A stretch of DNA of 64,000 nt, from assembly GCA_963620985.1 (NCBI GenBank), contig CAVFCI010000001.1, forward strand, positions 26,093 through 90,092, read 5' to 3'. Source of the DNA: Hallerella sp. Its GTDB lineage: Bacteria > Bacillota > Clostridia > Oscillospirales > Oscillospiraceae. The notes beneath the pieces are model-generated. The model made no database searches. It saw only the letters and a program-made list of their open reading frames with translations, and was not told the origin of the DNA. Shown one piece after another: positions 1 through 64,000 of the stretch. Made by a program: the position numbers and the translations under genes. The first letter of the stretch is position 1, and each line of letters starts with the position of its first letter.

Positions 1-9
1 CTGCTTATA

Positions 10-879
10 TCAGAATTCGTTTTTCCATTTTCCGATGACGACGCGCTCAAAGCCGAGAGTGTCGTTGCGGCTCTCGACCGAAACAAAGCCGGCCCGCAGG
101 AGCATGAGCTTTACCTCGTCGGCCTGACCCTCGCCGACCTCGAACATCATAAGCCCGTTCGGGCGCAGGGTTATCGTCCAGTATTTTATTATCGCCCTGT
201 AGAAATCAAGGCCGTCCTCACCGCCGTCGAGCGCCGTCATGGGCTCGTAATCGCGCACCGAGCAGTCGAGCTCGATAAGCTCGAACGAGGGGATATACGG
301 CGGGTTTGAAACTATAACGTCAAAGCTTCCTATGCTCATCGGCGGCCATGTGGTCGCGTCCGCGTTCATGGGGATTATCCTTGACGTGAGCTTGTTGTCC
401 TTTATATTCTTCCTGCACACCTCGAGCGCCGCGGGGCTTACATCCGCCGCGACAACGCGGGCAGCCGGAAGCTCGTTTGATATGGCGCAGGCGATGCAGC
501 CGCTGCCGCAGCACAGATCGAGCACTCTGCCCTTCATGCCGAAGCCCTTTATCGCGTCTATCGCAGCGTCAACGAGTATCTCCGTATCCATGCGCGGTAT
601 GAGCACATCGGGCGTAACGGTCATCGGAAGGCCGTAAAACTCCCATGAGCCGGAGATATATGCAAGCGGCTCGCCCTGAAGACGGCGGCGTATCATACCG
701 GCAGCCTTTTCCTCGATCTCCGGCGAGGTGTACAGATACATATCTCGCATGAGCTGCTCCGTGGTTTTGCCGGCAGCCGCGGCAAGAAGTATTCTGGCCT
801 CGAGGCTGAAGGCCTCGATGCCCTTGTCTCTCAGTGCATTTCTGACCGAGAAGTAGATATCATTATATGTTTTAGGCAT
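10..879 (-). CDS. prmC: Release factor glutamine N5-methyltransferase (PrmC/HemK)
   Basis: 289-aa ORF with a SAM-binding LDLCCGSGCI motif and the catalytic NPPY motif (VSNPPYIP). Confidence 0.9.
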   Translation of the reverse strand: MPKTYNDIYFSVRNALRDKGIEAFSLEARILLAAAAGKTTEQLMRDMYLYTSPEIEEKAAGMIRRRLQGEPLAYISGSWEFYGLPMTVTPDVLIPRMDTEILVDAAIDAIKGFGMKGRVLDLCCGSGCIACAISNELPAARVVAADVSPAALEVCRKNIKDNKLTSRIIPMNADATTWPPMSIGSFDVIVSNPPYIPSFELIELDCSVRDYEPMTALDGGEDGLDFYRAIIKYWTITLRPNGLMMFEVGEGQADEVKLMLLRAGFVSVESRNDTLGFERVVIGKWKNEF

Positions 880-895
880 TTCCCAATATCCTTAC

Positions 896-1849
896 TTACC
901 AGGCATCGCTGCCCTTTTCTTCGGGGATCACGAGCTCAAGCGCACGGATGGCACATTCGATCATCTCGTCGTCCGGCTCGTTCGTTGTTATGCGCTGGAA
1001 CTGCTTGCCCGGCCATGACAGTATGGCAGAGCACAGATTGTCGTGCCTGCCGACCCAGCGGTTGAGCTCATAGCTCAGGCCGACGATGAGCGGCAGCATG
1101 AGGAACTTCAGCCCCATGCGCAGCATCGTGTCGGAAACATGGATAAACGAGCCCGCGATTATACTTATTATAATAACGACGAAAATGAAGCTCGTTCCGC
1201 ACCTCGGGTGCAGCCTCGGCTGGGGACGCACGTTCTCGACCGTCAGCGGCAGCCCCTTTTCGTAGCAGAAGATGGTCTTGTGCTCGGCACCGTGGTATGA
1301 AAACAGGCGCTTCATATCCTTCATTTTCGAGCACAGTATCAAATATACAAAGAAAATGATGAGCTTGAGTATGCCCTCAAGCAGCGTCCTCCAGTAAAAA
1401 TCCGCCTTGACCGCGGGGAACAGGCCGACGATGAAGGTCGGCAGGAACAGGAACAGAAACAGCGAGAGCGCGATGCCGAGGACTACGGCAACGCCGATTA
1501 TTATCTTCTGCGCGGTCTCGTCCGAAAAATGCTTTTCTATCCACAGGTCTATCTTGTCCGGCTCCTCCTGCATATCCTCAGGAAGCTGCTCTGCCGAATA
1601 CGACAGAGCCTTCACGCCATTGACCATAGACGATATGAACGCGGCGACACCGCGAATGAGCGGCAGGCCGAGAACGGGAGCCTTTGCCTTCAAGGGCTTT
1701 ACCTCCTCGACCTTCTCGACCATCTCTCCCGAGCCGCGGCACACTATCGCGCGCTTATCCGGCCCGAGCATCATTATGCCCTCGATAAGCGCCTGACCGC
1801 CGATGGAGGTCTTGAATTTTACCGAAGACTCAGCTTTTTTATCTGACAT
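896..1849 (-). CDS. DUF1385 family membrane protein (YqhQ-like)
   Basis: 317-aa ORF with a YHGAEHK motif and hydrophobic core typical of DUF1385. Its position just upstream of prmC is common in Clostridia. Confidence 0.75.
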   Translation of the reverse strand: MSDKKAESSVKFKTSIGGQALIEGIMMLGPDKRAIVCRGSGEMVEKVEEVKPLKAKAPVLGLPLIRGVAAFISSMVNGVKALSYSAEQLPEDMQEEPDKIDLWIEKHFSDETAQKIIIGVAVVLGIALSLFLFLFLPTFIVGLFPAVKADFYWRTLLEGILKLIIFFVYLILCSKMKDMKRLFSYHGAEHKTIFCYEKGLPLTVENVRPQPRLHPRCGTSFIFVVIIISIIAGSFIHVSDTMLRMGLKFLMLPLIVGLSYELNRWVGRHDNLCSAILSWPGKQFQRITTNEPDDEMIECAIRALELVIPEEKGSDAW

Positions 1850-1858
1850 TTATATACC

Positions 1859-2854
1859 TCAATTTTCCGATAAGGGTAAGCTTATTGCGGCGATGCAGCC
1901 GCCGCCCTGAGCGTTTGCTATATCCAGCCTTCCGCCGTGACGGGTGACTATCTCGTCACACACGGCGAGACCTATGCCGCTGCCGCGGTTTTTGCTGCTG
2001 CCCTTGTAGAATCTGTTTTTGACAAAGGGAAGCTCGGCGGCAGGGATGCCTCTGCCGTAGTCGCGTATGCGGATAACGACGTGCTCATTTTCGAGTGCAA
2101 GCGTTATGTCAACCTTTCCGCCGTCGCCGCCGTGCTTCGCGGCGTTGTCCAGAAGGTTGAGAAACACCTGCTTTAAGCGCTCTGGATCGCCGGATATGAG
2201 CGGAATGTCGTACTCGGGCGGCGTGTAATCGACCTCAATGCCGGCCTCGCTCATGAGCTTGCCGTAGGTAAACAGCGAATCCTCGAGCTCGGCGGCGATA
2301 TCCACAAGCTCCATGCGCAGGTTGAACCTGCCGTCCTGTATGCGCGTAAACTCCAGAAGATCGGCCACCATGCCGGTGAGCCTTTCGGCCTCCTTGGAGA
2401 TTATCTTTACACCGCGCAGAGAATCGTCCTTTATTGCGGGGTCGTATTGCAGCGTTTCGCTCCAGCCGAGGATGGCCGTGAGCGGCGTACGCAGCTCGTG
2501 CGATATCTGCGATATGAACTCCGCCGTAGCCTTATCCGAGCGGGCTATTTTTTCGGACATGATATTTATATCATCCGTGAGCCTGCCGATCTCGTTATCG
2601 CCGACCGAGGGCACCTGAGCGCCGTAGCTTCCGTCGGCGATGTGCCTTGCCGATTCGCTCAGATCCTCGATGGGCTTTGAAATGTAGTGATCGAACCATA
2701 TATTCACAAGAATGATGTACGCCGCTATCATAACGGCGATGACAATTGCCGGAATGATGAGCTTGTTCGCGGCAAAGGCGATAAGACATGCGATAAGAAT
2801 GACAGCAGCAACGCTCGACGCGAAAAGCTGCCATTTAAGATCTTTAAAAAACAT
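1859..2854 (-). CDS. Sensor histidine kinase, intramembrane-sensing type (2 TM, HAMP, HisKA, HATPase)
   Basis: Two N-terminal TM helices with almost no external loop. H-box SHELRTPL; N/G boxes LLDNAAKH, DYGRGI, GSGIGLAV. Confidence 0.85.
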   Translation of the reverse strand: MFFKDLKWQLFASSVAAVILIACLIAFAANKLIIPAIVIAVMIAAYIILVNIWFDHYISKPIEDLSESARHIADGSYGAQVPSVGDNEIGRLTDDINIMSEKIARSDKATAEFISQISHELRTPLTAILGWSETLQYDPAIKDDSLRGVKIISKEAERLTGMVADLLEFTRIQDGRFNLRMELVDIAAELEDSLFTYGKLMSEAGIEVDYTPPEYDIPLISGDPERLKQVFLNLLDNAAKHGGDGGKVDITLALENEHVVIRIRDYGRGIPAAELPFVKNRFYKGSSKNRGSGIGLAVCDEIVTRHGGRLDIANAQGGGCIAAISLPLSEN

Positions 2855-2881
2855 TAGACACTTCCCGGGAAATAATAAGCA

Positions 2882-3571
2882 TTAGTAGCCCCACTTATAG
2901 CCGAAGCCCCAGACCGTCGTGAGAAATTCGGGCTCGGTGGGGTCGGCCTCGATCTTCAGGCGCAGGCGGCGGATATTGACATCAACCGTTTTGAGCTCGC
3001 CGGAAAAATCATCGCCCCAAACGGCCTTGAGTATATCCTCACGCGACATTGCCTTGCCGGGGTTTTCCATAAACAGCTTCATAAGCAGGTATTCTATCTG
3101 CGTAAGCTTCAGGCGCTTGCAGTCCTTTTCAAGGGTGCGGTTGCGGGTGTTGAGCAGGAACGGACCGCTCGATATCTCATAGCTGGGCTTGTCGCCCGCG
3201 TCGTTTCCGAGGCGGCGCACGAGCGCGTCAACACGCGCGGTGAGCTCGGCGGGGGAGAAGGGCTTTGTAACATAATCGTCAGCACCGGTCATGAGACCCG
3301 TGACCTTGTCTATCTCCTGACTTTTTGCCGTCAGCATGATTATGCCGATCTTCGAGCCGGAGGCGCGTATGCGGCGGCAGACCTCAAAGCCGTCGATATC
3401 CGGAAGCATAACGTCCAGAAGAGCAAGGCTTATATCGGGATTTTTTTCGAGCAGAGCCAGAGCGGTCATTCCGTTTTCGGCCTCAATGGGCTCATATCCG
3501 TTGCGGCGGAGGTTGATGACCACAAAACTGCGGATATTCGGTTCGTCTTCAAGTACGAGTATCTTTTTCAT
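2882..3571 (-). CDS. OmpR/PhoB-family response regulator
   Basis: Receiver motifs (LVLEDE, LLDVMLPDIDG, MLTAK, KPF) plus a C-terminal winged-helix (TVWGFGYKW). Lies immediately upstream of the kinase. Confidence 0.9.
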   Translation of the reverse strand: MKKILVLEDEPNIRSFVVINLRRNGYEPIEAENGMTALALLEKNPDISLALLDVMLPDIDGFEVCRRIRASGSKIGIIMLTAKSQEIDKVTGLMTGADDYVTKPFSPAELTARVDALVRRLGNDAGDKPSYEISSGPFLLNTRNRTLEKDCKRLKLTQIEYLLMKLFMENPGKAMSREDILKAVWGDDFSGELKTVDVNIRRLRLKIEADPTEPEFLTTVWGFGYKWGY

Positions 3572-3700
3572 GGTTTGGCCTCTTTCTTATAATTTTACAT
3601 TGAAATATTGTAACATATAATTTTCAATTATGGTAGAGGTAAAAACAAAAAAATTGTAATCCAAGAACAAAAAATTACACAAATATTATAAATGCGACTC

Positions 3701-3729
3701 TTGAATAATGCTCTTTTATAGGTTATAAT
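3701..3729 (+). promoter_or_regulatory. Sigma-A-like promoter for tRNA-Leu
   Basis: TTGAAT, 17-nt spacer, TATAAT, ending about 16 nt before the tRNA 5' end. Confidence 0.45.
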
Positions 3730-3745
3730 GCTCTTGTTTCTATCC

Positions 3746-3831
3746 GCCGGTGTGATGGAATGGTAGACGTAGCGGATTCAAAATCCGCCGGGGGCGACTC
3801 CGTGTGGGTTCGAGTCCCACCACCGGCACCA
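3746..3831 (+). tRNA. tRNA-Leu (anticodon CAA), CCA encoded
   Basis: Cloverleaf read by eye: acceptor GCCGGTG/CACCGGC; anticodon arm GCGGA-TTCAAAA-TCCGC; long variable arm; T-arm GTGGG-TTCGAGT-CCCAC; discriminator A plus CCA. Confidence 0.85.
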
Positions 3832-3835
3832 GAAG

Positions 3836-3872
3836 ATCCGAGAGTCTCCCGCGGGGAGCTCTCGGATTTTTT
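3836..3872 (+). terminator. Rho-independent terminator after tRNA-Leu
   Basis: Long GC-rich hairpin (ATCCGAGAG...CTCTCGGAT with an inner CTCCC/GGGAG stem) followed by a run of 6 T. Confidence 0.65.
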
Positions 3873-3893
3873 GCCTTTAAAAAGGAGAGAAAA

Positions 3894-4646
3894 ATGGACA
3901 AGCATGAACTTACGGAGCTGTTAAACCGCGTAGCGGACGGGAGCCTGAGCCCCGACGATGCTGCGCTCAAGCTCAAAATGCAGCCGTTTCAGGAGATAGA
4001 CGGCTATGCAAGGGTAGATCACCACAGGGGCATCCGTCAGGGCGTGCCGGAGGTCATATACGGCGAGGGCAAGGCAAGGGAGCATATACTCGGCATAGCA
4101 AAGGCTATGCTGAAAAACGGTCAGCAGACCGTGCTCATAACGCGCCTGAACGAGGAGGCGGCGGAGTATATAAAGGCGCAGCTGCCGCTTGAATACAACA
4201 GCATGGCGCGTATCGGCATCATCGGACCAATGCCCGAGCCCGGCGGCAAGGGGCGCATCGTCGTTGCGACCGGCGGCACGAGCGATATCCCCGTGGCTGA
4301 GGAAGCCGCCATGACAGCCGAGGCTCTCGGCAACGACGTTCTGCGCCTGTACGACGTGGGCGTTTCGGGCATACACAGGCTTCTTTCAAACATGGACAGC
4401 GTCATGACCGCACGGGTCATAATCGCTGTTGCCGGTATGGAGGGCGCACTGCCGTCGGTCATCGGCGGCCTTGCCGACTGCCCGGTGATAGCCGTACCCA
4501 CGAGCGTGGGCTACGGCGCATCCTTCGGCGGCGTTGCGGCGCTTTTGAGCATGCTCAACTCCTGCGCGAGCGGCATGTCGGTAGTGAATATAGACAACGG
4601 CTTCGGTGCGGGCTACCTTGCCAGCATGATAAACCACCTTGACTGA
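3894..4646 (+). CDS. larB: Nickel-pincer cofactor biosynthesis protein LarB (NaAD carboxylase/hydrolase)
   Basis: AIR-carboxylase-like protein starting MDKHELTELLNRV...DHHR...PEVIYGEGK. AGGAGA RBS before the ATG at 3894. The longer track ORF (3804) overlaps the tRNA and its terminator. Confidence 0.8.
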   Translation: MDKHELTELLNRVADGSLSPDDAALKLKMQPFQEIDGYARVDHHRGIRQGVPEVIYGEGKAREHILGIAKAMLKNGQQTVLITRLNEEAAEYIKAQLPLEYNSMARIGIIGPMPEPGGKGRIVVATGGTSDIPVAEEAAMTAEALGNDVLRLYDVGVSGIHRLLSNMDSVMTARVIIAVAGMEGALPSVIGGLADCPVIAVPTSVGYGASFGGVAALLSMLNSCASGMSVVNIDNGFGAGYLASMINHLD

Positions 4647-4647
4647 T

Positions 4648-5403
4648 ATGGAGCTTAAAGATTTTTTTGCCGAACACAATAAAATAGCGCTGGCCTTCTC
4701 CGGCGGGGCGGACTCGGCGTACCTGCTGTACGCTGCCATATCGAGCGGCGCGGATGTGCAGCCGTACTATGTCAGCTCGCAGCTTCAGCCGGAGTTTGAG
4801 CGCAATGACGCGAGAAGGCTCGCGGTAGAGCTGGGAGCTGAACTGCGTGAGATAAGCCTTGACCTACTGCAAGCTGACGAGGTGACGGCAAATCCCGCAG
4901 ACCGCTGCTATTACTGCAAAAAGCGCATCATGGGAGCTGTACGCGAAGCTGCCCGCGCCGACGGCTACGATACGGTAGCAGACGGCACAAACGCCGACGA
5001 CGACGGAGGCGACCGGCCGGGTATGCGGGTGCTCACGGAGGAGGGCATACTCTCACCGCTGAGGCTCTGCGGCATCACAAAGGCCGAGCTGCGCAGGCTC
5101 TCGCACGAGGCGGGTCTGTTTACATGGAATAAGCCTGCCTATGCATGCCTTGCAACGCGCATCCCGACGGGCGAGAGGATAACTGCGGAAAAGCTCAACG
5201 CTGTCGAAAAGAGCGAGAGCCGCCTGTTCTCGCTCGGCTTCACCGACTTCCGCGTGCGCATGCGCGGCAGCGGAGCGCTGCTGCAATTTACGGCGCGGCA
5301 GCATGAAAAGGCCGAAAACGAATTTGACGCGATAAAGGCGGAGCTTTCAAAATATTTTGACACCGTAAGGCTCGATCCGCAGCCAAGGGAGGAGAGCAAA
5401 TGA
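4648..5403 (+). CDS. larE: ATP-dependent sacrificial sulfur transferase LarE
   Basis: PP-loop motif FSGGADS plus CYYCK. Sits between larB and larC. The start is ambiguous: ATG at 4648 or TTG at 4639. Confidence 0.8.
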   Translation: MELKDFFAEHNKIALAFSGGADSAYLLYAAISSGADVQPYYVSSQLQPEFERNDARRLAVELGAELREISLDLLQADEVTANPADRCYYCKKRIMGAVREAARADGYDTVADGTNADDDGGDRPGMRVLTEEGILSPLRLCGITKAELRRLSHEAGLFTWNKPAYACLATRIPTGERITAEKLNAVEKSESRLFSLGFTDFRVRMRGSGALLQFTARQHEKAENEFDAIKAELSKYFDTVRLDPQPREESK

Positions 5404-6566
5404 AAACGCTGTACATCGACTGCGCAATGGGCTGCGCCGGTGATATGCTCACCGCCGCGCTTCTGGAGCTGCACCCGAATAAAAATGACTTTATCGACCG
5501 CATGAACGCGGCGCTTGACGGCAGGGCGCAGCTCTACGTCAAGCCGGACTTGAAATGCGGCATAAGCGGCACTCATGTCACTGTTGTCATAAACGGCAGC
5601 GTGGAGGGAGAGCCGGAGCAGCACCGCGAGCCGCAGCACACGAGCGTTTCGGAGATAATGGAGTTTATAGATACCGTCCCGCTTTGCAGCGAGGTGAAGG
5701 CAGACGCAAAAACGGTGTATTCTCTCATAGCCGATGCCGAGAGCAGGGTGCACGGCTGCCCCGTCGGGAATGTGCATTTTCACGAGCTCGGCTCGCTCGA
5801 CGCGCTGGCGGATGTTCTGAGCGTGTGCGAGCTGATGCATGAGCTCGCGCCCGAGAGGGTGCTTGCCTCGCCGGTGAATGTCGGCTCGGGCTTTATAAAG
5901 TGCGCTCACGGTGTGCTGCCCGTTCCCGCGCCCGCAACAGAGCTCATACTGCGCGGCGTTCCGATATATTCGGGGCAGATAAAGTCCGAGCTGTGTACGC
6001 CCACGGGCGCTGCACTGCTGCGGCACTTTGCCGAGGACTTTGTCCCGCTGCCGCCGCTCAGGGTCGAGCATGCCGGCTGCGGTACGGGCAGCAAGAGCTT
6101 TGAGGCGGCAAACGTCGTGCGCGTTCTGCTCGGCGAGACGGAGAATGAAAGTGAGCAGATAACGGAGCTTGCCTGCAATCTTGACGACATGACGCCCGAG
6201 GAGCTTGCCTTTGCGATGGACGAGCTGTTCAGACTCGGTGCACTGGATGTGTATTTCACCGATATAGGCATGAAAAAAAGCAGGCCCGGCGTGATGCTCA
6301 GCTGCATATGCCGCGAGGAAAAGCGCGATGAGCTGCTCAGATGCATCTTTAAGCACACAGCGACCCTCGGCGTGCGCGAATATACATGCCGGCGCTATAG
6401 CCTTGCGCGCAGCGTTGACACGGTGCAGACGCGCTACGGCTCCGTGCGCGTAAAAACCGCCTCCGGCTTCGGCGTAAAGCGTTCAAAGGCCGAGTACGAT
6501 GATCTGGAAAGGCTTGCGAGGGAAAACGATACGACACTGGCCGAGATAAGGAAGGAATTAATGTGA
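5400..6566 (+). CDS. larC: Nickel insertion protein LarC
   Basis: N-terminus MKTLYIDCAMGCAGDM typical of LarC/DUF111. ATGA start/stop overlap with larE and a GGGAGGAG RBS. Confidence 0.8.
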   Translation: MKTLYIDCAMGCAGDMLTAALLELHPNKNDFIDRMNAALDGRAQLYVKPDLKCGISGTHVTVVINGSVEGEPEQHREPQHTSVSEIMEFIDTVPLCSEVKADAKTVYSLIADAESRVHGCPVGNVHFHELGSLDALADVLSVCELMHELAPERVLASPVNVGSGFIKCAHGVLPVPAPATELILRGVPIYSGQIKSELCTPTGAALLRHFAEDFVPLPPLRVEHAGCGTGSKSFEAANVVRVLLGETENESEQITELACNLDDMTPEELAFAMDELFRLGALDVYFTDIGMKKSRPGVMLSCICREEKRDELLRCIFKHTATLGVREYTCRRYSLARSVDTVQTRYGSVRVKTASGFGVKRSKAEYDDLERLARENDTTLAEIRKELM

Positions 6567-6608
6567 GCTCTATCGTGTGCGCCGATTCATGTTTTTACAA
6601 AATGGTAA

Positions 6609-6637
6609 TTGCATTTCTCTGCCGGCAAAGCTATAAT
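6609..6637 (+). promoter_or_regulatory. Sigma-A-like promoter for the TIR-LRR gene
   Basis: TTGCAT, 17-nt spacer, TATAAT, about 24 nt upstream of the ATG at 6661. An AGGAGAG RBS follows. Confidence 0.4.
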
Positions 6638-6660
6638 TACTCTGTCAAAAGGAGAGAACA

Positions 6661-8220
6661 ATGAACGATTTTGAGTATTTCAAGCCCTACGAGGGCGATA
6701 AGCCATACATATTTATAAGCTACGCTCACGCAGACGATGATATCGTCCTGCCCATCGTCAGCGATATGCACAGGCGCGGCTATAACATCTGGTACGACGA
6801 GGGGATAGAGGTCGGCAGCGAGTGGCAGGAGTGCATAGCCTCGCACCTTGCCGATGCGCACCTTGTCGTTGCGTTCATATCCAACGCATACATGCGCTCG
6901 GATAACTGCCGCCGCGAGATGCACTATGCGCAGTCGAAAAAAATAAAGACCATAAACATTTTCGTCGAGGATACGGCGCTCACGCCGGGCATGGAGCTTC
7001 AGATAGGCAACATCTATGCGCTGATGAAATACACATATCCAAACGACGAGTATTTTTACGATAAGCTGTACAGCGCACCGCTTTTAAACAGCGAAAATTT
7101 TGCCGATTCAGCTCCGCGTCCGACGACCGAGACGCAGAAGGCAGCGCCCGTGCCGCCTCCTAAAAAGAAGGAGAAAAAGGAAAAGAAAAAACGCGGCAAG
7201 GCCAAAAAAATAATCGGCTGGTCTGCCGCAGTCGTCGTGTTCGGCCTCGTGCTGGCCGCGCTCATCGTCGGATATTTCACCGGCTACCTCGAAAAGCTGC
7301 TCACGCCGACGACGCAGATAGAAACGCTTGCCGACGATACGGTGTGCGAGTTTAAAAACAGCATTTTTGAAAGCGCCGCGCGCGAGTACACGGGCAAGAC
7401 CGACGGCGATATCACCGTCGGCGAGCTGAAGGGACTTACCGCGCTGTACATCGTCGGCGATGAGTACAGCCTCAGCGAGCCGGTCTCCGGCATCGGACAG
7501 GTCAGCCAGAGCGACAAAGCTGCGTCATATACCGACTGGCAGGGCAGCGAGAAGACCGTCAGCCGCGGCAGCGTCAGCGAGCTTTCGGACATTGCCTACT
7601 TCACTGGACTCAAGACACTGTGGCTTCAGTATCAGAGCCTCGGCAGCCTCGACACTATGCCGGCCTGCTCGATAACGAGCCTGAGCCTCGACGGCAGCAG
7701 GGTGACCGACCTGACCGGCATCGGCAATCTGCCGAAGCTGAGAACGATAAGCGCAGACTATGCTCCGCTCAGCTCGCTCGGCGACCTCAAAAAGTGCCAT
7801 GAGCTCACCCACGCTTCGTTTATCGGAGCGAGCGTCACCGATCTTTCGGCCTTCAAACCGCTTACGAAGATACAGTCCGTCGCGTTTTCAAACTGCTCGC
7901 TGAGCGATATCTCGCAGGTGCTGGATATGAGCTCGCTGCGCAGCGTAAAGCTCTATGACTGCAACCTCAGCGGCAGCTTCTTCAGCTCCTTTGACCGCGA
8001 GCGCGCGATAACGGAGCTTGAGCTCGTAAGCTGCACGGTGGATTCGACGAGCGGCCTTTCGGACTTCACGGGTCTGACCATGCTGCGCCTTACGGGAACA
8101 CGCGGCGTTTCCGACTGGTCGGAGCTCGACTCACTCACGGCCCTCAAGACCGTGTACATTGACGAGGGCCTTGCCGGCAGCTTCACCGGCGAGCACGGCT
8201 TTGAAGTTATAACAGAGTAA
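6661..8220 (+). CDS. TIR domain / single TM / leucine-rich-repeat protein
   Basis: aa ~14-135 is TIR_2-like (YIFISYAHADD, GYNIWYDEGI, GSEWQECIA, VVAFIS, NCRRE). A Pro/Lys-rich linker ends in KKKEKKEKKKRGKAKK. TM helix AAVVVFGLVLAALIVGYFTGYL. The C-terminal ~200 aa carries 8-9 internalin-like ~22-aa LRRs (LxxLxxLxLxxxxVTDLS). Confidence 0.8.
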   Translation: MNDFEYFKPYEGDKPYIFISYAHADDDIVLPIVSDMHRRGYNIWYDEGIEVGSEWQECIASHLADAHLVVAFISNAYMRSDNCRREMHYAQSKKIKTINIFVEDTALTPGMELQIGNIYALMKYTYPNDEYFYDKLYSAPLLNSENFADSAPRPTTETQKAAPVPPPKKKEKKEKKKRGKAKKIIGWSAAVVVFGLVLAALIVGYFTGYLEKLLTPTTQIETLADDTVCEFKNSIFESAAREYTGKTDGDITVGELKGLTALYIVGDEYSLSEPVSGIGQVSQSDKAASYTDWQGSEKTVSRGSVSELSDIAYFTGLKTLWLQYQSLGSLDTMPACSITSLSLDGSRVTDLTGIGNLPKLRTISADYAPLSSLGDLKKCHELTHASFIGASVTDLSAFKPLTKIQSVAFSNCSLSDISQVLDMSSLRSVKLYDCNLSGSFFSSFDRERAITELELVSCTVDSTSGLSDFTGLTMLRLTGTRGVSDWSELDSLTALKTVYIDEGLAGSFTGEHGFEVITE

Positions 8221-8226
8221 AGACTA

Positions 8227-8250
8227 CCCCGAGTGCTTCGGCACTCGGGG
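8227..8250. terminator. Hairpin between convergent genes
   Basis: CCCCGAGTGC-TTCG-GCACTCGGGG, a perfect 10-bp stem. There is no strong T-run on either side. Confidence 0.45.
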
Positions 8251-8257
8251 TAATGAT

Positions 8258-8743
8258 CTATTCGGGTTTTTCATCCTCGGCTGCGGGCTTCGGCTCGATG
8301 GCCAGCGCGACGATCTTTTCCGTCAGCAGCTTGTAAAGATGCGAGTATATCGCCGACTCCACGACAAGATGCTTGACCGCTGCATCGTCCTTCCGGACAG
8401 GGTCGAACACATCGACGGCCAGCTGCCGCACCTGTTCGGTGCACAGGCGGCACAGACTGCGGTGGCGCATCACGAAGTCGTCGTATATCTCCCTGACCTC
8501 CTCCTCGGATATGTTCATCGGGATGATCCTGCTCACGACAGATATGCTCAGGCTCTGCTTGAGCGTGCATATCATGATAAGATATGCAAGATGTATCCTC
8601 GTGTATTTTTTCTTAACGGGAGCGGGCATGATCTTCATGCGCACATAGTTGTTTATCGTGCTCGGCGTTATGATAGGATCGCTGCCCTGCGTGTGCGGGA
8701 ACAGGTCGAGAAAGCGCGATACAAGCGATATGACCTGATCCAT
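8258..8743 (-). CDS. DUF1836 domain protein
   Basis: 161-aa ORF with the MPAPVKKKYTRIHLAYLIMICTLKQ segment typical of DUF1836. Divergent from a degV gene, as in many Firmicutes. Confidence 0.65.
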   Translation of the reverse strand: MDQVISLVSRFLDLFPHTQGSDPIITPSTINNYVRMKIMPAPVKKKYTRIHLAYLIMICTLKQSLSISVVSRIIPMNISEEEVREIYDDFVMRHRSLCRLCTEQVRQLAVDVFDPVRKDDAAVKHLVVESAIYSHLYKLLTEKIVALAIEPKPAAEDEKPE

Positions 8744-9035
8744 GTACAGCTCGAAATCGGGGAGCTCATCCCATGACGGGAGCGAAAATCGGGAGATGTA
8801 TTTATCCCACCGGCGCAGCTTTGCCGCGACAAGCCTGCTGTTGTATATAAGTCAAACCTCCCCTGAACGATCGTATTTAATACAGTATAGCACCAAACCG
8901 CAGGCATTACAAGAAAATATGATATCCATTATTACATAAATTATTATTTGCAAAAGGTATTTACTTAACGCCGAAAATGCTGTAATATGATATAATATAT
9001 TAGATATGTAATGTATCTTTCTCATACGGAGGTGT

Positions 9036-9908
9036 ATGATGTCAATCGAAGTATTCACCGATTCCGCAGCCAACATACCGGCTGCAAAGCTCGAGGAGCT
9101 GAATATACATGTGATCGCGTGCAGCTATGAGCTGGGCGGCAAGATCATAAAGTGCCCCTTGGCTCCCGAGGATTTTGACGGACACGAGTTTTACGATATG
9201 CTCCGAGCCAAGACCGAGGTGCGCACGAGCATGACCAATTCGCACGATATCGCCGAGGGCTTTGAGACGGAGCTTTCAAAGGGCAATGATATCGTCTACA
9301 TAAGCATTTCCTCCGGCATCAGCGGAACGTTCAACGCAGGCCGCCTTGCCGCCGAGGAGCTACGCGAGAAGTACCCCGAGCAGCGCATAGAGGTCTTTGA
9401 CTCCATGGGCGCGGGGCTCGGCATCGGCCTGCTTGCGATGAAGGCCGCTGACTACCGCGACGAGGGGCTTGAGATGAACGCCCTTATCGAGCGCCTTGCA
9501 TCCGACCGCAGCGGTCTGTGCGAGTATTTCACCGTGGATGATCTTATGCATCTGCGCCGCGGCGGACGGCTGTCCGGCATTGCCGCAATGGTGGGCACGG
9601 TGCTCAACGTAAAGCCGCTTCTGCGCGGCGACGAGGAGGGCAAGATCGTCGTCTTTGCCAAGCTACGCGGCAGGAAGAAGGCGATCGAGGCCATCGCGCA
9701 CGAGTACGAGGCCAAGGCCGTCGATCCGCAGCATCAGCGCGTTGCGATAAGCCACGGCGACTGTCCCGAGGACGCGGAAAAGCTCGCGGAGCTGGTGCGC
9801 GCCATAGCCGAGCCGCAGGAGCTCATCATAGCTACACACGAGCCGTACACGGGCATCCACGTCGGCCCCGGCATGCTCTCGCTGTTTTTCATCGGCGCGG
9901 GCAGATAA
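9036..9908 (+). CDS. DegV family fatty-acid-binding protein
   Basis: 290-aa ORF with DegV hallmarks (TDSAANIP, TSMTN, ISISSGISGT, LRRGGRLS). Confidence 0.9.
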   Translation: MMSIEVFTDSAANIPAAKLEELNIHVIACSYELGGKIIKCPLAPEDFDGHEFYDMLRAKTEVRTSMTNSHDIAEGFETELSKGNDIVYISISSGISGTFNAGRLAAEELREKYPEQRIEVFDSMGAGLGIGLLAMKAADYRDEGLEMNALIERLASDRSGLCEYFTVDDLMHLRRGGRLSGIAAMVGTVLNVKPLLRGDEEGKIVVFAKLRGRKKAIEAIAHEYEAKAVDPQHQRVAISHGDCPEDAEKLAELVRAIAEPQELIIATHEPYTGIHVGPGMLSLFFIGAGR

Positions 9909-9912
9909 CATT

Positions 9913-9971
9913 AAGCTGACGGGCGGCAGTGGTTCGACTCCCTTCAGCTTAGATAAACTTCCGGCGCAGCG
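9913..9971 (+). repeat. tRNA-T-arm-like hairpin motif, copy A (partner at 12745-12788)
   Basis: AAGCTGAcGGG...GGTTCGACTCCCtTCAGCTT forms a hairpin containing a GGTTCGACTCC T-loop-like core. The 3' part is repeated imperfectly at 12745-12788. Confidence 0.5.
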
Positions 9972-10006
9972 AATCGCTTTGATTTGCTGCGCCGGAGTTT
10001 TTTTAT
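9961..10006 (+). terminator. Rho-independent terminator after degV
   Basis: CCGGCGCAGC...GCTGCGCCGG stem followed by AGTTTTTTTATTTT. Confidence 0.7.
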
Positions 10007-10275
10007 TTTCCGCTGTCGTCATCCTTATAGTGTATGCGCTTGCCGCAATAGGGGCAGAACTCCATTAGCGCCATGGGCAGCACCTGCTTGCAGTACGGAC
10101 ATCTCCAATTGATGAAAACGTAAACGCAAAGCACGAGCACAATGGCGAGACTTACGCCACAGTATATGTAGAAGAATATCATGCTATCGAGTGCACAGAC
10201 GATGATGCTAAGCGAAAAAATTATACAGAACACTATGAGCATTGCCCTGCCGCACAGCTTGAAGGGATCTTTCAT
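10003..10275 (-). CDS. Small membrane protein with C-terminal zinc-ribbon
   Basis: 90-aa ORF with two hydrophobic helices, then CPYC...CPYC. AGGAGG RBS. Confidence 0.55.
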   Translation of the reverse strand: MKDPFKLCGRAMLIVFCIIFSLSIIVCALDSMIFFYIYCGVSLAIVLVLCVYVFINWRCPYCKQVLPMALMEFCPYCGKRIHYKDDDSGK

Positions 10276-10319
10276 GCGTTAAAACCTCCTGTGATCAGCG
10301 GCCTGCCTCCGATTTGAAT

Positions 10320-10344
10320 GCAGGGCAGGGAAGTCCTGCCCTGC
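10320..10344 (-). terminator. Hairpin downstream of the 10354 gene
   Basis: GCAGGGCAGG-GAAGT-CCTGCCCTGC, a perfect 10-bp stem with a weak T tract. Confidence 0.35.
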
Positions 10345-10353
10345 GTACAGTAA

Positions 10354-10929
10354 CTAATTGTTATTCAGGTAAACGCTCAGGTCAAGGTCGGACAGGGGGA
10401 TGAGGTAGAAAAGATATTCGTCTCCCCAGCAGGCCTTCACCCAATACACGGTCTCGGGGGCGGGCTCGTCGATCACATAAGTGCGCTTGCCGCCGCCAAG
10501 CTGCAAAACGGAATCGGCATTTCCCGTGCGGAGCTCATCTGTGGGCGAAAAGCTTTCGCCGAAGACGTAGACCGTGACCTTATCGGGGGCTTTGTGGCCG
10601 TGCTCAAAACGCAAGGTGATGGGAGAACCGGCCGCCGAGTCGGGTATTACATGGTCGAATACGCCGACGGGATATTTTCGGCCTCCGTCAGGAAGACGTG
10701 TTTCCATGTACAGCTCAGAACCCTCGTCAAGAGGATGTTTAGGTGTCATCCACTTATAGCCGACACAGCTCGGGTTATCGTATACGGCAGTGCTGCCGTC
10801 TGCGTTGGTGTATTCGGCTTCGAGCTTTACGAAATAATGACCGTCCTCATGAGGTATCAATGCTATGACGATCGCCGCGATAACCGCCGCGATACCGAAT
10901 GCTATCCATATGTGTTTTGATTTTGACAT
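10354..10929 (-). CDS. Hypothetical membrane-anchored protein
   Basis: N-terminal TM helix (IWIAFGIAAVIAAIVIALI) then a ~160-aa soluble domain. The GGAGG RBS lies inside the first codons of the track ORF, so the second ATG (MSKSK) is preferred as the start. Confidence 0.55.
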   Translation of the reverse strand: MSKSKHIWIAFGIAAVIAAIVIALIPHEDGHYFVKLEAEYTNADGSTAVYDNPSCVGYKWMTPKHPLDEGSELYMETRLPDGGRKYPVGVFDHVIPDSAAGSPITLRFEHGHKAPDKVTVYVFGESFSPTDELRTGNADSVLQLGGGKRTYVIDEPAPETVYWVKACWGDEYLFYLIPLSDLDLSVYLNNN

Positions 10930-10943
10930 GTTTACCTCCATTG

Positions 10944-12155
10944 TTATTTAGGCAACCAAAGTGAGTAACTTAGACTTGCGCTATTTGCAGAAACATAAAA
11001 TGACGTAGCACCGGATAGAGGAATGTTGAAAGAAACATCATACTGTACATTTGAGGTTACAGTATAATTTGCCGAATGAGCTGAGCCCGGATTATAAATA
11101 TTAAATCCCGCAGTCATACCGGATTTGTCAAGTACAACAGTGCCGCTTGATGAAGTATATTTGCACGTTACAGTACCTTTTGCGCCAGTAGTAGTTGATG
11201 TCAGAGAGCCCTTTAGACTGCTGAGTGCAGCGTCAAATGTGTTTGTCGGGAGTCCAAATGCTGACAGGAAGTCAATTATTAGATTCTTTAATAATGTGCT
11301 ACCTTTACCTGCATATGCATTGGAAACACTGTCCAGCGAAAGGACGCTACTGATTTCCGAATTTGAATTTCGAGAAAGCGAAATGGTTATTTTGCTTACA
11401 TATACTTTGCTAACAGTAGAGTTGGCATTGTCGTAATATGTTTTTACAGCACTAATATAAGTTTTGACCTGTGTACCTATTCGTTTGGCATTTGAAGCAT
11501 AGTATACAGACAATGTTTGCCCGTTAACAGATGAAACATTAGCTAGCTTTTTGGTAATAGACCCTTTCTTCACAAAATTTGCATCAACCTCAAGCGGAGA
11601 AACTTCTTCGTCAGAAGGAGAAATAGGTGCGGACTCCAACGAGACATTTGGCCTTACAACATCGACATCATCGGCCATAACACGTTCGCCGAAGGCAAAC
11701 ATAATCTGTGTATCGGAATCAATTAAAGGATTAATAACTATTCCTGCGTTGATTTTGTTTTCACCAACCGATTTTGTAAAACCGGCTGTGAGCGGCAGAT
11801 TGATTTCGCCTATTGAAATTTCGCCGTAGAGAGGTCCGTTCAATATGCTCGAGCCGTCAGTAAGCTCAAGAAGATCAACATCGCCAGCGGCGGTTAAAAG
11901 ATAATCGTTTTCTCTTACACTTATCGTAGCAGACATGCTTACATGGAAAATGTCATCTTTCATGGTGCGCGAAACGTTGTAATTATATTCCGCATCAGCA
12001 TTTCCGGTACCAAAAAGAGCCTCAAATTCATCATTTGTTATAGCGGCTATGGAACTGTTTCCATGCAGAGCAATGCCGTCCGCAAAAGCTGTCACGCCCA
12101 GTGACATCATAATAGCAAATATAAGGACGAAGCACAAGAATTTTCTAAACTTCAT
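10944..12155 (-). CDS. Hypothetical secreted protein, Ser/Thr/Asn-rich, low-GC gene
   Basis: 403-aa ORF with a signal peptide (MKFRKFLCFVLIFAIMMSLGVTAFA). No motif recognised. GC is clearly below the flanks. Confidence 0.55.
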   Translation of the reverse strand: MKFRKFLCFVLIFAIMMSLGVTAFADGIALHGNSSIAAITNDEFEALFGTGNADAEYNYNVSRTMKDDIFHVSMSATISVRENDYLLTAAGDVDLLELTDGSSILNGPLYGEISIGEINLPLTAGFTKSVGENKINAGIVINPLIDSDTQIMFAFGERVMADDVDVVRPNVSLESAPISPSDEEVSPLEVDANFVKKGSITKKLANVSSVNGQTLSVYYASNAKRIGTQVKTYISAVKTYYDNANSTVSKVYVSKITISLSRNSNSEISSVLSLDSVSNAYAGKGSTLLKNLIIDFLSAFGLPTNTFDAALSSLKGSLTSTTTGAKGTVTCKYTSSSGTVVLDKSGMTAGFNIYNPGSAHSANYTVTSNVQYDVSFNIPLSGATSFYVSANSASLSYSLWLPK

Positions 12156-12173
12156 TTTTGTTCTCCTTTGTTT

Positions 12174-12596
12174 TTAGTATTCGGCATATTCGGTGATAGT
12201 GATGGCTTCCGTGTTTTTTGCGTACAGTGTGAATGTTGTCGTGCAGCGGTAGCTGCCGGAGCCGGTGAGCTGCTTTTTAAATGATGTTATCATTCTCGAA
12301 GAGCTTGCGCTGTGGTAAATGTAATTATCTGAGGTGCCGACATTTACCTTGACCCACTTGGTTCCGGACTTTTTTTCGATACAGGTCTTTGCCTTGATCT
12401 TTGTTACATCACTTTTGCCGGAGCATATGAGATTAACAGACGCGCTTCCGCCTTCGGCAATGCGAAATGTAACAGTAGGCTTTGTCGCGTACAGGCTTTG
12501 AAGCTCAATGCCGCCGGACGGCTGCGCGGCATATGCGGAAACGGGCACGCCGGTGACGATCAAAAGACTCAGCATCAGACAGGCGATCCTTTTCAT
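12174..12596 (-). CDS. Hypothetical small secreted protein
   Basis: 140-aa ORF with a signal peptide (LLIVTGVPVSAYA). First gene of the minus-strand run of three secreted/membrane-protein genes (10354-12596). GGGAGGGA RBS. Confidence 0.55.
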   Translation of the reverse strand: MKRIACLMLSLLIVTGVPVSAYAAQPSGGIELQSLYATKPTVTFRIAEGGSASVNLICSGKSDVTKIKAKTCIEKKSGTKWVKVNVGTSDNYIYHSASSSRMITSFKKQLTGSGSYRCTTTFTLYAKNTEAITITEYAEY

Positions 12597-12697
12597 ATTT
12601 CATCCCTCCCTTCTGTATTTTTTGCCCCTTATCTATATAAACAGAGAAAAACGAAAAAATACGACAGCTTTTCTGAAAAAATTTTTTATTTTTCAAT

Positions 12698-12726
12698 TGA
12701 CTTGAAAATATATAAAAAATAAGATA
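12698..12726 (+). promoter_or_regulatory. Candidate sigma-A-like promoter giving a long leader to the sigma-factor gene
   Basis: TTGACT, 17-nt spacer, TAAGAT. It would produce a leader of roughly 285 nt. Confidence 0.3.
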
Positions 12727-12744
12727 GACTCAGACTGTTAAAAC

Positions 12745-12788
12745 CGGCAGGGTTCGGCTCCCGTCAGCTTAAAGATATCCGCGCAGCG
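12745..12788 (+). repeat. tRNA-T-arm-like motif, copy B (partial copy of 9924-9971)
   Basis: CGGCAGGGTTCGGCTCCCGTCAGCTTA...GCGCAGCG matches copy A in 25 of the first 28 aligned columns (by eye), plus the terminal GCGCAGCG. Confidence 0.5.
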
Positions 12789-12864
12789 GGGGAGCCCGAG
12801 GGGTAGCGCGCCGTGACCGAGCCGCAGCGAGAAAAGACCCGCCTCGAGTTGGATAAACCGCCGT

Positions 12865-12892
12865 CGGAATCCTTGAAATTTCAAGGATTCCG
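12865..12892. promoter_or_regulatory. Perfect 28-nt palindrome CGGAATCCTTGAAA|TTTCAAGGATTCCG
   Basis: Checked by reverse-complementing each half. Lies in the sigma-factor leader/divergent intergenic region. Confidence 0.6.
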
Positions 12893-12898
12893 GTAAAA

Positions 12899-12922
12899 GC
12901 ATTTTGAAAATTTTCAAAATGC
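12899..12922. promoter_or_regulatory. Perfect 24-nt palindrome GCATTTTGAAAA|TTTTCAAAATGC
   Basis: Checked by reverse complement. Lies 6 nt after the first palindrome and shares its TTGAAA/TTTCAA core. Confidence 0.6.
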
Positions 12923-12938
12923 TCGGCGGAAAAGTGCA

Positions 12939-12970
12939 GTCAAAAAAGTCTCGCGATGGACTTTTTTGAC
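12939..12970. promoter_or_regulatory. 12-bp inverted repeat GTCAAAAAAGTC-N8-GACTTTTTTGAC
   Basis: Perfect arms. The 8-nt loop contains the ATG at 12956 that opens the track ORF. Confidence 0.55.
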
Positions 12971-13018
12971 AGGCTCAAGATAGACTGTCATCGGAACAGG
13001 GGGGAGAGTGCCTTGCTG

Positions 13019-13588
13019 ATGCTTTATGCAGCCGTCATTGACGATGCGGCTGAAATGAAAAGATTCGAAAAGATATATTATGAATATCGTGATCAGATGT
13101 TCTTTGTCGCAAATGATGTCCTGCACGATGAGCACGAGGCCGAGGATGCTGTGCAGAATGCCTTTATCGGCATAGCCAGAAACATAAGAAGCCTGCCGAC
13201 CGATGATAAGCGCATAGTGCGTGCGTATACGCTGACGGCGGCGAAGAATGCGGCGCTCAATCTTCTTCCGCAGAAACAGCGGCGCGATATGCAGCTTGAT
13301 ATAGATGAGGTGGATATTGCCGCCGACGAGGATGTTTTTGCTCAGATCGCGGCCTCCGAGGACAGAGAGACGATATCAAAGGTGATAGGGAAGCTGCCGG
13401 ATATATACAGAGACGTGCTGCTGCTGCGCTGTGTCTGCGGACTTAAAGCCGCGCAGACGGCGCAGCTGCTCGGACGAAAAAAGGCGACTGTCGAAAAGCA
13501 GATGGAAAGAGCGCGAAAGCTTGTGGTCAGGCTGTGCATCGAGGAAGGGATGGTGCTTAAACGTGGAAAAAACGATGACGGTATTTGA
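13019..13588 (+). CDS. ECF-type sigma-70 family RNA polymerase sigma factor
   Basis: Region 2 (FEKIYYEYRDQMFFVANDVL, DAVQNAFIGI) and region 4 HTH (YRDVLLLRCVCGLKAAQTAQLLGRKKATVEKQMERARKLV). The ATG at 13019 follows a GGGGGAGAG RBS. The alternative start at 12956 sits inside a hairpin. Confidence 0.8.
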   Translation: MLYAAVIDDAAEMKRFEKIYYEYRDQMFFVANDVLHDEHEAEDAVQNAFIGIARNIRSLPTDDKRIVRAYTLTAAKNAALNLLPQKQRRDMQLDIDEVDIAADEDVFAQIAASEDRETISKVIGKLPDIYRDVLLLRCVCGLKAAQTAQLLGRKKATVEKQMERARKLVVRLCIEEGMVLKRGKNDDGI

Positions 13589-14330
13589 AAACGCACTTTT
13601 GAATAAGACGCTGCAAGGCTTTGACTATGTCCCTGACGCAGAGAGCATAAAGCATGAATTTTCCCCGCGCTTTGAAAGAGAAGCCCGAGGGCTCATCAAA
13701 AAAAGCGCCTCGAATGTCTGGCACTGCGTGAACACGACCGCAAAAAAGCTGCTTATCGCGGCGATAATAGCGGCGCTGCTCACGGGCACGGTTTTTGCCG
13801 TCCCCGCGCTGAGGGAGGGGCTTATCAGAATGTTTATTCATGACGACGGCAGCATGTATTCCTTCAGCGTTGACCGGAGCATGATAGCAAACGCGCCGAC
13901 GGAGATCGAAACGGCCTATTCTTTGACGTATATTCCTGATGGCTATGAGCTCGTTGACACAGTAGCTGTCCGTGAAGGTGTCGTATTACTTGACTATATG
14001 GATGAAAACGACGGCTGGATATGGTTCATGCAGGAGACCGTCACGCAGGATCCTCGCAATAAGCTCGGCGGACTGTCGGATTCCGAACGCTCGGAGCTTG
14101 AGCATGTCGTGCTCAACGGCTATGAGGTGATACGGATAGTCCACGAGGAAGGCGAAGTAGAGTTCTTGTGGACGGATGACAAGTATTTCTTCGAGCTGTT
14201 CTGCTCAAAGGGCGGCATCGACGAGGCCGAAAAAATATTCTACGGCGTAAAGCCCGATGCCCCGCTCACGCAGAGGATAGCAAACGGCGAAAGCATAATG
14301 GAAGGCAAACATGTCATGGATTTGGATTGA
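13575..14330 (+). CDS. DUF4367-type putative anti-sigma factor (single TM)
   Basis: Overlaps the sigma gene stop. Short cytoplasmic N-terminus, TM helix (LLIAAIIAALLTGTVFAV), then an extracytoplasmic domain with the YIPDGYEL motif typical of DUF4367. Confidence 0.65.
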   Translation: MTVFENALLNKTLQGFDYVPDAESIKHEFSPRFEREARGLIKKSASNVWHCVNTTAKKLLIAAIIAALLTGTVFAVPALREGLIRMFIHDDGSMYSFSVDRSMIANAPTEIETAYSLTYIPDGYELVDTVAVREGVVLLDYMDENDGWIWFMQETVTQDPRNKLGGLSDSERSELEHVVLNGYEVIRIVHEEGEVEFLWTDDKYFFELFCSKGGIDEAEKIFYGVKPDAPLTQRIANGESIMEGKHVMDLD

Positions 14331-14342
14331 TACTGAATACTG

Positions 14343-14380
14343 ACCGCGTTTTTCCGCTTCGGAAAGGCGCGGTTTTTGTT
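14343..14380 (+). terminator. Rho-independent terminator
   Basis: ACCGCGTTTTTCCG-CTTC-GGAAAGGCGCGGT followed by TTTTGTTG. Confidence 0.65.
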
Positions 14381-14419
14381 GTGTCTTATTAAGAAAGCTG
14401 ATATAATAAACTGATTAAA

Positions 14420-14585
14420 TACTGCCTGCGGTGCTGCATGACGCAGCCTAACAAGGAATTCGGTGCAAATCCGAAGCAGTCCCGCTGCCGTGAATGGCGA
14501 CGAGGGCGCATTGGCCACTGTTTTTAAACTGACGGGAAGGCGCGCCTGAGCTTGACCCATGAGCCGGAAGACTTGCCGCAGCGCG
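14420..14585 (+). promoter_or_regulatory. Cobalamin (B12) riboswitch
   Basis: P1 halves CTGCGG (14426) and CCGCAG (14576). Core GGTGCAAATCCGAAGCAGTCCCGCTGCCGTGAA, a GGGAAGG element, and B12 box GAGCCGGAAGACTTGCC (14561-14577). Confidence 0.8.
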
Positions 14586-14703
14586 TGTGTTTGAAATTCT
14601 GAGGAGGTGGGATATATGCGCGAGGACGCATGGACGCTCAATATTACCTACGAGTAGAGCTGAAAAAAAGAAAAACCAAAACAATTTACTTGGAGGTAAA
14701 AAC

Positions 14704-17154
14704 ATGAAAAAAAGATCACTGAGCCTGCTTCTGGCTCTCTTAATGGTGCTCAGCCTCATCGTGCCCGGCACGGCGGCATTTGCCGACGATGCCTCGCAGT
14801 GGCCGAGCTTCCGCGGCAGCGATACGAACATGGCGATAAGCGCAGCCGAAACTCCGGCCGACGCGCAGCACACAACGCTCAAGTGGGCAAACACACTTTC
14901 CAGCGATTGGAGCAAAGCACCCTCCGCGCCGATAATCGCCGGCGATAAGCTCGTCACCCTGTGCGGCGATGAGCTCACGCTGCTCTCGCTTGACGACGGC
15001 AGCGTTGTAAAAACGGCAAAAATGCACAGCAGCACAAGCTTCGGCCTTGCAGCTGCGACCTATGCCGGCGGCCTTATCATAGCTCCGCTGGACAAGGGCG
15101 GCATCGAGGCCTTTGATGCCGAAACGCTTGAAAGCAAATGGGTCTATACCGATGAGCTCGGCGGACAGGCATCCTCTCCCGTTCTGTATTCCGACGGAAA
15201 GCTCTATGTCGGCTTCTGGAACAATGAGACCGAGGATGCAAGCTTCGTCTGCGTCGATGCCGAGACCGGTAGCCTCGACTGGAGCTATACCGTAAAGGGC
15301 GGCTTCTACTGCGCAGGCGCTGTCGCGGTCGGAGATTTTGTGCTTGTCGGCAGCGACGACGGCGCTAAGGGCTCCGAGGGCGACGGTATGCTGCGCGCAT
15401 TCAAAAAGAGCTACGCGGCAAGCGAGGAGGTTAAGCCCGTATCGAGCGCCGCGCTCACCGGCTGCGGCGATGTGCGGTGCAGCCTAGCATACTCCGACGG
15501 CAGGGTCTACTTCACCACCAAGGGCGGCTATCTCGGCTCGGCAGCCGTTGACGGTGCATCAGGCGCGATAGACGATGTCAAGACCGTTTCCTTCGGCGCG
15601 CAGAGCACCTCAACGCCCGTTGTCTACGGCGGCTACGTTTACTTCGGCGCGGGCAAGGGCTTTAACGACCCGGGCATGTTCGTCATTGCGGATAAGGACA
15701 GCCTTGAGGTCAAGAACACAGTCGAGCTGAAGGGCTACGCGCAGTGCTCGATGCTCCTGTCAACCGCCTACCTCGAGTCCGAGGGCTATCTGTATTTCTA
15801 CAGCACCTACAATACAACGCCCGGCGGTGTTTCGCTCATAAAGGTCAAGGCCGACGACGTGAGCAAAACGGAGCTTGTCGATATCTTCGACGCGGCAGGC
15901 TATGAAAACTACTGCATTTGCAGCATCATCTGCGATGCAGACGGCGATCTCTATTACAAAAACGACAGCGGCACGATCTTCTGCCTGAGCAATGAGTACA
16001 GCGAGGAGATCCTCGTGAGCATTGCAAACAAGGGCGGCGTCGAGCTCAGCTACGCCTCCGTCACCGCCTCCGACCGCAACGACGACGGTATCATCGACAT
16101 TGACGAGGTGCTGTACGCCGCGCACGATAAATATTACGACGGCGGCGCAGCAGCAGGCTATGCCAGCGCAAGCAGCGAATACGGCGCGTATATCGCAAAG
16201 CTCTGGGGCGACGAAAGCGGCAGCTTCGGCTATTTTGTCGATAACAAAATGGCCATGAGCCTTGGCGACAAGGTCGTGGCAGGCCAGCATGTCTATGCCT
16301 ATGTAAACGCAAACGCATATCCCAATAACGATTCATACGCCTATTTTGAAAGCTCATCGGCAGACACCGCGGCTTATGCGGCAGTGACCATTAAGCTCAC
16401 AGCGCAGAACGGTTATGATGAAAACTGGAGCCCGAAGTTCGAGGCTTATGACAAGGCTCAGCTCAAGGCTTACAGTGCAGACCTCAAGACCGAGGCGGAG
16501 GGCTTCACGGCAGCGTCGCTCGGAAACGGCGAGTATAAGCTCAGCTTCAAGAGCGCCGGTGAGTACCTCGTCGTCGCAGCGGCAGAAAATAACGCGATCA
16601 TCCCCGCGGTGTGCAGGGTAAGCGTTAAGGAAACCGCTGGCTTTTCCGATGTAAGCAGCGACAGCTATTACTACGATGCCGCAATGTGGGGCAGCGCGAA
16701 CGCCGTGGTCAACGGCTACGGAAACGGCGAGTTCCGCCCCGACGGTCAGTGCACCCGTGCCCAGATCGTGAGCTTCCTCTACCGTCTGGCAGGCAGCCCC
16801 GAGGTCAGCGGCGAGTGCAGCTTCAGTGACGTTCCCGACAGCTACTATAAGAATGCCGTTATCTGGGCAGCGGAGAACAAGGTCACAAACGGCACGACCG
16901 CCGATACCTTCTCCCCGAACGCCGTGTGCACCCGCGCACAGGCAATGACCATGCTCTACCGCTATCTCGGCGCACCCGAATATGAGGCCGGCAGCGGCTT
17001 TGCCGATGTCGCCGACGGCGCATTCTATGCCGATGCGGTCATGTGGGCGGCGGCAAGCGGCGTGGCCAAGGGCTATAATGACGGCGCCTTCCGTCCCAAC
17101 GCTGTGTGTACCCGCGCACAGATCGTAACGTTTATCTACCGCGCAGCTGCGTGA
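14704..17154 (+). CDS. Cell-surface PQQ-like beta-propeller protein with three C-terminal SLH domains
   Basis: Signal peptide MKKRSLSLLLALLMVLSLIVPGTAAFA. PQQ-like repeats (WPSFRG..., LSLDDGSVV, AFDAETLESKW, CVDAETGSLDW). Three SLH repeats (FSDV...YYYDAAMW..., FSDVPDSYYKNAVIW..., FADVADGAFYADAVMW...). GGAGG RBS before the ATG at 14704. Confidence 0.75.
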   Translation: MKKRSLSLLLALLMVLSLIVPGTAAFADDASQWPSFRGSDTNMAISAAETPADAQHTTLKWANTLSSDWSKAPSAPIIAGDKLVTLCGDELTLLSLDDGSVVKTAKMHSSTSFGLAAATYAGGLIIAPLDKGGIEAFDAETLESKWVYTDELGGQASSPVLYSDGKLYVGFWNNETEDASFVCVDAETGSLDWSYTVKGGFYCAGAVAVGDFVLVGSDDGAKGSEGDGMLRAFKKSYAASEEVKPVSSAALTGCGDVRCSLAYSDGRVYFTTKGGYLGSAAVDGASGAIDDVKTVSFGAQSTSTPVVYGGYVYFGAGKGFNDPGMFVIADKDSLEVKNTVELKGYAQCSMLLSTAYLESEGYLYFYSTYNTTPGGVSLIKVKADDVSKTELVDIFDAAGYENYCICSIICDADGDLYYKNDSGTIFCLSNEYSEEILVSIANKGGVELSYASVTASDRNDDGIIDIDEVLYAAHDKYYDGGAAAGYASASSEYGAYIAKLWGDESGSFGYFVDNKMAMSLGDKVVAGQHVYAYVNANAYPNNDSYAYFESSSADTAAYAAVTIKLTAQNGYDENWSPKFEAYDKAQLKAYSADLKTEAEGFTAASLGNGEYKLSFKSAGEYLVVAAAENNAIIPAVCRVSVKETAGFSDVSSDSYYYDAAMWGSANAVVNGYGNGEFRPDGQCTRAQIVSFLYRLAGSPEVSGECSFSDVPDSYYKNAVIWAAENKVTNGTTADTFSPNAVCTRAQAMTMLYRYLGAPEYEAGSGFADVADGAFYADAVMWAAASGVAKGYNDGAFRPNAVCTRAQIVTFIYRAAA

Positions 17155-17162
17155 TACATTAA

Positions 17163-18206
17163 ATGAAAAAAAGATCGGCATCACTTTTATTCTGCGTTCT
17201 CATTATATGCAGCCTGCTTGCAGGCTGCATGAGAAACGTCGAGGCCGTAAGCTTCGCCGGAGACATTGAGCTCGGCGAGGACGGCATTGTAAAAAAAGAG
17301 GTTCTCGAGCAGCTTATAAGTGCAAACGAGATAGCCTCCATATGCGGAAAAAACGGCGGGTACAGCTATAAATGGACGGTGTCCGGCGCTGATATCGGAC
17401 AGCCGCGCGAGCTGTGCATGGCCGTCGATATCACGGAAAACGCCGACGGCAGCGTCAGAGCCGCCCTCAAAAGCGGCGAGAGCTTCGGCTTTCTCCCCAC
17501 GCTGTCGATAACGCTCGATAATAAGTGGGACGCGCTTTCGGCAGACGTTTACGATACCGAGGGCAATAAGCTGTCCACGGCCTCCGTTACGGGCAGCGGG
17601 AGCACGACCCTGAGCTTCAAGCTCACAGACGGCGTTTTCACCTACATCATCCGTGCTGCCGAACAAACGCCCGCGCCGGAGAGCAGCGCCAAGCTCTCCG
17701 ACGGCAGCCGCACCGAGCAGGATAAGTACAAAACAGATCCCGTTCCGAGCGGTAAGCCCGAGCCGGTCGAGCCGTCGAGTGCTCCCGTTGACGAGAAAAA
17801 GCTGCTGCACTGCACGGTGTCGATAGACTGCATGACCATACTCGACAATCTCGGAGAGCTCAAGCCGGAAAAGCTTGATGTCCTGCCGTCGGACGGCGTT
17901 ATTCTAAAGGCCGTCAGCGTCGAGCTATATGAGGGCGAGTCGGTGTACGACGTTTTGCAGCGCGTGTGCCGCGACTACGGCATACAGCTTGAGGCGGCCT
18001 TCACTCCGGCGTATAACAGCGCCTATGTCGAGGGCATCGGCAACCTCTACGAAAAGGACTGCGGAACGCTGTCGGGCTGGACATATCTGGTCAACGGCTG
18101 GCAGCCCAACTACGGCTGCAGCCGCTATGCGCTGCATGACGGCGACAGGGTGGAGTGGCGCTATACCTGCGATCTCGGCGCGGACGTGGGAGGCGGGATG
18201 CTCTGA
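17163..18206 (+). CDS. Lipoprotein with C-terminal DUF4430 (transcobalamin-like) domain
   Basis: Lipobox LLAGC. C-terminal segment ESVYDVLQRV...GWTYLVNGWQPNYGCSRYALHDGDRVEWRY fits the DUF4430 pattern. Confidence 0.7.
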   Translation: MKKRSASLLFCVLIICSLLAGCMRNVEAVSFAGDIELGEDGIVKKEVLEQLISANEIASICGKNGGYSYKWTVSGADIGQPRELCMAVDITENADGSVRAALKSGESFGFLPTLSITLDNKWDALSADVYDTEGNKLSTASVTGSGSTTLSFKLTDGVFTYIIRAAEQTPAPESSAKLSDGSRTEQDKYKTDPVPSGKPEPVEPSSAPVDEKKLLHCTVSIDCMTILDNLGELKPEKLDVLPSDGVILKAVSVELYEGESVYDVLQRVCRDYGIQLEAAFTPAYNSAYVEGIGNLYEKDCGTLSGWTYLVNGWQPNYGCSRYALHDGDRVEWRYTCDLGADVGGGML

Positions 18207-19096
18207 TGAAGGACGCTTTTTCCGGACTGCATCCGGCGGTGAGCCTTGCGTATTTTGCCGCCGTGCTGACGCTCACGATGCTGTACATGCATCCGCTGCT
18301 GCTCATTCTGAGCCTCATAGCCTCGGCAGGCTATGTCTGCATCTTGAAGGGTGCGCGGCACTTTGCCAAAACGCTCCTGTGCCTTGTGCCCTTTCTCATA
18401 CTCATGTCGCTCATAAACGCCCTGTTTAACCACGGCGGCGTTACGCCGCTGTATTATCTGCCAAACGGCAATGCGATAACCGCGGAGGCTCTCACCTTCG
18501 GCTTCTTCGCCTCGGTGATGTTCTGCGCCGTGATACTGTGGTTTGACTGCTTTAACGCCGTCATGACCTCGGATAAGCTGCTGTTTCTGTTCGGCAGGCT
18601 CAGCCCCTCGCTGTCGCTGCTGCTGTCAATGTCGCTGCGCCTTGTGCCCAAGCTCGGGCGCAAAATACGCAGCATCGACGCGGCGCGTGCCCAGATAGGC
18701 CGCGGCAGTGCGCAGGGCAGCTTTTTCAACCGCGTAAAAAACAGCATGGACGTGCTGTCCGTAACGCTCACATGGGCGCTCGAAAGCTCCGTAACGGCGG
18801 CAAGCTCAATGAAAAGCAGGGGCTGCGGCGCGGCACGGCGGACGAGCTTTTCACTGTATAAATTCGAGCTGCGCGACGGCATAACGCTTGCCGTGTGCGC
18901 GCTTTCGGCGGGCGTGACCGTCGCCTGCGTTCTCGGCGGCGGAATTTACGCACGCTACTATCCCTCGGTCATAATAAGCGGCTTCGGCGGCGCGTCCGCG
19001 CCGGGCACTGCGGCGTTTGCACTGCTGTGCTTTGCACCCCAGCTTTTTGATGCAAAGGAGGCTCTCGTATGGCGGCGTTTGAGATCCGCGATCTGA
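18206..19096 (+). CDS. ECF transporter transmembrane (T) component, CbiQ/EcfT family
   Basis: Polytopic membrane protein with the ARAQIGRG-type coupling-helix motif. TGATG overlap with the upstream stop. Confidence 0.7.
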   Translation: MKDAFSGLHPAVSLAYFAAVLTLTMLYMHPLLLILSLIASAGYVCILKGARHFAKTLLCLVPFLILMSLINALFNHGGVTPLYYLPNGNAITAEALTFGFFASVMFCAVILWFDCFNAVMTSDKLLFLFGRLSPSLSLLLSMSLRLVPKLGRKIRSIDAARAQIGRGSAQGSFFNRVKNSMDVLSVTLTWALESSVTAASSMKSRGCGAARRTSFSLYKFELRDGITLAVCALSAGVTVACVLGGGIYARYYPSVIISGFGGASAPGTAAFALLCFAPQLFDAKEALVWRRLRSAI

Positions 19097-20652
19097 GCTT
19101 TACATATCCAAACGAAAATAAGCCTGCCCTCGAGCATATCACGATGGACATTCCCGAGGGCGGGATAACTCTAATATGCGGTGCGAGCGGCAGCGGAAAG
19201 AGCACGCTCCTGCGCAGGCTGAAAAGCTGCCTTGCAGATCACGGCAGGGCAGAGGGGGAGCTGCTGTTTTTAGGCAGAGCCCTGAACGATGTGCCGGAGG
19301 CGGAGCAGGCGCGGCGCATAGGCTTCGTGTTCCAGCATCCGGACGATCAGATAGTGACCGACAAGGTCTTTCACGAGCTCGCCTTCGGACCGGAAAGCCT
19401 CGGCTGGGATCAGAGAAAAATGCGCCTTGCCGTCGCCGAGATGGCAAGCTATTTCGGCCTTTCCGAGCTTTTCGACAAGAACGTCGCCGAGCTCTCAGGC
19501 GGCCAGAAGCAGCTCGTGAACCTCGCCTCTGCCGCTGTCCTGCGGCCTGACGTGCTCGTCCTTGACGAGCCGACGAGTCAGCTCGACCCCATTGCCGCGG
19601 CGGATTTTCTGGCGACTGTGCGCAAATTGAACGAGGATCTCGGCCTGACCGTCATACTCACCGAGCACAGGCTCGAGGAGGCACTGCCGATGGCGGATAT
19701 GCTCGCCGTTCTGGAAAACGGCAGGCTCATTGCCTGTGATGCGCCGCAAAAAGCAGCGATGCAGATAAGAGACAGCGCGGTATTCTCCTCAATGCCCGCT
19801 GCGGTGAAGATATTTGCCGCCCTCGGCGGCGAGGGCGGCGCGCCGCTCACGGTGGGGCAGGGCAGGGCGTTTATCGCCTCGCGCATGCACGATAAGGTTG
19901 ACATAATACAAAAGCCCGCCCATGGGCGCGGCTCACCGGCGGTCGAGCTGAAAAGCTGCTGGTTCAGGTACGAAAAAAACGCGCCCGACGTTCTGCGCGG
20001 CCTTGAGCTTAAGCTGTACGCGGGCGAGATATGCGCTCTGCTCGGCGGCAACGGCTCGGGCAAGAGCACGAGCGTCGGCATCCTCTCCGGCAGGCTGAAG
20101 CCGTATCGCGGCAAGGTGAAGGGCAGCGGCGTTCGCATTGCGGCGCTGCCGCAGGATCCGCGTGAGCTGTTCGTAAAGGACAGGGTGTCAGACGAGCTGC
20201 GCGAGATGGGAGCCGGCGAAGCGGAGCTTGCGCAGCTCGTGCAGTTCCTTGAGCTTGAAGCGCTTCTTGAGCGCCACCCCTTTGACATATCGGGCGGCGA
20301 GCAGCAGCGTCTCGCACTCGGAAAGCTGCTGCTGATACATCCCGATGTGCTGCTGCTCGACGAGCCGACAAAGGGCATGGACGGGCAGCTCAAGCAGCGC
20401 TTCGGCGAGCTTCTGACGAAGCTGCGCGATGAGGGCAAGGCCGTGCTTCTGGTAAGCCACGATATTGAATTCTGCGCACGCTATGCCGGCCGCTGCGCCC
20501 TGCTTTTCAGGGGCGAGATCGTGACGGAGAGCGCGCCGCGCGAATTTTTTTCCGGCAATTTCTTTTATACGACAGCCGCCGCGAAGCTCAGCCGCGGCCT
20601 CATAAACGGAACGGTTCTCTGCGAGGAGGTGATCGAGTGCTTGAAGAAGTGA
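19069..20652 (+). CDS. ECF transporter ATPase, fused duplicated ABC domains (EcfA-EcfA')
   Basis: Two sets of Walker A (GASGSGKST, GGNGSGKST), signature (LSGGQKQ, ISGGEQQ) and Walker B (LVLDEPTS, LLLDEPTK) motifs. Confidence 0.9.
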   Translation: MAAFEIRDLSFTYPNENKPALEHITMDIPEGGITLICGASGSGKSTLLRRLKSCLADHGRAEGELLFLGRALNDVPEAEQARRIGFVFQHPDDQIVTDKVFHELAFGPESLGWDQRKMRLAVAEMASYFGLSELFDKNVAELSGGQKQLVNLASAAVLRPDVLVLDEPTSQLDPIAAADFLATVRKLNEDLGLTVILTEHRLEEALPMADMLAVLENGRLIACDAPQKAAMQIRDSAVFSSMPAAVKIFAALGGEGGAPLTVGQGRAFIASRMHDKVDIIQKPAHGRGSPAVELKSCWFRYEKNAPDVLRGLELKLYAGEICALLGGNGSGKSTSVGILSGRLKPYRGKVKGSGVRIAALPQDPRELFVKDRVSDELREMGAGEAELAQLVQFLELEALLERHPFDISGGEQQRLALGKLLLIHPDVLLLDEPTKGMDGQLKQRFGELLTKLRDEGKAVLLVSHDIEFCARYAGRCALLFRGEIVTESAPREFFSGNFFYTTAAAKLSRGLINGTVLCEEVIECLKK

Positions 20653-21338
20653 AGCATAAGCGCATTGCGATCGCCGTTGCGGTGCTCGTGCTGTCTGCGG
20701 CAATAATAGCCGTCGAAACATATCTGTGGAACAACCGCAAGTATTACCTGACCTCGCTTATCATCATACTGCTTGCCATGCTGCCGTTTTTCGCCCGCTT
20801 CGAGGGGCGCAGGCCGCAGGTGCGTGAGCTCGTGCTGCTCGCGGTGATGACGGCCTTCGCCGTCGCGGGGCGTGCGGCGTTTTACTGGGCACCGCAGCTC
20901 AAGCCCGTGTGCGCGATAGTGATCTTAACGGCTGCGGCCTTTAACGCCGAGGCGGGATTTATAACCGGTGCTGCGTCCGGCCTCATATCCAATATGTTCT
21001 TCGGACAGGGACCGTGGACACCATGGCAGATGCTCGGCTTCGGACTCGTCGGCTTTTTTGCCGGAGTGCTGTTTTCCGGCAGGGAGGTGAAAACGGCGCC
21101 GCTCCTGCTCTACGGCTTTTTCTCGGTGCTCATCATTTACGGTATCCTGCTGGACACGGGCTCGCTTCTCATGTATTCGCAGGACGTGAGCATAGCCGCG
21201 CTTACGGCAATGTACGCATCGGGCTTTTCCTTTAACCTTGTCCACGCAGCCGGCACGGTGCTGTTCCTGCTCCTGCTGAAGGGACCTGTGCTGTCAAAGC
21301 TGCGGCGCATAAAAATAAAATACGGGATGATGATTTGA
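20637..21338 (+). CDS. ECF transporter substrate-specific (S) component, B12-type by context
   Basis: 233-aa protein with 6 TM helices. GTG start 8 nt after a GAGGAGG RBS. Last gene of the riboswitch-controlled cluster. Substrate is inferred from context only. Confidence 0.55.
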   Translation: MLEEVKHKRIAIAVAVLVLSAAIIAVETYLWNNRKYYLTSLIIILLAMLPFFARFEGRRPQVRELVLLAVMTAFAVAGRAAFYWAPQLKPVCAIVILTAAAFNAEAGFITGAASGLISNMFFGQGPWTPWQMLGFGLVGFFAGVLFSGREVKTAPLLLYGFFSVLIIYGILLDTGSLLMYSQDVSIAALTAMYASGFSFNLVHAAGTVLFLLLLKGPVLSKLRRIKIKYGMMI

Positions 21339-21378
21339 ATGTGCAGATACGCTTACAAAAAGTGCCTGCACATTTTTT
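21338..21378 (+). terminator. Candidate terminator after the ECF cluster
   Basis: AATGTGCAG...CTGCACATT stem followed by TTTTAAA. The loop is large (19 nt). Confidence 0.4.
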
Positions 21379-21576
21379 AAATCAAAATTGCTCATAATGC
21401 CTAAAAAATGCATTTTCGCACTTAACGGTGCAAAAACGCGGCAATAACACAAGAATTGCATTTTTCGAGGTTAAAAATACGGTGCAAAATATTTCGCTTG
21501 ACTAAATACACAAAAAATATGCGCAATTTTTGTTGATTATGGCAAGCGATTATCTTGAAATTAACGAGTATAAATG

Positions 21577-21605
21577 TTGACGTTGAAATTGCATGATGCT
21601 ACAAT
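21577..21605 (+). promoter_or_regulatory. Sigma-A-like promoter of the NTPase/kor operon
   Basis: TTGACG, 17-nt spacer, TACAAT. Confidence 0.5.
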
Positions 21606-21652
21606 ATATATGTGTTTGAATGCGTTCATATAATGAACGGAGGTTACTTTCA

Positions 21653-22393
21653 ATGAAGAATGTTAAGGTTCTTATCGGCAACTACGGCAGCGGCAAAAGC
21701 GAGCTTGCGCTCAATTTTGCGATCCAGGCCGCAGCTCGCGGAGACAGGACAGAGCTTATAGACCTTGATATGGTCAATACATATTTCAGACTTACCGAGC
21801 GCGGCAAGATGGTCGAGCAGAAGGAGATCAGGCTCGTATCTCCCAACTATGCCTGCTCGGGCATTGAAACGCTCTCCCTTCCGGCGGAGGTCGCCTCGGC
21901 CTTTGTCCTTGACTGGGACACGGTCGTGTTCGATGTCGGCGGCGACGATGTCGGCGCAACGGCGCTGGGGCGCTATCATCAGGACTTCGTTGAGCTTGAG
22001 CCCGGCGCTCTGGAGGTGCTCAATGTCGTCAATATCCGCAGACCGCTGTCCGGCACGGTGGAGAAGCTCATAAGGCTTCAGGAGGGAATGCAGGCGCATT
22101 CGAGGCTCCAGATAACCGGCATGATAAACAACACGAACCTTGCGACGGAAACCTCCGTCGAGGAGCTGCGCGACGGCTATGAGATGCTCAGGGAGGTCTC
22201 TGACAGGACGGGCATCCCCGTTGCGTATACGACAGGAAAGAAGGATCTGCTCGAGCAGTTCCTCGCCGAGGGACACGATCCGAAATATATCGGCAAGCCC
22301 ATTCCCATAGATGTGTACATGCACCGTGACTGGGATTCGTACATCAAATACGGACTGCACACGGTAGACCCGCAGAAAAACTTCAAGCATTGA
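21653..22393 (+). CDS. Uncharacterised P-loop NTPase (MinD/ParA-like fold suspected)
   Basis: Walker A GNYGSGKS within 20 aa of the N-terminus and a Walker-B-like VVFDVGGDD. GGAGG RBS before the ATG at 21653. Confidence 0.55.
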   Translation: MKNVKVLIGNYGSGKSELALNFAIQAAARGDRTELIDLDMVNTYFRLTERGKMVEQKEIRLVSPNYACSGIETLSLPAEVASAFVLDWDTVVFDVGGDDVGATALGRYHQDFVELEPGALEVLNVVNIRRPLSGTVEKLIRLQEGMQAHSRLQITGMINNTNLATETSVEELRDGYEMLREVSDRTGIPVAYTTGKKDLLEQFLAEGHDPKYIGKPIPIDVYMHRDWDSYIKYGLHTVDPQKNFKH

Positions 22394-22463
22394 TTGCGCG
22401 ACCCCGCTTTATGCGGATTAAATAAATCAGCAAATAGCAAAAATAAAGAAAAGAGGTAGCAAC

Positions 22464-22673
22464 ATGGTAAAGGTAACCATCAATGAGAACCTGTGCAAGG
22501 GCTGCGGTCTCTGTGCAAGAGCGTGCCCCAAGGGTTGCATTGAACTTTCCAAGGCAAAAATCAACGCAAAAGGCTATCACCCGGCAGAGGTTGTAAAACC
22601 TGAAGAGTGCATCGGCTGCGCATCCTGCGCACGCACATGCCCCGACGTGGTAATCCACATCGAGAAGGATTAA
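22464..22673 (+). CDS. 2-oxoacid:ferredoxin oxidoreductase delta subunit (2x[4Fe-4S] ferredoxin)
   Basis: Two cysteine clusters: CKGCGLCARACP and CIGCASCARTCP. Confidence 0.85.
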   Translation: MVKVTINENLCKGCGLCARACPKGCIELSKAKINAKGYHPAEVVKPEECIGCASCARTCPDVVIHIEKD

Positions 22674-22686
22674 GGAGGAAATTATA

Positions 22687-23772
22687 ATGGCAAAAACTCT
22701 TATGAAGGGTAGCGAAGCTATTGCAGAGGCAGCCATCAGAGCCGGCGCTCGTTATTTCTTCGGCTATCCCATCACCCCGCAGACCGAGATTCCTGAATAC
22801 ATGTCTGCACGTATGTTTGATCCCGACGTAAACGGCTGCTTCCTGCAGGCTGAGTCCGAGGTCGCAGCTATCAACATGATCTACGGTGCAGCCGGTACCG
22901 GCGCACGCGCCATCACTTCCTCCTCCAGCCCCGGCATCTCCCTGAAGCAGGAGGGTATCTCCTACTGCGCAGGCGCAATGCTTCCCTGCGTTATCCTGAA
23001 CGTAATGCGCGGCGGCCCCGGCCTCGGCAACATTCAGGCCTCTCAGGGCGACTACTTCCAGGCTGTCAAGGGCGGCGGCAACGGTGACTACCACCTGCTG
23101 ACCTACGCACCCTCCTCCGTTCAGGAAGCAGTTGACATCATGATGTTCGCATACGACAAGGCAGAGCAGTACCGCATCCCCGTGCTGTTCATCGCAGACG
23201 GCATCATCGCTCAGATGATGGAGCCTGTTGAGATGCCCGATATGGTCGATTACAAGATCGATCCCGAGAAGAAGCCCTGGGCATGCACCGGCTGGAAGCC
23301 CGGCGACGATCCTGCAAAGCGCGGCGTCATCAACTCCATTTACATCGACACCGAGTCTCTGTCCGTACATAACGCAGAGCTTCAGGCAATGTACGCTGAG
23401 GTCACCAAGAACGAGAAGATGTGGGAAAACTACAATCTCGAAGGCGCAGAGTACATCATCACCGCATTCGGCACTGTCGCACGTATTGCAAAGTCTGCTA
23501 TTGATCAGCTCAAGGCAGAGGGTATCAACGTCGGTCTGGTACGTCCAATCACCGTATGGCCGTTCCCGTACGAGGCCATTGCGGAAGCAGTCAATGCTGA
23601 AGGCGTAAAGGCAGTTCTCGACGTAGAGCTGAACGAAGGCCAGATGCTCGAGGACGTTAAGCTTGCTGTCAACGGCGCAAAGCCCATTGATTTCTTCGGT
23701 CACTGCGGCTCCCAGATGCCCACCACCGACGAGATCGTTGCAAAGATCAAGAGCATGAAGGAGGGTAAATAA
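22687..23772 (+). CDS. 2-oxoacid:ferredoxin oxidoreductase alpha subunit (KorA/VorB type)
   Basis: N-terminus MKGSEAIAEAAIRAGARYFFGYPITPQTEI typical of OFOR alpha subunits. Substrate is not resolvable from sequence alone. Confidence 0.85.
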   Translation: MAKTLMKGSEAIAEAAIRAGARYFFGYPITPQTEIPEYMSARMFDPDVNGCFLQAESEVAAINMIYGAAGTGARAITSSSSPGISLKQEGISYCAGAMLPCVILNVMRGGPGLGNIQASQGDYFQAVKGGGNGDYHLLTYAPSSVQEAVDIMMFAYDKAEQYRIPVLFIADGIIAQMMEPVEMPDMVDYKIDPEKKPWACTGWKPGDDPAKRGVINSIYIDTESLSVHNAELQAMYAEVTKNEKMWENYNLEGAEYIITAFGTVARIAKSAIDQLKAEGINVGLVRPITVWPFPYEAIAEAVNAEGVKAVLDVELNEGQMLEDVKLAVNGAKPIDFFGHCGSQMPTTDEIVAKIKSMKEGK

Positions 23773-24534
23773 ATGTCCGTAGTATTTGAGAGAACTAAAC
23801 TCCTTACCGACAAGACTTTCCATTACTGCCCCGGCTGCAACCACGGCATCATCCATCGCCTGGTAGCAGAGTCCATCGAGGAGCTCGAAAAGGAAGGCGT
23901 TATCGAAGAAGGTAAGGTCATCGGCGTAGCACCTGTCGGCTGCTCCGTATTTGCATATGATTACTTTAACTGCGATATGTACGAAGCCGCACACGGCCGT
24001 GCACCCGCAGTCGCAACCGGCGCAAAGCGCGTTGTCGGCAAGGATACCCTCGTATTCACCTATCAGGGCGACGGCGACCTTGCTTCCATCGGTACCGCAG
24101 AGATCGTCCACGCTGCACACCGCGGCGAGCACATCTGCACCATTTTCGTCAACAATGCCATTTACGGCATGACCGGCGGCCAGATGGCTCCTACCACCCT
24201 CGTTGGTCAGAAGACCACCACCTCCCCCAAGGGTCGTGACGAGGCATGGTGCGGCGCACCTATCCGCGTTGCTGAGATGCTCTCGACCATTCCCGGATCT
24301 TACTACATTGAGCGCTGCGCTGTCAACACCAACGCAAACATCATGAAGACCAAGAAGGCCATCAAGAAGGCATTCACCTATCAGATGCAGGGCAAGGGCT
24401 TCTGCCTGGTAGAGGTTCTTTCCACCTGCCCCACCAACTGGGGTCTCAGCCCGATCGAGGCTATGAAGTGGCTCGAAGAGAATATGATTCCTTACTATCC
24501 TCTCGGCGTTAAGAAAGACAAGGAGGCCGAATAA
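23773..24534 (+). CDS. 2-oxoacid:ferredoxin oxidoreductase beta subunit (TPP-binding)
   Basis: CPGCNHG cysteine motif and the TPP motif [11 protein letters not shown]...[11 protein letters not shown]. Confidence 0.85.
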
Positions 24535-24535
24535 T

Positions 24536-25078
24536 ATGAAAAAAGAGTTTATATTCGCCGGTTTCGGCGGTCAGGGCATGCTCCTGATCGGTAAGTTCCT
24601 TGCAATGGCTTGCATGCTCGACGGCAAGCACGTCTCCTGGCTGCCTTCCTACGGCCCTGAGATGCGCGGCGGTACCGCAAACTGCTCGGTCATCGTCTCC
24701 GACGATCCCGTTGCTTCTCCTCTGGTCGATATGGCTGATGTCGTTGTCGCCATGAACCGTCCTTCTCTGGACAAGTTCGAGGCACACGTCAAGCCCGGCG
24801 GCGTTCTGGTCATCAACAGCTCCCTGATCGACCGCAAGGCAGAGCGCGACGACATTCAGGTCGTTTACTGCGACGCAAACCGCATCGCAGAGGAAGTCGG
24901 CAACCCCAAGGGCGCAAACGTCGCTATCCTTGGCGCACTGCTGGCAAAGGCTCCCGTCGTTGACGACGAGAAGATGAGCGAGGCTATCCGCATCGAGCTC
25001 GGCGAGCGCAAGGCAAAGTTCCTGCCCGGCAACATGAAGGCTCTTCAGGCCGGCAAGGACGACGCTGCAAAGCAGTAA
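24536..25078 (+). CDS. 2-oxoacid:ferredoxin oxidoreductase gamma subunit
   Basis: FAGFGGQGMLLIGK motif typical of OFOR gamma subunits. Confidence 0.85.
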   Translation: MKKEFIFAGFGGQGMLLIGKFLAMACMLDGKHVSWLPSYGPEMRGGTANCSVIVSDDPVASPLVDMADVVVAMNRPSLDKFEAHVKPGGVLVINSSLIDRKAERDDIQVVYCDANRIAEEVGNPKGANVAILGALLAKAPVVDDEKMSEAIRIELGERKAKFLPGNMKALQAGKDDAAKQ

Positions 25079-25100
25079 TATCCACGCTTAGCTAATAGTT

Positions 25101-25141
25101 AAAAAAACAGGTACAGTCTTTTGGCTGTACCTGTTTTTTGT
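25101..25141. terminator. Bidirectional rho-independent terminator
   Basis: AAAAAAACAGGTACAG...CTGTACCTGTTTTTT between convergent genes. Confidence 0.7.
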
Positions 25142-25159
25142 TATGATTATGCTCGGTTT

Positions 25160-26335
25160 TCAGAATGTCAGCTCATCCACTGTCGGGATAAGGTCGATAA
25201 GCTGCCGGCGGTAATACGCGATAAGCTCCTCGCGTCTCGGCTCGTTGCGTCGTATCGTGCGGCGCAGCAGACGCATATAGCCGATGAGCTTTGCCTTGTC
25301 CTCAACCTCCTTGAGCCTTTTCTCGTCATCCGTTTCGAGATACATGGCAAGCGCCCTGTGCCAGAACTCCATGCCGACCTCGTAGGGGATGCCGATGAAG
25401 CGCTCCATCACCGAATGGTCAAGCTCCGCAAAGCCGCCATAGGCGTTGAACATGGAGCCGAGCTCGAATATGGGATGCCCCATGCAGAGGGTGTCCATGT
25501 CGATAAGCAGCGCCTCGCCGTCACGCACCATGAGGTTGTTAGTGTGATAGTCGCCGTGCATCATCGTGTTCTGCTCTGGAACGGCCTGCACCATATCGTA
25601 CAGCCTGCTGCCGAGCTCTGCGGGCAGATGCTCGCGGTCAAATGCCGCCCAGCCGAGTGCGACCTGCTTCATATCCGGCAGCTCGCCGGGCTTGAGCACC
25701 GTCGAGTGTATCTGCCTGAGCATGTCCACATAGTATTTAAGCGGCTTTTCCAGATGCTCGGGGTCATTTTTTATGAGCTCTGACAGGGAGACGGCCTCCA
25801 GAAGCTCCATGACCGTGCCGTAGCTTTCGCCGATGCGCACAACGTCATAGGGGATAGCTGTGTTGATGCCGAGAACCAGCGCCTTTCTGGCCAGCTCACG
25901 CTCGCGCTGTATCTCCGGCAGAGCGTTGGGATTAAAATACAGCTTTATGATCGTTTCGGGGTCGTAGCGGTAGACAGCGCCGTTTGAGCCCTTGCCGATA
26001 AGCGCGCAGCCCTCGACAGAGAGGCGGCGGTACGCCTTTTTGACCGTCATCATTTCGGTGAAGCCGGTCATATCCAGAACGTCGTATACCTCGGACGAGA
26101 CGTTTATGACCGCAAGCTCCGGTGCTCCCTTGCGCAGACGCAGCAGTATGCGCAGACCGGCGCTCGATATGTACTCGAGTTTTTCTGCGTCTATAACGAC
26201 ATCAGCTTCCGGCGCCGTACTGCGCGCGGCAGTCAGCTGCTTTTCAGCCTCCGCTGCGTTCGATGCGTCTATGCGCCCGCTCAGACACGCGGTCAGCACG
26301 CCGTTGTTTATATGATATGTAAGCAGCTCAGACAT
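25160..26335 (-). CDS. STAS domain fused to an APH/choline-kinase-like phosphotransferase domain
   Basis: The N-terminal ~105 aa are STAS (IDAEKLEYISSAGLRILL, VYDVLDMTGF). Then a kinase-like fold: G-loop IGKGSNGAVY, catalytic HGDYHTNNLMV, metal-binding LIDMD. Confidence 0.75.
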   Translation of the reverse strand: MSELLTYHINNGVLTACLSGRIDASNAAEAEKQLTAARSTAPEADVVIDAEKLEYISSAGLRILLRLRKGAPELAVINVSSEVYDVLDMTGFTEMMTVKKAYRRLSVEGCALIGKGSNGAVYRYDPETIIKLYFNPNALPEIQRERELARKALVLGINTAIPYDVVRIGESYGTVMELLEAVSLSELIKNDPEHLEKPLKYYVDMLRQIHSTVLKPGELPDMKQVALGWAAFDREHLPAELGSRLYDMVQAVPEQNTMMHGDYHTNNLMVRDGEALLIDMDTLCMGHPIFELGSMFNAYGGFAELDHSVMERFIGIPYEVGMEFWHRALAMYLETDDEKRLKEVEDKAKLIGYMRLLRRTIRRNEPRREELIAYYRRQLIDLIPTVDELTF

Positions 26336-26338
26336 TTT

Positions 26339-26905
26339 TTATACCTCCGCAAAAATCGTTCTGATCAGTCCGTCAAGCTCCTGCCATGCCGATGTGTCGG
26401 AAAGCTCCCGTATGCTCTCGGCAATGCTGCGGTAGTACCACGCCTGCTCGGCGGGATCCTTCTGGTTAAAGTCCTGCCATACGGCATCGCCTATCTCCCG
26501 CCAGACATGATATATAGAGCGCAGGTTTGCGAGCTTATCGCCGAGATAGATTATCTTTATCTCCCTGTCCTGCGTTTCGGCGAGAATGCGCAGCGATTCC
26601 GATTTCCGCGCCTTCCATGTGCTCTGCGCGGGGAGAGGACGCATTTTGTCCTCCGTTTCTGATGCGACGAGCTCCGCGACTCTTTTGCCGAAGCGCTCCT
26701 CAAGCTCACGCGGGCTGATGCCGGCATCCTCCACAACGTCGTGGAGCGCCGCCGCCGCGATGACCTCCTGATTGCTCGTCACCGTGCCGACTATCACGGC
26801 TGCCTCCAAGGGATGCAGGATATAGGGGCAATCCGACTGCTTACGGCGCATTCCGTCATGAGCCTCTGCCGCAAAGATGATGGCTCTTGTTGCAAGCTCC
26901 GTCAT
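26339..26905 (-). CDS. HD-domain small alarmone hydrolase (RelA/SpoT hydrolase-only, Mesh1-like)
   Basis: AAEAHDGMRRKQSDCPYILHPLEAA and AAALHDVVEDA match the (p)ppGpp hydrolase HD signature. No synthetase domain (188 aa). Confidence 0.75.
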   Translation of the reverse strand: MTELATRAIIFAAEAHDGMRRKQSDCPYILHPLEAAVIVGTVTSNQEVIAAAALHDVVEDAGISPRELEERFGKRVAELVASETEDKMRPLPAQSTWKARKSESLRILAETQDREIKIIYLGDKLANLRSIYHVWREIGDAVWQDFNQKDPAEQAWYYRSIAESIRELSDTSAWQELDGLIRTIFAEV

Positions 26906-27198
26906 TCGATCACCAGTATATCGGCAAAGCCGGTCATTTCAAGAACATCCATAACCTCGGCGCAGACGCCGGTGAGCTTCATGGAGCCTATGCGGTTCAT
27001 CTTCTTCTGCGCAACGAGCAGGACACGCAGCCCAGCGGACGAGACGTAGGTCAGCTCCTTCATGTCAAGGATCAGAACGCTCACCTCCGACGGCAGTGCG
27101 TTTATCACGCCCTCAAGCTCCGGCGAGGTAATGGTGTCGAGCCGGCCTTCAAGGTGGAGGGTCATCGTTTCGTTTTTCTGTTCGGGATTGATCGTCAT
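26902..27198 (-). CDS. STAS-domain anti-sigma-factor-antagonist-like protein (RsbV/SpoIIAA family)
   Basis: 98-aa ORF with LDMKELTYVSSAGLRVLL (conserved phosphorylatable Ser context) and VMDVLEMTGF. Confidence 0.85.
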   Translation of the reverse strand: MTINPEQKNETMTLHLEGRLDTITSPELEGVINALPSEVSVLILDMKELTYVSSAGLRVLLVAQKKMNRIGSMKLTGVCAEVMDVLEMTGFADILVIE

Positions 27199-29372
27199 TT
27201 GTTCAGACTCCTTTCCAGCTTCTTAGTCATCGTGAGTATATTTTCATCGTTTTCACGGGTATATGTGACGGTGTCCATCGTCTGCTTTACGATGTATATG
27301 CCCAGACCTCCGACCTCGCGCTGCTCGGCACTGAGAGTAATGTCGGGATCGTCCTTTGCCAGCGGGTCAAAGGCTATGCCCGCGTCCGAAACGGTAAAGG
27401 TCGCGGTGTCGGATGCGTCGTCTATGCTTACGGCAAGCCTTGCCGTGCCCTCGCCGTCGGGATATGCATAGTTGGCGATGTTCACGAAGACCTCCTCTAT
27501 GGCGACGCTCACGGCTATCTGGAGCTTCATCGGGCAGCCGGCCTTTTCGAGCTCGCCCTCGACAAAGCCGAGAACCTCGGGGACGTTTTCCTCCTTTGCC
27601 TCGAAGCAGCGCTCGACGGCCTCCGCCGCGCCATGGAAATCCATGAGCAGCATGGTTATATCGTCAAACTGCGGCGCATCTCCGGCAAAGTCCTGAAGCG
27701 AGAGCCTGAGCTCCTTGAGCATGGCCTCGGTGTCGCAGCGTGAGTGGCTGTTCAGGAAGCCTCTGAGCCGCTCCTCGCCGTAAAGCCGCTGCTGCGTATC
27801 CGTCGTTTCCGTAACGCCGTCGGTGTACAGGAACAGCCGGTCGCCGGGGCTTACGCTAAGATGGCTCTGCCGGTATTTTACGTTTTCCATACCGGCCAGA
27901 ACAAGGCCGCTTCTCTCGCGCAGATATTCAAATTCACCGTCCGCTCTCTTGAGAAGCGGGGGATTGTGTCCGGCGTTTACATATGTAAGCTCGCCGGTCT
28001 TTATATCGAGAACGCCCATCCACGCCGTCACGAACAGACCCGCGTCGTTTCCGTCGCACAGCAGCCTGTTTACGATCGTAAACACCTCCGAGGGCTCGTT
28101 GCCCATCTGGGTATAGTTTTTTATGAGCGTTTTCGTTATGACCATGAACAGCGCCGCCGGAACGCCCTTGCCCGATACGTCGGCAACGACGAGGGCGAGC
28201 CTGTTCTCTCCGATCATGAAAAAGTCGTAGAAGTCGCCGCCGACCTCCTTGGCCGGATGCATGAGCGCGTACAGCTCAAACTCGCAGTGCTCGGGGAAGG
28301 GAGGGAAGATGCACGGCAGCATGTGCGCCTGAATGTCCGAGGCAAGCTTGAGCTCGGCGTTTATGCGCTCCTTTTCCGCCATGACGCTTTGCAGGTTATC
28401 CACATATTTTCCGAGATCGCGGATCATGGACATGTACGAGCGCGCAAGCTCGCCGACCTCGGTCGAGTCCTTTGCGTAGACCTCGCACTCGCTGAGCAGC
28501 TTGTTGCGCTGAGAGTCAGTCGAGCGCCCTGAGTAGTAGCTTCCGGCGATCTTGGCAAGCTTTTCGATGGGGCGGGATATTTTCTTCTCCGTAAAGCGCA
28601 TGAAGCCTATGGAAAGCGCAAAATAGGTGTTCATCGCAAGCATTTCAAAGAGATATATCCTGCCCAGAACGCTGATGTTGCCGGAGCCGTATTTGTCGGT
28701 CAGGTAGACGGCAGTGCCCACGAGCACACAGATGCACAGGCCGGTGACGAGGGTGTTGAGTATCATCCGCTCGTTCATGGAAAAATGCACGGGCTTGGTT
28801 TCGCCGCCGTCCTTGAGGTTCTCCATATGCATCTGCAAAAGGCTTCCCAGTATCATGAGCGGAGCGCCGAAGAGCAGACCGGAGTCAAAGCTGTTTACGA
28901 AAAGATACAGATTATCAAACGAGATGATATCCGAAACATTGTACGCATGGTTGAGGATGCTCGTAAACAGAACCGTCAGCAGCGCGTTCAGTCCCAGCAG
29001 CAGGCAGAACTTTAGTATCCTCGACACGCTGTCGAGCCTGAACTCCTTGCCGCCGCGCTCGCGGTTTATCTTCTTCCAGAAGAAATACGCGCACATGGCA
29101 TAGAGTATCTGCAAAACGCTGTTTATCGCCGCGTACAGAAGCTCATAGCCCGCGCTCAGGTCGCAGACAAGGTTTCCCGCCGCGCAGCCGAGCGCCGCCG
29201 GCCAGCCGAAGATCATGCCGAGCACCGGCGTGAGCGCCGCCGTCGGGCGCATCTGCGTAAGCTCAGATGCTGCCGCCCAGAGCTTAAAGGGCGCAGTCAG
29301 CAGTATAAACAGCAGCAGGTTCATTGCGAATACGAACAGCGCCGCGCGTTTTTTCGTGAGTTTCATTTTCAT
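27195..29372 (-). CDS. Polytopic membrane sensor fused to a PP2C (SpoIIE/RsbU) phosphatase and an RsbW-type GHKL serine kinase domain
   Basis: About 8 TM helices in aa 1-270. PP2C motifs EVGGDFYDFF, VVADVSGKGVPAALFM, LFLYTDGVTE, FDDITMLLMDF. C-terminal HATPase motifs EEVFVNIANYAY, VSDAGIAFDP, VGGLGIYIV. Confidence 0.8.
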   Translation of the reverse strand: MKMKLTKKRAALFVFAMNLLLFILLTAPFKLWAAASELTQMRPTAALTPVLGMIFGWPAALGCAAGNLVCDLSAGYELLYAAINSVLQILYAMCAYFFWKKINRERGGKEFRLDSVSRILKFCLLLGLNALLTVLFTSILNHAYNVSDIISFDNLYLFVNSFDSGLLFGAPLMILGSLLQMHMENLKDGGETKPVHFSMNERMILNTLVTGLCICVLVGTAVYLTDKYGSGNISVLGRIYLFEMLAMNTYFALSIGFMRFTEKKISRPIEKLAKIAGSYYSGRSTDSQRNKLLSECEVYAKDSTEVGELARSYMSMIRDLGKYVDNLQSVMAEKERINAELKLASDIQAHMLPCIFPPFPEHCEFELYALMHPAKEVGGDFYDFFMIGENRLALVVADVSGKGVPAALFMVITKTLIKNYTQMGNEPSEVFTIVNRLLCDGNDAGLFVTAWMGVLDIKTGELTYVNAGHNPPLLKRADGEFEYLRERSGLVLAGMENVKYRQSHLSVSPGDRLFLYTDGVTETTDTQQRLYGEERLRGFLNSHSRCDTEAMLKELRLSLQDFAGDAPQFDDITMLLMDFHGAAEAVERCFEAKEENVPEVLGFVEGELEKAGCPMKLQIAVSVAIEEVFVNIANYAYPDGEGTARLAVSIDDASDTATFTVSDAGIAFDPLAKDDPDITLSAEQREVGGLGIYIVKQTMDTVTYTRENDENILTMTKKLERSLNK

Positions 29373-29418
29373 TGAGGGAGTACCTCCTTCGATCGTCTGC
29401 GGAAGCAGGAACTTGGTT

Positions 29419-30636
29419 TTACTTATTATTCTTCTTCTGCTTGGCCAGAGGCACAGCGGGGAACATGCTCAGGCTCTTTGTCATTGCGACGGTAAACAGG
29501 ATAACACCGCCGGCAGAGAAAAGCTGCACGCCCCAGAGCGTGAGGTTTATGCCGACAAGATCTATCATGATGCCGCCGGTGAAGCTCGCTATCAGATATC
29601 CGAGCGTCAGTGCACTGCCTACGAGGGACTGACCCTTGAGAAATTCACTCTCGGGCAGAGTGTGGGCTACAAAGCGAACGCCCGCCGGAACATAAATGGC
29701 ATAGCCGGCAAATTGCAGGAGCTCCGCGGCATACAGCAGGTAAACATTCGGCGCGAGCATGATGAAAAAGTTCTTGGCCGCCCACATCCAGCCTGCAAAT
29801 ATAAGAAGCTTTCGGTTTCCGATATTGTCGGCGACGCGGCGGTACAGAAGCATCGCCGGAAGCTCCGTCATTGCGGAGATGAACATCGCAACGCCGAGAT
29901 TCGAGCTGTCGCCGCCTATGCGCAGTATGATCTGAATAAGATAGGTATCCATGAAGCCGTTCGCCGTGGCAAGGCAGAGCACACCGGCAAAGAAAATATA
30001 AAACTGCGGATATTCGCTCATCAATATTTTCTTTTCCTTGGGCGTTACGCTGCCGGGATGACGCTCGGCAAGATTCGGCGCGTTGAAGGCGAGGACTGCA
30101 AAGCACAGCAGGAGGCAGGGGATGATGTACAGCCCGGGCAGGATGTTTGTCGTGAACTTCTGTATCAGCAGGCCGGTGGCAAGGCTCGTGAGCGAAAAGG
30201 CCATCGAGCCGCAGCCGCGTGCCGCGCCGAAATTGATCCTTGTGCCCTGCTCATGATAGCCGCGGTACAGGGAGTTTACAGACGACTGCATCGATGAGTT
30301 GAGCGAGTACACGAGAATGTATACTATGCAGAAGCCGAGGCCGCTGAGCGGGAGCAGCAGGAGCGCCGCCGACAGCAGCACTATAAGCACATGCACGGCG
30401 AACATTGCCCGCCCCAGCTGCACGCCTGTGCGCTGGACAAAGGAGGCGACAAGTATCTGAAAGCCGGCTGAGCCGAGATTGCCGAAGCCGAGGATGATGC
30501 CTATCCTGCCGCTGCTGAAGCCGCGGTCGAGCAGATATGTCGATGCAAAGCAGGCTATCAGCGCCAGCGAGCAGAAATACAGTGCCTGAATGACCGCATA
30601 AAACACGGTCGCGTTCCTCTTGTTTACGGATATCAT
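29419..30636 (-). CDS. MFS transporter
   Basis: 405-aa ORF with about 12 TM helices and an MFS-like loop motif (DRGFSSGRIG). Confidence 0.75.
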   Translation of the reverse strand: MISVNKRNATVFYAVIQALYFCSLALIACFASTYLLDRGFSSGRIGIILGFGNLGSAGFQILVASFVQRTGVQLGRAMFAVHVLIVLLSAALLLLPLSGLGFCIVYILVYSLNSSMQSSVNSLYRGYHEQGTRINFGAARGCGSMAFSLTSLATGLLIQKFTTNILPGLYIIPCLLLCFAVLAFNAPNLAERHPGSVTPKEKKILMSEYPQFYIFFAGVLCLATANGFMDTYLIQIILRIGGDSSNLGVAMFISAMTELPAMLLYRRVADNIGNRKLLIFAGWMWAAKNFFIMLAPNVYLLYAAELLQFAGYAIYVPAGVRFVAHTLPESEFLKGQSLVGSALTLGYLIASFTGGIMIDLVGINLTLWGVQLFSAGGVILFTVAMTKSLSMFPAVPLAKQKKNNK

Positions 30637-30651
30637 GTTTGTCTTACCCTC

Positions 30652-31557
30652 TTATGCACGGAAAAAGTCAAGGCAGCGCTGCCTGTAATCGGGAGCCTCG
30701 TCGTATACGCCGTGGCCGTAGCCCTCATCGTAAAGATAAAGCTCGCAGCCGAGAGCCTCGGCTATCTGCTCCGAGCCCTCCGCCGTTACGACACCGTCGC
30801 CCTCCGAGCCTATAACGAGCACGGGGCATTTTATGCCAGAGAGCTCATCATAGCAGTCGAAGGTCCTGCATGCCTCGGCAAGGATGATAAAGCGCTCGTA
30901 CTCCTTGTCGCTTATGCCTGCGTTCATGGATATGAGCGTATCGCGGTAGCTCTCAAGCGTTGCCTCGGAGTAAACATTGTCAACAAAGCTTTCCAGCAGC
31001 TCTGTCTCCTGCTTTGCCTCGGCGAGGCTTATCCACTCGTCGACGATTCCGTTAAAGCAGTCGTTCGGCTTTGCCAGCGTCGAGCCGAGGATCATTTTGT
31101 GCACGAGCTCGGGAAAGTCGATGGCGAGATACTGCGCTATCATGCCGCCCTGAGACGCGCCGAAAACGTCGGCGTTTTCAATGCCGAGCGCCTTCATTGC
31201 CGCAGCTGTGTCGGCTGCCATGTTGCGCACGGTGTAGCCCTCGGAGATATCCTTGGCTCTGTCGAAAAGATACACGGTGTATTCCTCGGAAAAGTCCTTG
31301 TACGCCTCCGCTATGGCATCAGCCGAGCCCATCACACTGTGGACAGACAGGCCGGGCAGTATGACAAAGGTCTTTTCGCCGCTGCCGAATACGATATAAT
31401 CCATTTCCATACCTCCGGAAGAAACTGTTTTTACGCTTGCAGCCGCTGCCGGAGCGGCGGTCGGCTCCGGCGTGGGCTCGGGCTGACCGCTGCTCTGACA
31501 GGCGGTGATGCCGAGCAGCATCAAGGCTGCAATAAGTGCAGAGATAAATCTTTTCAT
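30652..31557 (-). CDS. Alpha/beta hydrolase lipoprotein
   Basis: Lipobox LLGITAC, a Pro/Ala-rich linker and the nucleophile elbow GASQGG. Confidence 0.75.
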   Translation of the reverse strand: MKRFISALIAALMLLGITACQSSGQPEPTPEPTAAPAAAASVKTVSSGGMEMDYIVFGSGEKTFVILPGLSVHSVMGSADAIAEAYKDFSEEYTVYLFDRAKDISEGYTVRNMAADTAAAMKALGIENADVFGASQGGMIAQYLAIDFPELVHKMILGSTLAKPNDCFNGIVDEWISLAEAKQETELLESFVDNVYSEATLESYRDTLISMNAGISDKEYERFIILAEACRTFDCYDELSGIKCPVLVIGSEGDGVVTAEGSEQIAEALGCELYLYDEGYGHGVYDEAPDYRQRCLDFFRA

Positions 31558-31567
31558 TGTATGCTCC

Positions 31568-33304
31568 TTACTCGGCAGCTCCGCGCTTTTTGACGATGAT
31601 GATAACGACTGCCGCTATAACGACCACTGCCGCAGCCACGATGGCGATCGTCTGAGAGGAAACAGAGGTGGAATCAGAGCTGCTGCTGTTATCCGCAGCC
31701 TCGGGCAGCTTACCGTAGGCGGAGGCATCCAGCGTTACGGTCAGAGGATCGACCTGCTTGAGCTCGTCTATGACCTCGTGGGTCTCGGGGTTTCTTCCGT
31801 TTTTCATGGTGTTGCTGTTTTTGCTCATGTACCAGCGAACATCGTTGAGAAGCTGACCGGCATCGTCAAAGGCCTGCTCCTGCACCGAGTTGCAGTAATC
31901 GGTTATGTACTGCTTTGCCGCCGCACTGTCGCCGAGGGAGGCGGCGGTGCTGAGCACGGTCTGCATGCTCTCGGTCATGAGCGTTTCGGCCTGATGCCAG
32001 TATGCGCGCACGGGCTGACCGTAGATCTTGTATGCGCTTTTCTCAACGCCGAGGGTGTTGAGCTCCTTGAAGCGGTAGTAGGGGTAAAGCTGAGTGTCGA
32101 ATATACCGGCCTCCTCAGCCGTCTGACTGCGGGCGTAGGGGGCACTGATGCTCGTCGCGGCATTAGATATAGGAACGAATACGCCGTACAGCGCAGGACC
32201 GGTGCTCTCCCAAGTCACGCAGGACATGTCCGCGGGAAGGTCGGGGTATATCTGCGCAATATGCACGCTCAGCGCGGTGTCGGTTCCGATAACGCGCATA
32301 TCCGTGCGGCCAGTCTCGTCGGGGCTGTATTCCGTGCCCTCGTAGCGGTTGCGCATGATCTCCATAACGTCGAGCAGCGAGATCTTCTCATCTGGCGCAA
32401 AGCACAGGGGATAGAGCGCGGACTTGTCGTAATCGCCGTAGGCGGAGGGAGCCATGAGCTGATGCGCTATCCACGTTCTCATGTGGGAGTAGTTCGTAAC
32501 GACCTCGTCGCCGGAGTAGGTAGCCAGCAGGTTGAGCTCGCCGTCCTCGCCGTACACTGCAAAGCCCTTGTCCTTTGCAAGGCTCTCAAGCTCCTTGGAG
32601 AGTATGCAGTCGGAGTAGTCCGAAACATATTCAAGCGAAAACTCGTTTCCGAAAGCGCATACCTTGTCATCGGGCAGCTTTACAGCCGCGTACTGGTGAC
32701 CGCTGTACATCTCGATGTACCATGCCTCCTTCTGGTCGGCGATAAGAGCGATATTGACCTCGCTGCTGCCGTAGGTGTCGATAAGAGACAGCAGGACCTC
32801 AACGCCCTCTCTGGCTGTGGCGCTCTGGCAGGTCACAAGATCAACGGCGGTGAACTCGGACAGGCCGTGCTCTATAAGAGGATCGGCCTCAAGCGCTGCG
32901 GCGTTTGAAAACGAGGTGATGGACATTATCATAGCAACGCCGTATTCGTTCGTGCAGACCGTCGCGTCGCTGCCGAGGCCGTTTGCAGCCGTAGCGCTTT
33001 CCATCCACGGGGTAGAGGTGTAGCGATAGGTGGTGTCGGGCAGCTCCGCGAACACCGTCTTGTCGTTATCGACGGGCATCGTTCTTCCCGATTTGTTCTC
33101 GACGCGCTCGGTAATGGTCACATAGTTTGCCCAAACGTCCTGATAGTCATTGGATTTGGCCATGATCACCGTGCCGTCGGCGCTGGCCTTCGAGCCTACA
33201 TACACCGCAGTGCAGGCGTAAGCTTGAGCTGCTCCGGCGCATACGAAGGTAAACGCCAAAGCAAGTGCGCATATCATGCGCATAAGTCCGTGTCTTTTTT
33301 TCAT
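31568..33304 (-). CDS. C69-family dipeptidase, secreted, with C-terminal membrane anchor
   Basis: Signal peptide, then ACTAVYVGSKASADGTVIMAKSNDY (N-terminal Cys nucleophile context of peptidase C69). Ser-rich stalk, a hydrophobic helix and KKRG at the C-terminus. Confidence 0.75.
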   Translation of the reverse strand: MKKRHGLMRMICALALAFTFVCAGAAQAYACTAVYVGSKASADGTVIMAKSNDYQDVWANYVTITERVENKSGRTMPVDNDKTVFAELPDTTYRYTSTPWMESATAANGLGSDATVCTNEYGVAMIMSITSFSNAAALEADPLIEHGLSEFTAVDLVTCQSATAREGVEVLLSLIDTYGSSEVNIALIADQKEAWYIEMYSGHQYAAVKLPDDKVCAFGNEFSLEYVSDYSDCILSKELESLAKDKGFAVYGEDGELNLLATYSGDEVVTNYSHMRTWIAHQLMAPSAYGDYDKSALYPLCFAPDEKISLLDVMEIMRNRYEGTEYSPDETGRTDMRVIGTDTALSVHIAQIYPDLPADMSCVTWESTGPALYGVFVPISNAATSISAPYARSQTAEEAGIFDTQLYPYYRFKELNTLGVEKSAYKIYGQPVRAYWHQAETLMTESMQTVLSTAASLGDSAAAKQYITDYCNSVQEQAFDDAGQLLNDVRWYMSKNSNTMKNGRNPETHEVIDELKQVDPLTVTLDASAYGKLPEAADNSSSSDSTSVSSQTIAIVAAAVVVIAAVVIIIVKKRGAAE

Positions 33305-33348
33305 GATCCCTTTTCTCCTTATTTATATTTGTTATATATAAACGGTAC

Positions 33349-33978
33349 TCAGCCGAGGCTCATACCGTTTGCCAGAACATATGCGGTAAAGATACCGGCA
33401 AGTATAAACGCAAGCAGAATGGATACGAGGCGGTATTTTTTCTCCGTCTGGATATAAAAGCTCATTATAAATATGGATGCATAGCAGACTATGCCGCTCA
33501 GAAGGTGATGCGGGAAGCTGTGAAATGCTCGGTAGAAGTAGGAAACGCCCATAAAAGCCTGTATCGTGTTTCCCAGACCGAGTATAACGGCTCCGAGCAG
33601 GCTCTGCTTCTTGCATTGATACGCTATAAAGCCGCCAGGCAGGGTGAGGAAGGTCGCGGGAAGCCAGATGCTGCTGTAGTAATACCATGCCTTATCGACC
33701 GTGAGCGATCCGAACAGTATCTGAACTATATATACGAGCGGCTGGCTTATAAGGAAGAACACAAAGCATTTGAGCATTGCCTCCCAGCCCTTGCTGCAGT
33801 TGACGACTACAATGACGGCGAAAATGACCCACCACTCGTAGCTTATGCCTATATCCTGAAACGAGGTCTCGTCAAAAATGTCCACAAGCATCACAAGGCC
33901 GGTGTAAACGCCCGCGGCGACTGCAAAAAGTATCACCGTGAGCCAGCTCATTTTCAGGCTTCCGTACAGCTTTTTCAT
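33349..33978 (-). CDS. Hypothetical integral membrane protein (about 6 TM)
   Basis: 209-aa hydrophobic ORF. No motif recognised. Confidence 0.5.
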   Translation of the reverse strand: MKKLYGSLKMSWLTVILFAVAAGVYTGLVMLVDIFDETSFQDIGISYEWWVIFAVIVVVNCSKGWEAMLKCFVFFLISQPLVYIVQILFGSLTVDKAWYYYSSIWLPATFLTLPGGFIAYQCKKQSLLGAVILGLGNTIQAFMGVSYFYRAFHSFPHHLLSGIVCYASIFIMSFYIQTEKKYRLVSILLAFILAGIFTAYVLANGMSLG

Positions 33979-34392
33979 TTATATCCTCCGTGAACCGGCT
34001 CCGCGCGGCGCTTCAAAAACGCACATCAGCGCAGCGAAATTATTTAATCAAGTCAGTATATCAAATAAACATTAAATAAGCAATATTGCAGTGTTAAATT
34101 GCAATCAAAAAATTATAACCGACAGGCTGTGAATGGCGCGGCAGGAAATGACCGTCAGAGCTTTGGACCGCATCGGATAACATAATATTTCGCTCCTGAA
34201 TTTAACAATTTTACACTAAGGAAACAAAAGACGCTCAAATTAAATAACAGTCCGCAAAATTTCGTTAACAAAGCATGGCTTAACGGAATTTTTTTTGATT
34301 TTCTATACAAAAATTATGGAATTATAACAAATATGGTGCTATACTGTATGAGCATTATGTAAAGTAAATAATTATTTTTCCCGAGGCGCATT

Positions 34393-34935
34393 ATGAGCTA
34401 TATTGAGAAGAGAATAGACAGTGAGCAAATGTACAGCGGCGTTATTGTGAACGTCCGTCTCGACCACGCAGAGCTTTGCGACGGAAGGATCGTCAAGCGC
34501 GAGGTCGTCGAGCATCCGGGCGGCGCAACGATATTGCCGCTTGACGACGAGGGCTATTGCTACTGCGTCCGTCAGTTCCGCTATCCTTATCAGAAGGAGC
34601 TCCTTGAAGCGCCTGCCGGCAAGCTTGAGCCCGGCGAGGATCCGATGGAATGCGCCGTGCGCGAGCTGTCCGAGGAGACGGGCTTTACCGCCGATGAGAT
34701 CATAAGCCTCGGAGAGGACTACACCTCGCCCGGCTTTTCTACCGAAACGCTGCACATCTATCTCGCCCGCGGACTTCACAGAGGCGCTATGCACCTTGAC
34801 GACGGCGAGTTCCTGAGCGTAGAGCGTCACCATATCGATGAGCTGACAGAGCTTGTCATGGACGGTACGATAGCCGATGGCAAAACGGTAATTGCGGTCT
34901 TGAAGGCAAAACGCCTTTTGGAAAGCGAAAAATAG
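34393..34935 (+). CDS. NUDIX hydrolase (ADP-ribose pyrophosphatase-like)
   Basis: Nudix box [22 protein letters not shown]. Confidence 0.85.
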
Positions 34936-35026
34936 TTACGATTTGTTTACATTGCTAATTGCCTTGACATATGCGTCATGCTATAATAACAAACCGGTGA
35001 GCTAACACCGACGAAAGGTGCATTAT

Positions 35027-36331
35027 ATGGAAAAATACGTCATAAACGGTGGAAAACCGCTTCAGGGCGAGGTAGATATAAGCGGAGCAAAGAACGCGGC
35101 GGTCGCTATAATTCCGGCGGCGCTGATGGTGGACGGTGTCTGCCGCATAGAAAATATGCCGCAGATCAGCGATACGGATATGCTTCTGACGATACTGTCT
35201 CAGCTCGGAGCCGAGGTCAGGATGATCTGCCCCGGCACTATAGAGATAGACAGCCGCAATGTCCATTTCTGCGACGCTCCTTTTGAGCTCATGCGCAAGA
35301 TCCGCGCCTCGTATTATCTCATCGGCGCGATGCTCGGCAGATTCGGCAGCGCAAAGACTACCATGCCCGGCGGCTGCAACTTCGGCGTTCGTCCCATCGA
35401 CCAGCATATAAAGGGCATGACGGCGCTCGGCGCGGAGGTCGATGTCCGCAATGGCTTTGTCTATGCCGAGGCATCAGACGGCAAGCTGCACGGCGCGAAG
35501 ATATACCTCGATAAGGTCTCCGTCGGCGCAACGATGAATATCATCCTGGCGGCGACCATGGCAAGCGGCAGAACGATAATCGAAAACGCGGCAAGAGAGC
35601 CGCATATAGTAGACCTTGCAAACTTCCTCAACTCCATGGGCGCGGATGTGCGCGGCGCGGGCACGGATACCGTCAAGGTAAACGGTGTTGAGCGCCTGCA
35701 CGGCGGCAGCTACTCCATTATCCCCGACCAGATCGAGGCAGGGACATACATGGTAGCGGCAGCGGCCACCGGCGGCGAGGTGCTCGTCAGGAATGTCATT
35801 CCCAAGCATCTGGAGTGCATTTCAGCCAAGCTGCGCGAGACCGGCACTATAGTTCAGGAGTATGAGGACTCTGTCCTCGTCAAGGGCAACGGACACCTGC
35901 GCAAGGCAAATGTGAAGACCCTGCCATATCCCGGCTTTCCGACGGATATGCAGCCGCAGATGGGGGCGCTTCTTTGCATGGCAAACGGCACGAGCGTCAT
36001 AACCGAGGGCATTTACGATAACCGTTTTAAATATGTAAACGAGCTGCGCAAGATGGGCGCGGATATTCAGGTTGACGGACGCATAGCCATTTTTGAGGGC
36101 GGCGCGAAGCTCACTGGAGCTCCCGTCATGGCCTGCGACCTCAGAGCGGGCGCGGCAATGGTCATTGCCGGTCTGTGCGCCAGCGGCAAGACAGAGATAG
36201 AGGATATACATTTTATCGAGCGCGGCTATGAAAACTTCGTCGGAAAGCTCAGAAAGCTCGGCGCGGACATCAGCATCGTCACATATCCCGACGAGCCGGA
36301 GCTGCGCGAAAAAGTAATATCGGTGGGATAA
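35027..36331 (+). CDS. murA: UDP-N-acetylglucosamine 1-carboxyvinyltransferase
   Basis: INGGKPLQGEVDISGAKNAAVAIIPAAL N-terminus, the active-site loop Cys in the PGGCNFGVRPID segment (MurA consensus GGCAIGxRPxD), and GFPTDMQ. Start taken at MEKYV. Confidence 0.9.
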   Translation: MEKYVINGGKPLQGEVDISGAKNAAVAIIPAALMVDGVCRIENMPQISDTDMLLTILSQLGAEVRMICPGTIEIDSRNVHFCDAPFELMRKIRASYYLIGAMLGRFGSAKTTMPGGCNFGVRPIDQHIKGMTALGAEVDVRNGFVYAEASDGKLHGAKIYLDKVSVGATMNIILAATMASGRTIIENAAREPHIVDLANFLNSMGADVRGAGTDTVKVNGVERLHGGSYSIIPDQIEAGTYMVAAAATGGEVLVRNVIPKHLECISAKLRETGTIVQEYEDSVLVKGNGHLRKANVKTLPYPGFPTDMQPQMGALLCMANGTSVITEGIYDNRFKYVNELRKMGADIQVDGRIAIFEGGAKLTGAPVMACDLRAGAAMVIAGLCASGKTEIEDIHFIERGYENFVGKLRKLGADISIVTYPDEPELREKVISVG

Positions 36332-36338
36332 ACAAAAT

Positions 36339-37124
36339 ATGCGTATAGTGACTTTTGCCAGCGGCTCTTCGGGCAATTGCAGCCTCGTTTCTGAGGGCAA
36401 AGCGAATATACTTATAGATGCGGGGATATCCATGCGCAGAACGCTTGCCGCTCTTGCGCAGCTCGGACTTACTCCGCAGGATCTGTGCGGAGTGCTCATA
36501 ACCCATGAGCACTCCGATCATATTTCGGGGCTTTCGATGCTCATAAAGCATCATGACCTTAGTGTGTTCGCGCCAAAGCCTCTCTGCGAGGAGCTCTGCC
36601 GCTTAAAGCCGGATATAAAACATGATTTGAATAACATACCCGAGGACGACAAATTTGAGCTCGGCGGTATTGAGCTCGGCTGCTTTAAAACTATGCATGA
36701 CGCGGCCTACAGCGTCGGCTACCGCTTCGAGGGCGAACAGACGCTCGGCTTTGCGACAGATACCGGCAGCATAAACGATGAGCTTCTGGAAGGACTCGAG
36801 GGAGCGCAGCTTGCGCTTATCGAGGCAAACCATGATATACAAATGCTCAAAAACGGACCTTATCCGTACTTTCTGAAAAGCAGGATACTTGCTCCCACAG
36901 GACATTTATCCAATGACGACAGCGCCTTGCTTGCAAATTATCTTGCATCTCACGGCGCAAGGCATATAATATTAGGGCACTTGAGCCGCGATAACGACAC
37001 GCCCGAGCTTGCTCTCGGAGCGGTCAGATCGGCGGTTTCGAGCGAAAATGTGCAAATTAGTGTCGCTCCGGCAAATAATATGCTTGCAGTGGAGGCATGT
37101 GAGAGGGTACAATGCTCAATATAA
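36339..37124 (+). CDS. MBL-fold metallo-hydrolase (YycJ/WalJ-like)
   Basis: HxHxDH motif ITHEHSDH and an N-terminal GSSGNC segment. Confidence 0.8.
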   Translation: MRIVTFASGSSGNCSLVSEGKANILIDAGISMRRTLAALAQLGLTPQDLCGVLITHEHSDHISGLSMLIKHHDLSVFAPKPLCEELCRLKPDIKHDLNNIPEDDKFELGGIELGCFKTMHDAAYSVGYRFEGEQTLGFATDTGSINDELLEGLEGAQLALIEANHDIQMLKNGPYPYFLKSRILAPTGHLSNDDSALLANYLASHGARHIILGHLSRDNDTPELALGAVRSAVSSENVQISVAPANNMLAVEACERVQCSI

Positions 37125-37594
37125 GGATAGTGTGCGTCGGAAGGCTCAGGGAGCAGTTTTACATAGATGCGTTCAACGAATACTCAAAGCGCCTGTCGGC
37201 CTGCTGCAAGCTTGAATGCATAGAGCTGAGTGAAACAAAGCTGGGCTCCTCGCCGTCAGATAAGGAGATAGCCGCGGCGCTGGATAAGGAAGCGGCGGAG
37301 ATAGAGCGCACTCTCGGCAGGGATGCCTATGTCATCGCCATGTGCGTCGAAGGCAGGCAGCTTAAAAGCGAGGCCTTCGCGCAGAGGATAAGCTCCCTTG
37401 CCGTGTCCGGCAGGGGAAGGCTGTGCTTTGTCATCGGCGGCTCGTTCGGCCTGTCGCCGAGAATAAAGCAGCGGGCGGACATGCGCCTGAGCATGAGTGA
37501 AATGACCTTTCCGCATCACCTTGCGCGGGTCATGCTCGCAGAGCAGCTCTATCGCGCCTTCAAGATAATCGAGGGCTCGAAATATCACAAATAA
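37112..37594 (+). CDS. rlmH: 23S rRNA (pseudouridine1915-N3)-methyltransferase
   Basis: 160-aa SPOUT protein with the FVIGGSFGLS and LSMSEMTFPHHLARVML motifs. Confidence 0.9.
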   Translation: MLNIRIVCVGRLREQFYIDAFNEYSKRLSACCKLECIELSETKLGSSPSDKEIAAALDKEAAEIERTLGRDAYVIAMCVEGRQLKSEAFAQRISSLAVSGRGRLCFVIGGSFGLSPRIKQRADMRLSMSEMTFPHHLARVMLAEQLYRAFKIIEGSKYHK

Positions 37595-37605
37595 CGGAGG
37601 GAACA

Positions 37606-37929
37606 ATGGACGGAAAAGCAAGGCCCGAATGGGGCAGACGTATGACCGGCGAGCTTCTGAAGAAGTGGCCTAAGGACGAAAACGGCGAGCCGGTCGAGCC
37701 GGTTTTTCTTATTCACTGCAAGTGCCTTGACATCAACGATGAAATGATAGTAAACTTACTTGAGGCGTATGGTATCCCGTGCATCAGGCAGTATCCGAAC
37801 GACGGCGACTTTGGCCGCCTCATCCTCGGAACGAGCGGCACGGGCGTTGAGATATATGTTCCGAAGACAATGTACGAGGACGCTGTCAATTTAAGTGAAG
37901 GGAGCGCAGAATATGACGAGAAATTATAA
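37606..37929 (+). CDS. Hypothetical small protein
   Basis: 107-aa ORF with a GGAGGG RBS. No motif confidently recognised. Confidence 0.4.
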   Translation: MDGKARPEWGRRMTGELLKKWPKDENGEPVEPVFLIHCKCLDINDEMIVNLLEAYGIPCIRQYPNDGDFGRLILGTSGTGVEIYVPKTMYEDAVNLSEGSAEYDEKL

Positions 37930-39643
37930 GGAAGAATATCAGAAGTGGCTGGACAGCCCCGCACTGAGCGAATCCGAGTGGGAGGAGCTCAACTCCATAG
38001 CAGACGACGAAAAGGAGATCGAAAGCCGCTTTTTCGCGCCGCTCGAGTTCGGCACTGCCGGACTGCGCGGAACGATGAAGCTCGGTCTGCATCAGATGAA
38101 CGTCCATATCATCCGCCATGCGACTCAGGCCTTTGCAAACGTCATCAAGGCCGAGGGTGAGGACGCAATGAAAAAGGGCATAGCCATATGCTTTGACTGC
38201 CGCAACAACAGCGAGCTGTTCGCGCATGAGGCCGCCTGCGTCATGGCCGCAAACGGCATCCATGTCCGCATTTTTGACGCTCTGCGTCCCACGCCGGAGC
38301 TGAGCTTTGCCGTGCGCTATTACGGGACGACGGCGGGGCTGAACATAACCGCGTCGCACAATCCCAAGGAGTATAACGGCTATAAGGTCTATTGGTCCGA
38401 CGGTGCGCAGCTTCCGCCGCAGCACGCCGAGGCTATCGCGGAGCAGATGAGCAGGATAGATATATTCGATGATTTCGTCAGCTGCGATTTTGACGAGGCT
38501 CTCGCGCAGGGGAAGATGGAAATGATAGGCAGCGAGACCGACGAGGCGTACCTTGAGCGGGTGCTCGGACAGGCGATCAACAAGACTGTCGTCGCAAAAA
38601 CCGCGCCGGAGCTCAGGATCGTCTACACGCCCTTCCACGGAGCCGGTCACAGGCTTGTCCCCGAGGCGCTGCACCGTCTGGGCATAACTCAGCTTTACCC
38701 CGTGCCCGAGCAGATGGTCATCGACGGCAATTTCCCCACGGTCGAAAGCCCCAATCCCGAAAATCCGGAGGGCTTTTATCTCGCGGTCGATCTCGCCAAA
38801 AAGGTCGGCAGCGACCTTATAATAGGAACAGACCCCGATTCCGACCGCATCGGCGTAATGGTGCGCTCGGGCGAGGACTATGTGTCCATCACCGGCAACC
38901 AGCTCGGCGTTCTGCTGCTCGACTATGTCATAAGCGCGCGCCGTGCAGCAGGCGCCCTGCCGGAGAACGCTGGAGCACTCAAGAGCATCGTCACCACCGA
39001 AATGGCAAAGACCGTCGCCGAAGCAAACGGCGTGCATTTTGAGGACACCTTTACGGGCTTCAAGTTCATGGCCGAGCGTATCGCCCAGTGGGAAAAGGCC
39101 GGAAGCTATAAATACATCTTCGCCTTTGAGGAGAGCTACGGCTATATGATGGGCGACTATGTCCGCGATAAGGACGCTGTCACGGCTTCCATGATGGTCG
39201 CGGAGATGGCGGCTTACTATTACGACAAGGGCATGAACCTCAGTCAGGCGATGGAGAGCCTGTACGAAAAGTACGGACGCTACGCCGAAAAGACCCTGAA
39301 CCTCGTCATGCCCGGCCTCGACGGTCTTGCCAAAATGAAAAACCTCATGGCAGAGCTGCGCGGAAACCCGCCCAAGCAGATAGCAGGCGTTGAGGTGTTC
39401 AGGCTGCGCGATTATTCCGACGGCAGCATAAAGGTCCCCGAGCTCGGCGTTATGGGTCAGACCCCGATAAAGGGCTCGAACGTTCTGTACTTTGAGCTTG
39501 CCGACGCGACGAGCTTTATCGTCCGTCCCTCCGGCACAGAGCCCAAGGTCAAAGTCTATATCCTCTGCAAGGGCGCGGATAAGGCCGAATGCGACGCAAA
39601 GCTCGCAAAATATTCCGAATATGCAGAAGGCCTGAGAAAATGA
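37913..39643 (+). CDS. Phospho-sugar mutase (alpha-D-phosphohexomutase family)
   Basis: Active-site TASHNPKEYNGYK and metal loop GTDPDSDR. Start taken at MTRNYKEEY. Confidence 0.85.
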   Translation: MTRNYKEEYQKWLDSPALSESEWEELNSIADDEKEIESRFFAPLEFGTAGLRGTMKLGLHQMNVHIIRHATQAFANVIKAEGEDAMKKGIAICFDCRNNSELFAHEAACVMAANGIHVRIFDALRPTPELSFAVRYYGTTAGLNITASHNPKEYNGYKVYWSDGAQLPPQHAEAIAEQMSRIDIFDDFVSCDFDEALAQGKMEMIGSETDEAYLERVLGQAINKTVVAKTAPELRIVYTPFHGAGHRLVPEALHRLGITQLYPVPEQMVIDGNFPTVESPNPENPEGFYLAVDLAKKVGSDLIIGTDPDSDRIGVMVRSGEDYVSITGNQLGVLLLDYVISARRAAGALPENAGALKSIVTTEMAKTVAEANGVHFEDTFTGFKFMAERIAQWEKAGSYKYIFAFEESYGYMMGDYVRDKDAVTASMMVAEMAAYYYDKGMNLSQAMESLYEKYGRYAEKTLNLVMPGLDGLAKMKNLMAELRGNPPKQIAGVEVFRLRDYSDGSIKVPELGVMGQTPIKGSNVLYFELADATSFIVRPSGTEPKVKVYILCKGADKAECDAKLAKYSEYAEGLRK

Positions 39644-40194
39644 AGGATAAAATAAGTCAGCTCTTTAAACTGTTCTGCACCTTTGCCGTGGTAGGCGTTA
39701 CGACCTTCGGCGGCGGCTACGCGATGCTGCCGGCGCTGCAGCGCGAGGTCGTCGAAAAGCGCGGCTGGGCTGACGACGAGGAGATCATGGACTGGTACGC
39801 AATCGGCCAGTGTACGCCCGGCGTTATCGCGGTCAATACCGCGACCTTTGTCGGACAGAAGCAGGCCGGCGTTATCGGCGGCATAGTCGCAACGCTCGGC
39901 GTTGTGTTCCCCTCGCTTGTCATCATAACGATCATCGCGGCGTTCATCCAGAACTTTGCGCACCTTCCCGCGGTGCAGAGCGCCTTTGCCGGTATCCGCG
40001 TGTGCGTGTGCGTGCTTATCCTCAACGCGGTCGTGAAGCTGTGGAAAAAATCCGTTATCGACTGGAAAACGCTCCTTATATTCATAGCGGTGTTCCTGTG
40101 CAGCGTGCTTCTGGATATCTCGCCGGTCATTTATGTCATTTTGGCGGCGCTTGCCGGTATAGTAATAAAGGAACTGGAGGCGCGTAAGGCATGA
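39640..40194 (+). CDS. Chromate transporter family protein (half-size ChrA)
   Basis: FGGGYAMLP motif. ATGA overlap with the upstream stop. Confidence 0.8.
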   Translation: MKDKISQLFKLFCTFAVVGVTTFGGGYAMLPALQREVVEKRGWADDEEIMDWYAIGQCTPGVIAVNTATFVGQKQAGVIGGIVATLGVVFPSLVIITIIAAFIQNFAHLPAVQSAFAGIRVCVCVLILNAVVKLWKKSVIDWKTLLIFIAVFLCSVLLDISPVIYVILAALAGIVIKELEARKA

Positions 40195-40763
40195 TATATC
40201 TGCGCCTGTTCTGGGAGTTTTTCAAAACCGGCCTCTTCGCCGTCGGCGGCGGACTGGCAACGCTTCCGTTTATCTATGATATGTCCGACCGCATGGGCTG
40301 GTTTACCTATCAGCAGATAGCGGACATGATCGCAATATCCGAGTCAACGCCGGGTCCTATCGGCGTAAACACCGCAACCTATGTCGGCTATATAACCGGC
40401 GGCCTGCCCGGTGCGGTCATTGCAACGCTCGGGCTTGTAACACCGGCGATCATCATCATACTCATCATTGCCACCTGCCTTAAAAAATTCAGGGAGAACC
40501 GCTTTGTGGACAGCGCCTTTTACGGCCTGCGCCCCGCCTCTGCCGGGCTTATCGCCGCAGCGGGCTTTTCTGTGGTGCTCATAGCGCTCGTGCAGGTGGA
40601 CGCCTTCAAGGCAAGCGGAAGCCTCCTCGACCTGTTTTCGTGGAAGGGACTGCTGCTCGCAGCGGTGATATGGGTGCTCACGAATCTCGTGAAGAAAACA
40701 AAGGATCTGCACCCGATATTCTATATCGCGGCCTCAGCCGTTGCCGGAATACTGTTCTTTTAA
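40191..40763 (+). CDS. Chromate transporter family protein (half-size ChrA, second unit)
   Basis: FAVGGGLATLPF motif. Overlaps the preceding half-size gene. Confidence 0.8.
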   Translation: MIYLRLFWEFFKTGLFAVGGGLATLPFIYDMSDRMGWFTYQQIADMIAISESTPGPIGVNTATYVGYITGGLPGAVIATLGLVTPAIIIILIIATCLKKFRENRFVDSAFYGLRPASAGLIAAAGFSVVLIALVQVDAFKASGSLLDLFSWKGLLLAAVIWVLTNLVKKTKDLHPIFYIAASAVAGILFF

Positions 40764-41716
40764 AATATTACAGCCGCGCCGAGCAGCGCCATAGCCGCAG
40801 CGGTAAGCGCAAGGCAAAACCGTCCGATCATGTATCGGGCGGTTTTTATATCCGTTCCGGCAGTTATGGCAAGGGTCTGGAAATGGACGGACAGCCCGCC
40901 CCATGAGAGGATAAACGCGGCAAGCGCGAGATTAAGCGGGCTCATGCCGAGCCCCGCCATGCTGCCGATGCCGTTTCCGAGCTCAAGCATACCGGCCAGC
41001 AGCGCACGGCAGAAGCCAAGCTCCGCTCCGAGCCGGTACGACAGCTCGCCTGCCGATATACGCATTATATCCATGCCGTCGAGCACACCGCTGAGGGCGG
41101 AGAACGCAAGTATGAAGGAGCACACGCCGAGAACGGAGTCGGCAGAGCGCTTTACCGAGGCCGTGAACGCCGCCGAAAAGCTCACGGGCGAGAAAATATC
41201 TCCGTCATAGCAGACATCGCAGGGCGCTTTGGGGCTGATGATAAGCCCGAGGATGAGCGCCGCGAGGATGTGAACGGCATACAAAAAGAAGCCGGCGGCA
41301 GCGGAGGAGAACACGCCTATACCGGCAGCGCCGACAATGAACGCAGGGCCTGAGTTGTTGCAGAATACGATAAGCCGCGATGCCTCGCCGCGGCCTATGA
41401 GACCATGAGCGCGCAGCTGCGCGATATATGCCGCGCCCAGCGGATAGCCGCCGGTCAGACCGATAATAAAGGCCGTCACGCCGAAGCCCGATATGCCGAG
41501 CCTTGCCCCGAGCGGCGCGAGCGCGTTGGATATGAGCCTTGCCGCGCCCAGCTCGTTTAAGAGATTTACCGCGATGAAAAACGGGAGCAGCGAGGGGATT
41601 ATCATCTGTGCACACATGGCAAGACCGTCTCTCACGGCCTCGGCTGCGGCCTGCGGAAAGCTCAGCAGCGCGGCGAAGGCGGCGAGAGCTGCAAGAATAT
41701 ACAGCGCCTTTTTCAA
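40760..41716 (-). CDS. ylbJ: Sporulation integral membrane protein YlbJ
   Basis: 318-aa polytopic protein with an N-terminal AVRDGLAMCAQMIIPSLLPFF segment typical of YlbJ (nucleoside-recognition-domain family). Confidence 0.7.
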   Translation of the reverse strand: MKKALYILAALAAFAALLSFPQAAAEAVRDGLAMCAQMIIPSLLPFFIAVNLLNELGAARLISNALAPLGARLGISGFGVTAFIIGLTGGYPLGAAYIAQLRAHGLIGRGEASRLIVFCNNSGPAFIVGAAGIGVFSSAAAGFFLYAVHILAALILGLIISPKAPCDVCYDGDIFSPVSFSAAFTASVKRSADSVLGVCSFILAFSALSGVLDGMDIMRISAGELSYRLGAELGFCRALLAGMLELGNGIGSMAGLGMSPLNLALAAFILSWGGLSVHFQTLAITAGTDIKTARYMIGRFCLALTAAAMALLGAAVIF

Positions 41717-41787
41717 GATATCAGCTCCTTGTCCGTGTATTAAGCTATGCCCTCCGGCATAGGTTTAGACTGCGGAGGTGTTGATAT

Positions 41788-42060
41788 ATGAAAGCAAAAC
41801 GGGGCAGTGCCGAGCTGCTTGCCGACAGGCTCGACATTCCGGCCAATGCCTTGGGCAGCATGAAGCTCAGCCTCTGCGGAAGGAGCCGCCTGCTCATAGA
41901 AAACCACGGCGGAATAATAAGCTACGGCGACGCGCTCATAGTGATATGCTGCGGCAAAACGAAGCTCAGCGTGCTCGGCGACGACCTGCGTCTTGAAGCC
42001 ATGAGCGCCGGAGATATGCTCATCTGCGGCAGGATCACGGCGTTGGAGTTTGAAGAATGA
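41788..42060 (+). CDS. yqfC: Sporulation protein YqfC (YabP family)
   Basis: 90-aa ORF (LSLCGRSRLLIENHGGIISY) located upstream of yqfD. Confidence 0.7.
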   Translation: MKAKRGSAELLADRLDIPANALGSMKLSLCGRSRLLIENHGGIISYGDALIVICCGKTKLSVLGDDLRLEAMSAGDMLICGRITALEFEE

Positions 42061-43232
42061 AAAAGCTTTACGATCTTGCACACGGAACGGTCAAGCTTGA
42101 GGCCGGAGGAGCCGAGCCCGAGAGGATACTCAATTTCTGCGCAGAGCATGGCATAGTGTTCTGGGAAGCGAGCCCCTGCGAGGATTTTGCGATAAGCTTC
42201 TGCGCATACAGCTCCGCTCTGCCGCTTATCATGTCGCAGAACGGGAAAAACGGCCTTGAGCTGAAGCTCCTGCACGAAAGGGGCGGAAGGAGGCTTGTGC
42301 TCAGCGCCAGAAGACGGGCGGTGCTCCTAACACTCGGCGTTTTGAGCATAGCTCTTGCCGCGGTGTCCTCGCTGTTTCTGTGGAGCATCGAGATAGAGGG
42401 CAGCGATACGCTCAGCGAGGCGCAGATACTGCGGGTCTTGTCCGAATGCGGCGTTGATTACGGCGCGTTCTGGCCCTCGCTTTCTTCGGACGCGGTACGC
42501 AGCCATGTCGTTGCCGAAATGCCGGAGATCGCGTGGCTGAGCCTGAACGTGCGCTCGTCGCGGGCGCAGGTCGTCATTCACGAGCGCGTGGATAAGCCGG
42601 AGATAGTTAACGAAAAAGCGCCCTGCGATATCGTCGCGGCAAAAAGCGGAGTCATAAGGCGCATGTCCGTTCTCGAGGGCGAGAGCGCGGCGGCTGAGGG
42701 CAGTGCGGTCATAAAGGGCGACGTGCTCGTGCGCGGACTTATGAGCAGCGAAACTGGAGATGCGCGCTATGTGCATTCCATGGCGCAGGTGATCGCCGAT
42801 ACATGGTACGAGATAAGCGCCCAGGCTCCGCTCACGCAGGAGCAAAAGGGCGAAAAGCTGCGCACGGACACCGCATTTTCGCTCGTTATCGGGAAAAAGC
42901 GGATAAATTTTTTCTCTGACAGTAGAAATAAATACACAAGTTGTGATAAAATAAATAAATTAAGGTACATATCCCTCGGCGAGGTGTTCACGCTGCCGGT
43001 CGGATATGCCCTTGAGCGCACGACACAGTACGAAACAAGCACCGTGCCCATCGACGAGGATAAGACCGTTGAGAGGCTGAAGGCAACGCTCGAAGCCGAG
43101 CTTTGGCGGCGTATCGGCGAGGGACAGATCGTCTCGAAAGAGTATACGGTCTCGAAAAGCGAAGGCTTGCTGACTGTGACGCTGCGCGCTCAGTGTACTG
43201 AGAACATTGCCAAGGAGGCAGACTATGATTGA
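42057..43232 (+). CDS. yqfD: Sporulation protein YqfD
   Basis: 391-aa ORF with a central TM helix, a motif like IEIEGSDTLSEAQI, and conserved yqfC-yqfD-phoH order. Confidence 0.7.
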   Translation: MKKLYDLAHGTVKLEAGGAEPERILNFCAEHGIVFWEASPCEDFAISFCAYSSALPLIMSQNGKNGLELKLLHERGGRRLVLSARRRAVLLTLGVLSIALAAVSSLFLWSIEIEGSDTLSEAQILRVLSECGVDYGAFWPSLSSDAVRSHVVAEMPEIAWLSLNVRSSRAQVVIHERVDKPEIVNEKAPCDIVAAKSGVIRRMSVLEGESAAAEGSAVIKGDVLVRGLMSSETGDARYVHSMAQVIADTWYEISAQAPLTQEQKGEKLRTDTAFSLVIGKKRINFFSDSRNKYTSCDKINKLRYISLGEVFTLPVGYALERTTQYETSTVPIDEDKTVERLKATLEAELWRRIGEGQIVSKEYTVSKSEGLLTVTLRAQCTENIAKEADYD

Positions 43233-44229
43233 AAGAACGATAGAGGTCGAAAGAATGGAGCACGTCATAAGCGTGTTCGGCTCGTTTGACCGCAATTTGA
43301 GCATAATCGAGTCCGAGCTCGGAGTGAAGGTGCTCGACCGTGAAAACAGGATACACATCTGCGGCGAGGAGGAGAGCGCCATGCTCGCGGAAAAGGCCAT
43401 AAACGGCCTTCTGACGCTGGCCGCACGGGGCGAGAGCATCGACGCACAGAACGTGCGCTATATCCTCAAGCTCGTGTCGGAGGGCAAGGAATCAAAGATA
43501 AACGAGCTTGCCGGTGATGTTGTGTGCATAACGGCAAAGGGCAAGCCCGTAAAGGCCAAGACGCTCGGACAGAAAAGCTACTGCGACGCTATCGCAAACA
43601 ACACCATAACCCTCGGCATAGGCCCCGCGGGCACGGGCAAGACCTACCTTGCAGTCGCGGCGGCGGTCGCGGCGTTCAGAGCCGAGGAGGTAAACCGCAT
43701 AATCCTGACACGCCCCGCGGTCGAGGCTGGCGAGCGCCTCGGCTTCCTGCCGGGCGATCTGCAAAGCAAGGTTGACCCGTATCTGCGCCCGCTGTACGAT
43801 GCGCTGTTTGATATGCTCGGAGCGGATACCTATCAGAAATACCTCGAGCGCGGCAATATCGAGGTCGCGCCGCTGGCATACATGCGCGGACGCACGCTCG
43901 ACGACAGCTTTATTATCCTCGACGAGGCGCAGAACACCTCGCGTGAGCAGATGAAAATGTTCCTCACGCGCATAGGCTTCGGCTCAAAGGTCGTTATAAC
44001 CGGCGATATCACGCAGATAGACCTGCCCGAGGATAAGGTCAGCGGCCTGAAGATAGCGATGAAGGTGCTCGACGGCATCGAGGATATCTCTATCTGCCGA
44101 CTCACGGGAGCGGATGTCGTGCGGCACAGGCTCGTTCAGAAGATTATCGAGGCATACGAGGTATATGACAAGAAAAATCCGCCCGAGCCCGTCAAAAGAG
44201 CCGGAGCATACAAGAGGAAAAAACAATGA
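43225..44229 (+). CDS. phoH: PhoH-family ATPase
   Basis: Walker A GPAGTGKTYLAV and Walker B FIILDEAQN. AAGGAGG RBS before the ATG at 43225. Confidence 0.9.
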   Translation: MIERTIEVERMEHVISVFGSFDRNLSIIESELGVKVLDRENRIHICGEEESAMLAEKAINGLLTLAARGESIDAQNVRYILKLVSEGKESKINELAGDVVCITAKGKPVKAKTLGQKSYCDAIANNTITLGIGPAGTGKTYLAVAAAVAAFRAEEVNRIILTRPAVEAGERLGFLPGDLQSKVDPYLRPLYDALFDMLGADTYQKYLERGNIEVAPLAYMRGRTLDDSFIILDEAQNTSREQMKMFLTRIGFGSKVVITGDITQIDLPEDKVSGLKIAMKVLDGIEDISICRLTGADVVRHRLVQKIIEAYEVYDKKNPPEPVKRAGAYKRKKQ

Positions 44230-44708
44230 TAAAGCATGAGATATATGTAAGCCGCGAAAAAAGCGGCATGGGACATAATAACGCCGCCGCGCTTATAAAA
44301 AAGGCCGCAGCAAGCGCGCTTGCTGCCGAGGGCGCGGACAGACCCTGCCTTATAAGCGTCATGCTCACGGACAACGAGGGCATACGCGAGATAAACAGGG
44401 ACTTTCGCGGCATAGACGCGGCAACGGACGTGCTGTCGTTTCCCTTAAACGAGCTCAGCCCCGGGAAATTCGACGCATCGCTGTGCGATACCGACCCCTA
44501 CACCGGAGCTGTCATGCTCGGCGACATGATGATATCGCTCGAGCGCTGCGCCGAGCAGGGCGCGGAGCTCGGTCACGGCTTTGACAGGGAAGTGAGCTAC
44601 CTTACGGTGCACAGCGTCCTGCATCTGCTCGGCTACGATCACGTCGATGAGGGCAAAATGAAAAAGCAGATGCGTACAAGAGAAAAAGAAATTATGGGAG
44701 ACATATGA
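44226..44708 (+). CDS. ybeY: rRNA maturation endoribonuclease YbeY
   Basis: Zinc motif HSVLHLLGYDH. Confidence 0.9.
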   Translation: MIKHEIYVSREKSGMGHNNAAALIKKAAASALAAEGADRPCLISVMLTDNEGIREINRDFRGIDAATDVLSFPLNELSPGKFDASLCDTDPYTGAVMLGDMMISLERCAEQGAELGHGFDREVSYLTVHSVLHLLGYDHVDEGKMKKQMRTREKEIMGDI

Positions 44709-44709
44709 C

Positions 44710-45597
44710 ATGATAAGCAAAACAGCAATGATAACGATATGCGGCCGCCCGAACGTCGGCAAATCGACGCTCACGAACGCCCTCGTCGGCGAAAAGATAG
44801 CGATAGTGTCCAATAAGCCGCAGACAACAAGAAACCGCATAAGCGCCGTGGTCAATCGCGGCGATACGCAGTTTGTGATAATCGACACGCCGGGCTTTCA
44901 TAAGCCGAGAACGCGCCTTGGCGACTACATGGTCAACGTCGTCAAGGAAAGCGTCGCCGATGTTGACGCGGTGATGCTGCTTGTCGAGCCCATTGCCAAC
45001 ATAGGCCGTCAGGAGGAGGAGCTCATAGCCCGCATAAAGGAAACCGGCGTTCCGGCGATACTTGTAATAAACAAGATAGACACCGTCGAGAAGACCGAGC
45101 TTCTGGAGGTCATGTCGGCCTACTCCGCGGCGCATGGCTTTGACGCGATAATCCCCATGTCGGCAAAAAACGGCGAGGGACTCGATGAGCTTCTGGCGGA
45201 GCTCGAAAAATACGCGCAGCCCGGCCCGCAGCTTTTCCCCGACGATATGATATGCGACCAGCCGGAAAAGCAGATATGCGCCGAGCTCGTGCGCGAAAAG
45301 CTCCTTTTGTGCCTCGATAAGGAGATACCGCACGGAACAGCCGTCGAGGTAACGCGCTTTACCGAGCGCGATAACGGCATCATTGACCTTGACGTGACCA
45401 TCTACTGCGAAAAGGCCAGCCACAAGGGCATCATCATCGGAAAGCAGGGCGCTATGCTCAAAAGGATCGGTGAGCTTGCACGGCGCGATATCGAGGCCTT
45501 CATGGGAACCAAGGTCTTCCTCCAGACATGGGTAAAGGTCAAGGAAAACTGGCGCGACAGCAGCGCGCAGCTGCGAAACTTCGGCTTTACGGAATAA
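44710..45597 (+). CDS. era: GTPase Era
   Basis: G1 GRPNVGKST, G3 DTPG, G4 NKID, and a C-terminal KH domain. Confidence 0.9.
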   Translation: MISKTAMITICGRPNVGKSTLTNALVGEKIAIVSNKPQTTRNRISAVVNRGDTQFVIIDTPGFHKPRTRLGDYMVNVVKESVADVDAVMLLVEPIANIGRQEEELIARIKETGVPAILVINKIDTVEKTELLEVMSAYSAAHGFDAIIPMSAKNGEGLDELLAELEKYAQPGPQLFPDDMICDQPEKQICAELVREKLLLCLDKEIPHGTAVEVTRFTERDNGIIDLDVTIYCEKASHKGIIIGKQGAMLKRIGELARRDIEAFMGTKVFLQTWVKVKENWRDSSAQLRNFGFTE

Positions 45598-45654
45598 TTA
45601 CCATGCATGATCGCCCGCCGTGCGCCCGATACTGATCGTATCGGAGGTAGCCAT

Positions 45655-45798
45655 ATGAGCGACGATATACTGTGGCAGATCTTTGCCGAGACCGGCGACC
45701 CGATGAGCTGGCTCATGCACAGAGCGTCGGAGAAGCAAAGAGAAAAGCAAGGGAATAAAACAACATCGGCGGAGGAGTGCCCTTCGCCGGAGGACTGA
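45655..45798 (+). CDS. YqzL-family small protein
   Basis: 47-aa ORF (DDILWQIFAETGDPMSWLMH) between era and recO, as yqzL is in Bacillus. GGAGG RBS. Confidence 0.5.
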   Translation: MSDDILWQIFAETGDPMSWLMHRASEKQREKQGNKTTSAEECPSPED

Positions 45799-45808
45799 GC
45801 GATTACAT

Positions 45809-46552
45809 ATGTTTAAAACGACAAGGGGACTTATTCTGCGTGAGGTGCGATACAAGGAGGCCGACAGGATACTCACCGTTCTGACGGAGGATATGGGCAG
45901 GCTGACCGTCAAGGCTCGCGGGGCGCTGCGCAAAAACAGCAAAAACTCGGCCTCGACGCAGCTTCTGGTGTTTTCGGAGCTTACGCTGCTCGAGCGCGGC
46001 GGCTACTGGTCGGTGAGCGAGGGCTCGACGATAGAGGAGTTCAAGGGACTGCGCGGCGATATAAAAGCGCTGTCGCTTGCAAGCTATTTTGCCGAGTGCA
46101 CAGAGGCACTTTCCGAGGAGGGAAACCCCGACCCGCTGCTGCTGCAGCTTATACTCAACTGCCTTTTCGCCCTGTCAAACGGACTGTACCCGCAGGAGCA
46201 TATAAAGACAGCGTTCGAGATGCGCCTGATGGCGCTCGCGGGCTATGAGCCGAACCTCACCTCCTGCTGCGTGTGCGGCTCGTCAGAGCCGGTATCTCCG
46301 CGCTTCAGTCCGCGCAACGGCGTTATCTGCTGCCGCGAGTGCGGCAATGCGCAGGTGCAGGCAAGCTGCGAGCTGTGTCCGGCATCGCTTCAGGCGCTCA
46401 GGTATATAGTATACGCTCCGGCGCGAAAAATGCTTGCCTTCACGCTTCCGGACGATGCGCTCCGGCGAGCGTCAAGGGCAGCCGAGGCGTATCTTCTCAC
46501 GCAGACAGAAAGAAAATTTTCCATTCTCGATTATTGGAGACAGATAAAATAA
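45809..46552 (+). CDS. recO: DNA repair protein RecO
   Basis: GLILREVRYKEADRILTVLT N-terminal OB fold and a CxxC...CxxC zinc motif. Confidence 0.85.
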   Translation: MFKTTRGLILREVRYKEADRILTVLTEDMGRLTVKARGALRKNSKNSASTQLLVFSELTLLERGGYWSVSEGSTIEEFKGLRGDIKALSLASYFAECTEALSEEGNPDPLLLQLILNCLFALSNGLYPQEHIKTAFEMRLMALAGYEPNLTSCCVCGSSEPVSPRFSPRNGVICCRECGNAQVQASCELCPASLQALRYIVYAPARKMLAFTLPDDALRRASRAAEAYLLTQTERKFSILDYWRQIK

Positions 46553-48930
46553 TGGATTTCTACGAAAAATCACTGAACATACTGGAGCTTCCCGCAGTGC
46601 TCGATATGCTCGCCGCAGAGGCGGTCACGGAGGGCGGCAGGGAGGCCTGCCTGGAGCTGCGCCCGAGCGCGGACAGGAGCGATGTCAAAAACCGCCTCGC
46701 GGAAACGAGCGCGGCAAAGGAAATGATGGTCGTGCGCGGCAGCCCCTCGCTGTCCGGCGTTAAGGATATCCGCCCCTCGCTGAGCAGAGCGGATCTCGGC
46801 GGCAGCCTGAACACGGTCGAGCTGCTGAATATCGCCCGCGTTTTGCAGTGCGCACGGCTCGTTAAGGGCTACACCTCCGACGATAAGCTCGGCAAAAGCT
46901 GCATCGACCACCTGTTTGCCGCGCTTCACGCAAACCGCTTCCTTGAAGAGAAGATAACGGGCTCGATAGTAGGCGAGGACGAGATAGCCGATGCCGCGTC
47001 GCCCGAGCTTGCCAATATCCGCCGCAAGATCCGCGCCGCCGGAGCGCGTGTGCGCGACTGCCTGCAAAAGATAATCTCCTCGCCGTCCTACGCGAAGGTT
47101 TTGCAGGAGCCGATCATAACCATGCGCTCGGATCGCTTCGTCGTACCCGTCAAGGCCGAATGCAAGGGCGCGATACAGGGCCTTGTACACGATATCTCGG
47201 CTTCGGGCGCTACGCTTTTCATAGAACCCATGGCGGCGGTCAAGGCAAATAACGAGCTGCGCGAGCTCACGGCAAAGGAAAAAACGGAGATCGAGCGCAT
47301 CCTTGCGGAGCTTTCAGCCGACTGTGCGGCTCACGCAGAGGATATAGCCTCGGACTATTCCTATCTCATAACGCTCGACGGCATATTTGCCCGCGCAAAG
47401 CTTTCGTATAAGCTCGACGGCATAGAGCCGCAGCTGCGCGATAAGGGCGTTGTGCTGCGCCGTGCGCGGCACCCGCTGCTGCCCAAGGACAAGGCCGTGC
47501 CCATAAGCCTTGAGCTCGGCGAGGATTATGATACGCTGATCATAACAGGACCCAACACCGGCGGCAAGACAGTCACACTCAAAACCATCGGACTTCTCAA
47601 CGTCATGGCGCAGTGCGGCCTGCATATACCGGCTGACGACGGCAGCGGTGTTCCCGTCTACGGGCATGTGCTTGCGGATATCGGTGACGAACAGTCCATC
47701 GAGCAGAACCTGTCCACCTTCTCGGCACACATGACGAACATCGTGCATATATTAAACGAGTGCGGCGACAGGTCGCTGCTGCTGTTTGACGAGCTCGGCG
47801 CGGGCACAGACCCCACCGAGGGCGCGGCGCTTGCCATTGCCGTCATAGAGCATGCGCGAAAAATGGGCGCTGACGTTGCGGCGACGACGCACTACGCCGA
47901 GCTGAAGGTCTACGCAACGAACGAAAACGGGATACAGAACGCCTCCTGCGAGTTTGACGTTGAAACGCTCAGCCCGACCTACAGGCTGCTCGTCGGCGTT
48001 CCCGGCAAGTCCAACGCCTTTGCAATATCCGAGCGGCTGGGACTGAGCAGGGACATAATCGACGACGCGAAGGCGCGCATAGGCGTTCAGAACGCAAGCT
48101 TTGAGGCGACGATAGAAAAACTTGAGCAGACAAGGGCGCTGCTCGAACGCGACAGGGCGGAGACCGCAAAAAAGCTGCGCGAGGCGGAGGAAAACGCGAA
48201 AAAGGCGGCGTTTCTGCGCGCCGAGCTCTCCGTGCGGCTCGAAAAGGCCGACGAGAAGGCCCGCCGCGAGGCCGAGCGCATAATCGCCGAGGCACGGGAA
48301 ACGGCGGAGAGCACCTTTGCCGAGCTCGACGATATGCGCAGGAGGATAAACGAGGATGAGCAGGCTCAGGAGGTAAACCGCGCCCGCAGCGAGCTCCGGC
48401 GCAGGCTCAACGAGCAGCAGGGAAAGCTAAAGGCCAAGGAGCCGGAGAAGCCAAAGGAGGACAAAAAATCCGCACGGGAGCTCAGAGCGGGCGACACGGT
48501 CGAGATAAAGTCCATGGGCGTAAAGGCCGAGGTCATAGATATAAATCCCGACGGAACGCTCAATCTCCGCGCCGGAATTATGAGCGTAAAGCTCAAGCCC
48601 GAGGACGTGTACCTCGTTGAGGGTCACGCCGCAAAGCAGAAAAAGCAAAGCGTCAGCATTGCCGGAGGCACAGCGCCGCGTGCCGCCGTGAGCCCAGAGA
48701 TAGATCTGCGCGGCATGGAGAGCATCGAGGCGGTCAACGCCGCCGAGCAGTATATCGACAGCGCCGTTATGGGAAAGCTGAAGACCGTGACCATAATACA
48801 CGGCAAGGGAACAGGCGCACTTCGCGCCGCCGTCCAGCAGATGCTCAAACGCAATAAAGCGGTCAAAAGCTTCAGATTGGGTCGTTTCGGCGAAGGCGAA
48901 AGCGGCGTAACAATAGTCGAATTGAAATAA
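46552..48930 (+). CDS. mutS2: Endonuclease MutS2
   Basis: Walker A GPNTGGKT, Walker B LLLFDELGAGTDP, and a C-terminal Smr domain (IDLRGM...IIHGKGTGALR). TAATG overlap with recO. Confidence 0.9.
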   Translation: MDFYEKSLNILELPAVLDMLAAEAVTEGGREACLELRPSADRSDVKNRLAETSAAKEMMVVRGSPSLSGVKDIRPSLSRADLGGSLNTVELLNIARVLQCARLVKGYTSDDKLGKSCIDHLFAALHANRFLEEKITGSIVGEDEIADAASPELANIRRKIRAAGARVRDCLQKIISSPSYAKVLQEPIITMRSDRFVVPVKAECKGAIQGLVHDISASGATLFIEPMAAVKANNELRELTAKEKTEIERILAELSADCAAHAEDIASDYSYLITLDGIFARAKLSYKLDGIEPQLRDKGVVLRRARHPLLPKDKAVPISLELGEDYDTLIITGPNTGGKTVTLKTIGLLNVMAQCGLHIPADDGSGVPVYGHVLADIGDEQSIEQNLSTFSAHMTNIVHILNECGDRSLLLFDELGAGTDPTEGAALAIAVIEHARKMGADVAATTHYAELKVYATNENGIQNASCEFDVETLSPTYRLLVGVPGKSNAFAISERLGLSRDIIDDAKARIGVQNASFEATIEKLEQTRALLERDRAETAKKLREAEENAKKAAFLRAELSVRLEKADEKARREAERIIAEARETAESTFAELDDMRRRINEDEQAQEVNRARSELRRRLNEQQGKLKAKEPEKPKEDKKSARELRAGDTVEIKSMGVKAEVIDINPDGTLNLRAGIMSVKLKPEDVYLVEGHAAKQKKQSVSIAGGTAPRAAVSPEIDLRGMESIEAVNAAEQYIDSAVMGKLKTVTIIHGKGTGALRAAVQQMLKRNKAVKSFRLGRFGEGESGVTIVELK

Positions 48931-49069
48931 AAGCAATCGAGAAAATTTATTAATAATGTGTAAATCTACGAAATAGACAAAATCAGTTGACCTTTTTTAA
49001 ATAATTTGCTAAAGTAAAGGTAATCTTTTGTGATAAGGTAATCTTTTTGTGTCAAGAGGAGTGGCGAGA

Positions 49070-49333
49070 ATGGTAACCAAAGAAGTAGTTATTAATAATC
49101 AGGTGGGACTCCACGCAAGACCTGCTACTTTCTTCATTCAGAAGGCTAATGAATTCAAAAGCAGCATCTGGATCGAGAAGGAGGACAGGCGCGTTAATGC
49201 CAAGAGCCTGCTCGGCGTTCTCTCTTTGGGCATCGTCAAGGGCACTGCCGTGAACCTTATTGCCGACGGTGCTGACGAGGCAACTGCTGTCGATACGCTT
49301 TCCGAGCTTATCGCATCCGACTTTACCGAGTAA
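49070..49333 (+). CDS. ptsH: Phosphocarrier protein HPr
   Basis: His-15 context GLHARPA and Ser-46 context NAKSLLGV. Confidence 0.85.
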   Translation: MVTKEVVINNQVGLHARPATFFIQKANEFKSSIWIEKEDRRVNAKSLLGVLSLGIVKGTAVNLIADGADEATAVDTLSELIASDFTE

Positions 49334-49357
49334 TATAAGAACAAAAATGAACGAAGC

Positions 49358-49384
49358 TAAGGGCGTGTTGACAACACGCCCTTA
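49358..49384 (+). terminator. Candidate terminator after ptsH
   Basis: TAAGGGCGTGT...ACACGCCCTTA stem with a weak T tract. Confidence 0.4.
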
Positions 49385-49424
49385 TTCGCTATATCTTATT
49401 TGCTGTATACGGAGCAATACTGAC

Positions 49425-50291
49425 ATGAAAAAAGAAAACAGAGCGATACTCGAAATGCTCATATGCGCGGCGCTGTGGAGCATTGCGGGAATATTTATAA
49501 AGCTTATACCGTGGAACTCCTTTGTCATATCCGCGCTGCGGAGCTTTTTCGCGGGACTGACTGTGCTTGCATACATAAAGCTGAAGGGCTACAAAATAAC
49601 AATCAACCGCCATACGCTCGTCCCCGGTGTGCTGCTTGGCATAGTGTATATCGCCTTTGTCGCGGCAAACAAGCTCACAACAGCCGCAAATGCCATCGTT
49701 CTGCAATTTACGGATACGATATTCATAGTCATATTCTCGGCGCTGTTCTTCGGTCAGCGCTTTAAAAAGCGCGACGTGATCGCCGTTATATGCACCTTTA
49801 TCGGCATTGCCATGTTCTTTCTCGACCAGCTTTCCGACGGTTATCTGCTCGGCAACTTCGTTGCCATCTTTGCCGGAGCCTGTCTTGCCGGAATGTTCAT
49901 CACCATGGGCAAGGCCGAGCCGCCCGAGCGCTTTTCGGCGATGCTCATAGGCCAGATATTTGCCTTCCTGTTCGGCCTGCCGTTTATCATAACGACAAAG
50001 CCGGAGCTTTCCGCACTGCCGGTGCTGTATATAATCATCCTCGGCGTTTTGCAGCTGGGCATACCGTATATCCTCTACGGCAGGGCGGCAGAGCACTGCC
50101 CACCGCTTGCATGCAGCCTGCTCGGTGCGGTCGAGCCGCTTTTAAACCCCGTGTGGGTGCTCATATTCGACGGCGAAAAACCCGGCCTGTTCGCCTTCAT
50201 AGGCGGCATTATAGTTATCGTCTCCGTAACGGCGTGGTGCATTGCCGGAAGCAGGGACAGTGAGGAAAAAGATGCGCGAAAAGCTGCTTGA
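49425..50291 (+). CDS. EamA/DMT-family transporter
   Basis: 288-aa ORF with about 10 TM helices and a two-EamA-repeat layout. Start taken at MKKENRAIL. Confidence 0.7.
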   Translation: MKKENRAILEMLICAALWSIAGIFIKLIPWNSFVISALRSFFAGLTVLAYIKLKGYKITINRHTLVPGVLLGIVYIAFVAANKLTTAANAIVLQFTDTIFIVIFSALFFGQRFKKRDVIAVICTFIGIAMFFLDQLSDGYLLGNFVAIFAGACLAGMFITMGKAEPPERFSAMLIGQIFAFLFGLPFIITTKPELSALPVLYIIILGVLQLGIPYILYGRAAEHCPPLACSLLGAVEPLLNPVWVLIFDGEKPGLFAFIGGIIVIVSVTAWCIAGSRDSEEKDARKAA

Positions 50292-52089
50292 AAAGGCAAA
50301 TAAGCTGCCGATGCTGCCGGGCGTGTATATCATGCTCGACGCGGCGGGGCAGGTCATATATGTCGGCAAGGCCAAAAAGCTCAAAAACCGTGTGACGAGC
50401 TATTTTCGAGGCTCGCACCTGCCCAAGGTCGAGGCCATGGTGCAGAAGGTCGCGGACTTCAACGTCATCGTCGTAAGCTCCGAGTTTGAGTCGCTGATCC
50501 TTGAAAACTCGCTTATAAAGCAGCATCAGCCGCATTATAACATCCTTTTAAAGGACGATAAGGGATATCCCTTTATAAGACTGGATAAAAAAGCTCCGTA
50601 TCCGCGCTTTACCATCACTGCGAGCGCTAAGAAAGACGGAGCCGTATACTTCGGCCCCTTCGGAGGCCGGAGCGTTACGCACGATATTATAGATGCAGCG
50701 TCCAAGGCGGTCGGGCTTGCGACCTGCTCAAAGCGCTTTCCACGCGATATCGGCAGGGACAGGCCCTGCCTTAACTACCACATGGGCAATTGCCGCGGCT
50801 GGTGCAGGGGAGAGCCGGCGCAGGAGGAGTACCGCCTCGCCGTCGAGCAGGCCTGCCTCATTCTGGACGGCAAAACCTCTGAACTCGTTGAAGAGCTCAC
50901 GGCGAAGATGCTGGAGGACTCCGAGCAGCTGCGCTTTGAAGCAGCGGCGGAAAAGCGCGACAGGATAAAAGCGATACAGAGCGTTTCCAACAAGCAGAAG
51001 GTCATAGCCACGGCCTTTTCCGATACCGATGCCGTCGGCTTTTCCCGAGGCGCCAAGAGCTGCTTTGTCGTTCTGCATTTTAACGGCGGCTCGCTCACGG
51101 GCAAGGACTTTGAGCTCGTCTCCGAGCCGCTTGAGAGCGACTGCGAGGCGGTATCGTCGTACATGCGCCAGTATTACGCCGCCCTGCGCGGCTCGCTGCC
51201 TAAGAATATCCTCCTGCGCGAAATGCCGGAGGATGCAGAGGCACTCGAGCAGCTGCTTGCGCAGCTTTCCGGCCACAGGGTGAGCATCGAAGCGCCCCAG
51301 AGAGGGGAGAGACTGCGCCTTGTCGAGCGTGCGGAGATGAACGCCTCCGAGGAGATACTGCGAGCCACAACCGTCCAGCAGCGGCGCACCAATACGCTGC
51401 TGTGGCTCCAGAGGTCGCTGGAGCTGCCTGAGTACCCCGGGCGCATCGAGGCCTTTGACGTGTCAAACCTCGGCGACACGGGCATCGTTGCGGCGATGAC
51501 TGTGCACCGTGACGGCAAGCCCTGCAAAAAGGACTACCGCAAATTCAGGATACGCGAGCTGGATATACGCGACGACTATGCGAGCATGTCGCAGGCGGTG
51601 TACCGCCGCTTTGCCCGTCTCAAAAACGGCGACGGCGGCTTTTCGGAAAAGCCGCAGCTGCTGCTCATAGACGGCGGCATAGCTCACGCCGCCGCAGCAG
51701 AAAGAGCGCTCGCAGAGCTCGGCATAAGTGTGCCGGTGTTCGGCATGGTAAAGGACGACCGGCACAGAACGCGGGCTCTGGTCACGAGCGCGGGGCACGA
51801 GATATGCATAAACGGAAACCCCGCGGCCTTTGCGCTTATCGGCAACATTCAGGAGGAGACGCACCGCTTTGCCATTGAATATCAGCGCTCGCTGCGAAAC
51901 GAGAGCTTCGGCTCGGAGCTCAGCTCCATACAGGGTGTCGGCAGCGCCAGGAAAAACGAGCTGCTGCGCCATTTCAAAACGCTCAAGGCGATAAGAGCCG
52001 CGAGCATGGACGAGCTGTGCGCCGCCGTTCCCAAGAATACGGCAAAGGCGGTCTTTGAATACTATCATAAAAACGAGGATGAGACATGA
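50272..52089 (+). CDS. uvrC: Excinuclease ABC subunit C
   Basis: GIY-YIG domain (PGVYIMLD...VIYVGKAKKLKNRV), UVR domain and a C-terminal HhH. Confidence 0.9.
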   Translation: MREKLLEKANKLPMLPGVYIMLDAAGQVIYVGKAKKLKNRVTSYFRGSHLPKVEAMVQKVADFNVIVVSSEFESLILENSLIKQHQPHYNILLKDDKGYPFIRLDKKAPYPRFTITASAKKDGAVYFGPFGGRSVTHDIIDAASKAVGLATCSKRFPRDIGRDRPCLNYHMGNCRGWCRGEPAQEEYRLAVEQACLILDGKTSELVEELTAKMLEDSEQLRFEAAAEKRDRIKAIQSVSNKQKVIATAFSDTDAVGFSRGAKSCFVVLHFNGGSLTGKDFELVSEPLESDCEAVSSYMRQYYAALRGSLPKNILLREMPEDAEALEQLLAQLSGHRVSIEAPQRGERLRLVERAEMNASEEILRATTVQQRRTNTLLWLQRSLELPEYPGRIEAFDVSNLGDTGIVAAMTVHRDGKPCKKDYRKFRIRELDIRDDYASMSQAVYRRFARLKNGDGGFSEKPQLLLIDGGIAHAAAAERALAELGISVPVFGMVKDDRHRTRALVTSAGHEICINGNPAAFALIGNIQEETHRFAIEYQRSLRNESFGSELSSIQGVGSARKNELLRHFKTLKAIRAASMDELCAAVPKNTAKAVFEYYHKNEDET

Positions 52090-52628
52090 GAATAATAAGC
52101 GGAACAAAGCGCGGCAAAAAGCTCAGAGAGCCTGATAATTACGATATACGCCCCACGACCGACATGGTCAAGGAGTCGATGTTCAACATCATCCAGTTTG
52201 ACATCGAGGGCAGGCGGGTGCTCGACCTCTTTGCCGGTACGGGTCAGCTCGGCCTTGAGTGCCTCAGCCGCGGCGCAAGGGAGGTCACCTTCGTCGATCA
52301 GAGCAGGGAGGCCATAGCCATTGTAAAGCAGAATATAAAAAGCTGCGGCTTTGAAGCGCGTGTTGTTCAGAGCGACTCAATAGCCTTTCTTGAGCGCGGC
52401 GCAAGGTTCGACCTTATCCTGCTCGACCCCCCTTATGCGACAAATCTTATAGATAAAGCGCTGCAGATCATCAATTCCGTTGACATCTTGACGGAAAGTG
52501 GTATAATTGTGTGCGAAAGTGGGCGCGAAAAGCCCATGCCGGAGATGAATATGCCCTACTTTAAGTGTAAGGAGTACACCTACGGCAAAGTTAAGCTTAC
52601 TACCTACAGCAGGGAGACAAATACATGA
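52086..52628 (+). CDS. rsmD: 16S rRNA (guanine966-N2)-methyltransferase
   Basis: IRPTTDMVKE, DLFAGTGQLGLE and LDPPY motifs. Confidence 0.85.
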   Translation: MRIISGTKRGKKLREPDNYDIRPTTDMVKESMFNIIQFDIEGRRVLDLFAGTGQLGLECLSRGAREVTFVDQSREAIAIVKQNIKSCGFEARVVQSDSIAFLERGARFDLILLDPPYATNLIDKALQIINSVDILTESGIIVCESGREKPMPEMNMPYFKCKEYTYGKVKLTTYSRETNT

Positions 52629-53113
52629 GCATAGCCATATGCCCCGGCAGCTTCGATCCGATAACGCTCGGCCACCTCGATATCATCCGCCGTTCGGCTA
52701 AGATATTCGACAAGGTCATAGTATGTATAATGTTCAATTCAACGAAAACAAAGCCGATGTTCACGATAGACGAGCGCGTCAATATGGTCAAAAAGGTCGT
52801 CGGCAGCATCCCGAACGTCGAGGTCGATACCTCCGACGGACTGCTTGCAGAGTATGCAAAGCGCTTCGAGGGCGCGGTGCTGGTCAAGGGAATGAGGGCG
52901 ACCTCCGACTTTGAATATGAATTTCAGATGAACCTTATCAATAAGAAAATAAACCCCGCGCTTGAAACGATGTTTCTTGCGTCAAGCGAAAAATATACTT
53001 TCCTGAGCTCGTCCGTTGTGCGTGAAATGGCATCCTACGGTGCCGATCTTTCGGGCTTTGTTCCGTGCGAGATAAAGGAAGAGATAGCTGAAAAGGCAAA
53101 GCAATGGAGGTAG
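52625..53113 (+). CDS. coaD: Pantetheine-phosphate adenylyltransferase
   Basis: PGSFDPITLGHLDI nucleotidyltransferase motif. Confidence 0.9.
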   Translation: MSIAICPGSFDPITLGHLDIIRRSAKIFDKVIVCIMFNSTKTKPMFTIDERVNMVKKVVGSIPNVEVDTSDGLLAEYAKRFEGAVLVKGMRATSDFEYEFQMNLINKKINPALETMFLASSEKYTFLSSSVVREMASYGADLSGFVPCEIKEEIAEKAKQWR

Positions 53114-53117
53114 TAAC

Positions 53118-53630
53118 ATGAGCGAGAAAAATGTTGAGGTAATGGAGCTTATCGAAACTCTGTACAGCATGGTGACCGAGGCATGGGGAGTCCCTCTCGG
53201 AAACGATAAGTGCATAGTAGAGAGAGAAAATGTCCTTGAGATACTCAATGAGATAAAAACGCGCATACCCGTGGAGCTTGCCGAGGCAAAGCGTCTTGTT
53301 TCCGCGCGCGACGAGTTTATCGGCAACGCAAAGCGCGAGGCGGAGTCGATACGCAAGAACGCCGAGGATAAGGCCCGCGCCATGCTCGAGGAGCAGGAGA
53401 TCGTGCGCGTCGCAAAGCAGCACAGCACGGAGCTGGTCAATAATGCCGAGTATAAATCCAAGGAGCTGCGCCGCGTGGCAAACGAATATGTCGATGAGAT
53501 CCTCCGCCGCACGGAGGAGACCGTCGGTGCGGCGCTCAAGAGCATAAACCAGTCAAGAGCGAGCTTCCGCAGTCTTGCAGGCTCCGCGGCTCCCGCGCAG
53601 CCGGTCAGTCAGGACGATGAGGAAGAATAA
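53118..53630 (+). CDS. Hypothetical coiled-coil protein
   Basis: 170-aa ORF, charged and heptad-like (AKREAESIRKNAEDKARAMLEEQE). Function not assigned. Confidence 0.4.
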   Translation: MSEKNVEVMELIETLYSMVTEAWGVPLGNDKCIVERENVLEILNEIKTRIPVELAEAKRLVSARDEFIGNAKREAESIRKNAEDKARAMLEEQEIVRVAKQHSTELVNNAEYKSKELRRVANEYVDEILRRTEETVGAALKSINQSRASFRSLAGSAAPAQPVSQDDEEE

Positions 53631-53733
53631 GAAAGCTTAAAAACCTGCCCCTGTCCGGCATCGGACAGGGGCGTTCTATACCCTTTTTATAAGAAAAATT
53701 CAAAAACCGGACTGATTTTTGTGTAAAAAATTC

Positions 53734-53762
53734 TTGACTGATTTTGTGTAATATGCTACAAT
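53734..53762 (+). promoter_or_regulatory. Sigma-A-like promoter of the str operon
   Basis: TTGACT, 17-nt spacer, TACAAT. Confidence 0.5.
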
Positions 53763-53855
53763 TTCAGTCTGTGTGGGTTAAGTGCGCCCAAAAGTGCGCG
53801 ATCCACGCAAAAACCTTGAAATTCAAGGAATTTTTCAAGAAAGGAGAAATGAAAA

Positions 53856-54278
53856 TTGCCTACGTTTAACCAGCTGGTGAGAAAAGGCAGAGAGAAGTCT
53901 ACCTACAAGTCCAACTCCCCCGCAATGCAGAAGGGTCTCAACACCCTGAAAAATTGCGAGACCGACCTGAGCTCTCCCCAGAAGAGAGGCGTCTGCACCG
54001 CAGTCCGTACCTCTACCCCCAAGAAGCCTAACTCCGCACTGCGTAAGATTGCCCGTGTGCGTCTGACCAACGGTTACGAAGTCACCGCTTACATTCCCGG
54101 TGTCGGCCATAACCTTCAGGAGCATAGCGTTGTTATGATCCGCGGCGGCCGTGTCAAGGATCTCCCCGGTGTTCGTTACCACATCATTCGCGGCACGCTC
54201 GACGCTCAGGGCGTCACGGGTCGTATGCAGGCTCGCTCCAAGTACGGCGCGAAGAGACCCAAGGCTGCAAAGAAGTAA
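53856..54278 (+). CDS. rpsL: 30S ribosomal protein S12
   Basis: [12 protein letters not shown]...[13 protein letters not shown] start after an AGGAGAA RBS. Confidence 0.95.
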
Positions 54279-54404
54279 TTTCCAACAAGCAAAATTTTGC
54301 CCTGTTGTCTACTATATAATATTAGACCTCGGGGCGCAGACGGAGCGGCTCAGTTCCGTTCCGAGTACCTGTGAAGTCATTTTTTAATGAAGGAGGGAAG
54401 CACA

Positions 54405-54875
54405 GTGCCCAGAAGAGGTAATGTTCCCAAAAGAGAAATCTTACCCGATCCTATGTACAATAGTGTTCTGGTGACCAAGCTCATCAACGCTATTATGCTG
54501 GACGGCAAAAAGGGTGTTGCTCAGAAGGTCGTTTACGACGCTTTTGACATCATCAAGGAGAAGACCGGCAAGGAGCCCCTTGAAGCCTTCACCGAAGCAA
54601 TGAACAACATCATGCCCAGCCTCGAAGTCAAGGCTCGCCGTGTCGGCGGTGCAACTTATCAGGTTCCTATCGAAGTAAGACCCGCACGCCGTCAGACTCT
54701 CGGCCTTCGCTGGCTGGTCGGCTATGCCCGCAAGCGCGGCGAAAAGACCATGAAGGAGCGTCTTGCAGGCGAGATCATGGATGCCTGCAACAACCTCGGC
54801 GCATCTGTCAAGAAGCGCGAGGATACCCACAAGATGGCAGACTCCAACAAGGCCTTCGCACACTTCAGATGGTAA
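54405..54875 (+). CDS. rpsG: 30S ribosomal protein S7
   Basis: [19 protein letters not shown]... with a GTG start 6 nt after an AAGGAGGG RBS. Confidence 0.9.
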
Positions 54876-54893
54876 TCCTATCAGGAGAAGATT

Positions 54894-56969
54894 ATGCCAA
54901 GACAGTACTCACTTGAAAAAACAAGAAATATCGGTATCATGGCTCACATTGACGCCGGCAAAACTACGACTACCGAGCGTATTCTGTATTACACCGGCGT
55001 AAACTACAAGATCGGCGAGACTCACGAGGGTACCGCGACCATGGACTGGATGGAGCAGGAGCAGGAGAGAGGTATAACCATAACCTCCGCCGCGACCACC
55101 TGCCACTGGCGCGATACCAGGATCAACATCATTGATACTCCGGGTCACGTTGACTTTACCGTCGAGGTCGAGCGTTCGCTCCGTGTTCTTGACGGCTGTG
55201 TGACCGTATTGTGTGCCAAGGGCGGCGTTGAGCCGCAGTCCGAGACAGTTTGGAGACAGGCAGACCATTACAATGTTCCCCGCATGATATACGTCAACAA
55301 GATGGATATCATGGGCGCAGACTTCTACCATGTCCTCGACATGGTGCATGACAGACTCAAATGTAATGCAGTGCCCATCCAGCTCCCGATCGGCGCCGAA
55401 GCGGATTTCCGTGGCATAATCGATCTGGTTGAGATGAATGCCCGCATTTATTACGATGATCTCGGCAACGATATGCGCACCGAGGAGATACCCGAGGACA
55501 TGCGCGATCTGGCCGAGGAGTACCATGTAAAAATGCTGGAGGCTATCTCGGATTTCGACGACGAGATAATGATGCTTTATCTCGACGGCGAGGAGGTCCC
55601 GCAGGATATGATCCGTGCAGCCATCAGAAAGGCCACCTGCGCCGTAAAGATGGTTCCCGTGGTCTGCGGCACCTCGTATAAGAACAAAGGCGTGCAGAAG
55701 CTGCTCGACGCTATCGTTGAGTACATGCCCTCGCCGCTGGACATTCCCGCTATCAGCGGTGTAAACCCGAAGACCGACGAGGAGGAGACCCGCGAGGCTT
55801 CCGATGAGGCTCCGTTCTCCGCACTCGCGTTCAAGATCATGACCGACCCCTTCGTTGGCCGCCTGAGCTTCTTCCGTGTCTATTCCGGCATAGTTGAGGC
55901 GGGCAAGACCGTCCTGAACTCGTCCAAGGGTCAGCGCGAGCGTATCGGCAGGATACTGCTGATGCACGCAAACCACAGAGAAGATCTTTCCGTCGCCTAC
56001 TCCGGCGATATTGCCGCCGCGGTCGGCCTTAAAAACACCACCACGGGCGATACGCTCTGCGACGAGAAGCATCCTATCATCCTTGAATCCATGGAATTCC
56101 CCGAGCCCGTTATCCGCGTCGCTATCGAGCCCAAGACCAAGGCCGGTCAGGAGAAGATGGCCATCGCGCTTCAGAAGCTGGCAGAGGAGGATCCCACCTT
56201 CAAGACCTACACCGACGAGGAGTCGGGTCAGACCATTATCGCCGGTATGGGCGAGCTTCACCTTGAGATCATCGTTGACAGGCTTCTGCGCGAGTTCAAG
56301 GTCGAGGCCAATGTCGGCAAGCCGCAGGTCTCTTATAAGGAGACCATCACGCGCGAGGCGACCGTCGATACCCGCTATGCCCGTCAGACGGGCGGTAAGG
56401 GTCAGTTTGCACACTGCAAGATCATTGTTGAGCCCAACGAGTCCGGCAAGGGCTACGAGTTTATCAACAAGATCACCGGCGGCGCGATCCCCAAGGAGTA
56501 TATCCCCTGTGTCGATCAGGGTATTCAGGGCGCGATGCAGTCGGGTGTGCTCGCCGGCTATCAGGTCGTAGACGTGAAGGTAACGCTCATAGACGGCTCG
56601 TACCACGAGGTCGATTCGTCCGAAATGGCGTTCAAGATCTGCGGCAGCATGGCGTTCAAGGAAGCCTGCGAGAAGGCAGGCCCCACTCTGCTTGAACCTA
56701 TTATGAAGGTCGTCGTAACGGCTCCCGATGAATATATGGGCGACGTTATGGGCGATATAAATGCAAGACGCGGCCAGATCGTCGGCTCCGATATCAGAAA
56801 CGGCGCCGCGATAATCGAGGCAAACGTTCCTCTTGCATCCATGTTTGGCTACGCGACCGACCTGAGAAGCAAAACTCAGGGACGTGCGAATTACAGCATG
56901 GAGCCCAGCCACTATGTCGAGCTTCCGAAGAATCTTCAGGAGACTCTGCGCGGCGCTCGCAAGGGCTGA
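54894..56969 (+). CDS. fusA: Elongation factor G
   Basis: [28 protein letters not shown] and NKMD motifs. 691 aa. Confidence 0.95.
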
Positions 56970-57032
56970 TAAACCATATAAGCAAGTAGTTTAACAAAAA
57001 ACAATGTAATTAATTTCACGGAGGTTATTATT

Positions 57033-58235
57033 ATGGCAAAGCAGCAATTCGACAGATCCCTGCCCCACGTCAATATCGGCACCATCGGTCACATTGACCA
57101 CGGCAAGACCACTCTGACCGCAGCTATCACCAAGTACCTGGCTCTGTTCGGCGGCGCTGAGTACACCGATTACTCTTCCATCGACAAGGCTCCCGAAGAG
57201 AGAGAGCGCGGCATCACCATCAACACCGCACACGTCGAGTACAAGACCGCAAATCGTCACTACGCACACGTTGACTGCCCGGGCCACGCTGACTATATCA
57301 AGAACATGATCACCGGCGCAGCTCAGATGGACGGCGCTATCCTCGTTATCGCAGCATCCGACGGCCCCATGGCTCAGACCCGCGAGCACCTTCTGCTTGC
57401 CCGTCAGGTTAACGTTCCTTCCGTTCTCGTATTCCTGAACAAGTGCGATCAGGTTGACGACGAGGAGCTCCTCGAGCTCGTCGAGATGGAAGTCCGCGAG
57501 CTGCTCGACTTCTACGGCTTCCCCGGAGACGACACCCCCATCATCCGCGGCTCCGCTCTTAACGCACTCGTTTGCGAGTCCAACGATCCCAATGCTCCCG
57601 AGTATGCCTGCATCAAGGAGCTCATGGACGCAGTCGATACATGGATCCCCACTCCCGACCGCAAGGCAGACCAGCCGTTCCTTATGCCCATCGAGGACGT
57701 ATTCACCATCTCCGGCCGCGGCACTGTTACCACCGGCCGTGTAGAGCGTGGCCGCGTCAAGGTTGGCGACAAGGTTCAGATCGTCGGCCTGAAGGACGAG
57801 ATCACCGAGACCACCGTTACCGGTACCGAGATGTTCCACAAGATCCTCGAGTACGCAGAGGCCGGTGATAACGTCGGTACTCTTCTCCGCGGCGTTGCAA
57901 AGAAGGACGTAGAGCGCGGCCAGGTTCTGGCAGCTCCCGGCTCCATCAAGCCCCACACCAAGTTCGTCGGCCAGGTTTACGTCCTGTCCAAGGACGAGGG
58001 CGGCCGTCATACCCCGTTCTTCAACAACTACCGTCCCCAGTTCTACTTCCGTACCACCGACGTTACCGGTGTTATCACCCTTCCCGAAGGCACTGAGATG
58101 TGCATGCCCGGCGATAACGTCGATATGAAGGTCGAGCTGATCACCCCGATCGCAATCGAAAAGGGACTGCGCTTCGCTATCCGTGAGGGTGGCCGCACTG
58201 TCGGTTCCGGCGTTGTTATCGAGGTCGAGGAGTAA
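57033..58235 (+). CDS. tuf: Elongation factor Tu
   Basis: [28 protein letters not shown] and NKCD motifs. 400 aa. Confidence 0.95.
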
Positions 58236-58268
58236 TTTCCAAAACCGAATGAACCGAGGTTCATAAGA

Positions 58269-58306
58269 AAATACACCTTGAGGCAAAAGCCTCAAGGTGT
58301 ATTTTT
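58269..58306 (+). terminator. Rho-independent terminator of the str operon
   Basis: ATACACCTTGAGGC-AAAA-GCCTCAAGGTGTAT followed by TTTTTG. Confidence 0.8.
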
Positions 58307-58396
58307 GTCGTGAACCTATCGTACCGCCGATTGACAAGAGCGCCCACAGTTTTGACAGGCTCAAAAGCGCCCATGCGGCGTTAAAGCCCTTGCTGC

Positions 58397-58858
58397 TTAG
58401 CGGGATCTTATGCCGTGCATGAAGCCGTTGATCTCTGCCGAATGTATATCTCCGCCGATAACGCGGGTGCCCTTGACGTAGAGCACGGCATACACCGTTC
58501 CCGTGCAGCCTTCGTAGCTCGTGACGGTGTATGTAAACTGCCTGCACTCAAGCCCGGCATAGGACGCGAAGTCATAGCCCTGAGCAGTCTGCATATCGGC
58601 ATATTCGCGCACCGCGCCCTCAAAGCTTTTCGGCAGCAGCACCGTGCGCTCCTCCTCGCTGTCGGGATCGACATCCCAGCCGCAGGAGGCGAGGTATTTC
58701 ACGCGCCCCTTGAGCTGCGATACGTCGAGCATGTCGCCCGTGCTCAGCAGACTGCGCGGCGACGAGCATAGCACGACTGCGGCGGAAAGGCATAGCCCGA
58801 GCAGGAGCAGCAGCGCGGCCGCACGTTTTTTCGTCAGCTTTAAACTTTTCGTAAACAT
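58397..58858 (-). CDS. Membrane-anchored protein, DUF4830-like
   Basis: N-terminal signal/anchor helix, then a ~110-aa domain (GWDVDPDSEEERTVLLPKSF...YADMQTAQGYDF). The family assignment is tentative. Confidence 0.45.
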   Translation of the reverse strand: MFTKSLKLTKKRAAALLLLLGLCLSAAVVLCSSPRSLLSTGDMLDVSQLKGRVKYLASCGWDVDPDSEEERTVLLPKSFEGAVREYADMQTAQGYDFASYAGLECRQFTYTVTSYEGCTGTVYAVLYVKGTRVIGGDIHSAEINGFMHGIRSR

Positions 58859-58948
58859 ATTCGTATATCAGCCTTTGCCTATTCAAAAAATATATACCTT
58901 GTGTTATAATAACCCGATACTGAAGCTTATGCCGGACAGGGGGTCAAT

Positions 58949-59662
58949 ATGCCGATAATGCGACTGGACAAGCTGCTTTCCGAGTGCACCGCGCTTTCAC
59001 GAAGTCAGCTGCGACAAATAATCAAAAGCGGCTGCGTCAGCGTTGACGGTCAGACCGTCACCTCGCCTGAGCAGAGGGTGGACAGCGACGCCGCTCGCGT
59101 AGAGCTTGACGGAAAGCCCGTGAACTATGCGAAATTCTGCTACTATATGCTCAATAAGCCGGCGGGGATACTCTCCGCCACGGACGATAAAAAGCAGAAA
59201 ACGGTCATCGACCTGTTTCCGCCGGAGCTCAAAAAGAAAAATCTTTTTCCCGTCGGCAGACTGGATAAGGATACGACGGGGCTTCTCATAATAACAAACG
59301 ACGGCGAATTTGCCCACAGGGTCATCTCTCCGAAGTCGGAGATAGTCAAGACCTATCACGCGGTCACGGAAGGCTCCGTTGACGAGAGCGATATCGAGGC
59401 GTTCCGGCAGGGGATAGTGCTCGCTGACGGGACACAGTGCCTGCCGGCAGAGCTTGAAGGGCTGCCGGACGGGAGCTGTCTTGTGCACGTCATGGAGGGA
59501 AAGTACCATCAGGTCAAGCGTATGCTCGCCTCGCGCGGCAAGCCCGTGACGGCTTTGAAACGCCTGTCAATAGGCGGCTTGAGGCTTGATAACAGCCTGC
59601 TTCAGGGCGAATTCAGGCCATTGACAGAAAAAGAGTTGTGCAGTGTGAATAAGAAAAAATAA
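58949..59662 (+). CDS. Pseudouridine synthase, RsuA/RluB family with S4 domain
   Basis: MRLDKLL S4 N-terminus and the catalytic GRLDKDTTGLLIITNDG motif. Confidence 0.85.
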   Translation: MPIMRLDKLLSECTALSRSQLRQIIKSGCVSVDGQTVTSPEQRVDSDAARVELDGKPVNYAKFCYYMLNKPAGILSATDDKKQKTVIDLFPPELKKKNLFPVGRLDKDTTGLLIITNDGEFAHRVISPKSEIVKTYHAVTEGSVDESDIEAFRQGIVLADGTQCLPAELEGLPDGSCLVHVMEGKYHQVKRMLASRGKPVTALKRLSIGGLRLDNSLLQGEFRPLTEKELCSVNKKK

Positions 59663-59747
59663 CAAAAAATCAAGGCTGTATTTGGTGCTTTTAGCAAAAC
59701 AATTATCGCTTTTTTTAAAATATTCACAAAAATAATGCGGTTTTCTA

Positions 59748-59776
59748 TTGAAAAACGCACAAAAAAGTATTATCAT
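59748..59776 (+). promoter_or_regulatory. Sigma-A-like promoter of the PucR-family regulator gene
   Basis: TTGAAA, 17-nt spacer, TATCAT. Confidence 0.4.
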
Positions 59777-59841
59777 GTAGAAAGTGTTGAATATTATTTA
59801 TCGTTAAAATACCCATAAGCTTCAGGGGAGGTAAAAAGACG

Positions 59842-60933
59842 ATGTCCAGCAGAATTTTTCAGGGCGTGATAATGCAAATAAAGGAAGCTACTGACAGGTG
59901 CATAGGCATCATTGACGATCAGGGCTTCGTTATTACATGCAGCGAGCTTCCGATGATCGGATCGAGGCTCGACGATTTTTCGAGCATGAATTATGATTTC
60001 TCGGAGCCCGTATATGTCAGCGGTATGCGCACATATAAGGTGCTCAGCAACACGAGCAAGTTTGACTATGCCGTGTTCGTCGAGGGCTGCGATGATATGG
60101 CGCGTATGACGTGCATGATGGCGGCCGTCGCCTTTAACGAGGCAAAGCTCAATTATGAGGAGAAGTACAATAAGGCAGCCTTCCTCAAAAACATTATTTC
60201 CGACAACATCCTCCCCGGTGATGTTTATGTGAGGACAAAGGAACTGCACTTTGCTCCCGACGTTCCGCGTGCGCTGATGCTCGTGCGTCAGGTCGAGCGT
60301 ACCGATGTCGCCTGCGTCGAGGTGCTCCAGACGCTTTTCCCCGATAAGCAGCATGACTTCGTCATCAGCATAAACGAGAGTGATATCGTCGTTATAAAGG
60401 AACTCCCCGGCGGCGAGAACAGCGCCGAGGTCAAGGCCATTGCGGAGAGCATCGAGACCGTTCTGCGCAGCGAGCTCCAGATAAAGTGCAATATAGGCAT
60501 AGGAACGACGGCAAGGCACCTGCGCGAGCTTGCCGACCGCTATAAGGAAGCGCAGATAGCCATTGACGTCGGCAGGGTCTTCGATTCGGAAAAGACGATA
60601 ATAAGCTATGAAAATCTCGGCATTGGCCGTATTATATATCAGCTCCCCACAACGCTCTGCGAAATGTTCCTCAACGAGGTGTTCAAGAAAAACCCGCTTG
60701 AAACGCTCGACGAGGACACGCTTGAGACTATAAATAAATTTTTCGAGAATAACCTCAACGTCTCGGAAACGAGCCGCAAGCTGTATGTCCACCGCAATAC
60801 GCTCGTCTACCGCCTTGAAAAGATCAAGAAGATCACGGGGCTCGACCTGCGCGAGTTTGACCATGCGATCGTGTTCAAGGTCGCAATGATGGTCAAGCAG
60901 TATCTCGATTCGGTCAACAGCAATGGCCGCTGA
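59842..60933 (+). CDS. PucR/CdaR-family transcriptional regulator
   Basis: C-terminal HTH NVSETSRKLYVHRNTLVYRLEKIKKITGLDL. Confidence 0.75.
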   Translation: MSSRIFQGVIMQIKEATDRCIGIIDDQGFVITCSELPMIGSRLDDFSSMNYDFSEPVYVSGMRTYKVLSNTSKFDYAVFVEGCDDMARMTCMMAAVAFNEAKLNYEEKYNKAAFLKNIISDNILPGDVYVRTKELHFAPDVPRALMLVRQVERTDVACVEVLQTLFPDKQHDFVISINESDIVVIKELPGGENSAEVKAIAESIETVLRSELQIKCNIGIGTTARHLRELADRYKEAQIAIDVGRVFDSEKTIISYENLGIGRIIYQLPTTLCEMFLNEVFKKNPLETLDEDTLETINKFFENNLNVSETSRKLYVHRNTLVYRLEKIKKITGLDLREFDHAIVFKVAMMVKQYLDSVNSNGR

Positions 60934-60979
60934 AATCCACAGGGGAGAAACCCCGATATCCTCAGGAGGAAAATGACAC

Positions 60980-61672
60980 ATGGTTCAGATGAACAATGTA
61001 ACGATGGTCTATGACAACAGTGATGTTGCCGCGCTGGATAATTTCAGCCTTACGATAAGCGAGGGCGAGTTTGCCTTCCTCGTAGGGCCGTCAGGCTCCG
61101 GCAAGACGACGATCATAAAGCTCTTAACGGGTGAGATAATGGCATCCGAGGGCGAGGTCGTTGTAAACGGCTTTAATATGAATAAGCTCAAGCGCCGCAA
61201 GATGCCGCAGATGAGAAGAACGCTCGGCGTTATCTTTCAGGATTTCAGACTTATCGACAAGATGACGGTGTACGATAACGTTGCGTTTGCCATGCACGTT
61301 GTCGGCGCGTCGAACAAGTCGATAAAGGATCGCGTGCCCCGCGTGCTGGAGCTTGTCGGCCTTGACGGGCGCGAAAAGCGCCTTCCGGCGGAGCTCTCCG
61401 GCGGCGAGCAGCAGCGTGTCGCCATTGCGCGCGCGCTGGTCAACAACCCGACCATGATAATTGCCGACGAGCCTACGGGAAACCTCGACCCCGTGCGCAG
61501 TCTCGAGCTCATGCTCCTGCTTGAAAAGATAAACGAAATGGGCACCACGATCCTCGTGGTAACTCACGAAAAGGAGCTGGTCAACGCTTTCTCCAAGCGC
61601 GTCATCGCCATCGACGGCGGTCACCTGATCAGCGACGGAATGGACGGGTACTACAGCTATGAAGTTGAATAG
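60980..61672 (+). CDS. ftsE: Cell-division ABC ATPase FtsE
   Basis: [23 protein letters not shown] and [11 protein letters not shown] motifs. Followed by ftsX. Confidence 0.9.
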
Positions 61673-62546
61673 ATACGGATATCTTATAGGCGAGGGCTTC
61701 CGCAACATCTTTACCCACGGCTTTATGTCCTTTGCCTCAGTAACGATAATAATCGCCTGCCTTATCATAATGGGCAGCTTTACGCTTCTTGATATAAACA
61801 TCAATAAGATGATCGAGGATATAGGCAATCAGAATCAGATCCTTGCATATGTCGATGAGGATATGACGGCGCAGGAGGCGTCCGCGCAGATACAGCCAAA
61901 GCTTGAGGCGCTTGACAATGTTGCAAGCGTTGACTTTATAAGCCGCAGCGAGGCAATGCAGAACTACCTTGAAGACTACGACGACAGCTTCGCTGAGGGT
62001 CTTGACGAAGAGGTGTTCCGCCATCGCTTTGTTATCCAGCTCGTCGATCTGAGCCAGATGGACGTGACCAGCGCGGCCATTGAAGGTGTTGACGGCATCG
62101 TGAAGGTGAACGCCCCCACGAAGTTTGCCGATAAATTCATATCGGTGCGCAATGTAATAAGCGTCGTTTCGCTCGTGCTCATCGCTATCCTCGGCTTTGT
62201 GTCGCTGTTTATTATGAGCAACACCATAAAGCTCGCAACCTACGGACGGCGCGAGGAGATAGCCATTATGAAGATGGTCGGCGCGTCAAACAGCTTTATT
62301 CGCTGCCCATTCGTCGTAGAGGGTCTGGTGCTCGGCATTGTCGGCGGCGGACTTGCCTTCCTTGCACAGTGGGGACTGTATAAGGCGCTCGAAACAAAGG
62401 TCGCGTCGAGCCTTGCCATTTCGTATATAAGCATCGTGCCGTTTGCAAACGTGTGGACGGTCGTGCTCGCAGCGTTCATGGCGGTCGGCGTTCTCGTCGG
62501 CGCAGTCGGCGGCGTTATCGCTATCAGAAACTACCTCAAGGTGTGA
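61659..62546 (+). CDS. ftsX: Cell-division permease-like protein FtsX
   Basis: N-terminus GYLIGEGFRNIFTHGFMSFASV, a large extracellular loop and 3 C-terminal TM helices with MKMVGAS. Confidence 0.85.
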   Translation: MKLNRYGYLIGEGFRNIFTHGFMSFASVTIIIACLIIMGSFTLLDININKMIEDIGNQNQILAYVDEDMTAQEASAQIQPKLEALDNVASVDFISRSEAMQNYLEDYDDSFAEGLDEEVFRHRFVIQLVDLSQMDVTSAAIEGVDGIVKVNAPTKFADKFISVRNVISVVSLVLIAILGFVSLFIMSNTIKLATYGRREEIAIMKMVGASNSFIRCPFVVEGLVLGIVGGGLAFLAQWGLYKALETKVASSLAISYISIVPFANVWTVVLAAFMAVGVLVGAVGGVIAIRNYLKV

Positions 62547-62556
62547 GGAGCGGAAC

Positions 62557-62718
62557 ATGAACAGAAGATTAGTCGTATCCATATTGGCAATGCTCCTTGT
62601 GCTGACCATGATACTCAGCCTTGTGCTCACGGTGATCCCCGTAAAGGCTGATGCACCCGAGCAGAGCCCCGTCGGGGAGCCTGCCGCTGTGCAGAGCATA
62701 GCCGAAGAATGTAATTAA
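62557..62718 (+). CDS. Candidate small secreted peptide (53 aa)
   Basis: GAGGAG RBS 6 nt upstream. Basic N-terminus plus a hydrophobic core (RRLVVSILAMLLVLTMILSLVLTVIPVKA), then an acidic ~22-aa tail. A stable hairpin follows at 62725-62754. Confidence 0.35.
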   Translation: MNRRLVVSILAMLLVLTMILSLVLTVIPVKADAPEQSPVGEPAAVQSIAEECN

Positions 62719-62794
62719 ATGATTTTGACTGGCGGCCATCCGGCTGCCAGTCAAACGTACTGTTAACCACTGTTTCAGGGTAAGGAGAAACTTG

Positions 62795-63961
62795 ATGGAA
62801 AAACGTTCACAGCCGCAATTCGGCAGAAAATTTAAGCTGCTTCACCTTATAATAGTGGCTCTTATAGTCATGATCGTGACCGCCGCCGTGACCTATTTCA
62901 TAACGACAGGCGGCTTTTCCGACAGGCAGTATCTAAAGGATGCCAAGGCCTATGTCGAGATAGAAAAGATAATAAACGAAAATTATATAGGCGAGGTCAA
63001 CGAGGATACGCTGTATAATGCAGCGGCCTCGGCAATGGTGCGCAGCATTGACGATAAGTGGAGCTATTACATGAGCCCCGAGGAATACGCAGCCTATAAG
63101 CTGTCCTCGGCAAACGAATATGCCGGTATCGGCGTAAGCGTCAAGCTCAACGACAAGGGCAAGTTCGAGATATTCGCCGTCGAGGACGGAACTCCGGCGG
63201 CAACGGCGGGGCTCAACGTCGGACAGACGATAGTTTCCGTTGACGGGCAGGCGACCGAGGGCATGACTGCTGCCGAGCTTCAGGAGCTCATCCGCTCAAA
63301 GCTCAACAAGAACTTCCCAATGGTCATTGCCGACGAAAAGGGAAACGAGTCGAGCGTGACCATATCCTGCGAGGTCATATACAAAAATCCCGTGTCCTCG
63401 AAAATGCTCAGCAATAGCATCGGGTATATAAAGATATCGAACTTTGAGGCCGGAAGCAGCGAGGGCACGATAGGCGCTATCGAAAAGCTCACAGCCGAGG
63501 GCGCAAAGTCATTCATCTTCGATGTGCGCGACAATCCCGGCGGCCTCGTCAGTGAGCTCGTCTCGCTGCTTGACTATCTGCTGCCGGACGGCGACCTGTT
63601 CGTGAGCGTCGATAAGGCCGGAAAGGAAACGGTCAAGACCTCGGACAAGGTATGCCTGAGCGCGAAGATGGCCGTTCTGGTCAACGAAAATAGCTATAGT
63701 GCAGCGGAGTTTTTTGCAGCGGCGCTTCAGGAGTATGACTGGGCGACGATAGTCGGCGAGCATACGACAGGCAAGGCCAGAAGTCAGGTGACGATAGAGC
63801 TTTCAAACGGCGGCGCGATACACATTTCGACCAACAAGTATCTCACGCCCAAGCGCGTCGATCTTGCCGAGGCAGGAGGCATAAAGCCCGATATCGAGGC
63901 GTACAACACCGATGAGGATACACAGGTGCAGCTCAACGCGGCGATAAAAGCCCTGAGCTGA
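62795..63961 (+). CDS. S41-family C-terminal processing peptidase (Ctp)
   Basis: N-terminal TM anchor, PDZ segment (GIGVSV...GTPAATAGLNVGQTIVSVDG), S41 motifs FDVRDNPGG and NENSYSAAEFF. Confidence 0.85.
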   Translation: MEKRSQPQFGRKFKLLHLIIVALIVMIVTAAVTYFITTGGFSDRQYLKDAKAYVEIEKIINENYIGEVNEDTLYNAAASAMVRSIDDKWSYYMSPEEYAAYKLSSANEYAGIGVSVKLNDKGKFEIFAVEDGTPAATAGLNVGQTIVSVDGQATEGMTAAELQELIRSKLNKNFPMVIADEKGNESSVTISCEVIYKNPVSSKMLSNSIGYIKISNFEAGSSEGTIGAIEKLTAEGAKSFIFDVRDNPGGLVSELVSLLDYLLPDGDLFVSVDKAGKETVKTSDKVCLSAKMAVLVNENSYSAAEFFAAALQEYDWATIVGEHTTGKARSQVTIELSNGGAIHISTNKYLTPKRVDLAEAGGIKPDIEAYNTDEDTQVQLNAAIKALS

Positions 63962-64000
63962 ATATCAATAAGTAATAAATTAGGATCATAAAGGAGAGCT

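Follow-up and report, generated by a model that had tools for sequence, protein, structure and literature searches.

TIR-TM-LRR proteins of Clostridia: a conserved family with predicted Toll-like receptor logic

Gene structure and flanking signals

The gene under study occupies positions 6661..8220 on the forward strand of the window, a term used here for the entire 64-kb stretch of DNA, from an uncultured gut Clostridium, that was analyzed. As delimited by the ORF list and its translation, it begins with ATG, ends with a stop codon at 8218-8220 and encodes a TIR-TM-LRR protein of 519 amino acids. All motifs that a first-pass annotation had quoted for this protein (YIFISYAHADD, WYDEGI, GSEWQECIA, VVAFIS and SDNCRREM) are present in the translation, and codon 86 is indeed GAG (6916-6918). 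A ribosome-binding site, AGGAGA, was read from the sequence at 6650..6655 of the forward strand, five nucleotides ahead of the ATG. Further upstream on the same strand, a putative promoter-like element (6609..6637) consisting of TTGCAT (6609-6614), a 17-nt spacer and TATAAT (6632-6637) was recognized by eye. The earlier assignment of an own promoter-like element to the gene stands with regard to this visual reading and its perfect -10 hexamer, TATAAT, but not with regard to a scan for consensus promoters, which reported none upstream of the gene because the -35 hexamer, TTGCAT, matches the consensus in only three of six positions.

A GC-rich hairpin with a 14-bp stem (8223..8254), previously described as lying downstream of the gene, is common to the TIR-TM-LRR gene and the convergent DUF1836 gene. 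It is likely a putative bidirectional terminator for both, terminator-like sites in the region numbering three vs. 2.3 expected after shuffling, i.e., not exceeding expectation. The TIR-TM-LRR gene appears to be monocistronic and is placed between larC and the DUF1836 gene.

Domain architecture and predicted topology

Residues 1-145 (6661..7095, forward strand) constitute a TIR domain, predicted to be cytoplasmic, that was delimited by Pfam TIR_2, AF2 and Foldseek. In agreement with the first-pass annotation, which had proposed an N-terminal TIR_2-type domain, the Pfam profile TIR_2 (PF13676) matches aa 17-109 well above the gathering score (E=1.1e-19, 71.6 bits vs. a cut-off of 28). An AF2 model of the TIR domain alone (pLDDT 83, pTM 0.82) features strands at residues 17-20, 43-45, 68-73, 96-101 and 119-122 in the flavodoxin-like alternating strand/helix fold. 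A Foldseek search with this model retrieved solely TIR domains (TM score about 0.5-0.65), the best match being the TIR domain of TLR15 (E=3e-6, TM score about 0.62, 21% identity); the matches also include those of MyD88 and IL-1R as well as BtpA/TcpB TIR structures. A fold search of this kind does not discriminate between TIRs that are enzymes and TIRs that are scaffolds. At the sequence level, the solved TIR structures that match best are exclusively bacterial, namely Cat1, AbTir, which is annotated as NAD+ hydrolase, and BtTir.

The TIR domain is followed by a disordered tether, first Pro-rich and then Lys-rich (aa 146-183, 7096..7209, forward strand), that was defined from AF2 and alignments. 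Its pLDDT is below 50 at aa 150-183 in the full-length AF2 model, and both its length and its sequence vary across the family. Hydropathy and the distribution of Lys and Arg residues define a single TM helix at aa 184-207 (7210..7281, forward strand). This is the only hydrophobic segment of the protein (Kyte-Doolittle 2.6), it coincides with an AF2 helix at residues 181-207, and an N-terminal signal peptide is not present in the 519-aa protein. Ten Lys/Arg residues occur in the 15 residues before the helix vs. one in the 15 residues after it, and the bias is retained in 216 relatives, with 7.5 vs. 1.3 in the subfamily of the window protein and 5.1 vs. 1.8 in a sister subfamily. A topology with the N-terminus inside is thereby predicted from sequence, i.e., the TIR domain would reside in the cytoplasm and the LRR outside, as the first-pass annotation had argued from the positive-inside rule. 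A GxxxG motif, G204-Y-F-T-G208 (7270..7284, forward strand; alignment A1), closes the TM helix on its outer side and may contribute to helix-helix packing. Residues G204, F206 and G208 are invariant in alignment A1. In the window subfamily the motif is carried by 104 of 108 proteins, in the sister subfamily by none of 108.

In the full-length AF2 model, the TIR fold, the disordered segment at 150-183 and the helix at 181-207 are followed from about aa 220 by an ectodomain with pLDDT >90. Its first part, aa 226-300 (7336..7560, forward strand; AF2), is made up of a helical cap, with helices at residues 234-244 and 253-256, and of initial repeats that are irregular and contain a variable insertion; conservation drops at aa 281-300. 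The remainder, aa 301-519 (7561..8217, forward strand), is an LRR solenoid of approximately nine regular 22-residue repeats according to profile and model: after two irregular N-terminal repeats, the model shows nine beta-strands at intervals of 21-24 residues (319...497). The protein terminates directly after the LRR. Profile matches were obtained with Pfam LRR_4 (E=7.7e-12) and LRR_EndoS (E=1e-6), while the NCBIfam model internalin_A scored 37.9 bits vs. a cut-off of 1600. A search against solved structures aligned Internalin A with aa 296-503 (E=6e-18), and Foldseek with the full model returned internalins (InlF, InlA), Roco LRR and SDS22. The earlier count of about eight to nine internalin-like 22-residue LRRs is thus borne out by the approximately nine regular repeats in the AF2 model, and the structure prediction suggested at that time yielded a confidently modeled solenoid with internalins as matches.

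The NxxxE motif and the BB-loop

Where enzymatic TIRs have their WxxxE motif, the window protein has an NxxxE motif, N82-C-R-R-E86 (6904..6918, forward strand; E86 is the GAG at 6916-6918). HMMER alignments with AbTir (8g83) and Cat1 (9mud) pair E86 with the Glu of 'WTNYEL' in AbTir (E208) and with that of 'SDWCWDEL' in Cat1. In the TIR-only AF2 model, E86 lies in a helix spanning residues 81-92, i.e., at the helix C position of the catalytic glutamate, and both E86 and the pattern SxNCR[RK]E are kept in 213 of 216 relatives. The placement of Glu86 at the catalytic position, first made by analogy, is thereby corroborated. The analogy to SxWCxxEL on which it had been based applies to the position of the Glu but not to the Trp, which is Asn82 in the family.

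The Trp residue of WxxxE is common among enzymatic TIRs. Its replacement by Asn82 is invariant in the family alignments. In AbTir, the corresponding W204 is described as important both to selectivity and to the formation of cADPR (PMC10641520), and a survey of TIR sequences notes that the conserved Glu is not always correlated with enzyme activity (PMC7075850). Since the Trp is replaced by Asn, the product chemistry cannot be assumed, and catalysis itself is not guaranteed in its absence. Judged by its sequence, the cytoplasmic part is a TIR domain of the Glu-bearing bacterial TIR_2 kind linked by a Lys-rich tether of approximately 40 residues to one TM helix, and NADase activity of this domain is plausible.

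Two further elements of the domain stand out in the alignments. The BB-loop region, DEGIEVGSEWQ (aa 46-56, 6796..6828, forward strand), connects strand B to helix B, is near-invariant in alignments A1 and A4 and contains the sole low-confidence part of the TIR model (aa 49-54); by analogy, it may serve in TIR self-association. A PGMExQ motif after strand D is family-specific to TIR-TM-LRR proteins.

Distribution and selection

With 606 homologues of the same architecture, the protein is one member of a large family and not a rare oddity. The family occurs in hundreds of species-level genomes, mostly of uncultured Oscillospiraceae, Lachnospiraceae and related Clostridia, including genome assemblies of commensals from rumen, chicken and human, and is annotated only as 'TIR domain-containing protein'. 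The gene is essentially single-copy (80 loci over 79 genomes), chromosomal and syntenic within its clade, and the 64-kb window contains no paralogue. In line with the statement of the first-pass annotation that no characterized bacterial example was known, full-text searches of the literature yielded neither a characterized bacterial TIR-TM-LRR protein nor a published description of one.

Purifying selection on the gene is strong. The dN/dS ratio is well below 1 along its whole length, with the TIR domain as the most constrained part of the protein (0.028, vs. 0.11 for the ectodomain) and the lowest value, 0.012, in the window of codons 61-90 around E86. Diversifying selection acting across the LRR as a whole was considered and rejected, given a domain-wide dN/dS of 0.11 and a maximum of 0.19 in any 30-codon window.

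Genomic context

Pfam and PADLOC scans of approximately 20 neighbors, i.e., about ten genes on each side, identified housekeeping or regulatory genes. Within this range there is no defense gene, no mobile element, no PADLOC hit and no effector-like gene, and a defense island around the window gene was rejected on this basis. Nearby, there is also no adaptor-like TIR gene and no downstream signaling component, and nothing in the context is suggestive of a secretion system. The loci of relatives adjoin ribosomal operons, secA, lgt or purAB, and insertions found at the loci of close relatives are metabolic genes. When 677 flanking ORFs from 80 loci of the window subfamily were clustered, no cluster extended over more than 17 loci and all were housekeeping, i.e., a conserved partner did not emerge.

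Mobile carriage of the family was likewise rejected, as phage, plasmid and IMG/VR collections contain no full-length relatives. PADLOC offers no full-length model for the TIR-TM-LRR protein; its models ThsB, PDC-S66, Aga-TIR and SAVED-TIR match the TIR domain only (E 1e-5 to 1e-9). The role in phage defense considered in the first-pass annotation therefore found no contextual support, and the check for defense islands that it proposed led to housekeeping contexts for the window gene as well as for its relatives. Both this context and the strong conservation leave room for a role in defense.

The sister subfamily and its channel module

The sister subfamily comprises proteins of 650-750 aa whose TIR domain has about 50% identity to its window-subfamily counterpart, with SxNCRRE and PGMExQ as common motifs. 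Among its members, the TIR domains are 73-76% identical, while the remainder of the proteins cannot be aligned. In nine of ten contexts, the sister-subfamily gene is adjoined by a gene for an unannotated membrane protein, here termed X, in several gene orders and at distances ranging from -20 to +70 nt. In four of the ten contexts it adjoins a gene for a TVGYG K+ channel, here termed C. Pfam identified an Ion_trans_2 pore in C (E=1e-15) and a sub-threshold match to RyR (E=5e-5 to 2e-4); for X, a resemblance to RyR has no Pfam support. A profile of X/C, searched against the PDB, matched RyR repeat structures (E=2.6e-6).

Around X, a C gene is nearby in 40 of 80 loci and a TIR gene in only five of 80, which indicates that X-C is an autonomous module. 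The 64-kb window contains neither X nor C, the 8-10 kb around 81 members of the window subfamily are likewise free of them, and neither is represented in PADLOC. A pairing of a TIR protein with an ion channel has been reported in Thoeris type X, which consists of ThsB and the ion-channel effector ThsK and has been validated in defense (Yirmiya et al., bioRxiv 10.64898/2025.12.03.692087). The possibility that the TIR studied here is the same as that of type X ThsB was discarded, the two being devoid of sequence similarity.

Comparison with known systems

Animal Toll-like receptors are likewise built from an LRR solenoid outside the cell, one TM helix and a TIR domain of the same fold in the cytoplasm, and ligand-driven approximation of TIRs is likely the logic common to both. 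On the other hand, Toll-like receptors are type I proteins with a signal peptide and a C-terminal TIR, whereas the window protein is of type II, carries its TIR at the N-terminus and is devoid of a signal peptide. Its helically capped LRRs belong to the internalin/SDS22 class, with 22 residues per repeat, and not to the TLR type, the sequence matches of its TIR are bacterial, with the likeness to TLR15 residing at the level of the fold, and its family keeps a putative catalytic Glu and has no known adaptor TIR proteins. The likeness looks like a convergent assembly of the same parts and not like orthology.

The enzymatic proteins AbTir, BtTir, PdTIR and Cat1 belong to the same Pfam family, TIR_2, and provide the best matches among solved structures, including the aligned E208 of AbTir. 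Those are soluble proteins whose partners are of the coiled-coil or CARF kind, while the window protein is membrane-tethered to an extracellular sensor, and its family differs from them by Asn in place of the WxxxE Trp and by its own PGMExQ after strand D. Thoeris systems share a TIR with a Glu at the catalytic position, a possible signal maker, and type X is paralleled by the TIR gene beside a K+ channel gene in the sister subfamily. In Thoeris, however, the TIR gene forms an operon with its effector and is found in defense islands or mobile elements, whereas no effector gene adjoins the window gene, 80 related loci revealed no conserved partner, and the gene resides, like its relatives, in housekeeping contexts. 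ThsB models match the TIR of the window protein alone and do so weakly. Furthermore, Thoeris TIRs are described as intracellular sensors of infection, while the only candidate sensor of the window protein is predicted to be extracellular. The Listeria internalins InlA, InlB, InlF and InlH also display a helical cap and 22-residue LRRs on a Firmicute surface; in contrast to them, the window protein lacks a signal peptide, an Ig-like inter-repeat domain and an LPXTG or GW anchor and is instead held by a TM helix with its N-terminus inside that is connected to a cytoplasmic TIR.

Proposed function and alternative explanations

The TIR-TM-LRR protein is a real, uncharacterized variant of bacterial TIR signaling. 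A TIR inside, one TM helix, an LRR outside and a conserved family support Toll-like-receptor logic. The reading that we tentatively prefer, at slightly below an even probability, is that of a type-II single-pass membrane receptor with a conserved chromosomal role, in which a ligand sensed by the LRR leads to TIR clustering and E86-dependent NAD+ chemistry. As the internalin-like cap and LRR begin approximately 15-20 residues outside the membrane, the sensor would lie close against the external surface of the membrane and bind a membrane-proximal extracellular ligand. Binding would alter the packing of the TM helices or the number of receptors in a cluster, tethered TIRs would then meet via their conserved BB-loops, and the assembled domains would act on NAD+ with E86 as catalytic residue. 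Given the Asn in place of the WxxxE Trp, the product may be plain ADPR plus nicotinamide or a non-standard nucleotide and not the 2'/3'-cADPR of AbTir/ThsB. For both the NADase activity and the ligand-driven oligomerization we rely on inference.

What such a receptor would respond to is a separate matter. Because the gene is single-copy, vertically inherited, strongly constrained and chromosomal in gut and rumen Clostridia, a conserved pathway for sensing of the envelope or the environment appears at least as likely as an anti-phage suicide switch. The latter would be a one-component abortive-infection sensor whose LRR recognizes a phage structure at the surface, e.g., the tail tip or injection machinery, and whose clustered TIRs deplete NAD+. 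We regard it as unlikely, albeit the first alternative to be weighed: the TIR-TM-LRR architecture and the Glu at the catalytic position fit, defense models do match the TIR domain, the great majority of descriptions of bacterial TIR systems concern defense, and the ectodomains of the sister subfamily diverge much faster than the TIR, as expected in an arms race. In the window's clade, however, the LRR is free of domain-wide diversifying selection (dN/dS 0.11), and the gene, syntenic and single-copy, is not represented in collections of phages, plasmids and viruses. The matching defense models (ThsB, PDC-S66, Aga-TIR, SAVED-TIR) cover the TIR domain alone, relatives adjoin ribosomal operons, secA, lgt or purAB, no defense gene or mobile element is found among about ten genes on either side, and LRR architectures are not mentioned in a systematic survey of defense-island TIRs (bioRxiv 10.64898/2025.12.03.692087).

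Two other explanations have little probability. In one of them the protein would serve as the receptor of a pathway that acts on an ion channel: a nucleotide product of the TIR or direct contact would regulate the X-C module, with its Rossmann-like and RyR-like cytoplasmic domains, and the channel genes would be located elsewhere in this genome. The adjacency of X and C to sister-subfamily genes, the motifs and sequence shared by the two TIR groups, the pore and RyR match of C, the RyR repeat structures retrieved with the X/C profile and the validated TIR/ion-channel pair of Thoeris type X all argue for such a link, yet X and C are missing from the window and from the surroundings of the 81 window-subfamily members, X-C is autonomous with regard to TIR genes, type X ThsB is dissimilar in sequence and PADLOC contains neither X nor C. 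In the other, the TIR would be a non-catalytic scaffold and the protein a membrane-anchored LRR adhesin or organizer, assembling like the TIRs of animal TLR/MyD88. This is consistent with TLR15 as top structural neighbor, with the matches to MyD88 and IL-1R TIRs, with the missing Trp and with the conserved Glu not always being tied to enzyme activity (PMC7075850). On the other hand, the near-invariance of E86/SDNCR[RK]E in more than 210 relatives, together with the lowest dN/dS at this site, is more in keeping with an active site than with an interface, bacterial TIRs including the NAD+ hydrolase AbTir are the nearest sequence relatives of solved structure, no adaptor-like TIR gene lies nearby, and an ectodomain beginning some 15-20 residues from the membrane would presumably have poor reach past a Gram-positive wall. 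A host-directed Tcp-type factor (TcpB/BtpA, TcpC, TirS) interfering with host TLR signaling is extremely improbable: the BtpA/TcpB TIR is among the fold matches and the organism is from the gut, but predictions place the TIR in the cytoplasm, tethered to the membrane and without secretion signal, the context suggests no secretion system, and the family is conserved across commensals assembled from rumen, chicken and human sources.

Significance

In the publications consulted, bacterial TIR proteins are regarded as enzymes of the cytoplasm that answer phage infection. In the receptor that we tentatively propose, a TIR is joined to an extracellular LRR via one TM helix, and the signal would therefore have to cross the membrane. 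If confirmed, this would be the first case of a receptor in bacteria that follows Toll-like-receptor logic, and the LRR-TM-TIR combination would have arisen independently of animals. Since the gene is constrained and core-like in abundant gut commensals, TIR signaling could reach beyond anti-phage defense.

That sister-subfamily genes repeatedly adjoin the gene of a K+ channel with RyR-like domains is a concrete lead to the downstream step. A more far-reaching proposal, which we consider highly speculative, is that gut and rumen Clostridia possess a conserved, non-mobile pathway in which an LRR receptor activates its own TIR enzyme and the resulting nucleotide or TIR contact gates a K+ channel module with Rossmann-like and RyR-like cytoplasmic domains, the window protein being an unlinked receptor arm, a placement that is just as speculative. 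If true, such an LRR-TIR-K+ channel pathway would be a bacterial counterpart of Toll-like receptors and of animal cADPR-to-RyR signaling.

Domain Organization, Fold and Membrane Topology

The open reading frame at positions 6661-8220 of the plus strand starts with ATG and comprises 519 codons, and every motif quoted for it in the first-pass annotation was found in its translation. The N-terminal domain had been described as TIR_2-type; indeed, Pfam TIR_2 matched residues 17-109 (E=1.1e-19) with 71.6 bits at a cut-off of 28, making the protein a member of this family, and a search against solved structures returned the bacterial TIR proteins Cat1, AbTir and BtTir. The latter search also matched residues 296-503 with Internalin A (E=6e-18), while Pfam detected LRR_4 (E=7.7e-12) and LRR_EndoS (E=1e-6). 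In the full-length AlphaFold2 model (pLDDT 80.9), the N-terminal TIR fold is followed by a disordered stretch (residues 150-183), a helix (residues 181-207) and, from about residue 220, an ectodomain with pLDDT >90 that features a helical cap, two irregular repeats and nine strands. The spacing of these strands (21-24 residues) and the Foldseek matches of the model (internalins, Roco LRR and SDS22) agree with the eight to nine internalin-like 22-residue LRRs originally proposed. A TIR-only model, made from a deeper alignment, reached pLDDT 83 and pTM 0.82 and retrieved exclusively TIR domains in Foldseek. The presence of a TIR-TM-LRR protein is thereby confirmed.

The sole hydrophobic segment spans residues 184-207; a signal peptide was searched for in the protein and none was found. 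Ten lysine or arginine residues occur among the 15 residues before this segment vs. one among the 15 thereafter, and the bias is kept in 216 relatives (7.5 vs. 1.3 and 5.1 vs. 1.8). By the positive-inside rule the TIR domain is predicted to reside on the cytoplasmic side, as suggested before, and since the bias is kept among the relatives, the sequences support an N-in topology throughout the family. At its outer end, the helix carries a GxxxG motif (G204-Y-F-T-G208, positions 7270-7284), found in 104 of 108 members of the window protein's own subfamily vs. none of 108 members of a sister subfamily of 650-750 residues, that may serve helix-helix packing.

Distribution of the Family

A set of 5.8 billion proteins contained 606 homologues with constant length and domains from 96% down to 48% identity, one of them named 'TIR domain-containing protein [Oscillospiraceae bacterium]'; databases label the protein only as 'TIR domain-containing protein'. 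In GTDB contigs (one genome per species) relatives are encoded in 409 stretches, the best 80 of which come from 79 assemblies and nearly all from uncultured Oscillospiraceae or Clostridiales of human gut, rumen and chicken. A few bins bear implausible names (E. coli, Collinsella, Bacteroidaceae). Six loci (L001, L002, L019, L021, L025 and L039) come from bins that hold near-identical copies of this Oscillospiraceae-type locus but are labelled as Bacteroidaceae, Collinsella aerofaciens, Phascolarctobacterium or Escherichia coli; such labels are probably binning or labelling errors.

An exhaustive TIR-only search yielded 13,788 representative proteins with E<=1e-3; for 594 of them E was <=1e-30. 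Many begin with a TIR that is followed by a single TM helix at about residues 180-240 and a variable C-terminus; LRR_4 was present in 30 and BspA-type LRRs in four of 49 such proteins. The sister subfamily was found in Lachnospiraceae, Ruminococcaceae and other Firmicutes.

Two archaeal representatives, P0128 (610 residues, Candidatus Sigynarchaeota) and P0140 (1228 residues, Methanobrevibacter), contain four tandem matches each with about 31-32% identity to the window protein's TIR clade, and these arrays could be pre-assembled oligomers; other representatives have two to five matching stretches. The same clade is represented on MT836178.1 ('UNVERIFIED: Bacteriophage sp.', human faeces; viral by label) by a soluble 425-residue protein (L175:2143-3420). 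Its N-terminal region is helical, its TIR (TIR_2 E=1e-16, 41% identity to residues 8-118 of the window protein) lies at the C-terminus, and TM helix and LRR are lacking.

Catalytic Position and Selective Constraint

The assignment of a catalytic glutamate to codon 86 (GAG, 6916-6918) holds insofar as HMMER aligned E86 with the Glu of AbTir 'WTNYEL' (E208 in the literature) and of Cat1 'SDWCWDEL', but the analogy drawn to 'SxWCxxEL' masks a systematic difference. AbTir W204, four positions before E208, is reported to matter for selectivity and for making cADPR (PMC10641520); the window protein has Asn82 in its place, and the family motif SDNCR[RK]E occurs in 213 of 216 relatives. Of the residues that mark enzymatic TIRs, the Glu is thus present and the Trp is not, and because the Trp position differs systematically, neither NADase activity nor its product should be assumed.

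Identity to 20 relatives amounts to 63-96% for the TIR, 40-93% for the LRR and 13-89% for the tether. Among 13 close orthologues, dN/dS was 0.028 for the TIR, 0.07 for the TM and juxtamembrane part, 0.11 for the ectodomain and 0.135 for the tether. The gene is functional along its whole length, and its most constrained part is the TIR active-site region (codons 61-90, including E86; dN/dS 0.012). The same 13 orthologues revealed no domain-wide diversifying selection in the LRR.

Genomic Context

By eye, TTGCAT and TATAAT can be made out with a 17-nt spacer between them, as can a good ribosome-binding site, but a consensus scan returned nothing and the promoter-like element noted earlier is weaker than stated. 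The downstream hairpin is real (14 bp, 8223-8254) and common to the window gene and the convergent DUF1836 gene. The neighbours are housekeeping and regulatory genes: upstream prmC, DUF1385, a two-component pair and larB-larE-larC, downstream DUF1836, DegV and an ECF sigma factor with an anti-sigma-like protein, followed by an SLH surface protein and ECF/ABC transporter genes.

The larB-larE-larC-like operon directly upstream (3804-6566) encodes AIRC, a QueC/DUF7411-like protein and Ni_insertion, i.e., nickel-pincer cofactor genes. Only 7-8 of the 13 closely syntenic loci have this operon, which marks it as an insertion of variable occurrence that separates the two-component genes from the TIR gene. 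At 10354-12596 on the minus strand, three consecutive ORFs (195, 403 and 140 residues) gave no Pfam or PADLOC match. At 12956-17154, the ECF-type sigma factor (Sigma70_r2/r4) overlaps a DUF4367 protein, possibly an anti-sigma factor. Next comes an 855-residue surface protein that combines a PQQ_2 beta-propeller with three SLH domains, and these SLH domains suggest an S-layer-type envelope in the organism.

DUF1836-DegV synteny extends to relatives with about 72% identity (13 of the best 80 of 409 loci), while the upstream side varies. Close relatives have metabolic genes inserted beside the TIR gene. Distant relatives adjoin secA, solute-binding protein, pgeF-like, cdd or LysR genes or lie immediately upstream of the S10 ribosomal operon. 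PADLOC models matched none of ten unannotated or surface-related neighbours, and full-length relatives were absent from 50,697 phage records, 72,556 plasmids and IMG/VR. A defence-island location, proposed for checking in the first-pass annotation, finds no support in these results, and neither the operon nor the island arrangement of Thoeris, a group of TIR-based anti-phage systems, applies to the window gene. The profile is that of a vertically inherited chromosomal gene and not of defence-island cargo, which removes the usual contextual support for a defence role without disproving it, and speaks against a dedicated abortive-infection sensor, an explanation that we consider unlikely.

A Channel-Like Module beside the Sister Subfamily

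In nine of ten contexts, the sister-subfamily gene adjoins a gene for X, a membrane protein of 615-635 residues without Pfam match. The N-terminal part of X contains about four hydrophobic segments, and further features are a Rossmann-like motif (GFGxxGQA, of the GxGxxG kind) and an RyR-like C-terminus with 'EHLRWCAF...H.CL.PW'; gene orders differ between contexts and gaps range from -20 to +70 nt. In four of the ten contexts the gene for a further protein, C, stands between X and the TIR gene. C combines an Ion_trans_2 pore (E=1e-15), the K+ filter TVGYG and a Rossmann-like region, and each of the three C proteins scanned gave a sub-threshold RyR match (E=5e-5 to 2e-4). X and C have a cytoplasmic part in common, and their joint profile matches ryanodine-receptor repeat structures (E=2.6e-6); neither is included in PADLOC. 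Tight clusters are located at L087:2551-8028, L089:2540-8109, L090:2568-8160 and L172:2521-8163, and further ones at L081:10001-13981, L084:8113-12010, L173:4069-8112 and L174:4133-8115.

The linkage is asymmetric. Among 80 metagenomic X loci, C was adjacent in 40, while a TIR gene was near in only five and missing from 75; X-C is therefore an autonomous channel-like module that sister-clade TIR-TM-LRR genes favour as neighbour. Neither protein was found in the 64-kb window or in 81 loci that belong to the window gene's own subfamily. These two results weigh against the window protein acting in trans as receptor arm of an X-C channel pathway, which appears improbable, and the linkage hints at an output without being evidence for the window gene. 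A TIR and ion-channel pair has been validated as Thoeris type X in a December 2025 preprint that mentions neither LRR nor RyR (bioRxiv 10.64898/2025.12.03.692087); no sequence similarity of its TIR to the window TIR was found.

Proposed Mechanism and Relation to Known Systems

The domain order, the predicted N-in topology with an LRR solenoid near the outer membrane face, the conserved Glu, BB-loop and GxxxG and the strong TIR constraint are accommodated by an outside-in enzymatic receptor, the reading that we tentatively prefer. Once the LRR binds a ligand, the packing of the TM helices or the clustering of receptors would change, the TIRs on their tethers would come together and the assembly would act on NAD+. 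For such a receptor, a conserved envelope- or environment-sensing role is at least as likely as anti-phage suicide. A non-catalytic scaffold or adhesin is as improbable as the X-C pathway, and a host-directed Tcp-like factor is very improbable.

The protein would work like a reversed Toll-like receptor, yet it falls outside that family, from which it differs in topology, LRR class and TIR sequence affinities; nor does it conform to internalins over its full length. Full-text literature searches found no description of a bacterial TIR-TM-LRR protein, in line with the initial statement that no characterized example was known. We regard it as a form of bacterial TIR signalling in which the sensor is extracellular and membrane-coupled. 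While the function of all members is predicted, the family is real, large and conserved, its architecture is striking, and it offers a testable lead to ion-channel output.

Follow-up and report, generated by a model that had tools for sequence, protein, structure and literature searches.

The locus lies on the forward strand of the window, by which we mean the whole 64,000-nt stretch of DNA that was analyzed, and comprises a cobalamin riboswitch followed by five packed or overlapping co-directional genes (14412-21338, +; Table 1). The first two genes are separated by a gap of 8 nt, and the later junctions overlap by 1, 28, and 16 nt; at the first of these overlaps, the ATG of the third gene runs into the stop codon of the second (TGATG). 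A terminator-like hairpin belonging to the preceding gene marks the upstream boundary, and a promoter-like site serving the next gene marks the downstream one. The original prediction, made from the letters alone, had described a B12 riboswitch ahead of five tightly spaced genes for an 816-aa secreted PQQ-like propeller protein with three C-terminal SLH repeats, a lipoprotein with a DUF4430 C terminus, an EcfT/CbiQ-like T component, a fused double ATPase, and an S component, and each of these parts was recovered in the analyses described below. In the search for RNA runs, the best runs contained at most 20% of the sampled words and were of unstated type, and the RNA runs listed were matches to the species label only.

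Table 1. Features of the riboswitch-controlled locus, with positions in the window.
Feature	Position	Strand	Basis or remark
Terminator-like hairpin	14342-14374		
Cobalamin riboswitch aptamer (RF00174)	14412-14594	+	cmscan 112.5 bits, E 2.2e-27
B12 box GAGCCGGAAGACTTGCC	14561-14577		inside aptamer
Expression platform	14595-14703	+	leader ORF, without intrinsic terminator
SD1, GAGGAGG	14601-14607		in expression platform
13-codon leader ORF MREDAWTLNITYE	14616-14657		between aptamer and propeller gene
RBS-masking helix, predicted	14644-14658 with 14685-14699		predicted fold
Propeller gene Shine-Dalgarno, GGAGG	14692-14696		
Secreted wall-anchored propeller protein, 816 aa	14704-17154	+	Pfam, AlphaFold, Foldseek
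Three SLH repeats of the propeller protein	16630-17151		Pfam
Lipoprotein, 347 aa	17163-18206	+	DUF4430, lipobox
ECF T component (CbrU/CbiQ-like)	18206-19096	+	TIGR02454, PDB EcfT, PF02361 in orthologues
Fused A-A' ATPase (CbrV-like)	19069-20652	+	two ABC_tran domains
ECF S component, CbrT homologue, predicted corrinoid-specific carrier	20637-21338	+	PF07155, 6FNP_A
Promoter-like site	21577-21605		

The riboswitch matches RF00174 over the full length of the model (positions 1-189 of 189, B12 box included), at a score well above the gathering score of 31.5. Its expression platform is atypical, with a leader ORF and no terminator. In the predicted fold, the 3' end of this ORF pairs with the ribosome-binding site (RBS) of the propeller gene, forming a helix that sequesters the Shine-Dalgarno sequence. 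The helix is present in the minimum free energy fold (z -2.9), was recovered in most of 18 individual folds, and has 93% of its cells paired in the alignment; because its pairs are almost invariant, covariation is uninformative for it. Across 18 genome loci and 48 metagenome contigs, the leader ORF platform as a whole hardly varies, even though the downstream protein drops to 43% identity. No kissing-loop covariation was seen between the L5 loop of the aptamer and the platform, the loops being short, variable, and without clear complementarity. High intracellular adenosylcobalamin would be expected to turn the operon off. In this clade, such repression probably acts through translation of the leader ORF, with a ribosome that traverses it opening the helix that would otherwise hide the RBS of the propeller gene.

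The protein encoded by the first gene starts with a signal peptide (aa 1-27, MKKRSLSLLLALLMVLSLIVPGTAAFA) without a lipobox and ends in three SLH repeats (aa 643-816; Pfam E 6.4e-35, 119.3 bits, three stretches at aa 647-816), and is thus an SLH-anchored cell-wall protein. An eight-bladed PQQ/BamB-like β-propeller extends to about aa 432 and exceeds the Pfam cut-off for PQQ_2 (PF13360; E 1.4e-12, 48.2 bits versus 27.6). The blade count was taken from the strand pattern and from the best structural matches of the AlphaFold model (pLDDT 92), which in Foldseek include BamB (E 3.9e-18) and the designed Cake8 (TM 0.83). The propeller is followed by a middle module (aa 433-642) made up of an EF-hand-like loop region and then a prealbumin/CarboxypepD_reg-like sandwich, as assigned by searching the PDB with a profile and scanning 17 members with Pfam. 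A cryptic DUF4430 domain in this module was considered and is unsupported at the sequence level (hhalign probability about 1%, local hmmsearch E about 1-7). Because the invariant residues of the propeller include the usual structural tryptophan-docking motifs, they do not allow a ligand pocket to be defined. Structurally, the propeller is closest to BamB and PQQ enzymes, and none of these is known to bind corrinoids. The family is large, with 714 clusters at 50% identity (E ≤ 1e-30).

The second gene encodes a bacterial lipoprotein (lipobox LLAGC, MKKRSASLLFCVLIICSLLAGC), the lipobox cysteine of which, Cys22, is invariant in an alignment of 44 homologues; the family has more than 4,900 matches. 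An N-terminal β-sandwich domain (aa 30-165) is followed by a Pro-rich segment, DKY.TDPVP.GKP.PVEP (aa 187-204), which is invariant in the same alignment, and by a C-terminal domain (aa 209-340) that scores above the Pfam threshold for DUF4430 (PF14478; 57.7 bits versus 23.8, residues 258-335). As modeled by AlphaFold (pLDDT 87, pTM 0.79), this domain has the fold of the transcobalamin β domain: its Foldseek match to 5no0 (TM 0.77, rmsd 2.7 Å, probability 1.00) is accompanied by others such that all 19 significant matches are transcobalamin, intrinsic factor, haptocorrin, or the bacterial DUF4430 structure 3U7Z. Neither a single-sequence nor a profile search matched the lipoprotein to the transcobalamin chains in the PDB, so this link is visible by fold comparison only. 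The five window proteins do not add up to a full transcobalamin-type carrier, since a Pfam search found no prenyltransferase/SQHop_cyclase-like α6-α6 toroid among them.

The remaining three genes encode a transporter that, by homology, belongs to the dedicated (group I) ECF systems of the CbrT type, with the T component, two ATPase domains, and the S component encoded together. The T component is the weakest call at this locus (E 1e-3 to 1e-4), matching the CbiQ model TIGR02454 below its cut-off (E 1.6e-3) and EcfT in the PDB (5d3m_D, E 1.2e-4), and is firm in orthologues that carry PF02361. The fused A-A' ATPase has two ABC_tran stretches (E 2.4e-50) and scores about 288 bits with TIGR04521/TIGR04520. 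The S component carries PF07155 (E 7e-9), and its sole PDB match at E ≤ 10 is CbrT of Lactobacillus delbrueckii (6FNP_A, E 5.3e-10, residues 59-230 versus 6-177), which identifies it by sequence as a CbrT homologue; Pfam and PDB searches revealed no CbiM or CbiN signature in it. ECF-CbrT imports cobalamin and cobinamide (PMC5997447), and the cbrUVT genes are an established signature of a predicted B12 transporter (PMC6593275).

The combination recurs well beyond this genome. We surveyed the best 80 of 408 genomic relatives of the propeller protein, amounting to 1.29 Mb of loci, and found that 56 of the 80 have a cobalamin riboswitch ahead of the propeller gene and in its orientation (53 with our own covariance model and three with Rfam), 71 a DUF4430 gene, and 67 genes for an ECF T component and A-A' ATPase. 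This strongly supports the co-occurrence of PQQ-propeller-SLH genes with B12 riboswitches for which a survey had been proposed. All 61 riboswitch matches of our own model fall on the strand of the propeller gene and none on the opposite strand. The association holds whether the ECF genes precede the propeller gene, follow it, or run divergently from it, as well as where the order of S and T is altered. In the 24 loci in which no riboswitch was detected, several are truncated upstream, and two (L030 and L072) are not obviously so. The 18 closest loci form one clade that shares the operon by descent, so the number of independent observations is below 80. Some propeller genes stand alone directly behind their own riboswitch (L019, L024, L026, and L031), and three of these riboswitch-controlled copies (L019, L026, and L031) have no DUF4430 gene within about 8 kb. 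In other relatives, DUF4430 and propeller are fused in one polypeptide (P0044, P0046, P0079, P0086, P0088-90, L054, and L077). The link of the propeller to B12 is, on these observations, strong, and given how high the riboswitch scores and that other genomes conserve the arrangement in its entirety, we conclude that it is not due to chance.

A related type of operon is found in Ruminococcus-type relatives. Its order is riboswitch, toroid protein, cohesin anchor, DUF4430 lipoprotein, T, and A-A'(-S), and the toroid protein combines DUF4430, a cadherin-like region, a prenyltransferase/SQHop α-α toroid, and a dockerin. The first ~230-260 aa of this protein are 46-49% identical to the N termini of two of the fused propeller proteins, P0090 and L077 (E 1e-59 and 2e-58). 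Beyond this shared N terminus, one protein continues into the toroid and the others into the propeller. In the Ruminococcus-type operons, a transcobalamin-α-like toroid thus fills the slot of the propeller.

The original prediction had further proposed the propeller as a possible Gram-positive functional analogue of the Bacteroides surface protein BtuG, and here the structural comparison did not support relatedness. BtuG (BtuG2, PDB 8BMZ) is absent from the top 50 structural matches of the propeller in Foldseek, and no BtuG chain was matched when the PDB sequences were searched with a profile (E ≤ 10). The best fits are eight-bladed propellers of the BamB/PQQ type, Cake8 among them, whereas BtuG has seven blades (PMC13616437). 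The operon also lacks a BtuB-like gene, and its partner transporter is the ECF system. The riboswitch, the CbrT-type ECF transporter, the DUF4430 fold, and the co-occurrence across genomes thus stand from the earlier interpretation, and descent of the propeller from a common stock with BtuG does not.

Taken together, the region is probably a single cobalamin riboswitch-controlled operon with which an uncultured, SLH-bearing Clostridium of the Oscillospiraceae type scavenges corrinoids, and both extracytoplasmic helpers may bind these. The core importer would be the CbrUVT-type ECF system, made up of the T component, the fused A-A' ATPase, and the CbrT-like S component. Its reach would be extended by the DUF4430 lipoprotein, tethered to the membrane, and by the propeller protein, held by its SLH repeats in the zone of the wall and S-layer. 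Gene context, fusions, and the domain swap between toroid and propeller together suggest a two-tier capture relay. In such a relay, the propeller protein would capture or concentrate corrinoids at the cell surface, acting by itself or joining a DUF4430 domain to enclose the ligand in the manner of the α toroid and β domain of transcobalamin. The ligand would then move to the membrane lipoprotein, next to the S component, and ATP hydrolysis would power its import.

We tentatively extend this to a broader proposal, which we regard as possible rather than probable: a modular surface "split transcobalamin" may be widespread in Clostridia, in which the partner of the DUF4430 domain is either the ancestral α-α toroid or an unrelated eight-bladed propeller that has taken over the corrinoid-closing role of the toroid. 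The propeller would then represent a second, independent recruitment of this fold for B12, convergent with BtuG and feeding an ECF transporter, and the system would be complemented by a riboswitch-gated leader peptide that unmasks the RBS of the main gene.

Alternatively, the propeller could serve the B12 system without binding free corrinoid, as a wall-anchored scaffold or receptor, leaving the binding to the DUF4430 domains, a role that we consider unlikely. As a scaffold, it might offer a docking site to the DUF4430 lipoprotein, with the invariant Pro-rich segment as one conceivable contact; as a receptor, it might recognize corrinoid-loaded haptocorrin or intrinsic factor of the host, binding proteins of other bacteria, or vesicles. 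Either function would suit a BamB-type β-propeller, as these are typically protein-interaction platforms, and one that is always accompanied by anchor or spacer domains (SLH, choline-binding, LRR, or cadherin-like); the DUF4430 domain, moreover, is the sole part with a demonstrated corrinoid-binding fold. The linker-like peptide of the lipoprotein fits docking less well than it first appears, however, because it is also kept in the lipoproteins of the propeller-free Ruminococcus-type operons and hence is not propeller-specific. Direct binding is further favored by the substitution of the propeller for a toroid that, in transcobalamin, contacts the ligand, and by the riboswitch-controlled propeller genes that stand apart from any nearby DUF4430 gene.

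It is quite improbable that the ligand of the system is haem, another tetrapyrrole, or cobalt, with the riboswitch merely coordinating precursor supply. Such a ligand has a precedent in the homologous lsa1836-1840 genes of Lactobacillus sakei, which have been linked experimentally to haem uptake (10.1101/864751), and in the CbiMNQO cobalt transporters, which are also regulated by B12 riboswitches and the CbiQ and CbiO components of which resemble the T component and ATPase described here. Against this, the S component matches CbrT alone in the PDB and has neither CbiM nor CbiN character, the accessory domain shares the β-domain fold of cobalamin carriers, more than half of the surveyed loci are under cobalamin riboswitches (56/80), and cbrUVT is in use as a signature for the uptake of B12 or its precursors (PMC6593275, PMC8123684). 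That the propeller-SLH gene encodes an unrelated surface protein, linked to the transporter in this lineage by co-transcription and nothing more, is extremely improbable, and the survey of the best 80 relatives has already largely refuted it. The 18 closest loci do inherit the same operon and are not independent, and many surface proteins of Clostridia have PQQ-like propellers, but the association is retained in distant lineages whose gene orders have been rearranged, includes lone riboswitch-controlled copies and covalent DUF4430 fusions, and comes without a single opposite-strand riboswitch match in 1.29 Mb.

There is competition for corrinoids in the gut, and the machinery for their capture is known in molecular detail for Bacteroides only. 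ECF transporters, for their part, are textbook importers that need no soluble binding protein. A 2026 review says of the way in which Gram-positive Firmicutes capture cobamides outside the cell that it "remains entirely uncharacterized" (PMC13616437). Because the gene set described here recurs across many Clostridia, it provides concrete and widespread candidates for Gram-positive extracellular B12 scavenging, together with a specific prediction of which protein binds what. Cultivable carriers include Proteiniclasticum ruminis ML2 (L077) and Eubacterium barkeri VPI 5359 (L072). If the proposed relay is correct, the idea that ECF transporters operate with no extracytoplasmic binding protein would need revision, and the relay would add a convergent use of propellers for B12 capture.

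Several known systems share individual parts with this operon. BamB, YxaL, and the PQQ-dependent dehydrogenases have the same eight-bladed fold with tryptophan-docking repeats (PF13360; Foldseek E to 4e-18), but only 11-18% identity, and the propeller here is secreted, SLH-anchored, and B12-regulated, in a context that has nothing to do with the assembly of outer-membrane proteins or the oxidation of alcohols. ECF-CbrT of L. delbrueckii (6FNP) and the predicted cbrUVT system of Rodionov and colleagues resemble the transporter in their CbrT-homologous S component, EcfT-like T component, ECF-type ATPases, and link to B12 by context. ECF-CbrT, however, relies on an ECF module that is shared, and no such helpers have been described for it, whereas the system here is a dedicated group I transporter with a fused A-A' ATPase, its own riboswitch, and two extracytoplasmic proteins. 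The C-terminal domain of the lipoprotein shares its fold with the β domain of mammalian transcobalamin, intrinsic factor, and haptocorrin, and Ruminococcus-type relatives also encode a counterpart of the transcobalamin α-α toroid. Unlike in transcobalamin, the β-like domain in the window belongs to a lipoprotein with an unrelated N-terminal β-sandwich, and in the partner protein a propeller stands where the toroid would be.

A secreted transcobalamin α/β-like pair beside an ECF transporter has already been proposed, for haem, in L. sakei (bioRxiv 10.1101/864751). The lsa1836-1840 genes encode an ECF S component, a fused A-A' ATPase, a T component, and the secreted transcobalamin β-like Lsa1839 and α-like Lsa1840 (10.1101/864751), so that, by description, a CbrT-like ECF transporter is again combined with extracellular transcobalamin-like helpers proposed to pass the ligand to S (10.1101/864751). 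The two differ in the haem assignment and the α-toroid protein of L. sakei, which has no propeller, SLH anchor, or reported riboswitch. In their logic, the BtuG, BtuH, and BtuJ proteins of Bacteroides are similar to the system proposed here, being riboswitch-controlled accessory surface proteins encoded beside a B12 transporter, one of them a β-propeller, with a multi-tier capture and hand-over that is putative in our case (PMC13616437). BtuG, however, is lipidated on the outer membrane and works with the TonB-dependent BtuB, whereas the propeller here is anchored to the wall by SLH repeats and is paired with an ECF importer.

The window combines a cobalamin riboswitch and a dedicated CbrT-type ECF importer with a membrane-tethered transcobalamin-beta-like protein and a wall-anchored, eight-bladed propeller. 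As originally predicted, five co-directional genes follow the riboswitch in tight succession on the forward strand, with an 8-nt gap between the first two and overlaps of 1, 28, and 16 nt thereafter; the riboswitch, matched by Rfam over the full model, carries its B12 box, and all parts are as described. Because a strong terminator-like hairpin (14342-14374) closes off the preceding sigma/anti-sigma gene pair and the next gene has a promoter-like site of its own at 21577-21605, we delimit the unit to 14412-21338.

Features of the B12 operon and its surroundings, in window positions
Feature	Position	Strand	Remarks
TIR-LRR protein, 519 aa	6661-8220		TIR domain at the N terminus (E 1e-19), leucine-rich repeats; may be a defense or signaling protein; unrelated to the B12 operon
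Two secreted proteins	10944-12596		Divergent; no Pfam matches
ECF-type sigma factor and anti-sigma-like protein	12956-14330		Sigma70_r2/r4_2; overlapping DUF4367 membrane protein; directly upstream of the operon
Cobalamin riboswitch	14412-14594	+	Rfam, 112.5 bits (gathering score 31.5), all 189 model positions
B12 box	14561-14577		Sequence quoted in the original prediction, located in the window
Leader Shine-Dalgarno	14601-14607		Perfect
Leader ORF, 13 codons	14616-14657		MREDAWTLNITYE; between aptamer and gene 1
Gene 1, propeller protein, 816 aa	14704-17154	+	PQQ_2-type propeller, three SLH repeats
Gene 2, lipoprotein, 347 aa	17163-18206	+	LLAGC lipobox; DUF4430, 57.7 bits
CbiA/ParA-like P-loop ATPase	21620-22393		280-nt gap after the operon; own promoter-like site

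Genes 3 to 5 encode an EcfT-like T component, a fused double ATPase (A-A'), and an S component, corresponding to the cbrUVT set that serves as a signature for B12 uptake in comparative genomics (PMC6593275, PMC8123684). The T component match is weak in the window (E 1e-3 to 1e-4); PF02361 is present in its orthologs. Among solved structures, the S component has a single relative, CbrT of Lactobacillus delbrueckii (6FNP_A, E 5.3e-10), and experiments have shown that CbrT carries both cobalamin and cobinamide (PMC5997447).

The gene 2 product (residues 23-347 in its mature form) has a lipobox cysteine that is invariant in 44 homologs, and the proposed DUF4430 C terminus is borne out by both domain score and fold. 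Its structural model (pLDDT 87, pTM 0.79) resembles the beta domain of human transcobalamin (5no0, TM 0.77, rmsd 2.7 Å), as well as intrinsic factor and haptocorrin, and all 19 structural matches at E<=1e-3 are either cobalamin carriers or the uncharacterized bacterial DUF4430 structure 3U7Z. Sequence searches alone did not lead from the lipoprotein to transcobalamin-family proteins. The inter-domain segment at residues 187-204 (17721-17774), DKY.TDPVP.GKP.PVEP, is invariant in the 44 homologs at an overall identity of ~50%. Such conservation goes far beyond what a passive linker would show, and the segment may serve in docking or ligand contact.

The gene 1 product begins with a cleavable signal peptide; Pfam identifies a propeller of the PQQ_2 type (domain residues 28-432) and, at the C-terminal end, three SLH repeats. 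An AlphaFold model based on an alignment of 70 relatives (mean pLDDT 92) displays the strand pattern of eight four-stranded blades, and the best structural matches of the propeller are eight-bladed BamB proteins (E down to 3.9e-18) and the designed eight-bladed protein Cake8 (TM 0.83, rmsd 3.8 Å). Its loops hold polar and aromatic residues that are invariant across the family (YSTYN..PGG, LYYKNDSG, GD.RSS, and AQSTSTP). Between the propeller and the SLH repeats sits a conserved module of 200 residues, which comprises an EF-hand-like DxNxDGxIDxxE loop and, at its end, a prealbumin/CarboxypepD_reg-like sandwich, and which is found on either side of the propeller among relatives. Adjoining the loop is an invariant histidine (residue 474, 16123-16125) in the motif ..DEVLYAAHE.YY.GGAA.GY.., which could act as a cobalt ligand.

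Scanning one genome per species yielded 408 stretches that code for proteins related to the propeller protein, of which the best 80, taken with 8-kb flanks, come from Oscillospiraceae, Lachnospiraceae, Christensenellaceae, Eubacteriaceae, and Proteiniclasticum. Rfam scans of eight diverse loci placed RF00174, the Rfam cobalamin riboswitch, upstream of the propeller gene in six. A covariance model that we built from these matches gave 61 hits in 1.29 Mb of loci, every one on the propeller-gene strand, and Rfam scans of loci missed by this model added three riboswitches. A cobalamin riboswitch lies upstream on the same strand in 56 of these best 80 loci, so that the co-occurrence survey proposed with the original prediction came out positive; several of the riboswitch-less loci end 0.1-2.4 kb upstream or start inside the operon. 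By tblastn, a DUF4430 gene is present in 71 of the same 80 loci and T and A-A' genes in 67.

The 18 closest loci are not independent, because they form one clade sharing the operon of the window. The linkage between propeller and B12 stands nevertheless, because it survives rearrangement in distant lineages: the ECF genes may follow the propeller gene, precede it (L072, L076, and L078), or diverge from it (L037 and L047), and the order of S and T is changed in a further four loci (L046, L049, L053, and L077). Three loci (L019, L026, and L031) have a lone propeller gene directly behind its own riboswitch, with no DUF4430 or ECF match by tblastn in the fetched sequence; in L031, that sequence stops shortly downstream of the gene. 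A similar lone, riboswitch-led propeller gene is found in L024, but with a weak DUF4430-like match within it. Across Clostridia, this propeller family is tied to B12 riboswitches, DUF4430, and the ECF transporter. In L021, which carries two riboswitches (2012-2211 and 4596-4797), one precedes the propeller gene and the other precedes the DUF4430-ECF genes. Two or three cobalamin riboswitches in a single module also occur in L052, L061, L079, and L050, and hence the propeller and DUF4430-ECF tiers can be regulated separately.

Two further observations concern these loci. In Lachnospiraceae- and Christensenella-type loci (L039, 13918-14820; L054, 14033-14908), the S component is followed by a conserved gene whose product of ~290-300 aa matches no Pfam family; the gene is absent from the window and may be another member of the module. 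In addition, nine contigs with this clostridial operon (L005, L009, L011, L015, L033, L036, L043, L049, and L066) are almost certainly mis-binned, as their public bins are labeled Collinsella aerofaciens, Bacteroidaceae, Phascolarctobacterium, Escherichia coli, or Bacteroides sp.

Among distant relatives of the propeller protein, most are giant surface proteins with lengths of 1,000-1,600 aa (for example, P0079, P0088-90, L054, and L077), arranged as signal peptide, DUF4430, cadherin-like domain, and propeller, followed by SLH, choline-binding, collagen, or LRR anchors; DUF4430 and propeller are thus often parts of one polypeptide. A different large protein appears around the six closest lipoprotein homologs without a propeller neighbor (L081-L087, Ruminococcus-type; for example, L083, 4280-12744). 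These loci share one arrangement, in which a dockerin-bearing protein of 660-930 aa is followed in turn by a small cohesin-bearing membrane anchor, a DUF4430 lipoprotein, T, and A-A', the latter often fused to S; two of the three searched with our covariance model have a riboswitch in front (L081 and L083). This arrangement suggests that dockerin and cohesin form a private pair anchoring a vitamin-capture protein rather than a cellulosomal enzyme.

Direct Pfam scans of the large proteins of L081 and L083 resolve DUF4430, a prenyltransferase/squalene-cyclase-type alpha-alpha toroid, and a dockerin, with an additional cadherin-like domain in L083. The transcobalamin alpha domain, which encloses the corrinoid jointly with the beta domain, belongs to the same fold class as this toroid. 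The first 230-260 residues of the toroid protein are 46-49% identical to the N termini of the propeller proteins P0090 and L077 (E 1e-59 and 2e-58), and past this point one protein continues as toroid and the other as propeller, which places the propeller in the slot of transcobalamin's corrinoid-closing domain. The large protein of the window's lineage no longer has the DUF4430 and cadherin-like regions at its N terminus and retains propeller, middle module, and SLH anchor; the sole DUF4430 resides on the neighboring lipoprotein.

In more distant loci, the aptamer is followed by ordinary terminator hairpins with U-runs; in the window and its own clade, no terminator hairpin follows the aptamer, and no clear kissing-loop complementarity between aptamer and expression platform was found. 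Instead, ~55 nt spanning the Shine-Dalgarno and ORF of a short leader are almost invariant in the 18 genome loci and in 48 human-gut metagenome contigs picked by exact pattern, always ~101 nt before a propeller gene whose product varies down to 43% identity. The variation seen consists of synonymous changes, a few amino-acid replacements, one in-frame insertion of 3 nt, and stop codons that differ (TAG or TGA) but keep their position, a pattern that fits a translated ORF. In the minimum-free-energy fold (z -2.9), the 3' end of the leader (14644-14658) pairs with the ribosome-binding site of the propeller gene (14685-14699). This helix recurs in most of the 18 individual folds and is 93% paired, its sequence being too uniform to show covariation; a variable upstream arm is able to pair with the leader start region in several loci. 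The clade of the window has what looks like a riboswitch-gated leader-peptide relay, in which the riboswitch would gate translation of the leader, and this in turn would unmask the ribosome-binding site of the propeller gene.

The propeller protein, either by itself or by forming a sandwich with a DUF4430 domain, would capture corrinoids in the zone of the wall or S-layer, and the lipoprotein would carry them to the membrane and hand them over to the S component, with plentiful adenosylcobalamin repressing the operon. We consider this full relay from propeller through lipoprotein to S component the probable arrangement. Its main rival, in which the propeller is a docking or receptor platform and not a ligand binder, is possible but appreciably less likely. 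Heme or cobalt as the substrate is improbable in view of the CbrT match of the S component and the beta fold that the accessory domain shares with cobalamin carriers. Least credible is a propeller gene that is a mere passenger, given that its riboswitch linkage persists across rearranged and stand-alone loci.

By homology, the transporter is a member of the ECF-CbrT/CbrUVT group, and what is new in the window are the extracytoplasmic helpers beside it. The system follows the same logic as the Bacteroides BtuG/H/J relay, but without homology, and blade number, anchor, and partner transporter all differ. The original prediction, which cast the propeller as a possible functional analog of BtuG, is partly supported: it was right on the parts and the B12 linkage and wrong if read as kinship with BtuG. 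With the transcobalamin family, the lipoprotein has the beta domain in common, whereas the alpha domain is absent from the window. In a search of largely open-access literature, we found no paper tying a PQQ-like propeller, or SLH or dockerin-cohesin anchoring, to B12 uptake, and according to a 2026 review, capture outside the cell is "entirely uncharacterized" in Gram-positives (PMC13616437). The closest published precedent is lsa1836-1840 of L. sakei, an ECF transporter with secreted transcobalamin-like proteins that was assigned to heme (10.1101/864751) and has no propeller.

Follow-up and report, generated by a model that had tools for sequence, protein, structure and literature searches.

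A putative partner-switching cassette without a linked sigma factor and its possible connection to alarmone metabolism

Organisation of the locus

The locus lies in a 64-kb stretch of DNA (the window) from a gut member of the Clostridia and consists of four minus-strand genes, ORF1 to ORF4, whose positions are collected in Table 1 with those of their domains and surrounding features. They are packed with two 4-nt overlaps and one 3-nt gap, and an earlier analysis made from sequence alone (the sequence-only reading) had given this arrangement with exact coordinates. Its claim that the genes form an operon also held, but they likely represent the 3' portion of a longer co-directional unit that includes the MFS transporter, lipoprotein hydrolase, C69 peptidase and 209-aa ORF genes. 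The gap between the MFS gene and ORF1 measures 46 nt and contains no terminator-like site, while the gaps further upstream measure 15, 10 and 44 nt. The sole convincing terminator is the one following ORF4, which is common to the operon and to convergent 2-oxoacid:ferredoxin oxidoreductase genes. The same seven genes also remain together in a locus with an 86%-identical ORF4 homolog, and among the neighbours of the module only the alpha/beta hydrolase recurs strongly (20 of 149 flanking ORFs from 51 loci).

Table 1. Positions of the genes, domains and signals of the locus within the window
Feature	Position	Strand	Description
ORF1	27195..29372	minus	725 aa; polytopic membrane sensor, PP2C/SpoIIE phosphatase and RsbW/SpoIIAB-type GHKL serine kinase
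ORF1 membrane sensor region	28536..29354	minus	aa 7-279; ~7 helices, sensor type unresolved
ORF1 PP2C/SpoIIE phosphatase domain	27636..28208	minus	aa 389-579; metal-binding Asp residues invariant
ORF1 RsbW-type serine kinase domain	27222..27605	minus	aa 590-717; ATP-binding boxes conserved
ORF2	26902..27198	minus	98 aa; single-domain STAS protein
ORF3	26339..26905	minus	188 aa; likely small alarmone hydrolase, RelH-like HD_4
ORF4	25160..26335	minus	391 aa; STAS domain and APH/choline-kinase-fold phosphotransferase
GGAGG ribosome-binding site	29383..29387	minus	10 nt 5' of ORF1 ATG; read from sequence
Intrinsic terminator, bidirectional	25102..25139	.	17-bp stem; operon end, after ORF4
Upstream co-directional block	29419..33978	minus	probable part of the same transcription unit
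MFS transporter	29419-30636	minus	upstream block, next to ORF1
Lipoprotein alpha/beta hydrolase	30652-31557	minus	upstream block
C69 peptidase	31568-33304	minus	upstream block
209-aa ORF	33349-33978	minus	upstream block

Domain content and conserved residues

The domain identities, and the integrity of the catalytic and phospho-acceptor residues, are shown by the profile matches and alignments below. The sequence-only reading had assigned a membrane protein with PP2C/SpoIIE and RsbW-type kinase domains to ORF1, a STAS protein with a phosphorylatable-serine context to ORF2, an HD hydrolase without a synthetase domain to ORF3, and a paralogous STAS fused to an APH-like fold to ORF4. All four assignments held, and the motifs it quoted are present and conserved; its count of about eight transmembrane helices in ORF1 required correction.

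The two catalytic domains of ORF1 match the Pfam SpoIIE (E 1e-51) and HATPase_c_2 (E 2e-24) models. The phosphatase motifs (GGDFYD 378, DVSGKG 398, TDG 517, DD 570-571) and the kinase N, G1 and G2 boxes (N631, D663/G665, GGLG 688-691) are invariant in 46 homologs. The kinase matches RsbW models at 1.6e-8 and 3.8e-7, far under the equivalog cut-offs, and the protein, of which a 100%-identical copy is present at NCBI, also shows a partial SiaA match (4.5e-19). AlphaFold (pLDDT 71) places about seven long helices in the sensor region (7-36, 48-73, 78-102, 116-143, 152-187, 199-228 and 235-279), with just five segments above a strict hydropathy cut-off. The similarity of this region to QueT, an ECF S-component, is weak (E 0.0014; 19.4 bits against a cut-off of 33.7), precomputed PF06177/PF07155 matches occur on many ORF1 homologs, and a Foldseek search of the region against the PDB returned no significant match.

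ORF2 matches the Pfam STAS model (4e-14) and scores above the cut-off of ant_ant_sig (TIGR00377). Its predicted phospho-acceptor, Ser54 (codon 27037-27039), lies in a YxSSAGLRV motif, including SSAGLR, that is invariant in 41 of 41 orthologs. The ORF4 STAS domain (2e-11, aa 9-100) is a paralog of ORF2, the two sharing 35% identity (E 2.5e-12). Its Ser58 (codon 26162-26164) aligns with the first serine of the SpoIIAA DSSG loop and is kept in 146 of 150 family representatives.

ORF3 matches HD_4 (4e-20), and the spoT_relA model in its N-terminal hydrolase part only. The RelA/SpoT hydrolase catalytic set is complete (R21, H31, H55, D56, E59, D60, D123, N127), so that the refutation which missing residues would have brought did not materialise. 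These positions are the counterparts of the Mn2+ ligands (H34/H58/D59/D122) and mutated residues (E62/D63/N126/R24) of RelH_Cg (PMC9293644). All but N127 are invariant across 59 ORF3 orthologs and 29 fusion proteins, and N127 is invariant in an alignment of 15 orthologs; the HDVVED motif is likewise conserved. The nearest solved relatives are stand-alone small alarmone hydrolases (SAHs; 7qoe at 1.6e-26, 4yf1 and 7qoc), within which ORF3 belongs to a distinct clade marked by the motif GDKL[AS]N. ORF3 is therefore likely to be an SAH, its substrate being inferred without biochemical data.

The second part of ORF4 matches APH (2e-17, aa 120-301) within a kinase fold spanning aa ~105-391. Its best NCBIfam match is TIGR02172 (2.3e-29), at 103 bits against a 228-bit cut-off. 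K131, E145, H260, D262, N267 and D279 are each kept in 139-147 of 150 representatives, with HGDxHxNN and IDMD conserved in the family. Only one of five AlphaFold models was confident (pLDDT 91.9, the others 75-80), and the arrangement of the STAS and APH domains is therefore uncertain. The kinase is uncharacterised and its substrate can only be inferred.

One reading of ORF4 would be a STAS-regulated kinase modifying drugs or xenobiotics of the aminoglycoside or macrolide type, forming a resistance locus with the MFS gene. In its favour, the best structural matches are the aminoglycoside phosphotransferases APH(2'')/APH(3') (TM-score 0.35-0.56), there are weak NCBIfam matches to APH(6) and a macrolide-binding ATPase, and an MFS gene lies upstream. 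However, identity to the APH structures is 12-18%, and the resistance models score 15 bits against cut-offs of 325 and 800. Furthermore, the family is found on chromosomes, 72,556 plasmids and 50,697 phages yielding no full-length relative, and its conserved partner is the alarmone hydrolase rather than a transporter, MFS genes making up only 7 of 149 flanking ORFs. We consider this reading very unlikely.

Synteny, fusions and linked synthetases

Conserved and permuted synteny of the four genes, and their natural fusions, are shown by comparison across genomes. Of 63 GTDB species in which 3.3 kb or more of sequence precedes the ORF4 homolog, 52 carry an HD_4 gene directly upstream of the STAS-APH gene, 33 also possess the PP2C and kinase, and 27 possess all four genes. 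It is possible that much of the synteny in close relatives reflects vertical inheritance and deletions. Synteny and fusions extend well past close relatives, and the check that would have counted non-syntenic genes as a refutation thus came out in favour of the proposal. Fusions of HD_4, STAS and APH make up 25 or more clusters when grouped at 90% identity and diverge down to 49% identity; their HD part shares 37-48% identity with ORF3 along the whole length. HATPase_c_2 (RsbW-type kinase) is joined N- or C-terminally to STAS-APH in five proteins (P0125, P0127, P0134, P0211, P0350).

Gene order also varies in distant relatives. With S for free STAS, PK for PP2C-kinase, H for hydrolase, SA for STAS-APH, A for APH and Syn for synthetase, the order S-PK-H-SA occurs in L089 (54% identity), PK-H-SA without a free STAS in L072 and L076, and Syn-H-A-PK-S, PK-S-Syn-H and Syn-H-PK-S-H-SA where a synthetase is present. 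The sensor domains differ between loci (7-TM as here, 5TMR-LYT plus HAMP, or dCache) and the PP2C-kinase-STAS-H-A portion is kept, which is the pattern expected of modular input into a common output. In the ORF3 clade (at least 39% identity), an APH-like gene comes next in 13 of 21 cases and PP2C/kinase genes lie in the locus in 12 of 21. None of 59 more distant SAH or long-RSH matches has APH, STAS or RsbW-kinase nearby, and the linkage is therefore specific to this clade. Taken together, synteny, fusions, permuted orders and clade specificity make a functional link among the genes likely.

In 27 of 80 loci, H-A pairs or H-S-A fusions occur by themselves, their surroundings unrelated and without a PP2C/RsbW gene within reach. 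Ser58 is conserved even there, and an ORF1-type kinase is thus not the universal kinase of this STAS domain, which could conceivably serve otherwise, in nucleotide binding or as a target of phosphorylation by the APH domain. Hydrolase and APH-like kinase form the conserved core, with the partner-switch genes a frequent, modular and optional input layer rather than a defining feature.

A possible alternative takes this further, in that ORF3 and the APH-like kinase would be an autonomous pair of opposing enzymes with a single small molecule in common. The phosphorylated nucleotide or metabolite produced by the kinase would be removed by the HD hydrolase, akin to the synthetase and hydrolase halves of Rel; the STAS would sense a ligand or nucleotide, and ORF1/ORF2 would be an optional modulator, with STAS phosphorylation by ORF1 not the main control. 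Besides the solitary pairs and fusions, this view is supported by HD_4-APH fusions without STAS (P0326, P0378), by L096-type operons with a STAS-less APH directly after the hydrolase, by active sites intact family-wide, and by nearest folds that are small-molecule kinases (APH(2''), APH(3'), MTR kinase). Mesh1-type SAHs cleave NADPH as well, and ppGpp is thus not the only substrate of the hydrolase fold (PMC9765508). Against it, only one phosphate is transferred by APH-fold enzymes, but the known substrates of SAHs are 3'-pyrophosphates, and repeated linkage to, or fusion with, RsbW-type kinases, PP2C and free STAS shows that the presence of the partner switch is no mere coincidence. The synthetases described next, moreover, already supply a source of hydrolase substrate.

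Co-occurrence with RelP/RelQ-like synthetases is shown by RelA_SpoT synthetase genes in the same operons at 15 loci, including the window-type loci L019, L020 and L067; a further one is found 5 kb upstream of the L084 triple fusion. These synthetases (Pfam 3e-17 and 3e-18) are closest to RelQ/RelP, and their presence in sister operons strengthens the alarmone reading past what was originally proposed. The 64-kb window itself contains no synthetase gene, which counts against the alarmone reading here.

Given that SAHs act as toxSAS antitoxins (PMC7229694), the module might instead be a toxin-antitoxin or anti-phage system in which the SAH counters a toxic alarmone synthetase or kinase. Two observations would fit: paired SAS and SAH genes overlap by 4 nt in sister loci (L019), and some family members are fused to HD-CE or YezG-like domains. 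However, the four ORFs have no PADLOC matches, the window lacks a synthetase, the sister-locus enzyme is closest to housekeeping RelQ/RelP, the chromosomal position of the module is stable from species to species, and the phage and plasmid collections lack it. This explanation, too, appears very unlikely.

Absence of a linked sigma factor is shown at three levels. Between ~17.1 kb and 39.6 kb the window contains neither a sigma-factor gene nor an HTH gene, so the claim that none is adjacent held over that range; no sigma factor was found within ±10 kb in the locus with the 86%-identical ORF4 homolog, and none recurs among the 149 flanking ORFs of 51 loci. A cognate sigma factor as conserved partner, which would have refuted the proposal, was hence not found in the flanks. 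The cassette might be an ordinary partner switch with its sigma factor encoded elsewhere, ORF3 and ORF4 being passengers or sigma-regulated genes; 64 kb of sequence do not rule out an unlinked sigma factor, and ORF1/ORF2 do bear all the RsbU/RsbW/RsbV-type sequence hallmarks. Yet passenger genes cannot explain fusions of RsbW-kinase and HD_4 to STAS-APH, and the kinase domain is anchored as part of a membrane protein. We regard this as unlikely.

Interpretation and comparison with known systems

On balance we favour, with some reserve, a sigma-less partner-switching cassette whose enzymatic output is tied to alarmone metabolism. ORF1 would act as a membrane sensor bearing phosphatase and serine kinase, its domains setting the phosphorylation of ORF2 Ser54 and/or ORF4 Ser58, and the two STAS domains would compete for the kinase domain. 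The state of the ORF4 STAS would switch the APH-like kinase, which would act as a unit with ORF3, such that a membrane or nutrient cue alters a (p)ppGpp/(p)ppApp-type nucleotide pool rather than releasing a sigma factor. Kinase-target pairing, phosphorylation events, direction of control and the substrates of hydrolase and APH-like kinase are all inferred, there being no biochemical data for any member. The sequence-only reading had proposed such an enzymatic rather than transcriptional output; since every refutation test that could be run in silico came out in its favour, this interpretation is supported. Its further claim that no described module couples partner switching to alarmone degradation or an APH-type kinase stands, in that no published description was found in the literature searched, enzymatic non-sigma outputs being known in principle. 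The gene set is found again in many genomes and could account for the regulation of small alarmone enzymes.

The RsbU/RsbV/RsbW and SpoIIE/SpoIIAA/SpoIIAB systems of Bacillus share with the cassette a PP2C phosphatase, a GHKL serine kinase and a STAS protein with a serine in the same loop. The cassette differs in lacking a linked sigma factor, in carrying phosphatase and kinase on one membrane protein, and in possessing two STAS domains, one enzyme-fused, with an SAH and an APH-like kinase as partners. Vibrio fischeri SypE/SypA and M. tuberculosis Rv1364c resemble ORF1 in uniting RsbW-type kinase and PP2C, acting on a STAS, in one polypeptide (PMC10120452, PMC8256260). As here, no known sigma factor is the output of SypE/SypA. 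SypE carries a receiver domain at its centre, in the order kinase-REC-PP2C, and Rv1364c is a cytoplasmic protein that contains PAS and a STAS of its own. In contrast to both, the cassette places a polytopic membrane sensor before the PP2C-kinase and has nucleotide-signalling enzymes as downstream partners.

Partner-switch-like phosphorylation modules with enzymes or other non-sigma proteins as outputs include Pseudomonas aeruginosa SiaABCD (diguanylate cyclase), Anabaena HenR/STAS/glycosyltransferase (PMC13555669) and CapK/CapS (repressor/VapC; PMC13373217). Their outputs differ from that proposed here, involving no RSH-family hydrolases/synthetases or APH-fold kinase, and their STAS is never fused to the output enzyme.

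ORF3 shares HD_4 fold, length and catalytic set with RelH-type SAHs (RelH_Cg 7QOC/7QOD, RelH_Ll 7QOE, Lmo0812 4YF1; PMC9293644; matches 1.6e-26 to 3.6e-17). Its clade differs in having GDKL[AS]N instead of DRLHN/DKLHN, and in its linkage or fusion to APH-like kinase and partner-switch genes. According to PMC3153485, SAHs are generally small and consist of a single domain; STAS or phosphotransferase partners are mentioned neither there nor in PMC7229694. ORF4 shares the bilobal kinase fold and catalytic motifs of APH(2'')/APH(3') and TIGR02172; its low identity to the former, N-terminal STAS and lack of resistance-gene context set it apart. Finally, the HD_4-(STAS)-APH fusions resemble long RSH proteins (Rel/SpoT) in placing an HD hydrolase N-terminal to a phosphotransfer catalytic domain, a layout that by analogy may imply reciprocal regulation of the two activities. 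They differ in using an APH/protein-kinase-like fold rather than the RelA_SpoT nucleotidyltransferase-fold synthetase, and STAS rather than TGS/ACT.

Domains and conserved residues of the four proteins

The sequence-only reading had described four minus-strand ORFs as a partner-switching operon that lacks a sigma factor and encodes an alarmone hydrolase and a STAS-kinase fusion. Its coordinates for the four ORFs held exactly, the junctions between them (two 4-nt overlaps and one 3-nt gap) also held, and each of the domains assigned to ORF1-ORF4 was recovered in profile searches. The eight or so transmembrane helices proposed for ORF1 held only in part, with about seven long helices being found instead.

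Features of the module and its surroundings (window positions)
Feature	Position	Strand	Remarks
ECF riboflavin-type S-component gene and its ABC ATPase	20637-21338	+	~4 kb downstream of module
2-oxoacid:ferredoxin oxidoreductase operon	22464-25078	+	convergent; four genes: ferredoxin, POR_N/PFOR_II, TPP_enzyme_C, POR gamma
Bidirectional terminator	25102-25139		17-bp stem; downstream of ORF4; common to the convergent oxidoreductase operon
ORF4	25160-26335	-	391 aa, STAS-APH
ORF3	26339-26905	-	188 aa, HD_4 hydrolase
ORF2	26902-27198	-	98 aa, STAS
ORF1	27195-29372	-	725 aa, sensor-phosphatase-kinase
Ribosome-binding site	ahead of ORF1	-	GGAGG; from sequence
Alpha/beta hydrolase	30652-31557	-	lipoprotein type; signal peptide, lipobox ITAC
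NUDIX hydrolase	34393-34935	+	divergent; upstream of extended operon

Pfam profile searches place a SpoIIE/PP2C phosphatase domain (aa 389-579; 1e-51) behind the polytopic membrane region of ORF1, followed by a HATPase_c_2 kinase domain (aa 590-717; 2e-24). The PP2C metal-binding residues D380, D398, D518 and D570/D571 are the same in all of 46 homologs, as are the N, G1 and G2 boxes of the RsbW/SpoIIAB-type GHKL kinase (N631, D663/G665 and G688-G691). Since the kinase scores far below the cut-offs of the RsbW and SpoIIAB equivalog models, it is regarded as a member of this superfamily and not as an ortholog. Variants of ORF1 of ~583 aa (P0470, P0473-P0475, P0477, P0479 and others), which match 80% of ORF1 at ~75% identity, are without the C-terminal kinase domain, and at L025 and similar loci a small gene of its own encodes the RsbW-type kinase; fusion of phosphatase and kinase has therefore probably arisen or been split more than once.

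The AlphaFold model of the ORF1 sensor (aa 1-290) gave no significant Foldseek match in the PDB (best E 0.24, TM ≤0.27), and the sole lead to its type is a sub-threshold similarity to QueT/ECF-S. An ECF S-component gene lies near the module in the window, and at locus L086 an ECF transporter stands directly ahead of a triple fusion; these neighbours may be coincidental, yet they are worth recording given the weak S-component-like similarity of the sensor.

ORF2 consists of one STAS domain only. Both it and the STAS domain of ORF4, which share 35% identity, score above the TIGR00377 cut-off, and the SSAGLR motif is conserved in both proteins. Ser58 of ORF4 is retained in 146 of the 150 divergent representatives of the family and aligns to the first serine of the SpoIIAA DSSG loop, which is the residue, likewise Ser58, at which B. 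subtilis SpoIIAA is phosphorylated. ORF2 and ORF4 both meet the criterion for a partner-switch STAS protein, namely a phosphorylatable serine in a conserved loop, while phosphorylation and the change of partner themselves remain inferred.

In ORF4 the STAS domain (aa 9-100) is followed by an APH domain (aa 120-301; Pfam 2e-17), in which beta3 K131, alphaC E145, the HxDxxxxN loop (H260-D262-N267) and the Mg-binding D279 persist in 139-147 of the 150 divergent representatives. The AlphaFold model (pLDDT 91.9) has APH(2'') and APH(3') as its top structural matches, at 12-18% identity and a Foldseek probability of 1.00. The kinase is related to TIGR02172 without being a member, scoring 102.8 bits against a cut-off of 228.2, with the kinase domain alone covered. 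The STAS-APH family numbers 675 clusters at 50% identity (E≤1e-30), and its members bear only the database names "anti-sigma factor antagonist" or "phosphotransferase". That the module is a resistance locus is very unlikely: AMR model scores fall far below cut-off, an aminoglycoside or macrolide resistance kinase being rejected for ORF4 on the NCBIfam values (APH_6, 15.3 bits vs 325; MABP-1, 15.1 vs 800), and full-length STAS-APH relatives are absent from the phage and plasmid collections, on which ground a mobile-element reading was also rejected. A signalling rather than a resistance role is probable for this family of APH-fold kinases.

STAS-APH proteins also occur fused to a Na+/H+ exchanger membrane domain, a PHP phosphoesterase, HD-CE and YezG-like domains (P0234, P0130, P0187 and P0151), and SDF symporter genes lie ahead of the module in L089 and L091. 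Taken together, these fusions and neighbours hint at a link to transport.

ORF3 is a single HD_4 domain (4e-20) without a synthetase domain; it meets the size criterion of a small alarmone hydrolase (SAH; about 180-200 aa) and matches the spoT_relA model (687 positions) only at positions 1-123, in its hydrolase part. Its nearest solved relatives are the stand-alone SAHs 7qoe (1.6e-26), 4yf1 and 7qoc, with Rel/SpoT hydrolase domains and Mesh1 ranking behind. H31, H55, D56, D123, E59, D60 and R21 show no variation across 59 orthologs and 29 fusion proteins, and N127, which was left out of that test, is invariant in a 15-sequence ortholog alignment. The equivalent residues of RelH_Cg are the Mn2+ ligands H34/H58/D59/D122, the catalytic E62/D63, and the substrate residues N126 and R24 (PMC9293644). 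The full catalytic set is thus present, and the RelA/SpoT hydrolase signature claimed for this protein held. The clade is marked by the motif GDKL[AS]N. ORF3 is likely an SAH, as judged by fold and residues; hydrolysis of (p)ppGpp or (p)ppApp is inferred, with only indirect support from the co-operonic RelP/RelQ-like synthetases of sister loci.

Association of the genes across genomes

The genes directly upstream of ORF4 relatives (58-91% identity) were classified in 80 GTDB species, and adjacency was counted at the 63 loci whose upstream sequence reaches 3.3 kb or more. The record labels of these MAG contigs (L001-L080) are mutually inconsistent, with loci of 88-91% identity labelled Escherichia coli, Collinsella and Bacteroidaceae, and were not used. 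An ORF3-type hydrolase adjoins the ORF4 relative at 52 of the 63 loci and a PP2C plus RsbW-kinase protein at 33, while 27 possess the complete four-gene set. Synteny in related genomes held, with permuted gene order and natural fusions. At 50-55% identity the set persists in the order STAS, PP2C-kinase, HD_4, STAS-APH (L089), or sits among additional partner-switch genes (L090); the hydrolase and STAS-APH pair is also found alone within unrelated gene blocks. Some MAGs carry two paralogous modules (L010 and L078, L012 and L052, L019 and L047).

The natural fusions provide independent evidence of this association. HD_4, STAS and APH are joined in at least 25 clusters, diverging down to 49% identity, HD_4 and APH are joined without STAS in P0326 and P0378, and an RsbW-type kinase domain is attached at the N- or the C-terminus of STAS-APH. 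In the HD_4 fusions, the hydrolase portion shares 37-48% identity with ORF3 along its full length. Furthermore, at L072 and L076 a PP2C-kinase sensor stands directly ahead of the hydrolase/STAS-APH pair and free STAS is absent, which argues, from gene order, that the ORF4 STAS domain is itself a likely partner of the phosphatase/kinase.

A reciprocal scan of metagenomes was made with ORF3 as query. Among 21 full-length relatives at ≥39% identity, 13 have an APH-like gene immediately after them (five STAS-APH and eight STAS-less APH of 276-310 aa), and 12 have PP2C/kinase genes in the locus. In contrast, none of 59 less closely related SAH or long-RSH hydrolase matches has an APH, STAS or RsbW-kinase neighbour, the sole trace being a distant PP2C-like match, on the opposite strand and 2-3 kb off, in four of them. 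The association with APH and partner-switch genes is therefore specific to the ORF3 clade. The STAS-less APH lineage (L096:4554-5384, L114:4506-5438, and relatives in L101, L104, L105, L108, L110 and L111) is 22-30% identical to the ORF4 kinase domain, shows weak TCAD9 similarity, and is paired with dCache-PP2C-kinase sensors and free STAS.

A RelA_SpoT synthetase gene opens many of these operons, and 16 loci in all possess one. In L096 the synthetase, HD_4, APH, dCache-PP2C-kinase and STAS genes follow one another, overlapping or abutting; in the window-type loci L019, L020 and L067 the order is alpha/beta hydrolase, synthetase, Rel-like HD_4, 5TMR-LYT-HAMP-PP2C-kinase, STAS, ORF3 ortholog, STAS-APH. 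Because synthetases share these operons, the module is placed in alarmone metabolism more firmly than by ORF3 alone. RelP/RelQ-like synthetases of the window-type loci (L019:2646-4288), of L096 (2538-4567) and of nine similar metagenome loci have a C-terminal extension of ~150 aa, and the second HD_4 paralog of the window-type loci is Rel-like (HDLLED, DRLHN) and falls outside the ORF3 clade.

A toxin-antitoxin or defence module would be expected to meet the toxSAS-SAH criterion of a toxic synthetase (SAS) adjoining an SAH. It is unmet, as no RelA_SpoT homolog was found in the window; in sister loci an SAS does adjoin the hydrolase, but it is closest to RelQ/RelP. ORF1-ORF4 give no PADLOC matches, on which basis a defence system was rejected, and we regard this explanation as very unlikely.

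Transcription unit and linked genes

The four-gene extent of the operon held only in part, the module being probably the distal portion of a longer co-directional unit. The unit likely extends upstream through an MFS transporter, the lipoprotein alpha/beta hydrolase, a C69 peptidase and a 209-aa ORF: gaps along this stretch, down to ORF1, are 10-46 nt, and no terminator lies in the MFS-ORF1 gap. Seven genes of this extended unit are retained in the relative whose ORF4 homolog is 86% identical; the downstream side of that locus differs, arginine-biosynthesis genes occupying the place of the oxidoreductase operon. Promoter-like matches do not exceed chance (9 vs 6.2 ± 2.4 expected), and the 5' end is therefore not fixed.

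In a Pfam census of 149 flanking ORFs at 51 PP2C-kinase-bearing loci, the alpha/beta hydrolase is the sole strongly recurrent neighbour (20), with MFS the other of note (7). The lipoprotein type also occurs at L009, L013, L017, L019, L021, L027, L044, L052, L056 and L066; depending on the genome, the gene that follows it directly is an ORF1 ortholog or STAS-APH. It could be part of the system, for instance as the producer of the sensed ligand, or may merely reflect inherited synteny. Genes for Y_phosphatase3 (tyrosine-phosphatase family) and a PrsW-type intramembrane protease each occur at four module flanks.

The claim that no sigma factor or HTH gene adjoins the operon held: neither was found at 17.1-39.6 kb of the window (roughly 8-10 kb each side of the module) or within ±10 kb in the 86% relative, and Sigma70 is not among the recurrent neighbours in the census. 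The criterion of a kinase-sequestered sigma factor is not met at the locus. With no linked or recurrent sigma factor, a canonical sigma switch carrying passenger genes is very unlikely, although an unlinked sigma factor is not excluded.

Proposed mechanism and relation to known systems

In the best supported model, ORF1 would detect a membrane or extracytoplasmic cue and tip the balance between its PP2C and RsbW-type activities. This balance would fix the phosphorylation of ORF2 Ser54 and/or ORF4 Ser58, both STAS domains competing for the ORF1 kinase domain. The state of the ORF4 STAS domain would then switch the APH-like kinase, which, together with the ORF3 hydrolase, would act on the alarmone pool. 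We favour this model by a modest margin; the data do not show the phosphorylation partners, the sign of the switch, or the substrates of the hydrolase and, above all, of the APH-like kinase. The logic of fusion and adjacency supports three pairings, in which the STAS domain would bind the APH-like kinase, this kinase would act jointly with the hydrolase, and the hydrolase would process what a RelP/RelQ-like synthetase makes. Different sensors (the window 7-TM, 5TMR-LYT plus HAMP, dCache) precede a constant PP2C-kinase, an arrangement that fits modular input.

A serious rival, which remains possible, is that the hydrolase and the APH-like kinase form a self-sufficient unit of two enzymes, regulated through its own STAS domain, to which ORF1 and ORF2 are optional additions; it is serious because Ser58 is conserved also in stand-alone pairs and in fusions without an RsbW gene nearby. 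A bolder reading, which we consider unlikely, would make the APH-like kinase the writer, and the ORF3-clade HD hydrolase the eraser, of an unknown phosphorylated nucleotide signal or of a kinase-modified alarmone or precursor; STAS would be a built-in switch, and partner-switch sensors (7-TM, 5TMR-LYT, dCache) would connect this second-messenger node of gut Firmicutes to various cues from the environment.

The partner-switch model bears on the post-translational control of small alarmone hydrolases and synthetases, which is unresolved; SAH regulation has been called "still rather unclear" (PMC9293644). SAHs are generally small single-domain proteins in the RSH classification (PMC3153485), and neither that report nor PMC7229694 mentions STAS or phosphotransferase partners. 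The module supplies a testable hypothesis, in which a serine-phosphorylation partner switch with interchangeable membrane sensors would act on a STAS domain joined to an alarmone hydrolase/APH-like kinase pair or encoded next to it. This testable route to small alarmone enzyme control, and its wide spread in gut Firmicutes, make the module of high interest. The STAS-APH family is wholly uncharacterised and is common in human and animal gut Clostridia.

The open-access literature that we searched holds no description of the STAS-APH family, of SAHs fused or linked to a kinase, or of a partner switch that controls alarmone enzymes; publication in a subscription journal is not excluded. Each part falls in a known family (PP2C, RsbW-type kinase, STAS, RelH-like SAH and the APH fold), and partner switches that work without a sigma factor, on enzymes or other non-sigma targets, are already known in SiaABCD, SypE/SypA, HenR (PMC13555669) and CapK/CapS (PMC13373217). 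What the searched literature does not describe is a partner switch with an alarmone-linked enzymatic output, whose direction and phosphorylation are inferred, and which would widen the outputs of such switches to nucleotide second-messenger metabolism.
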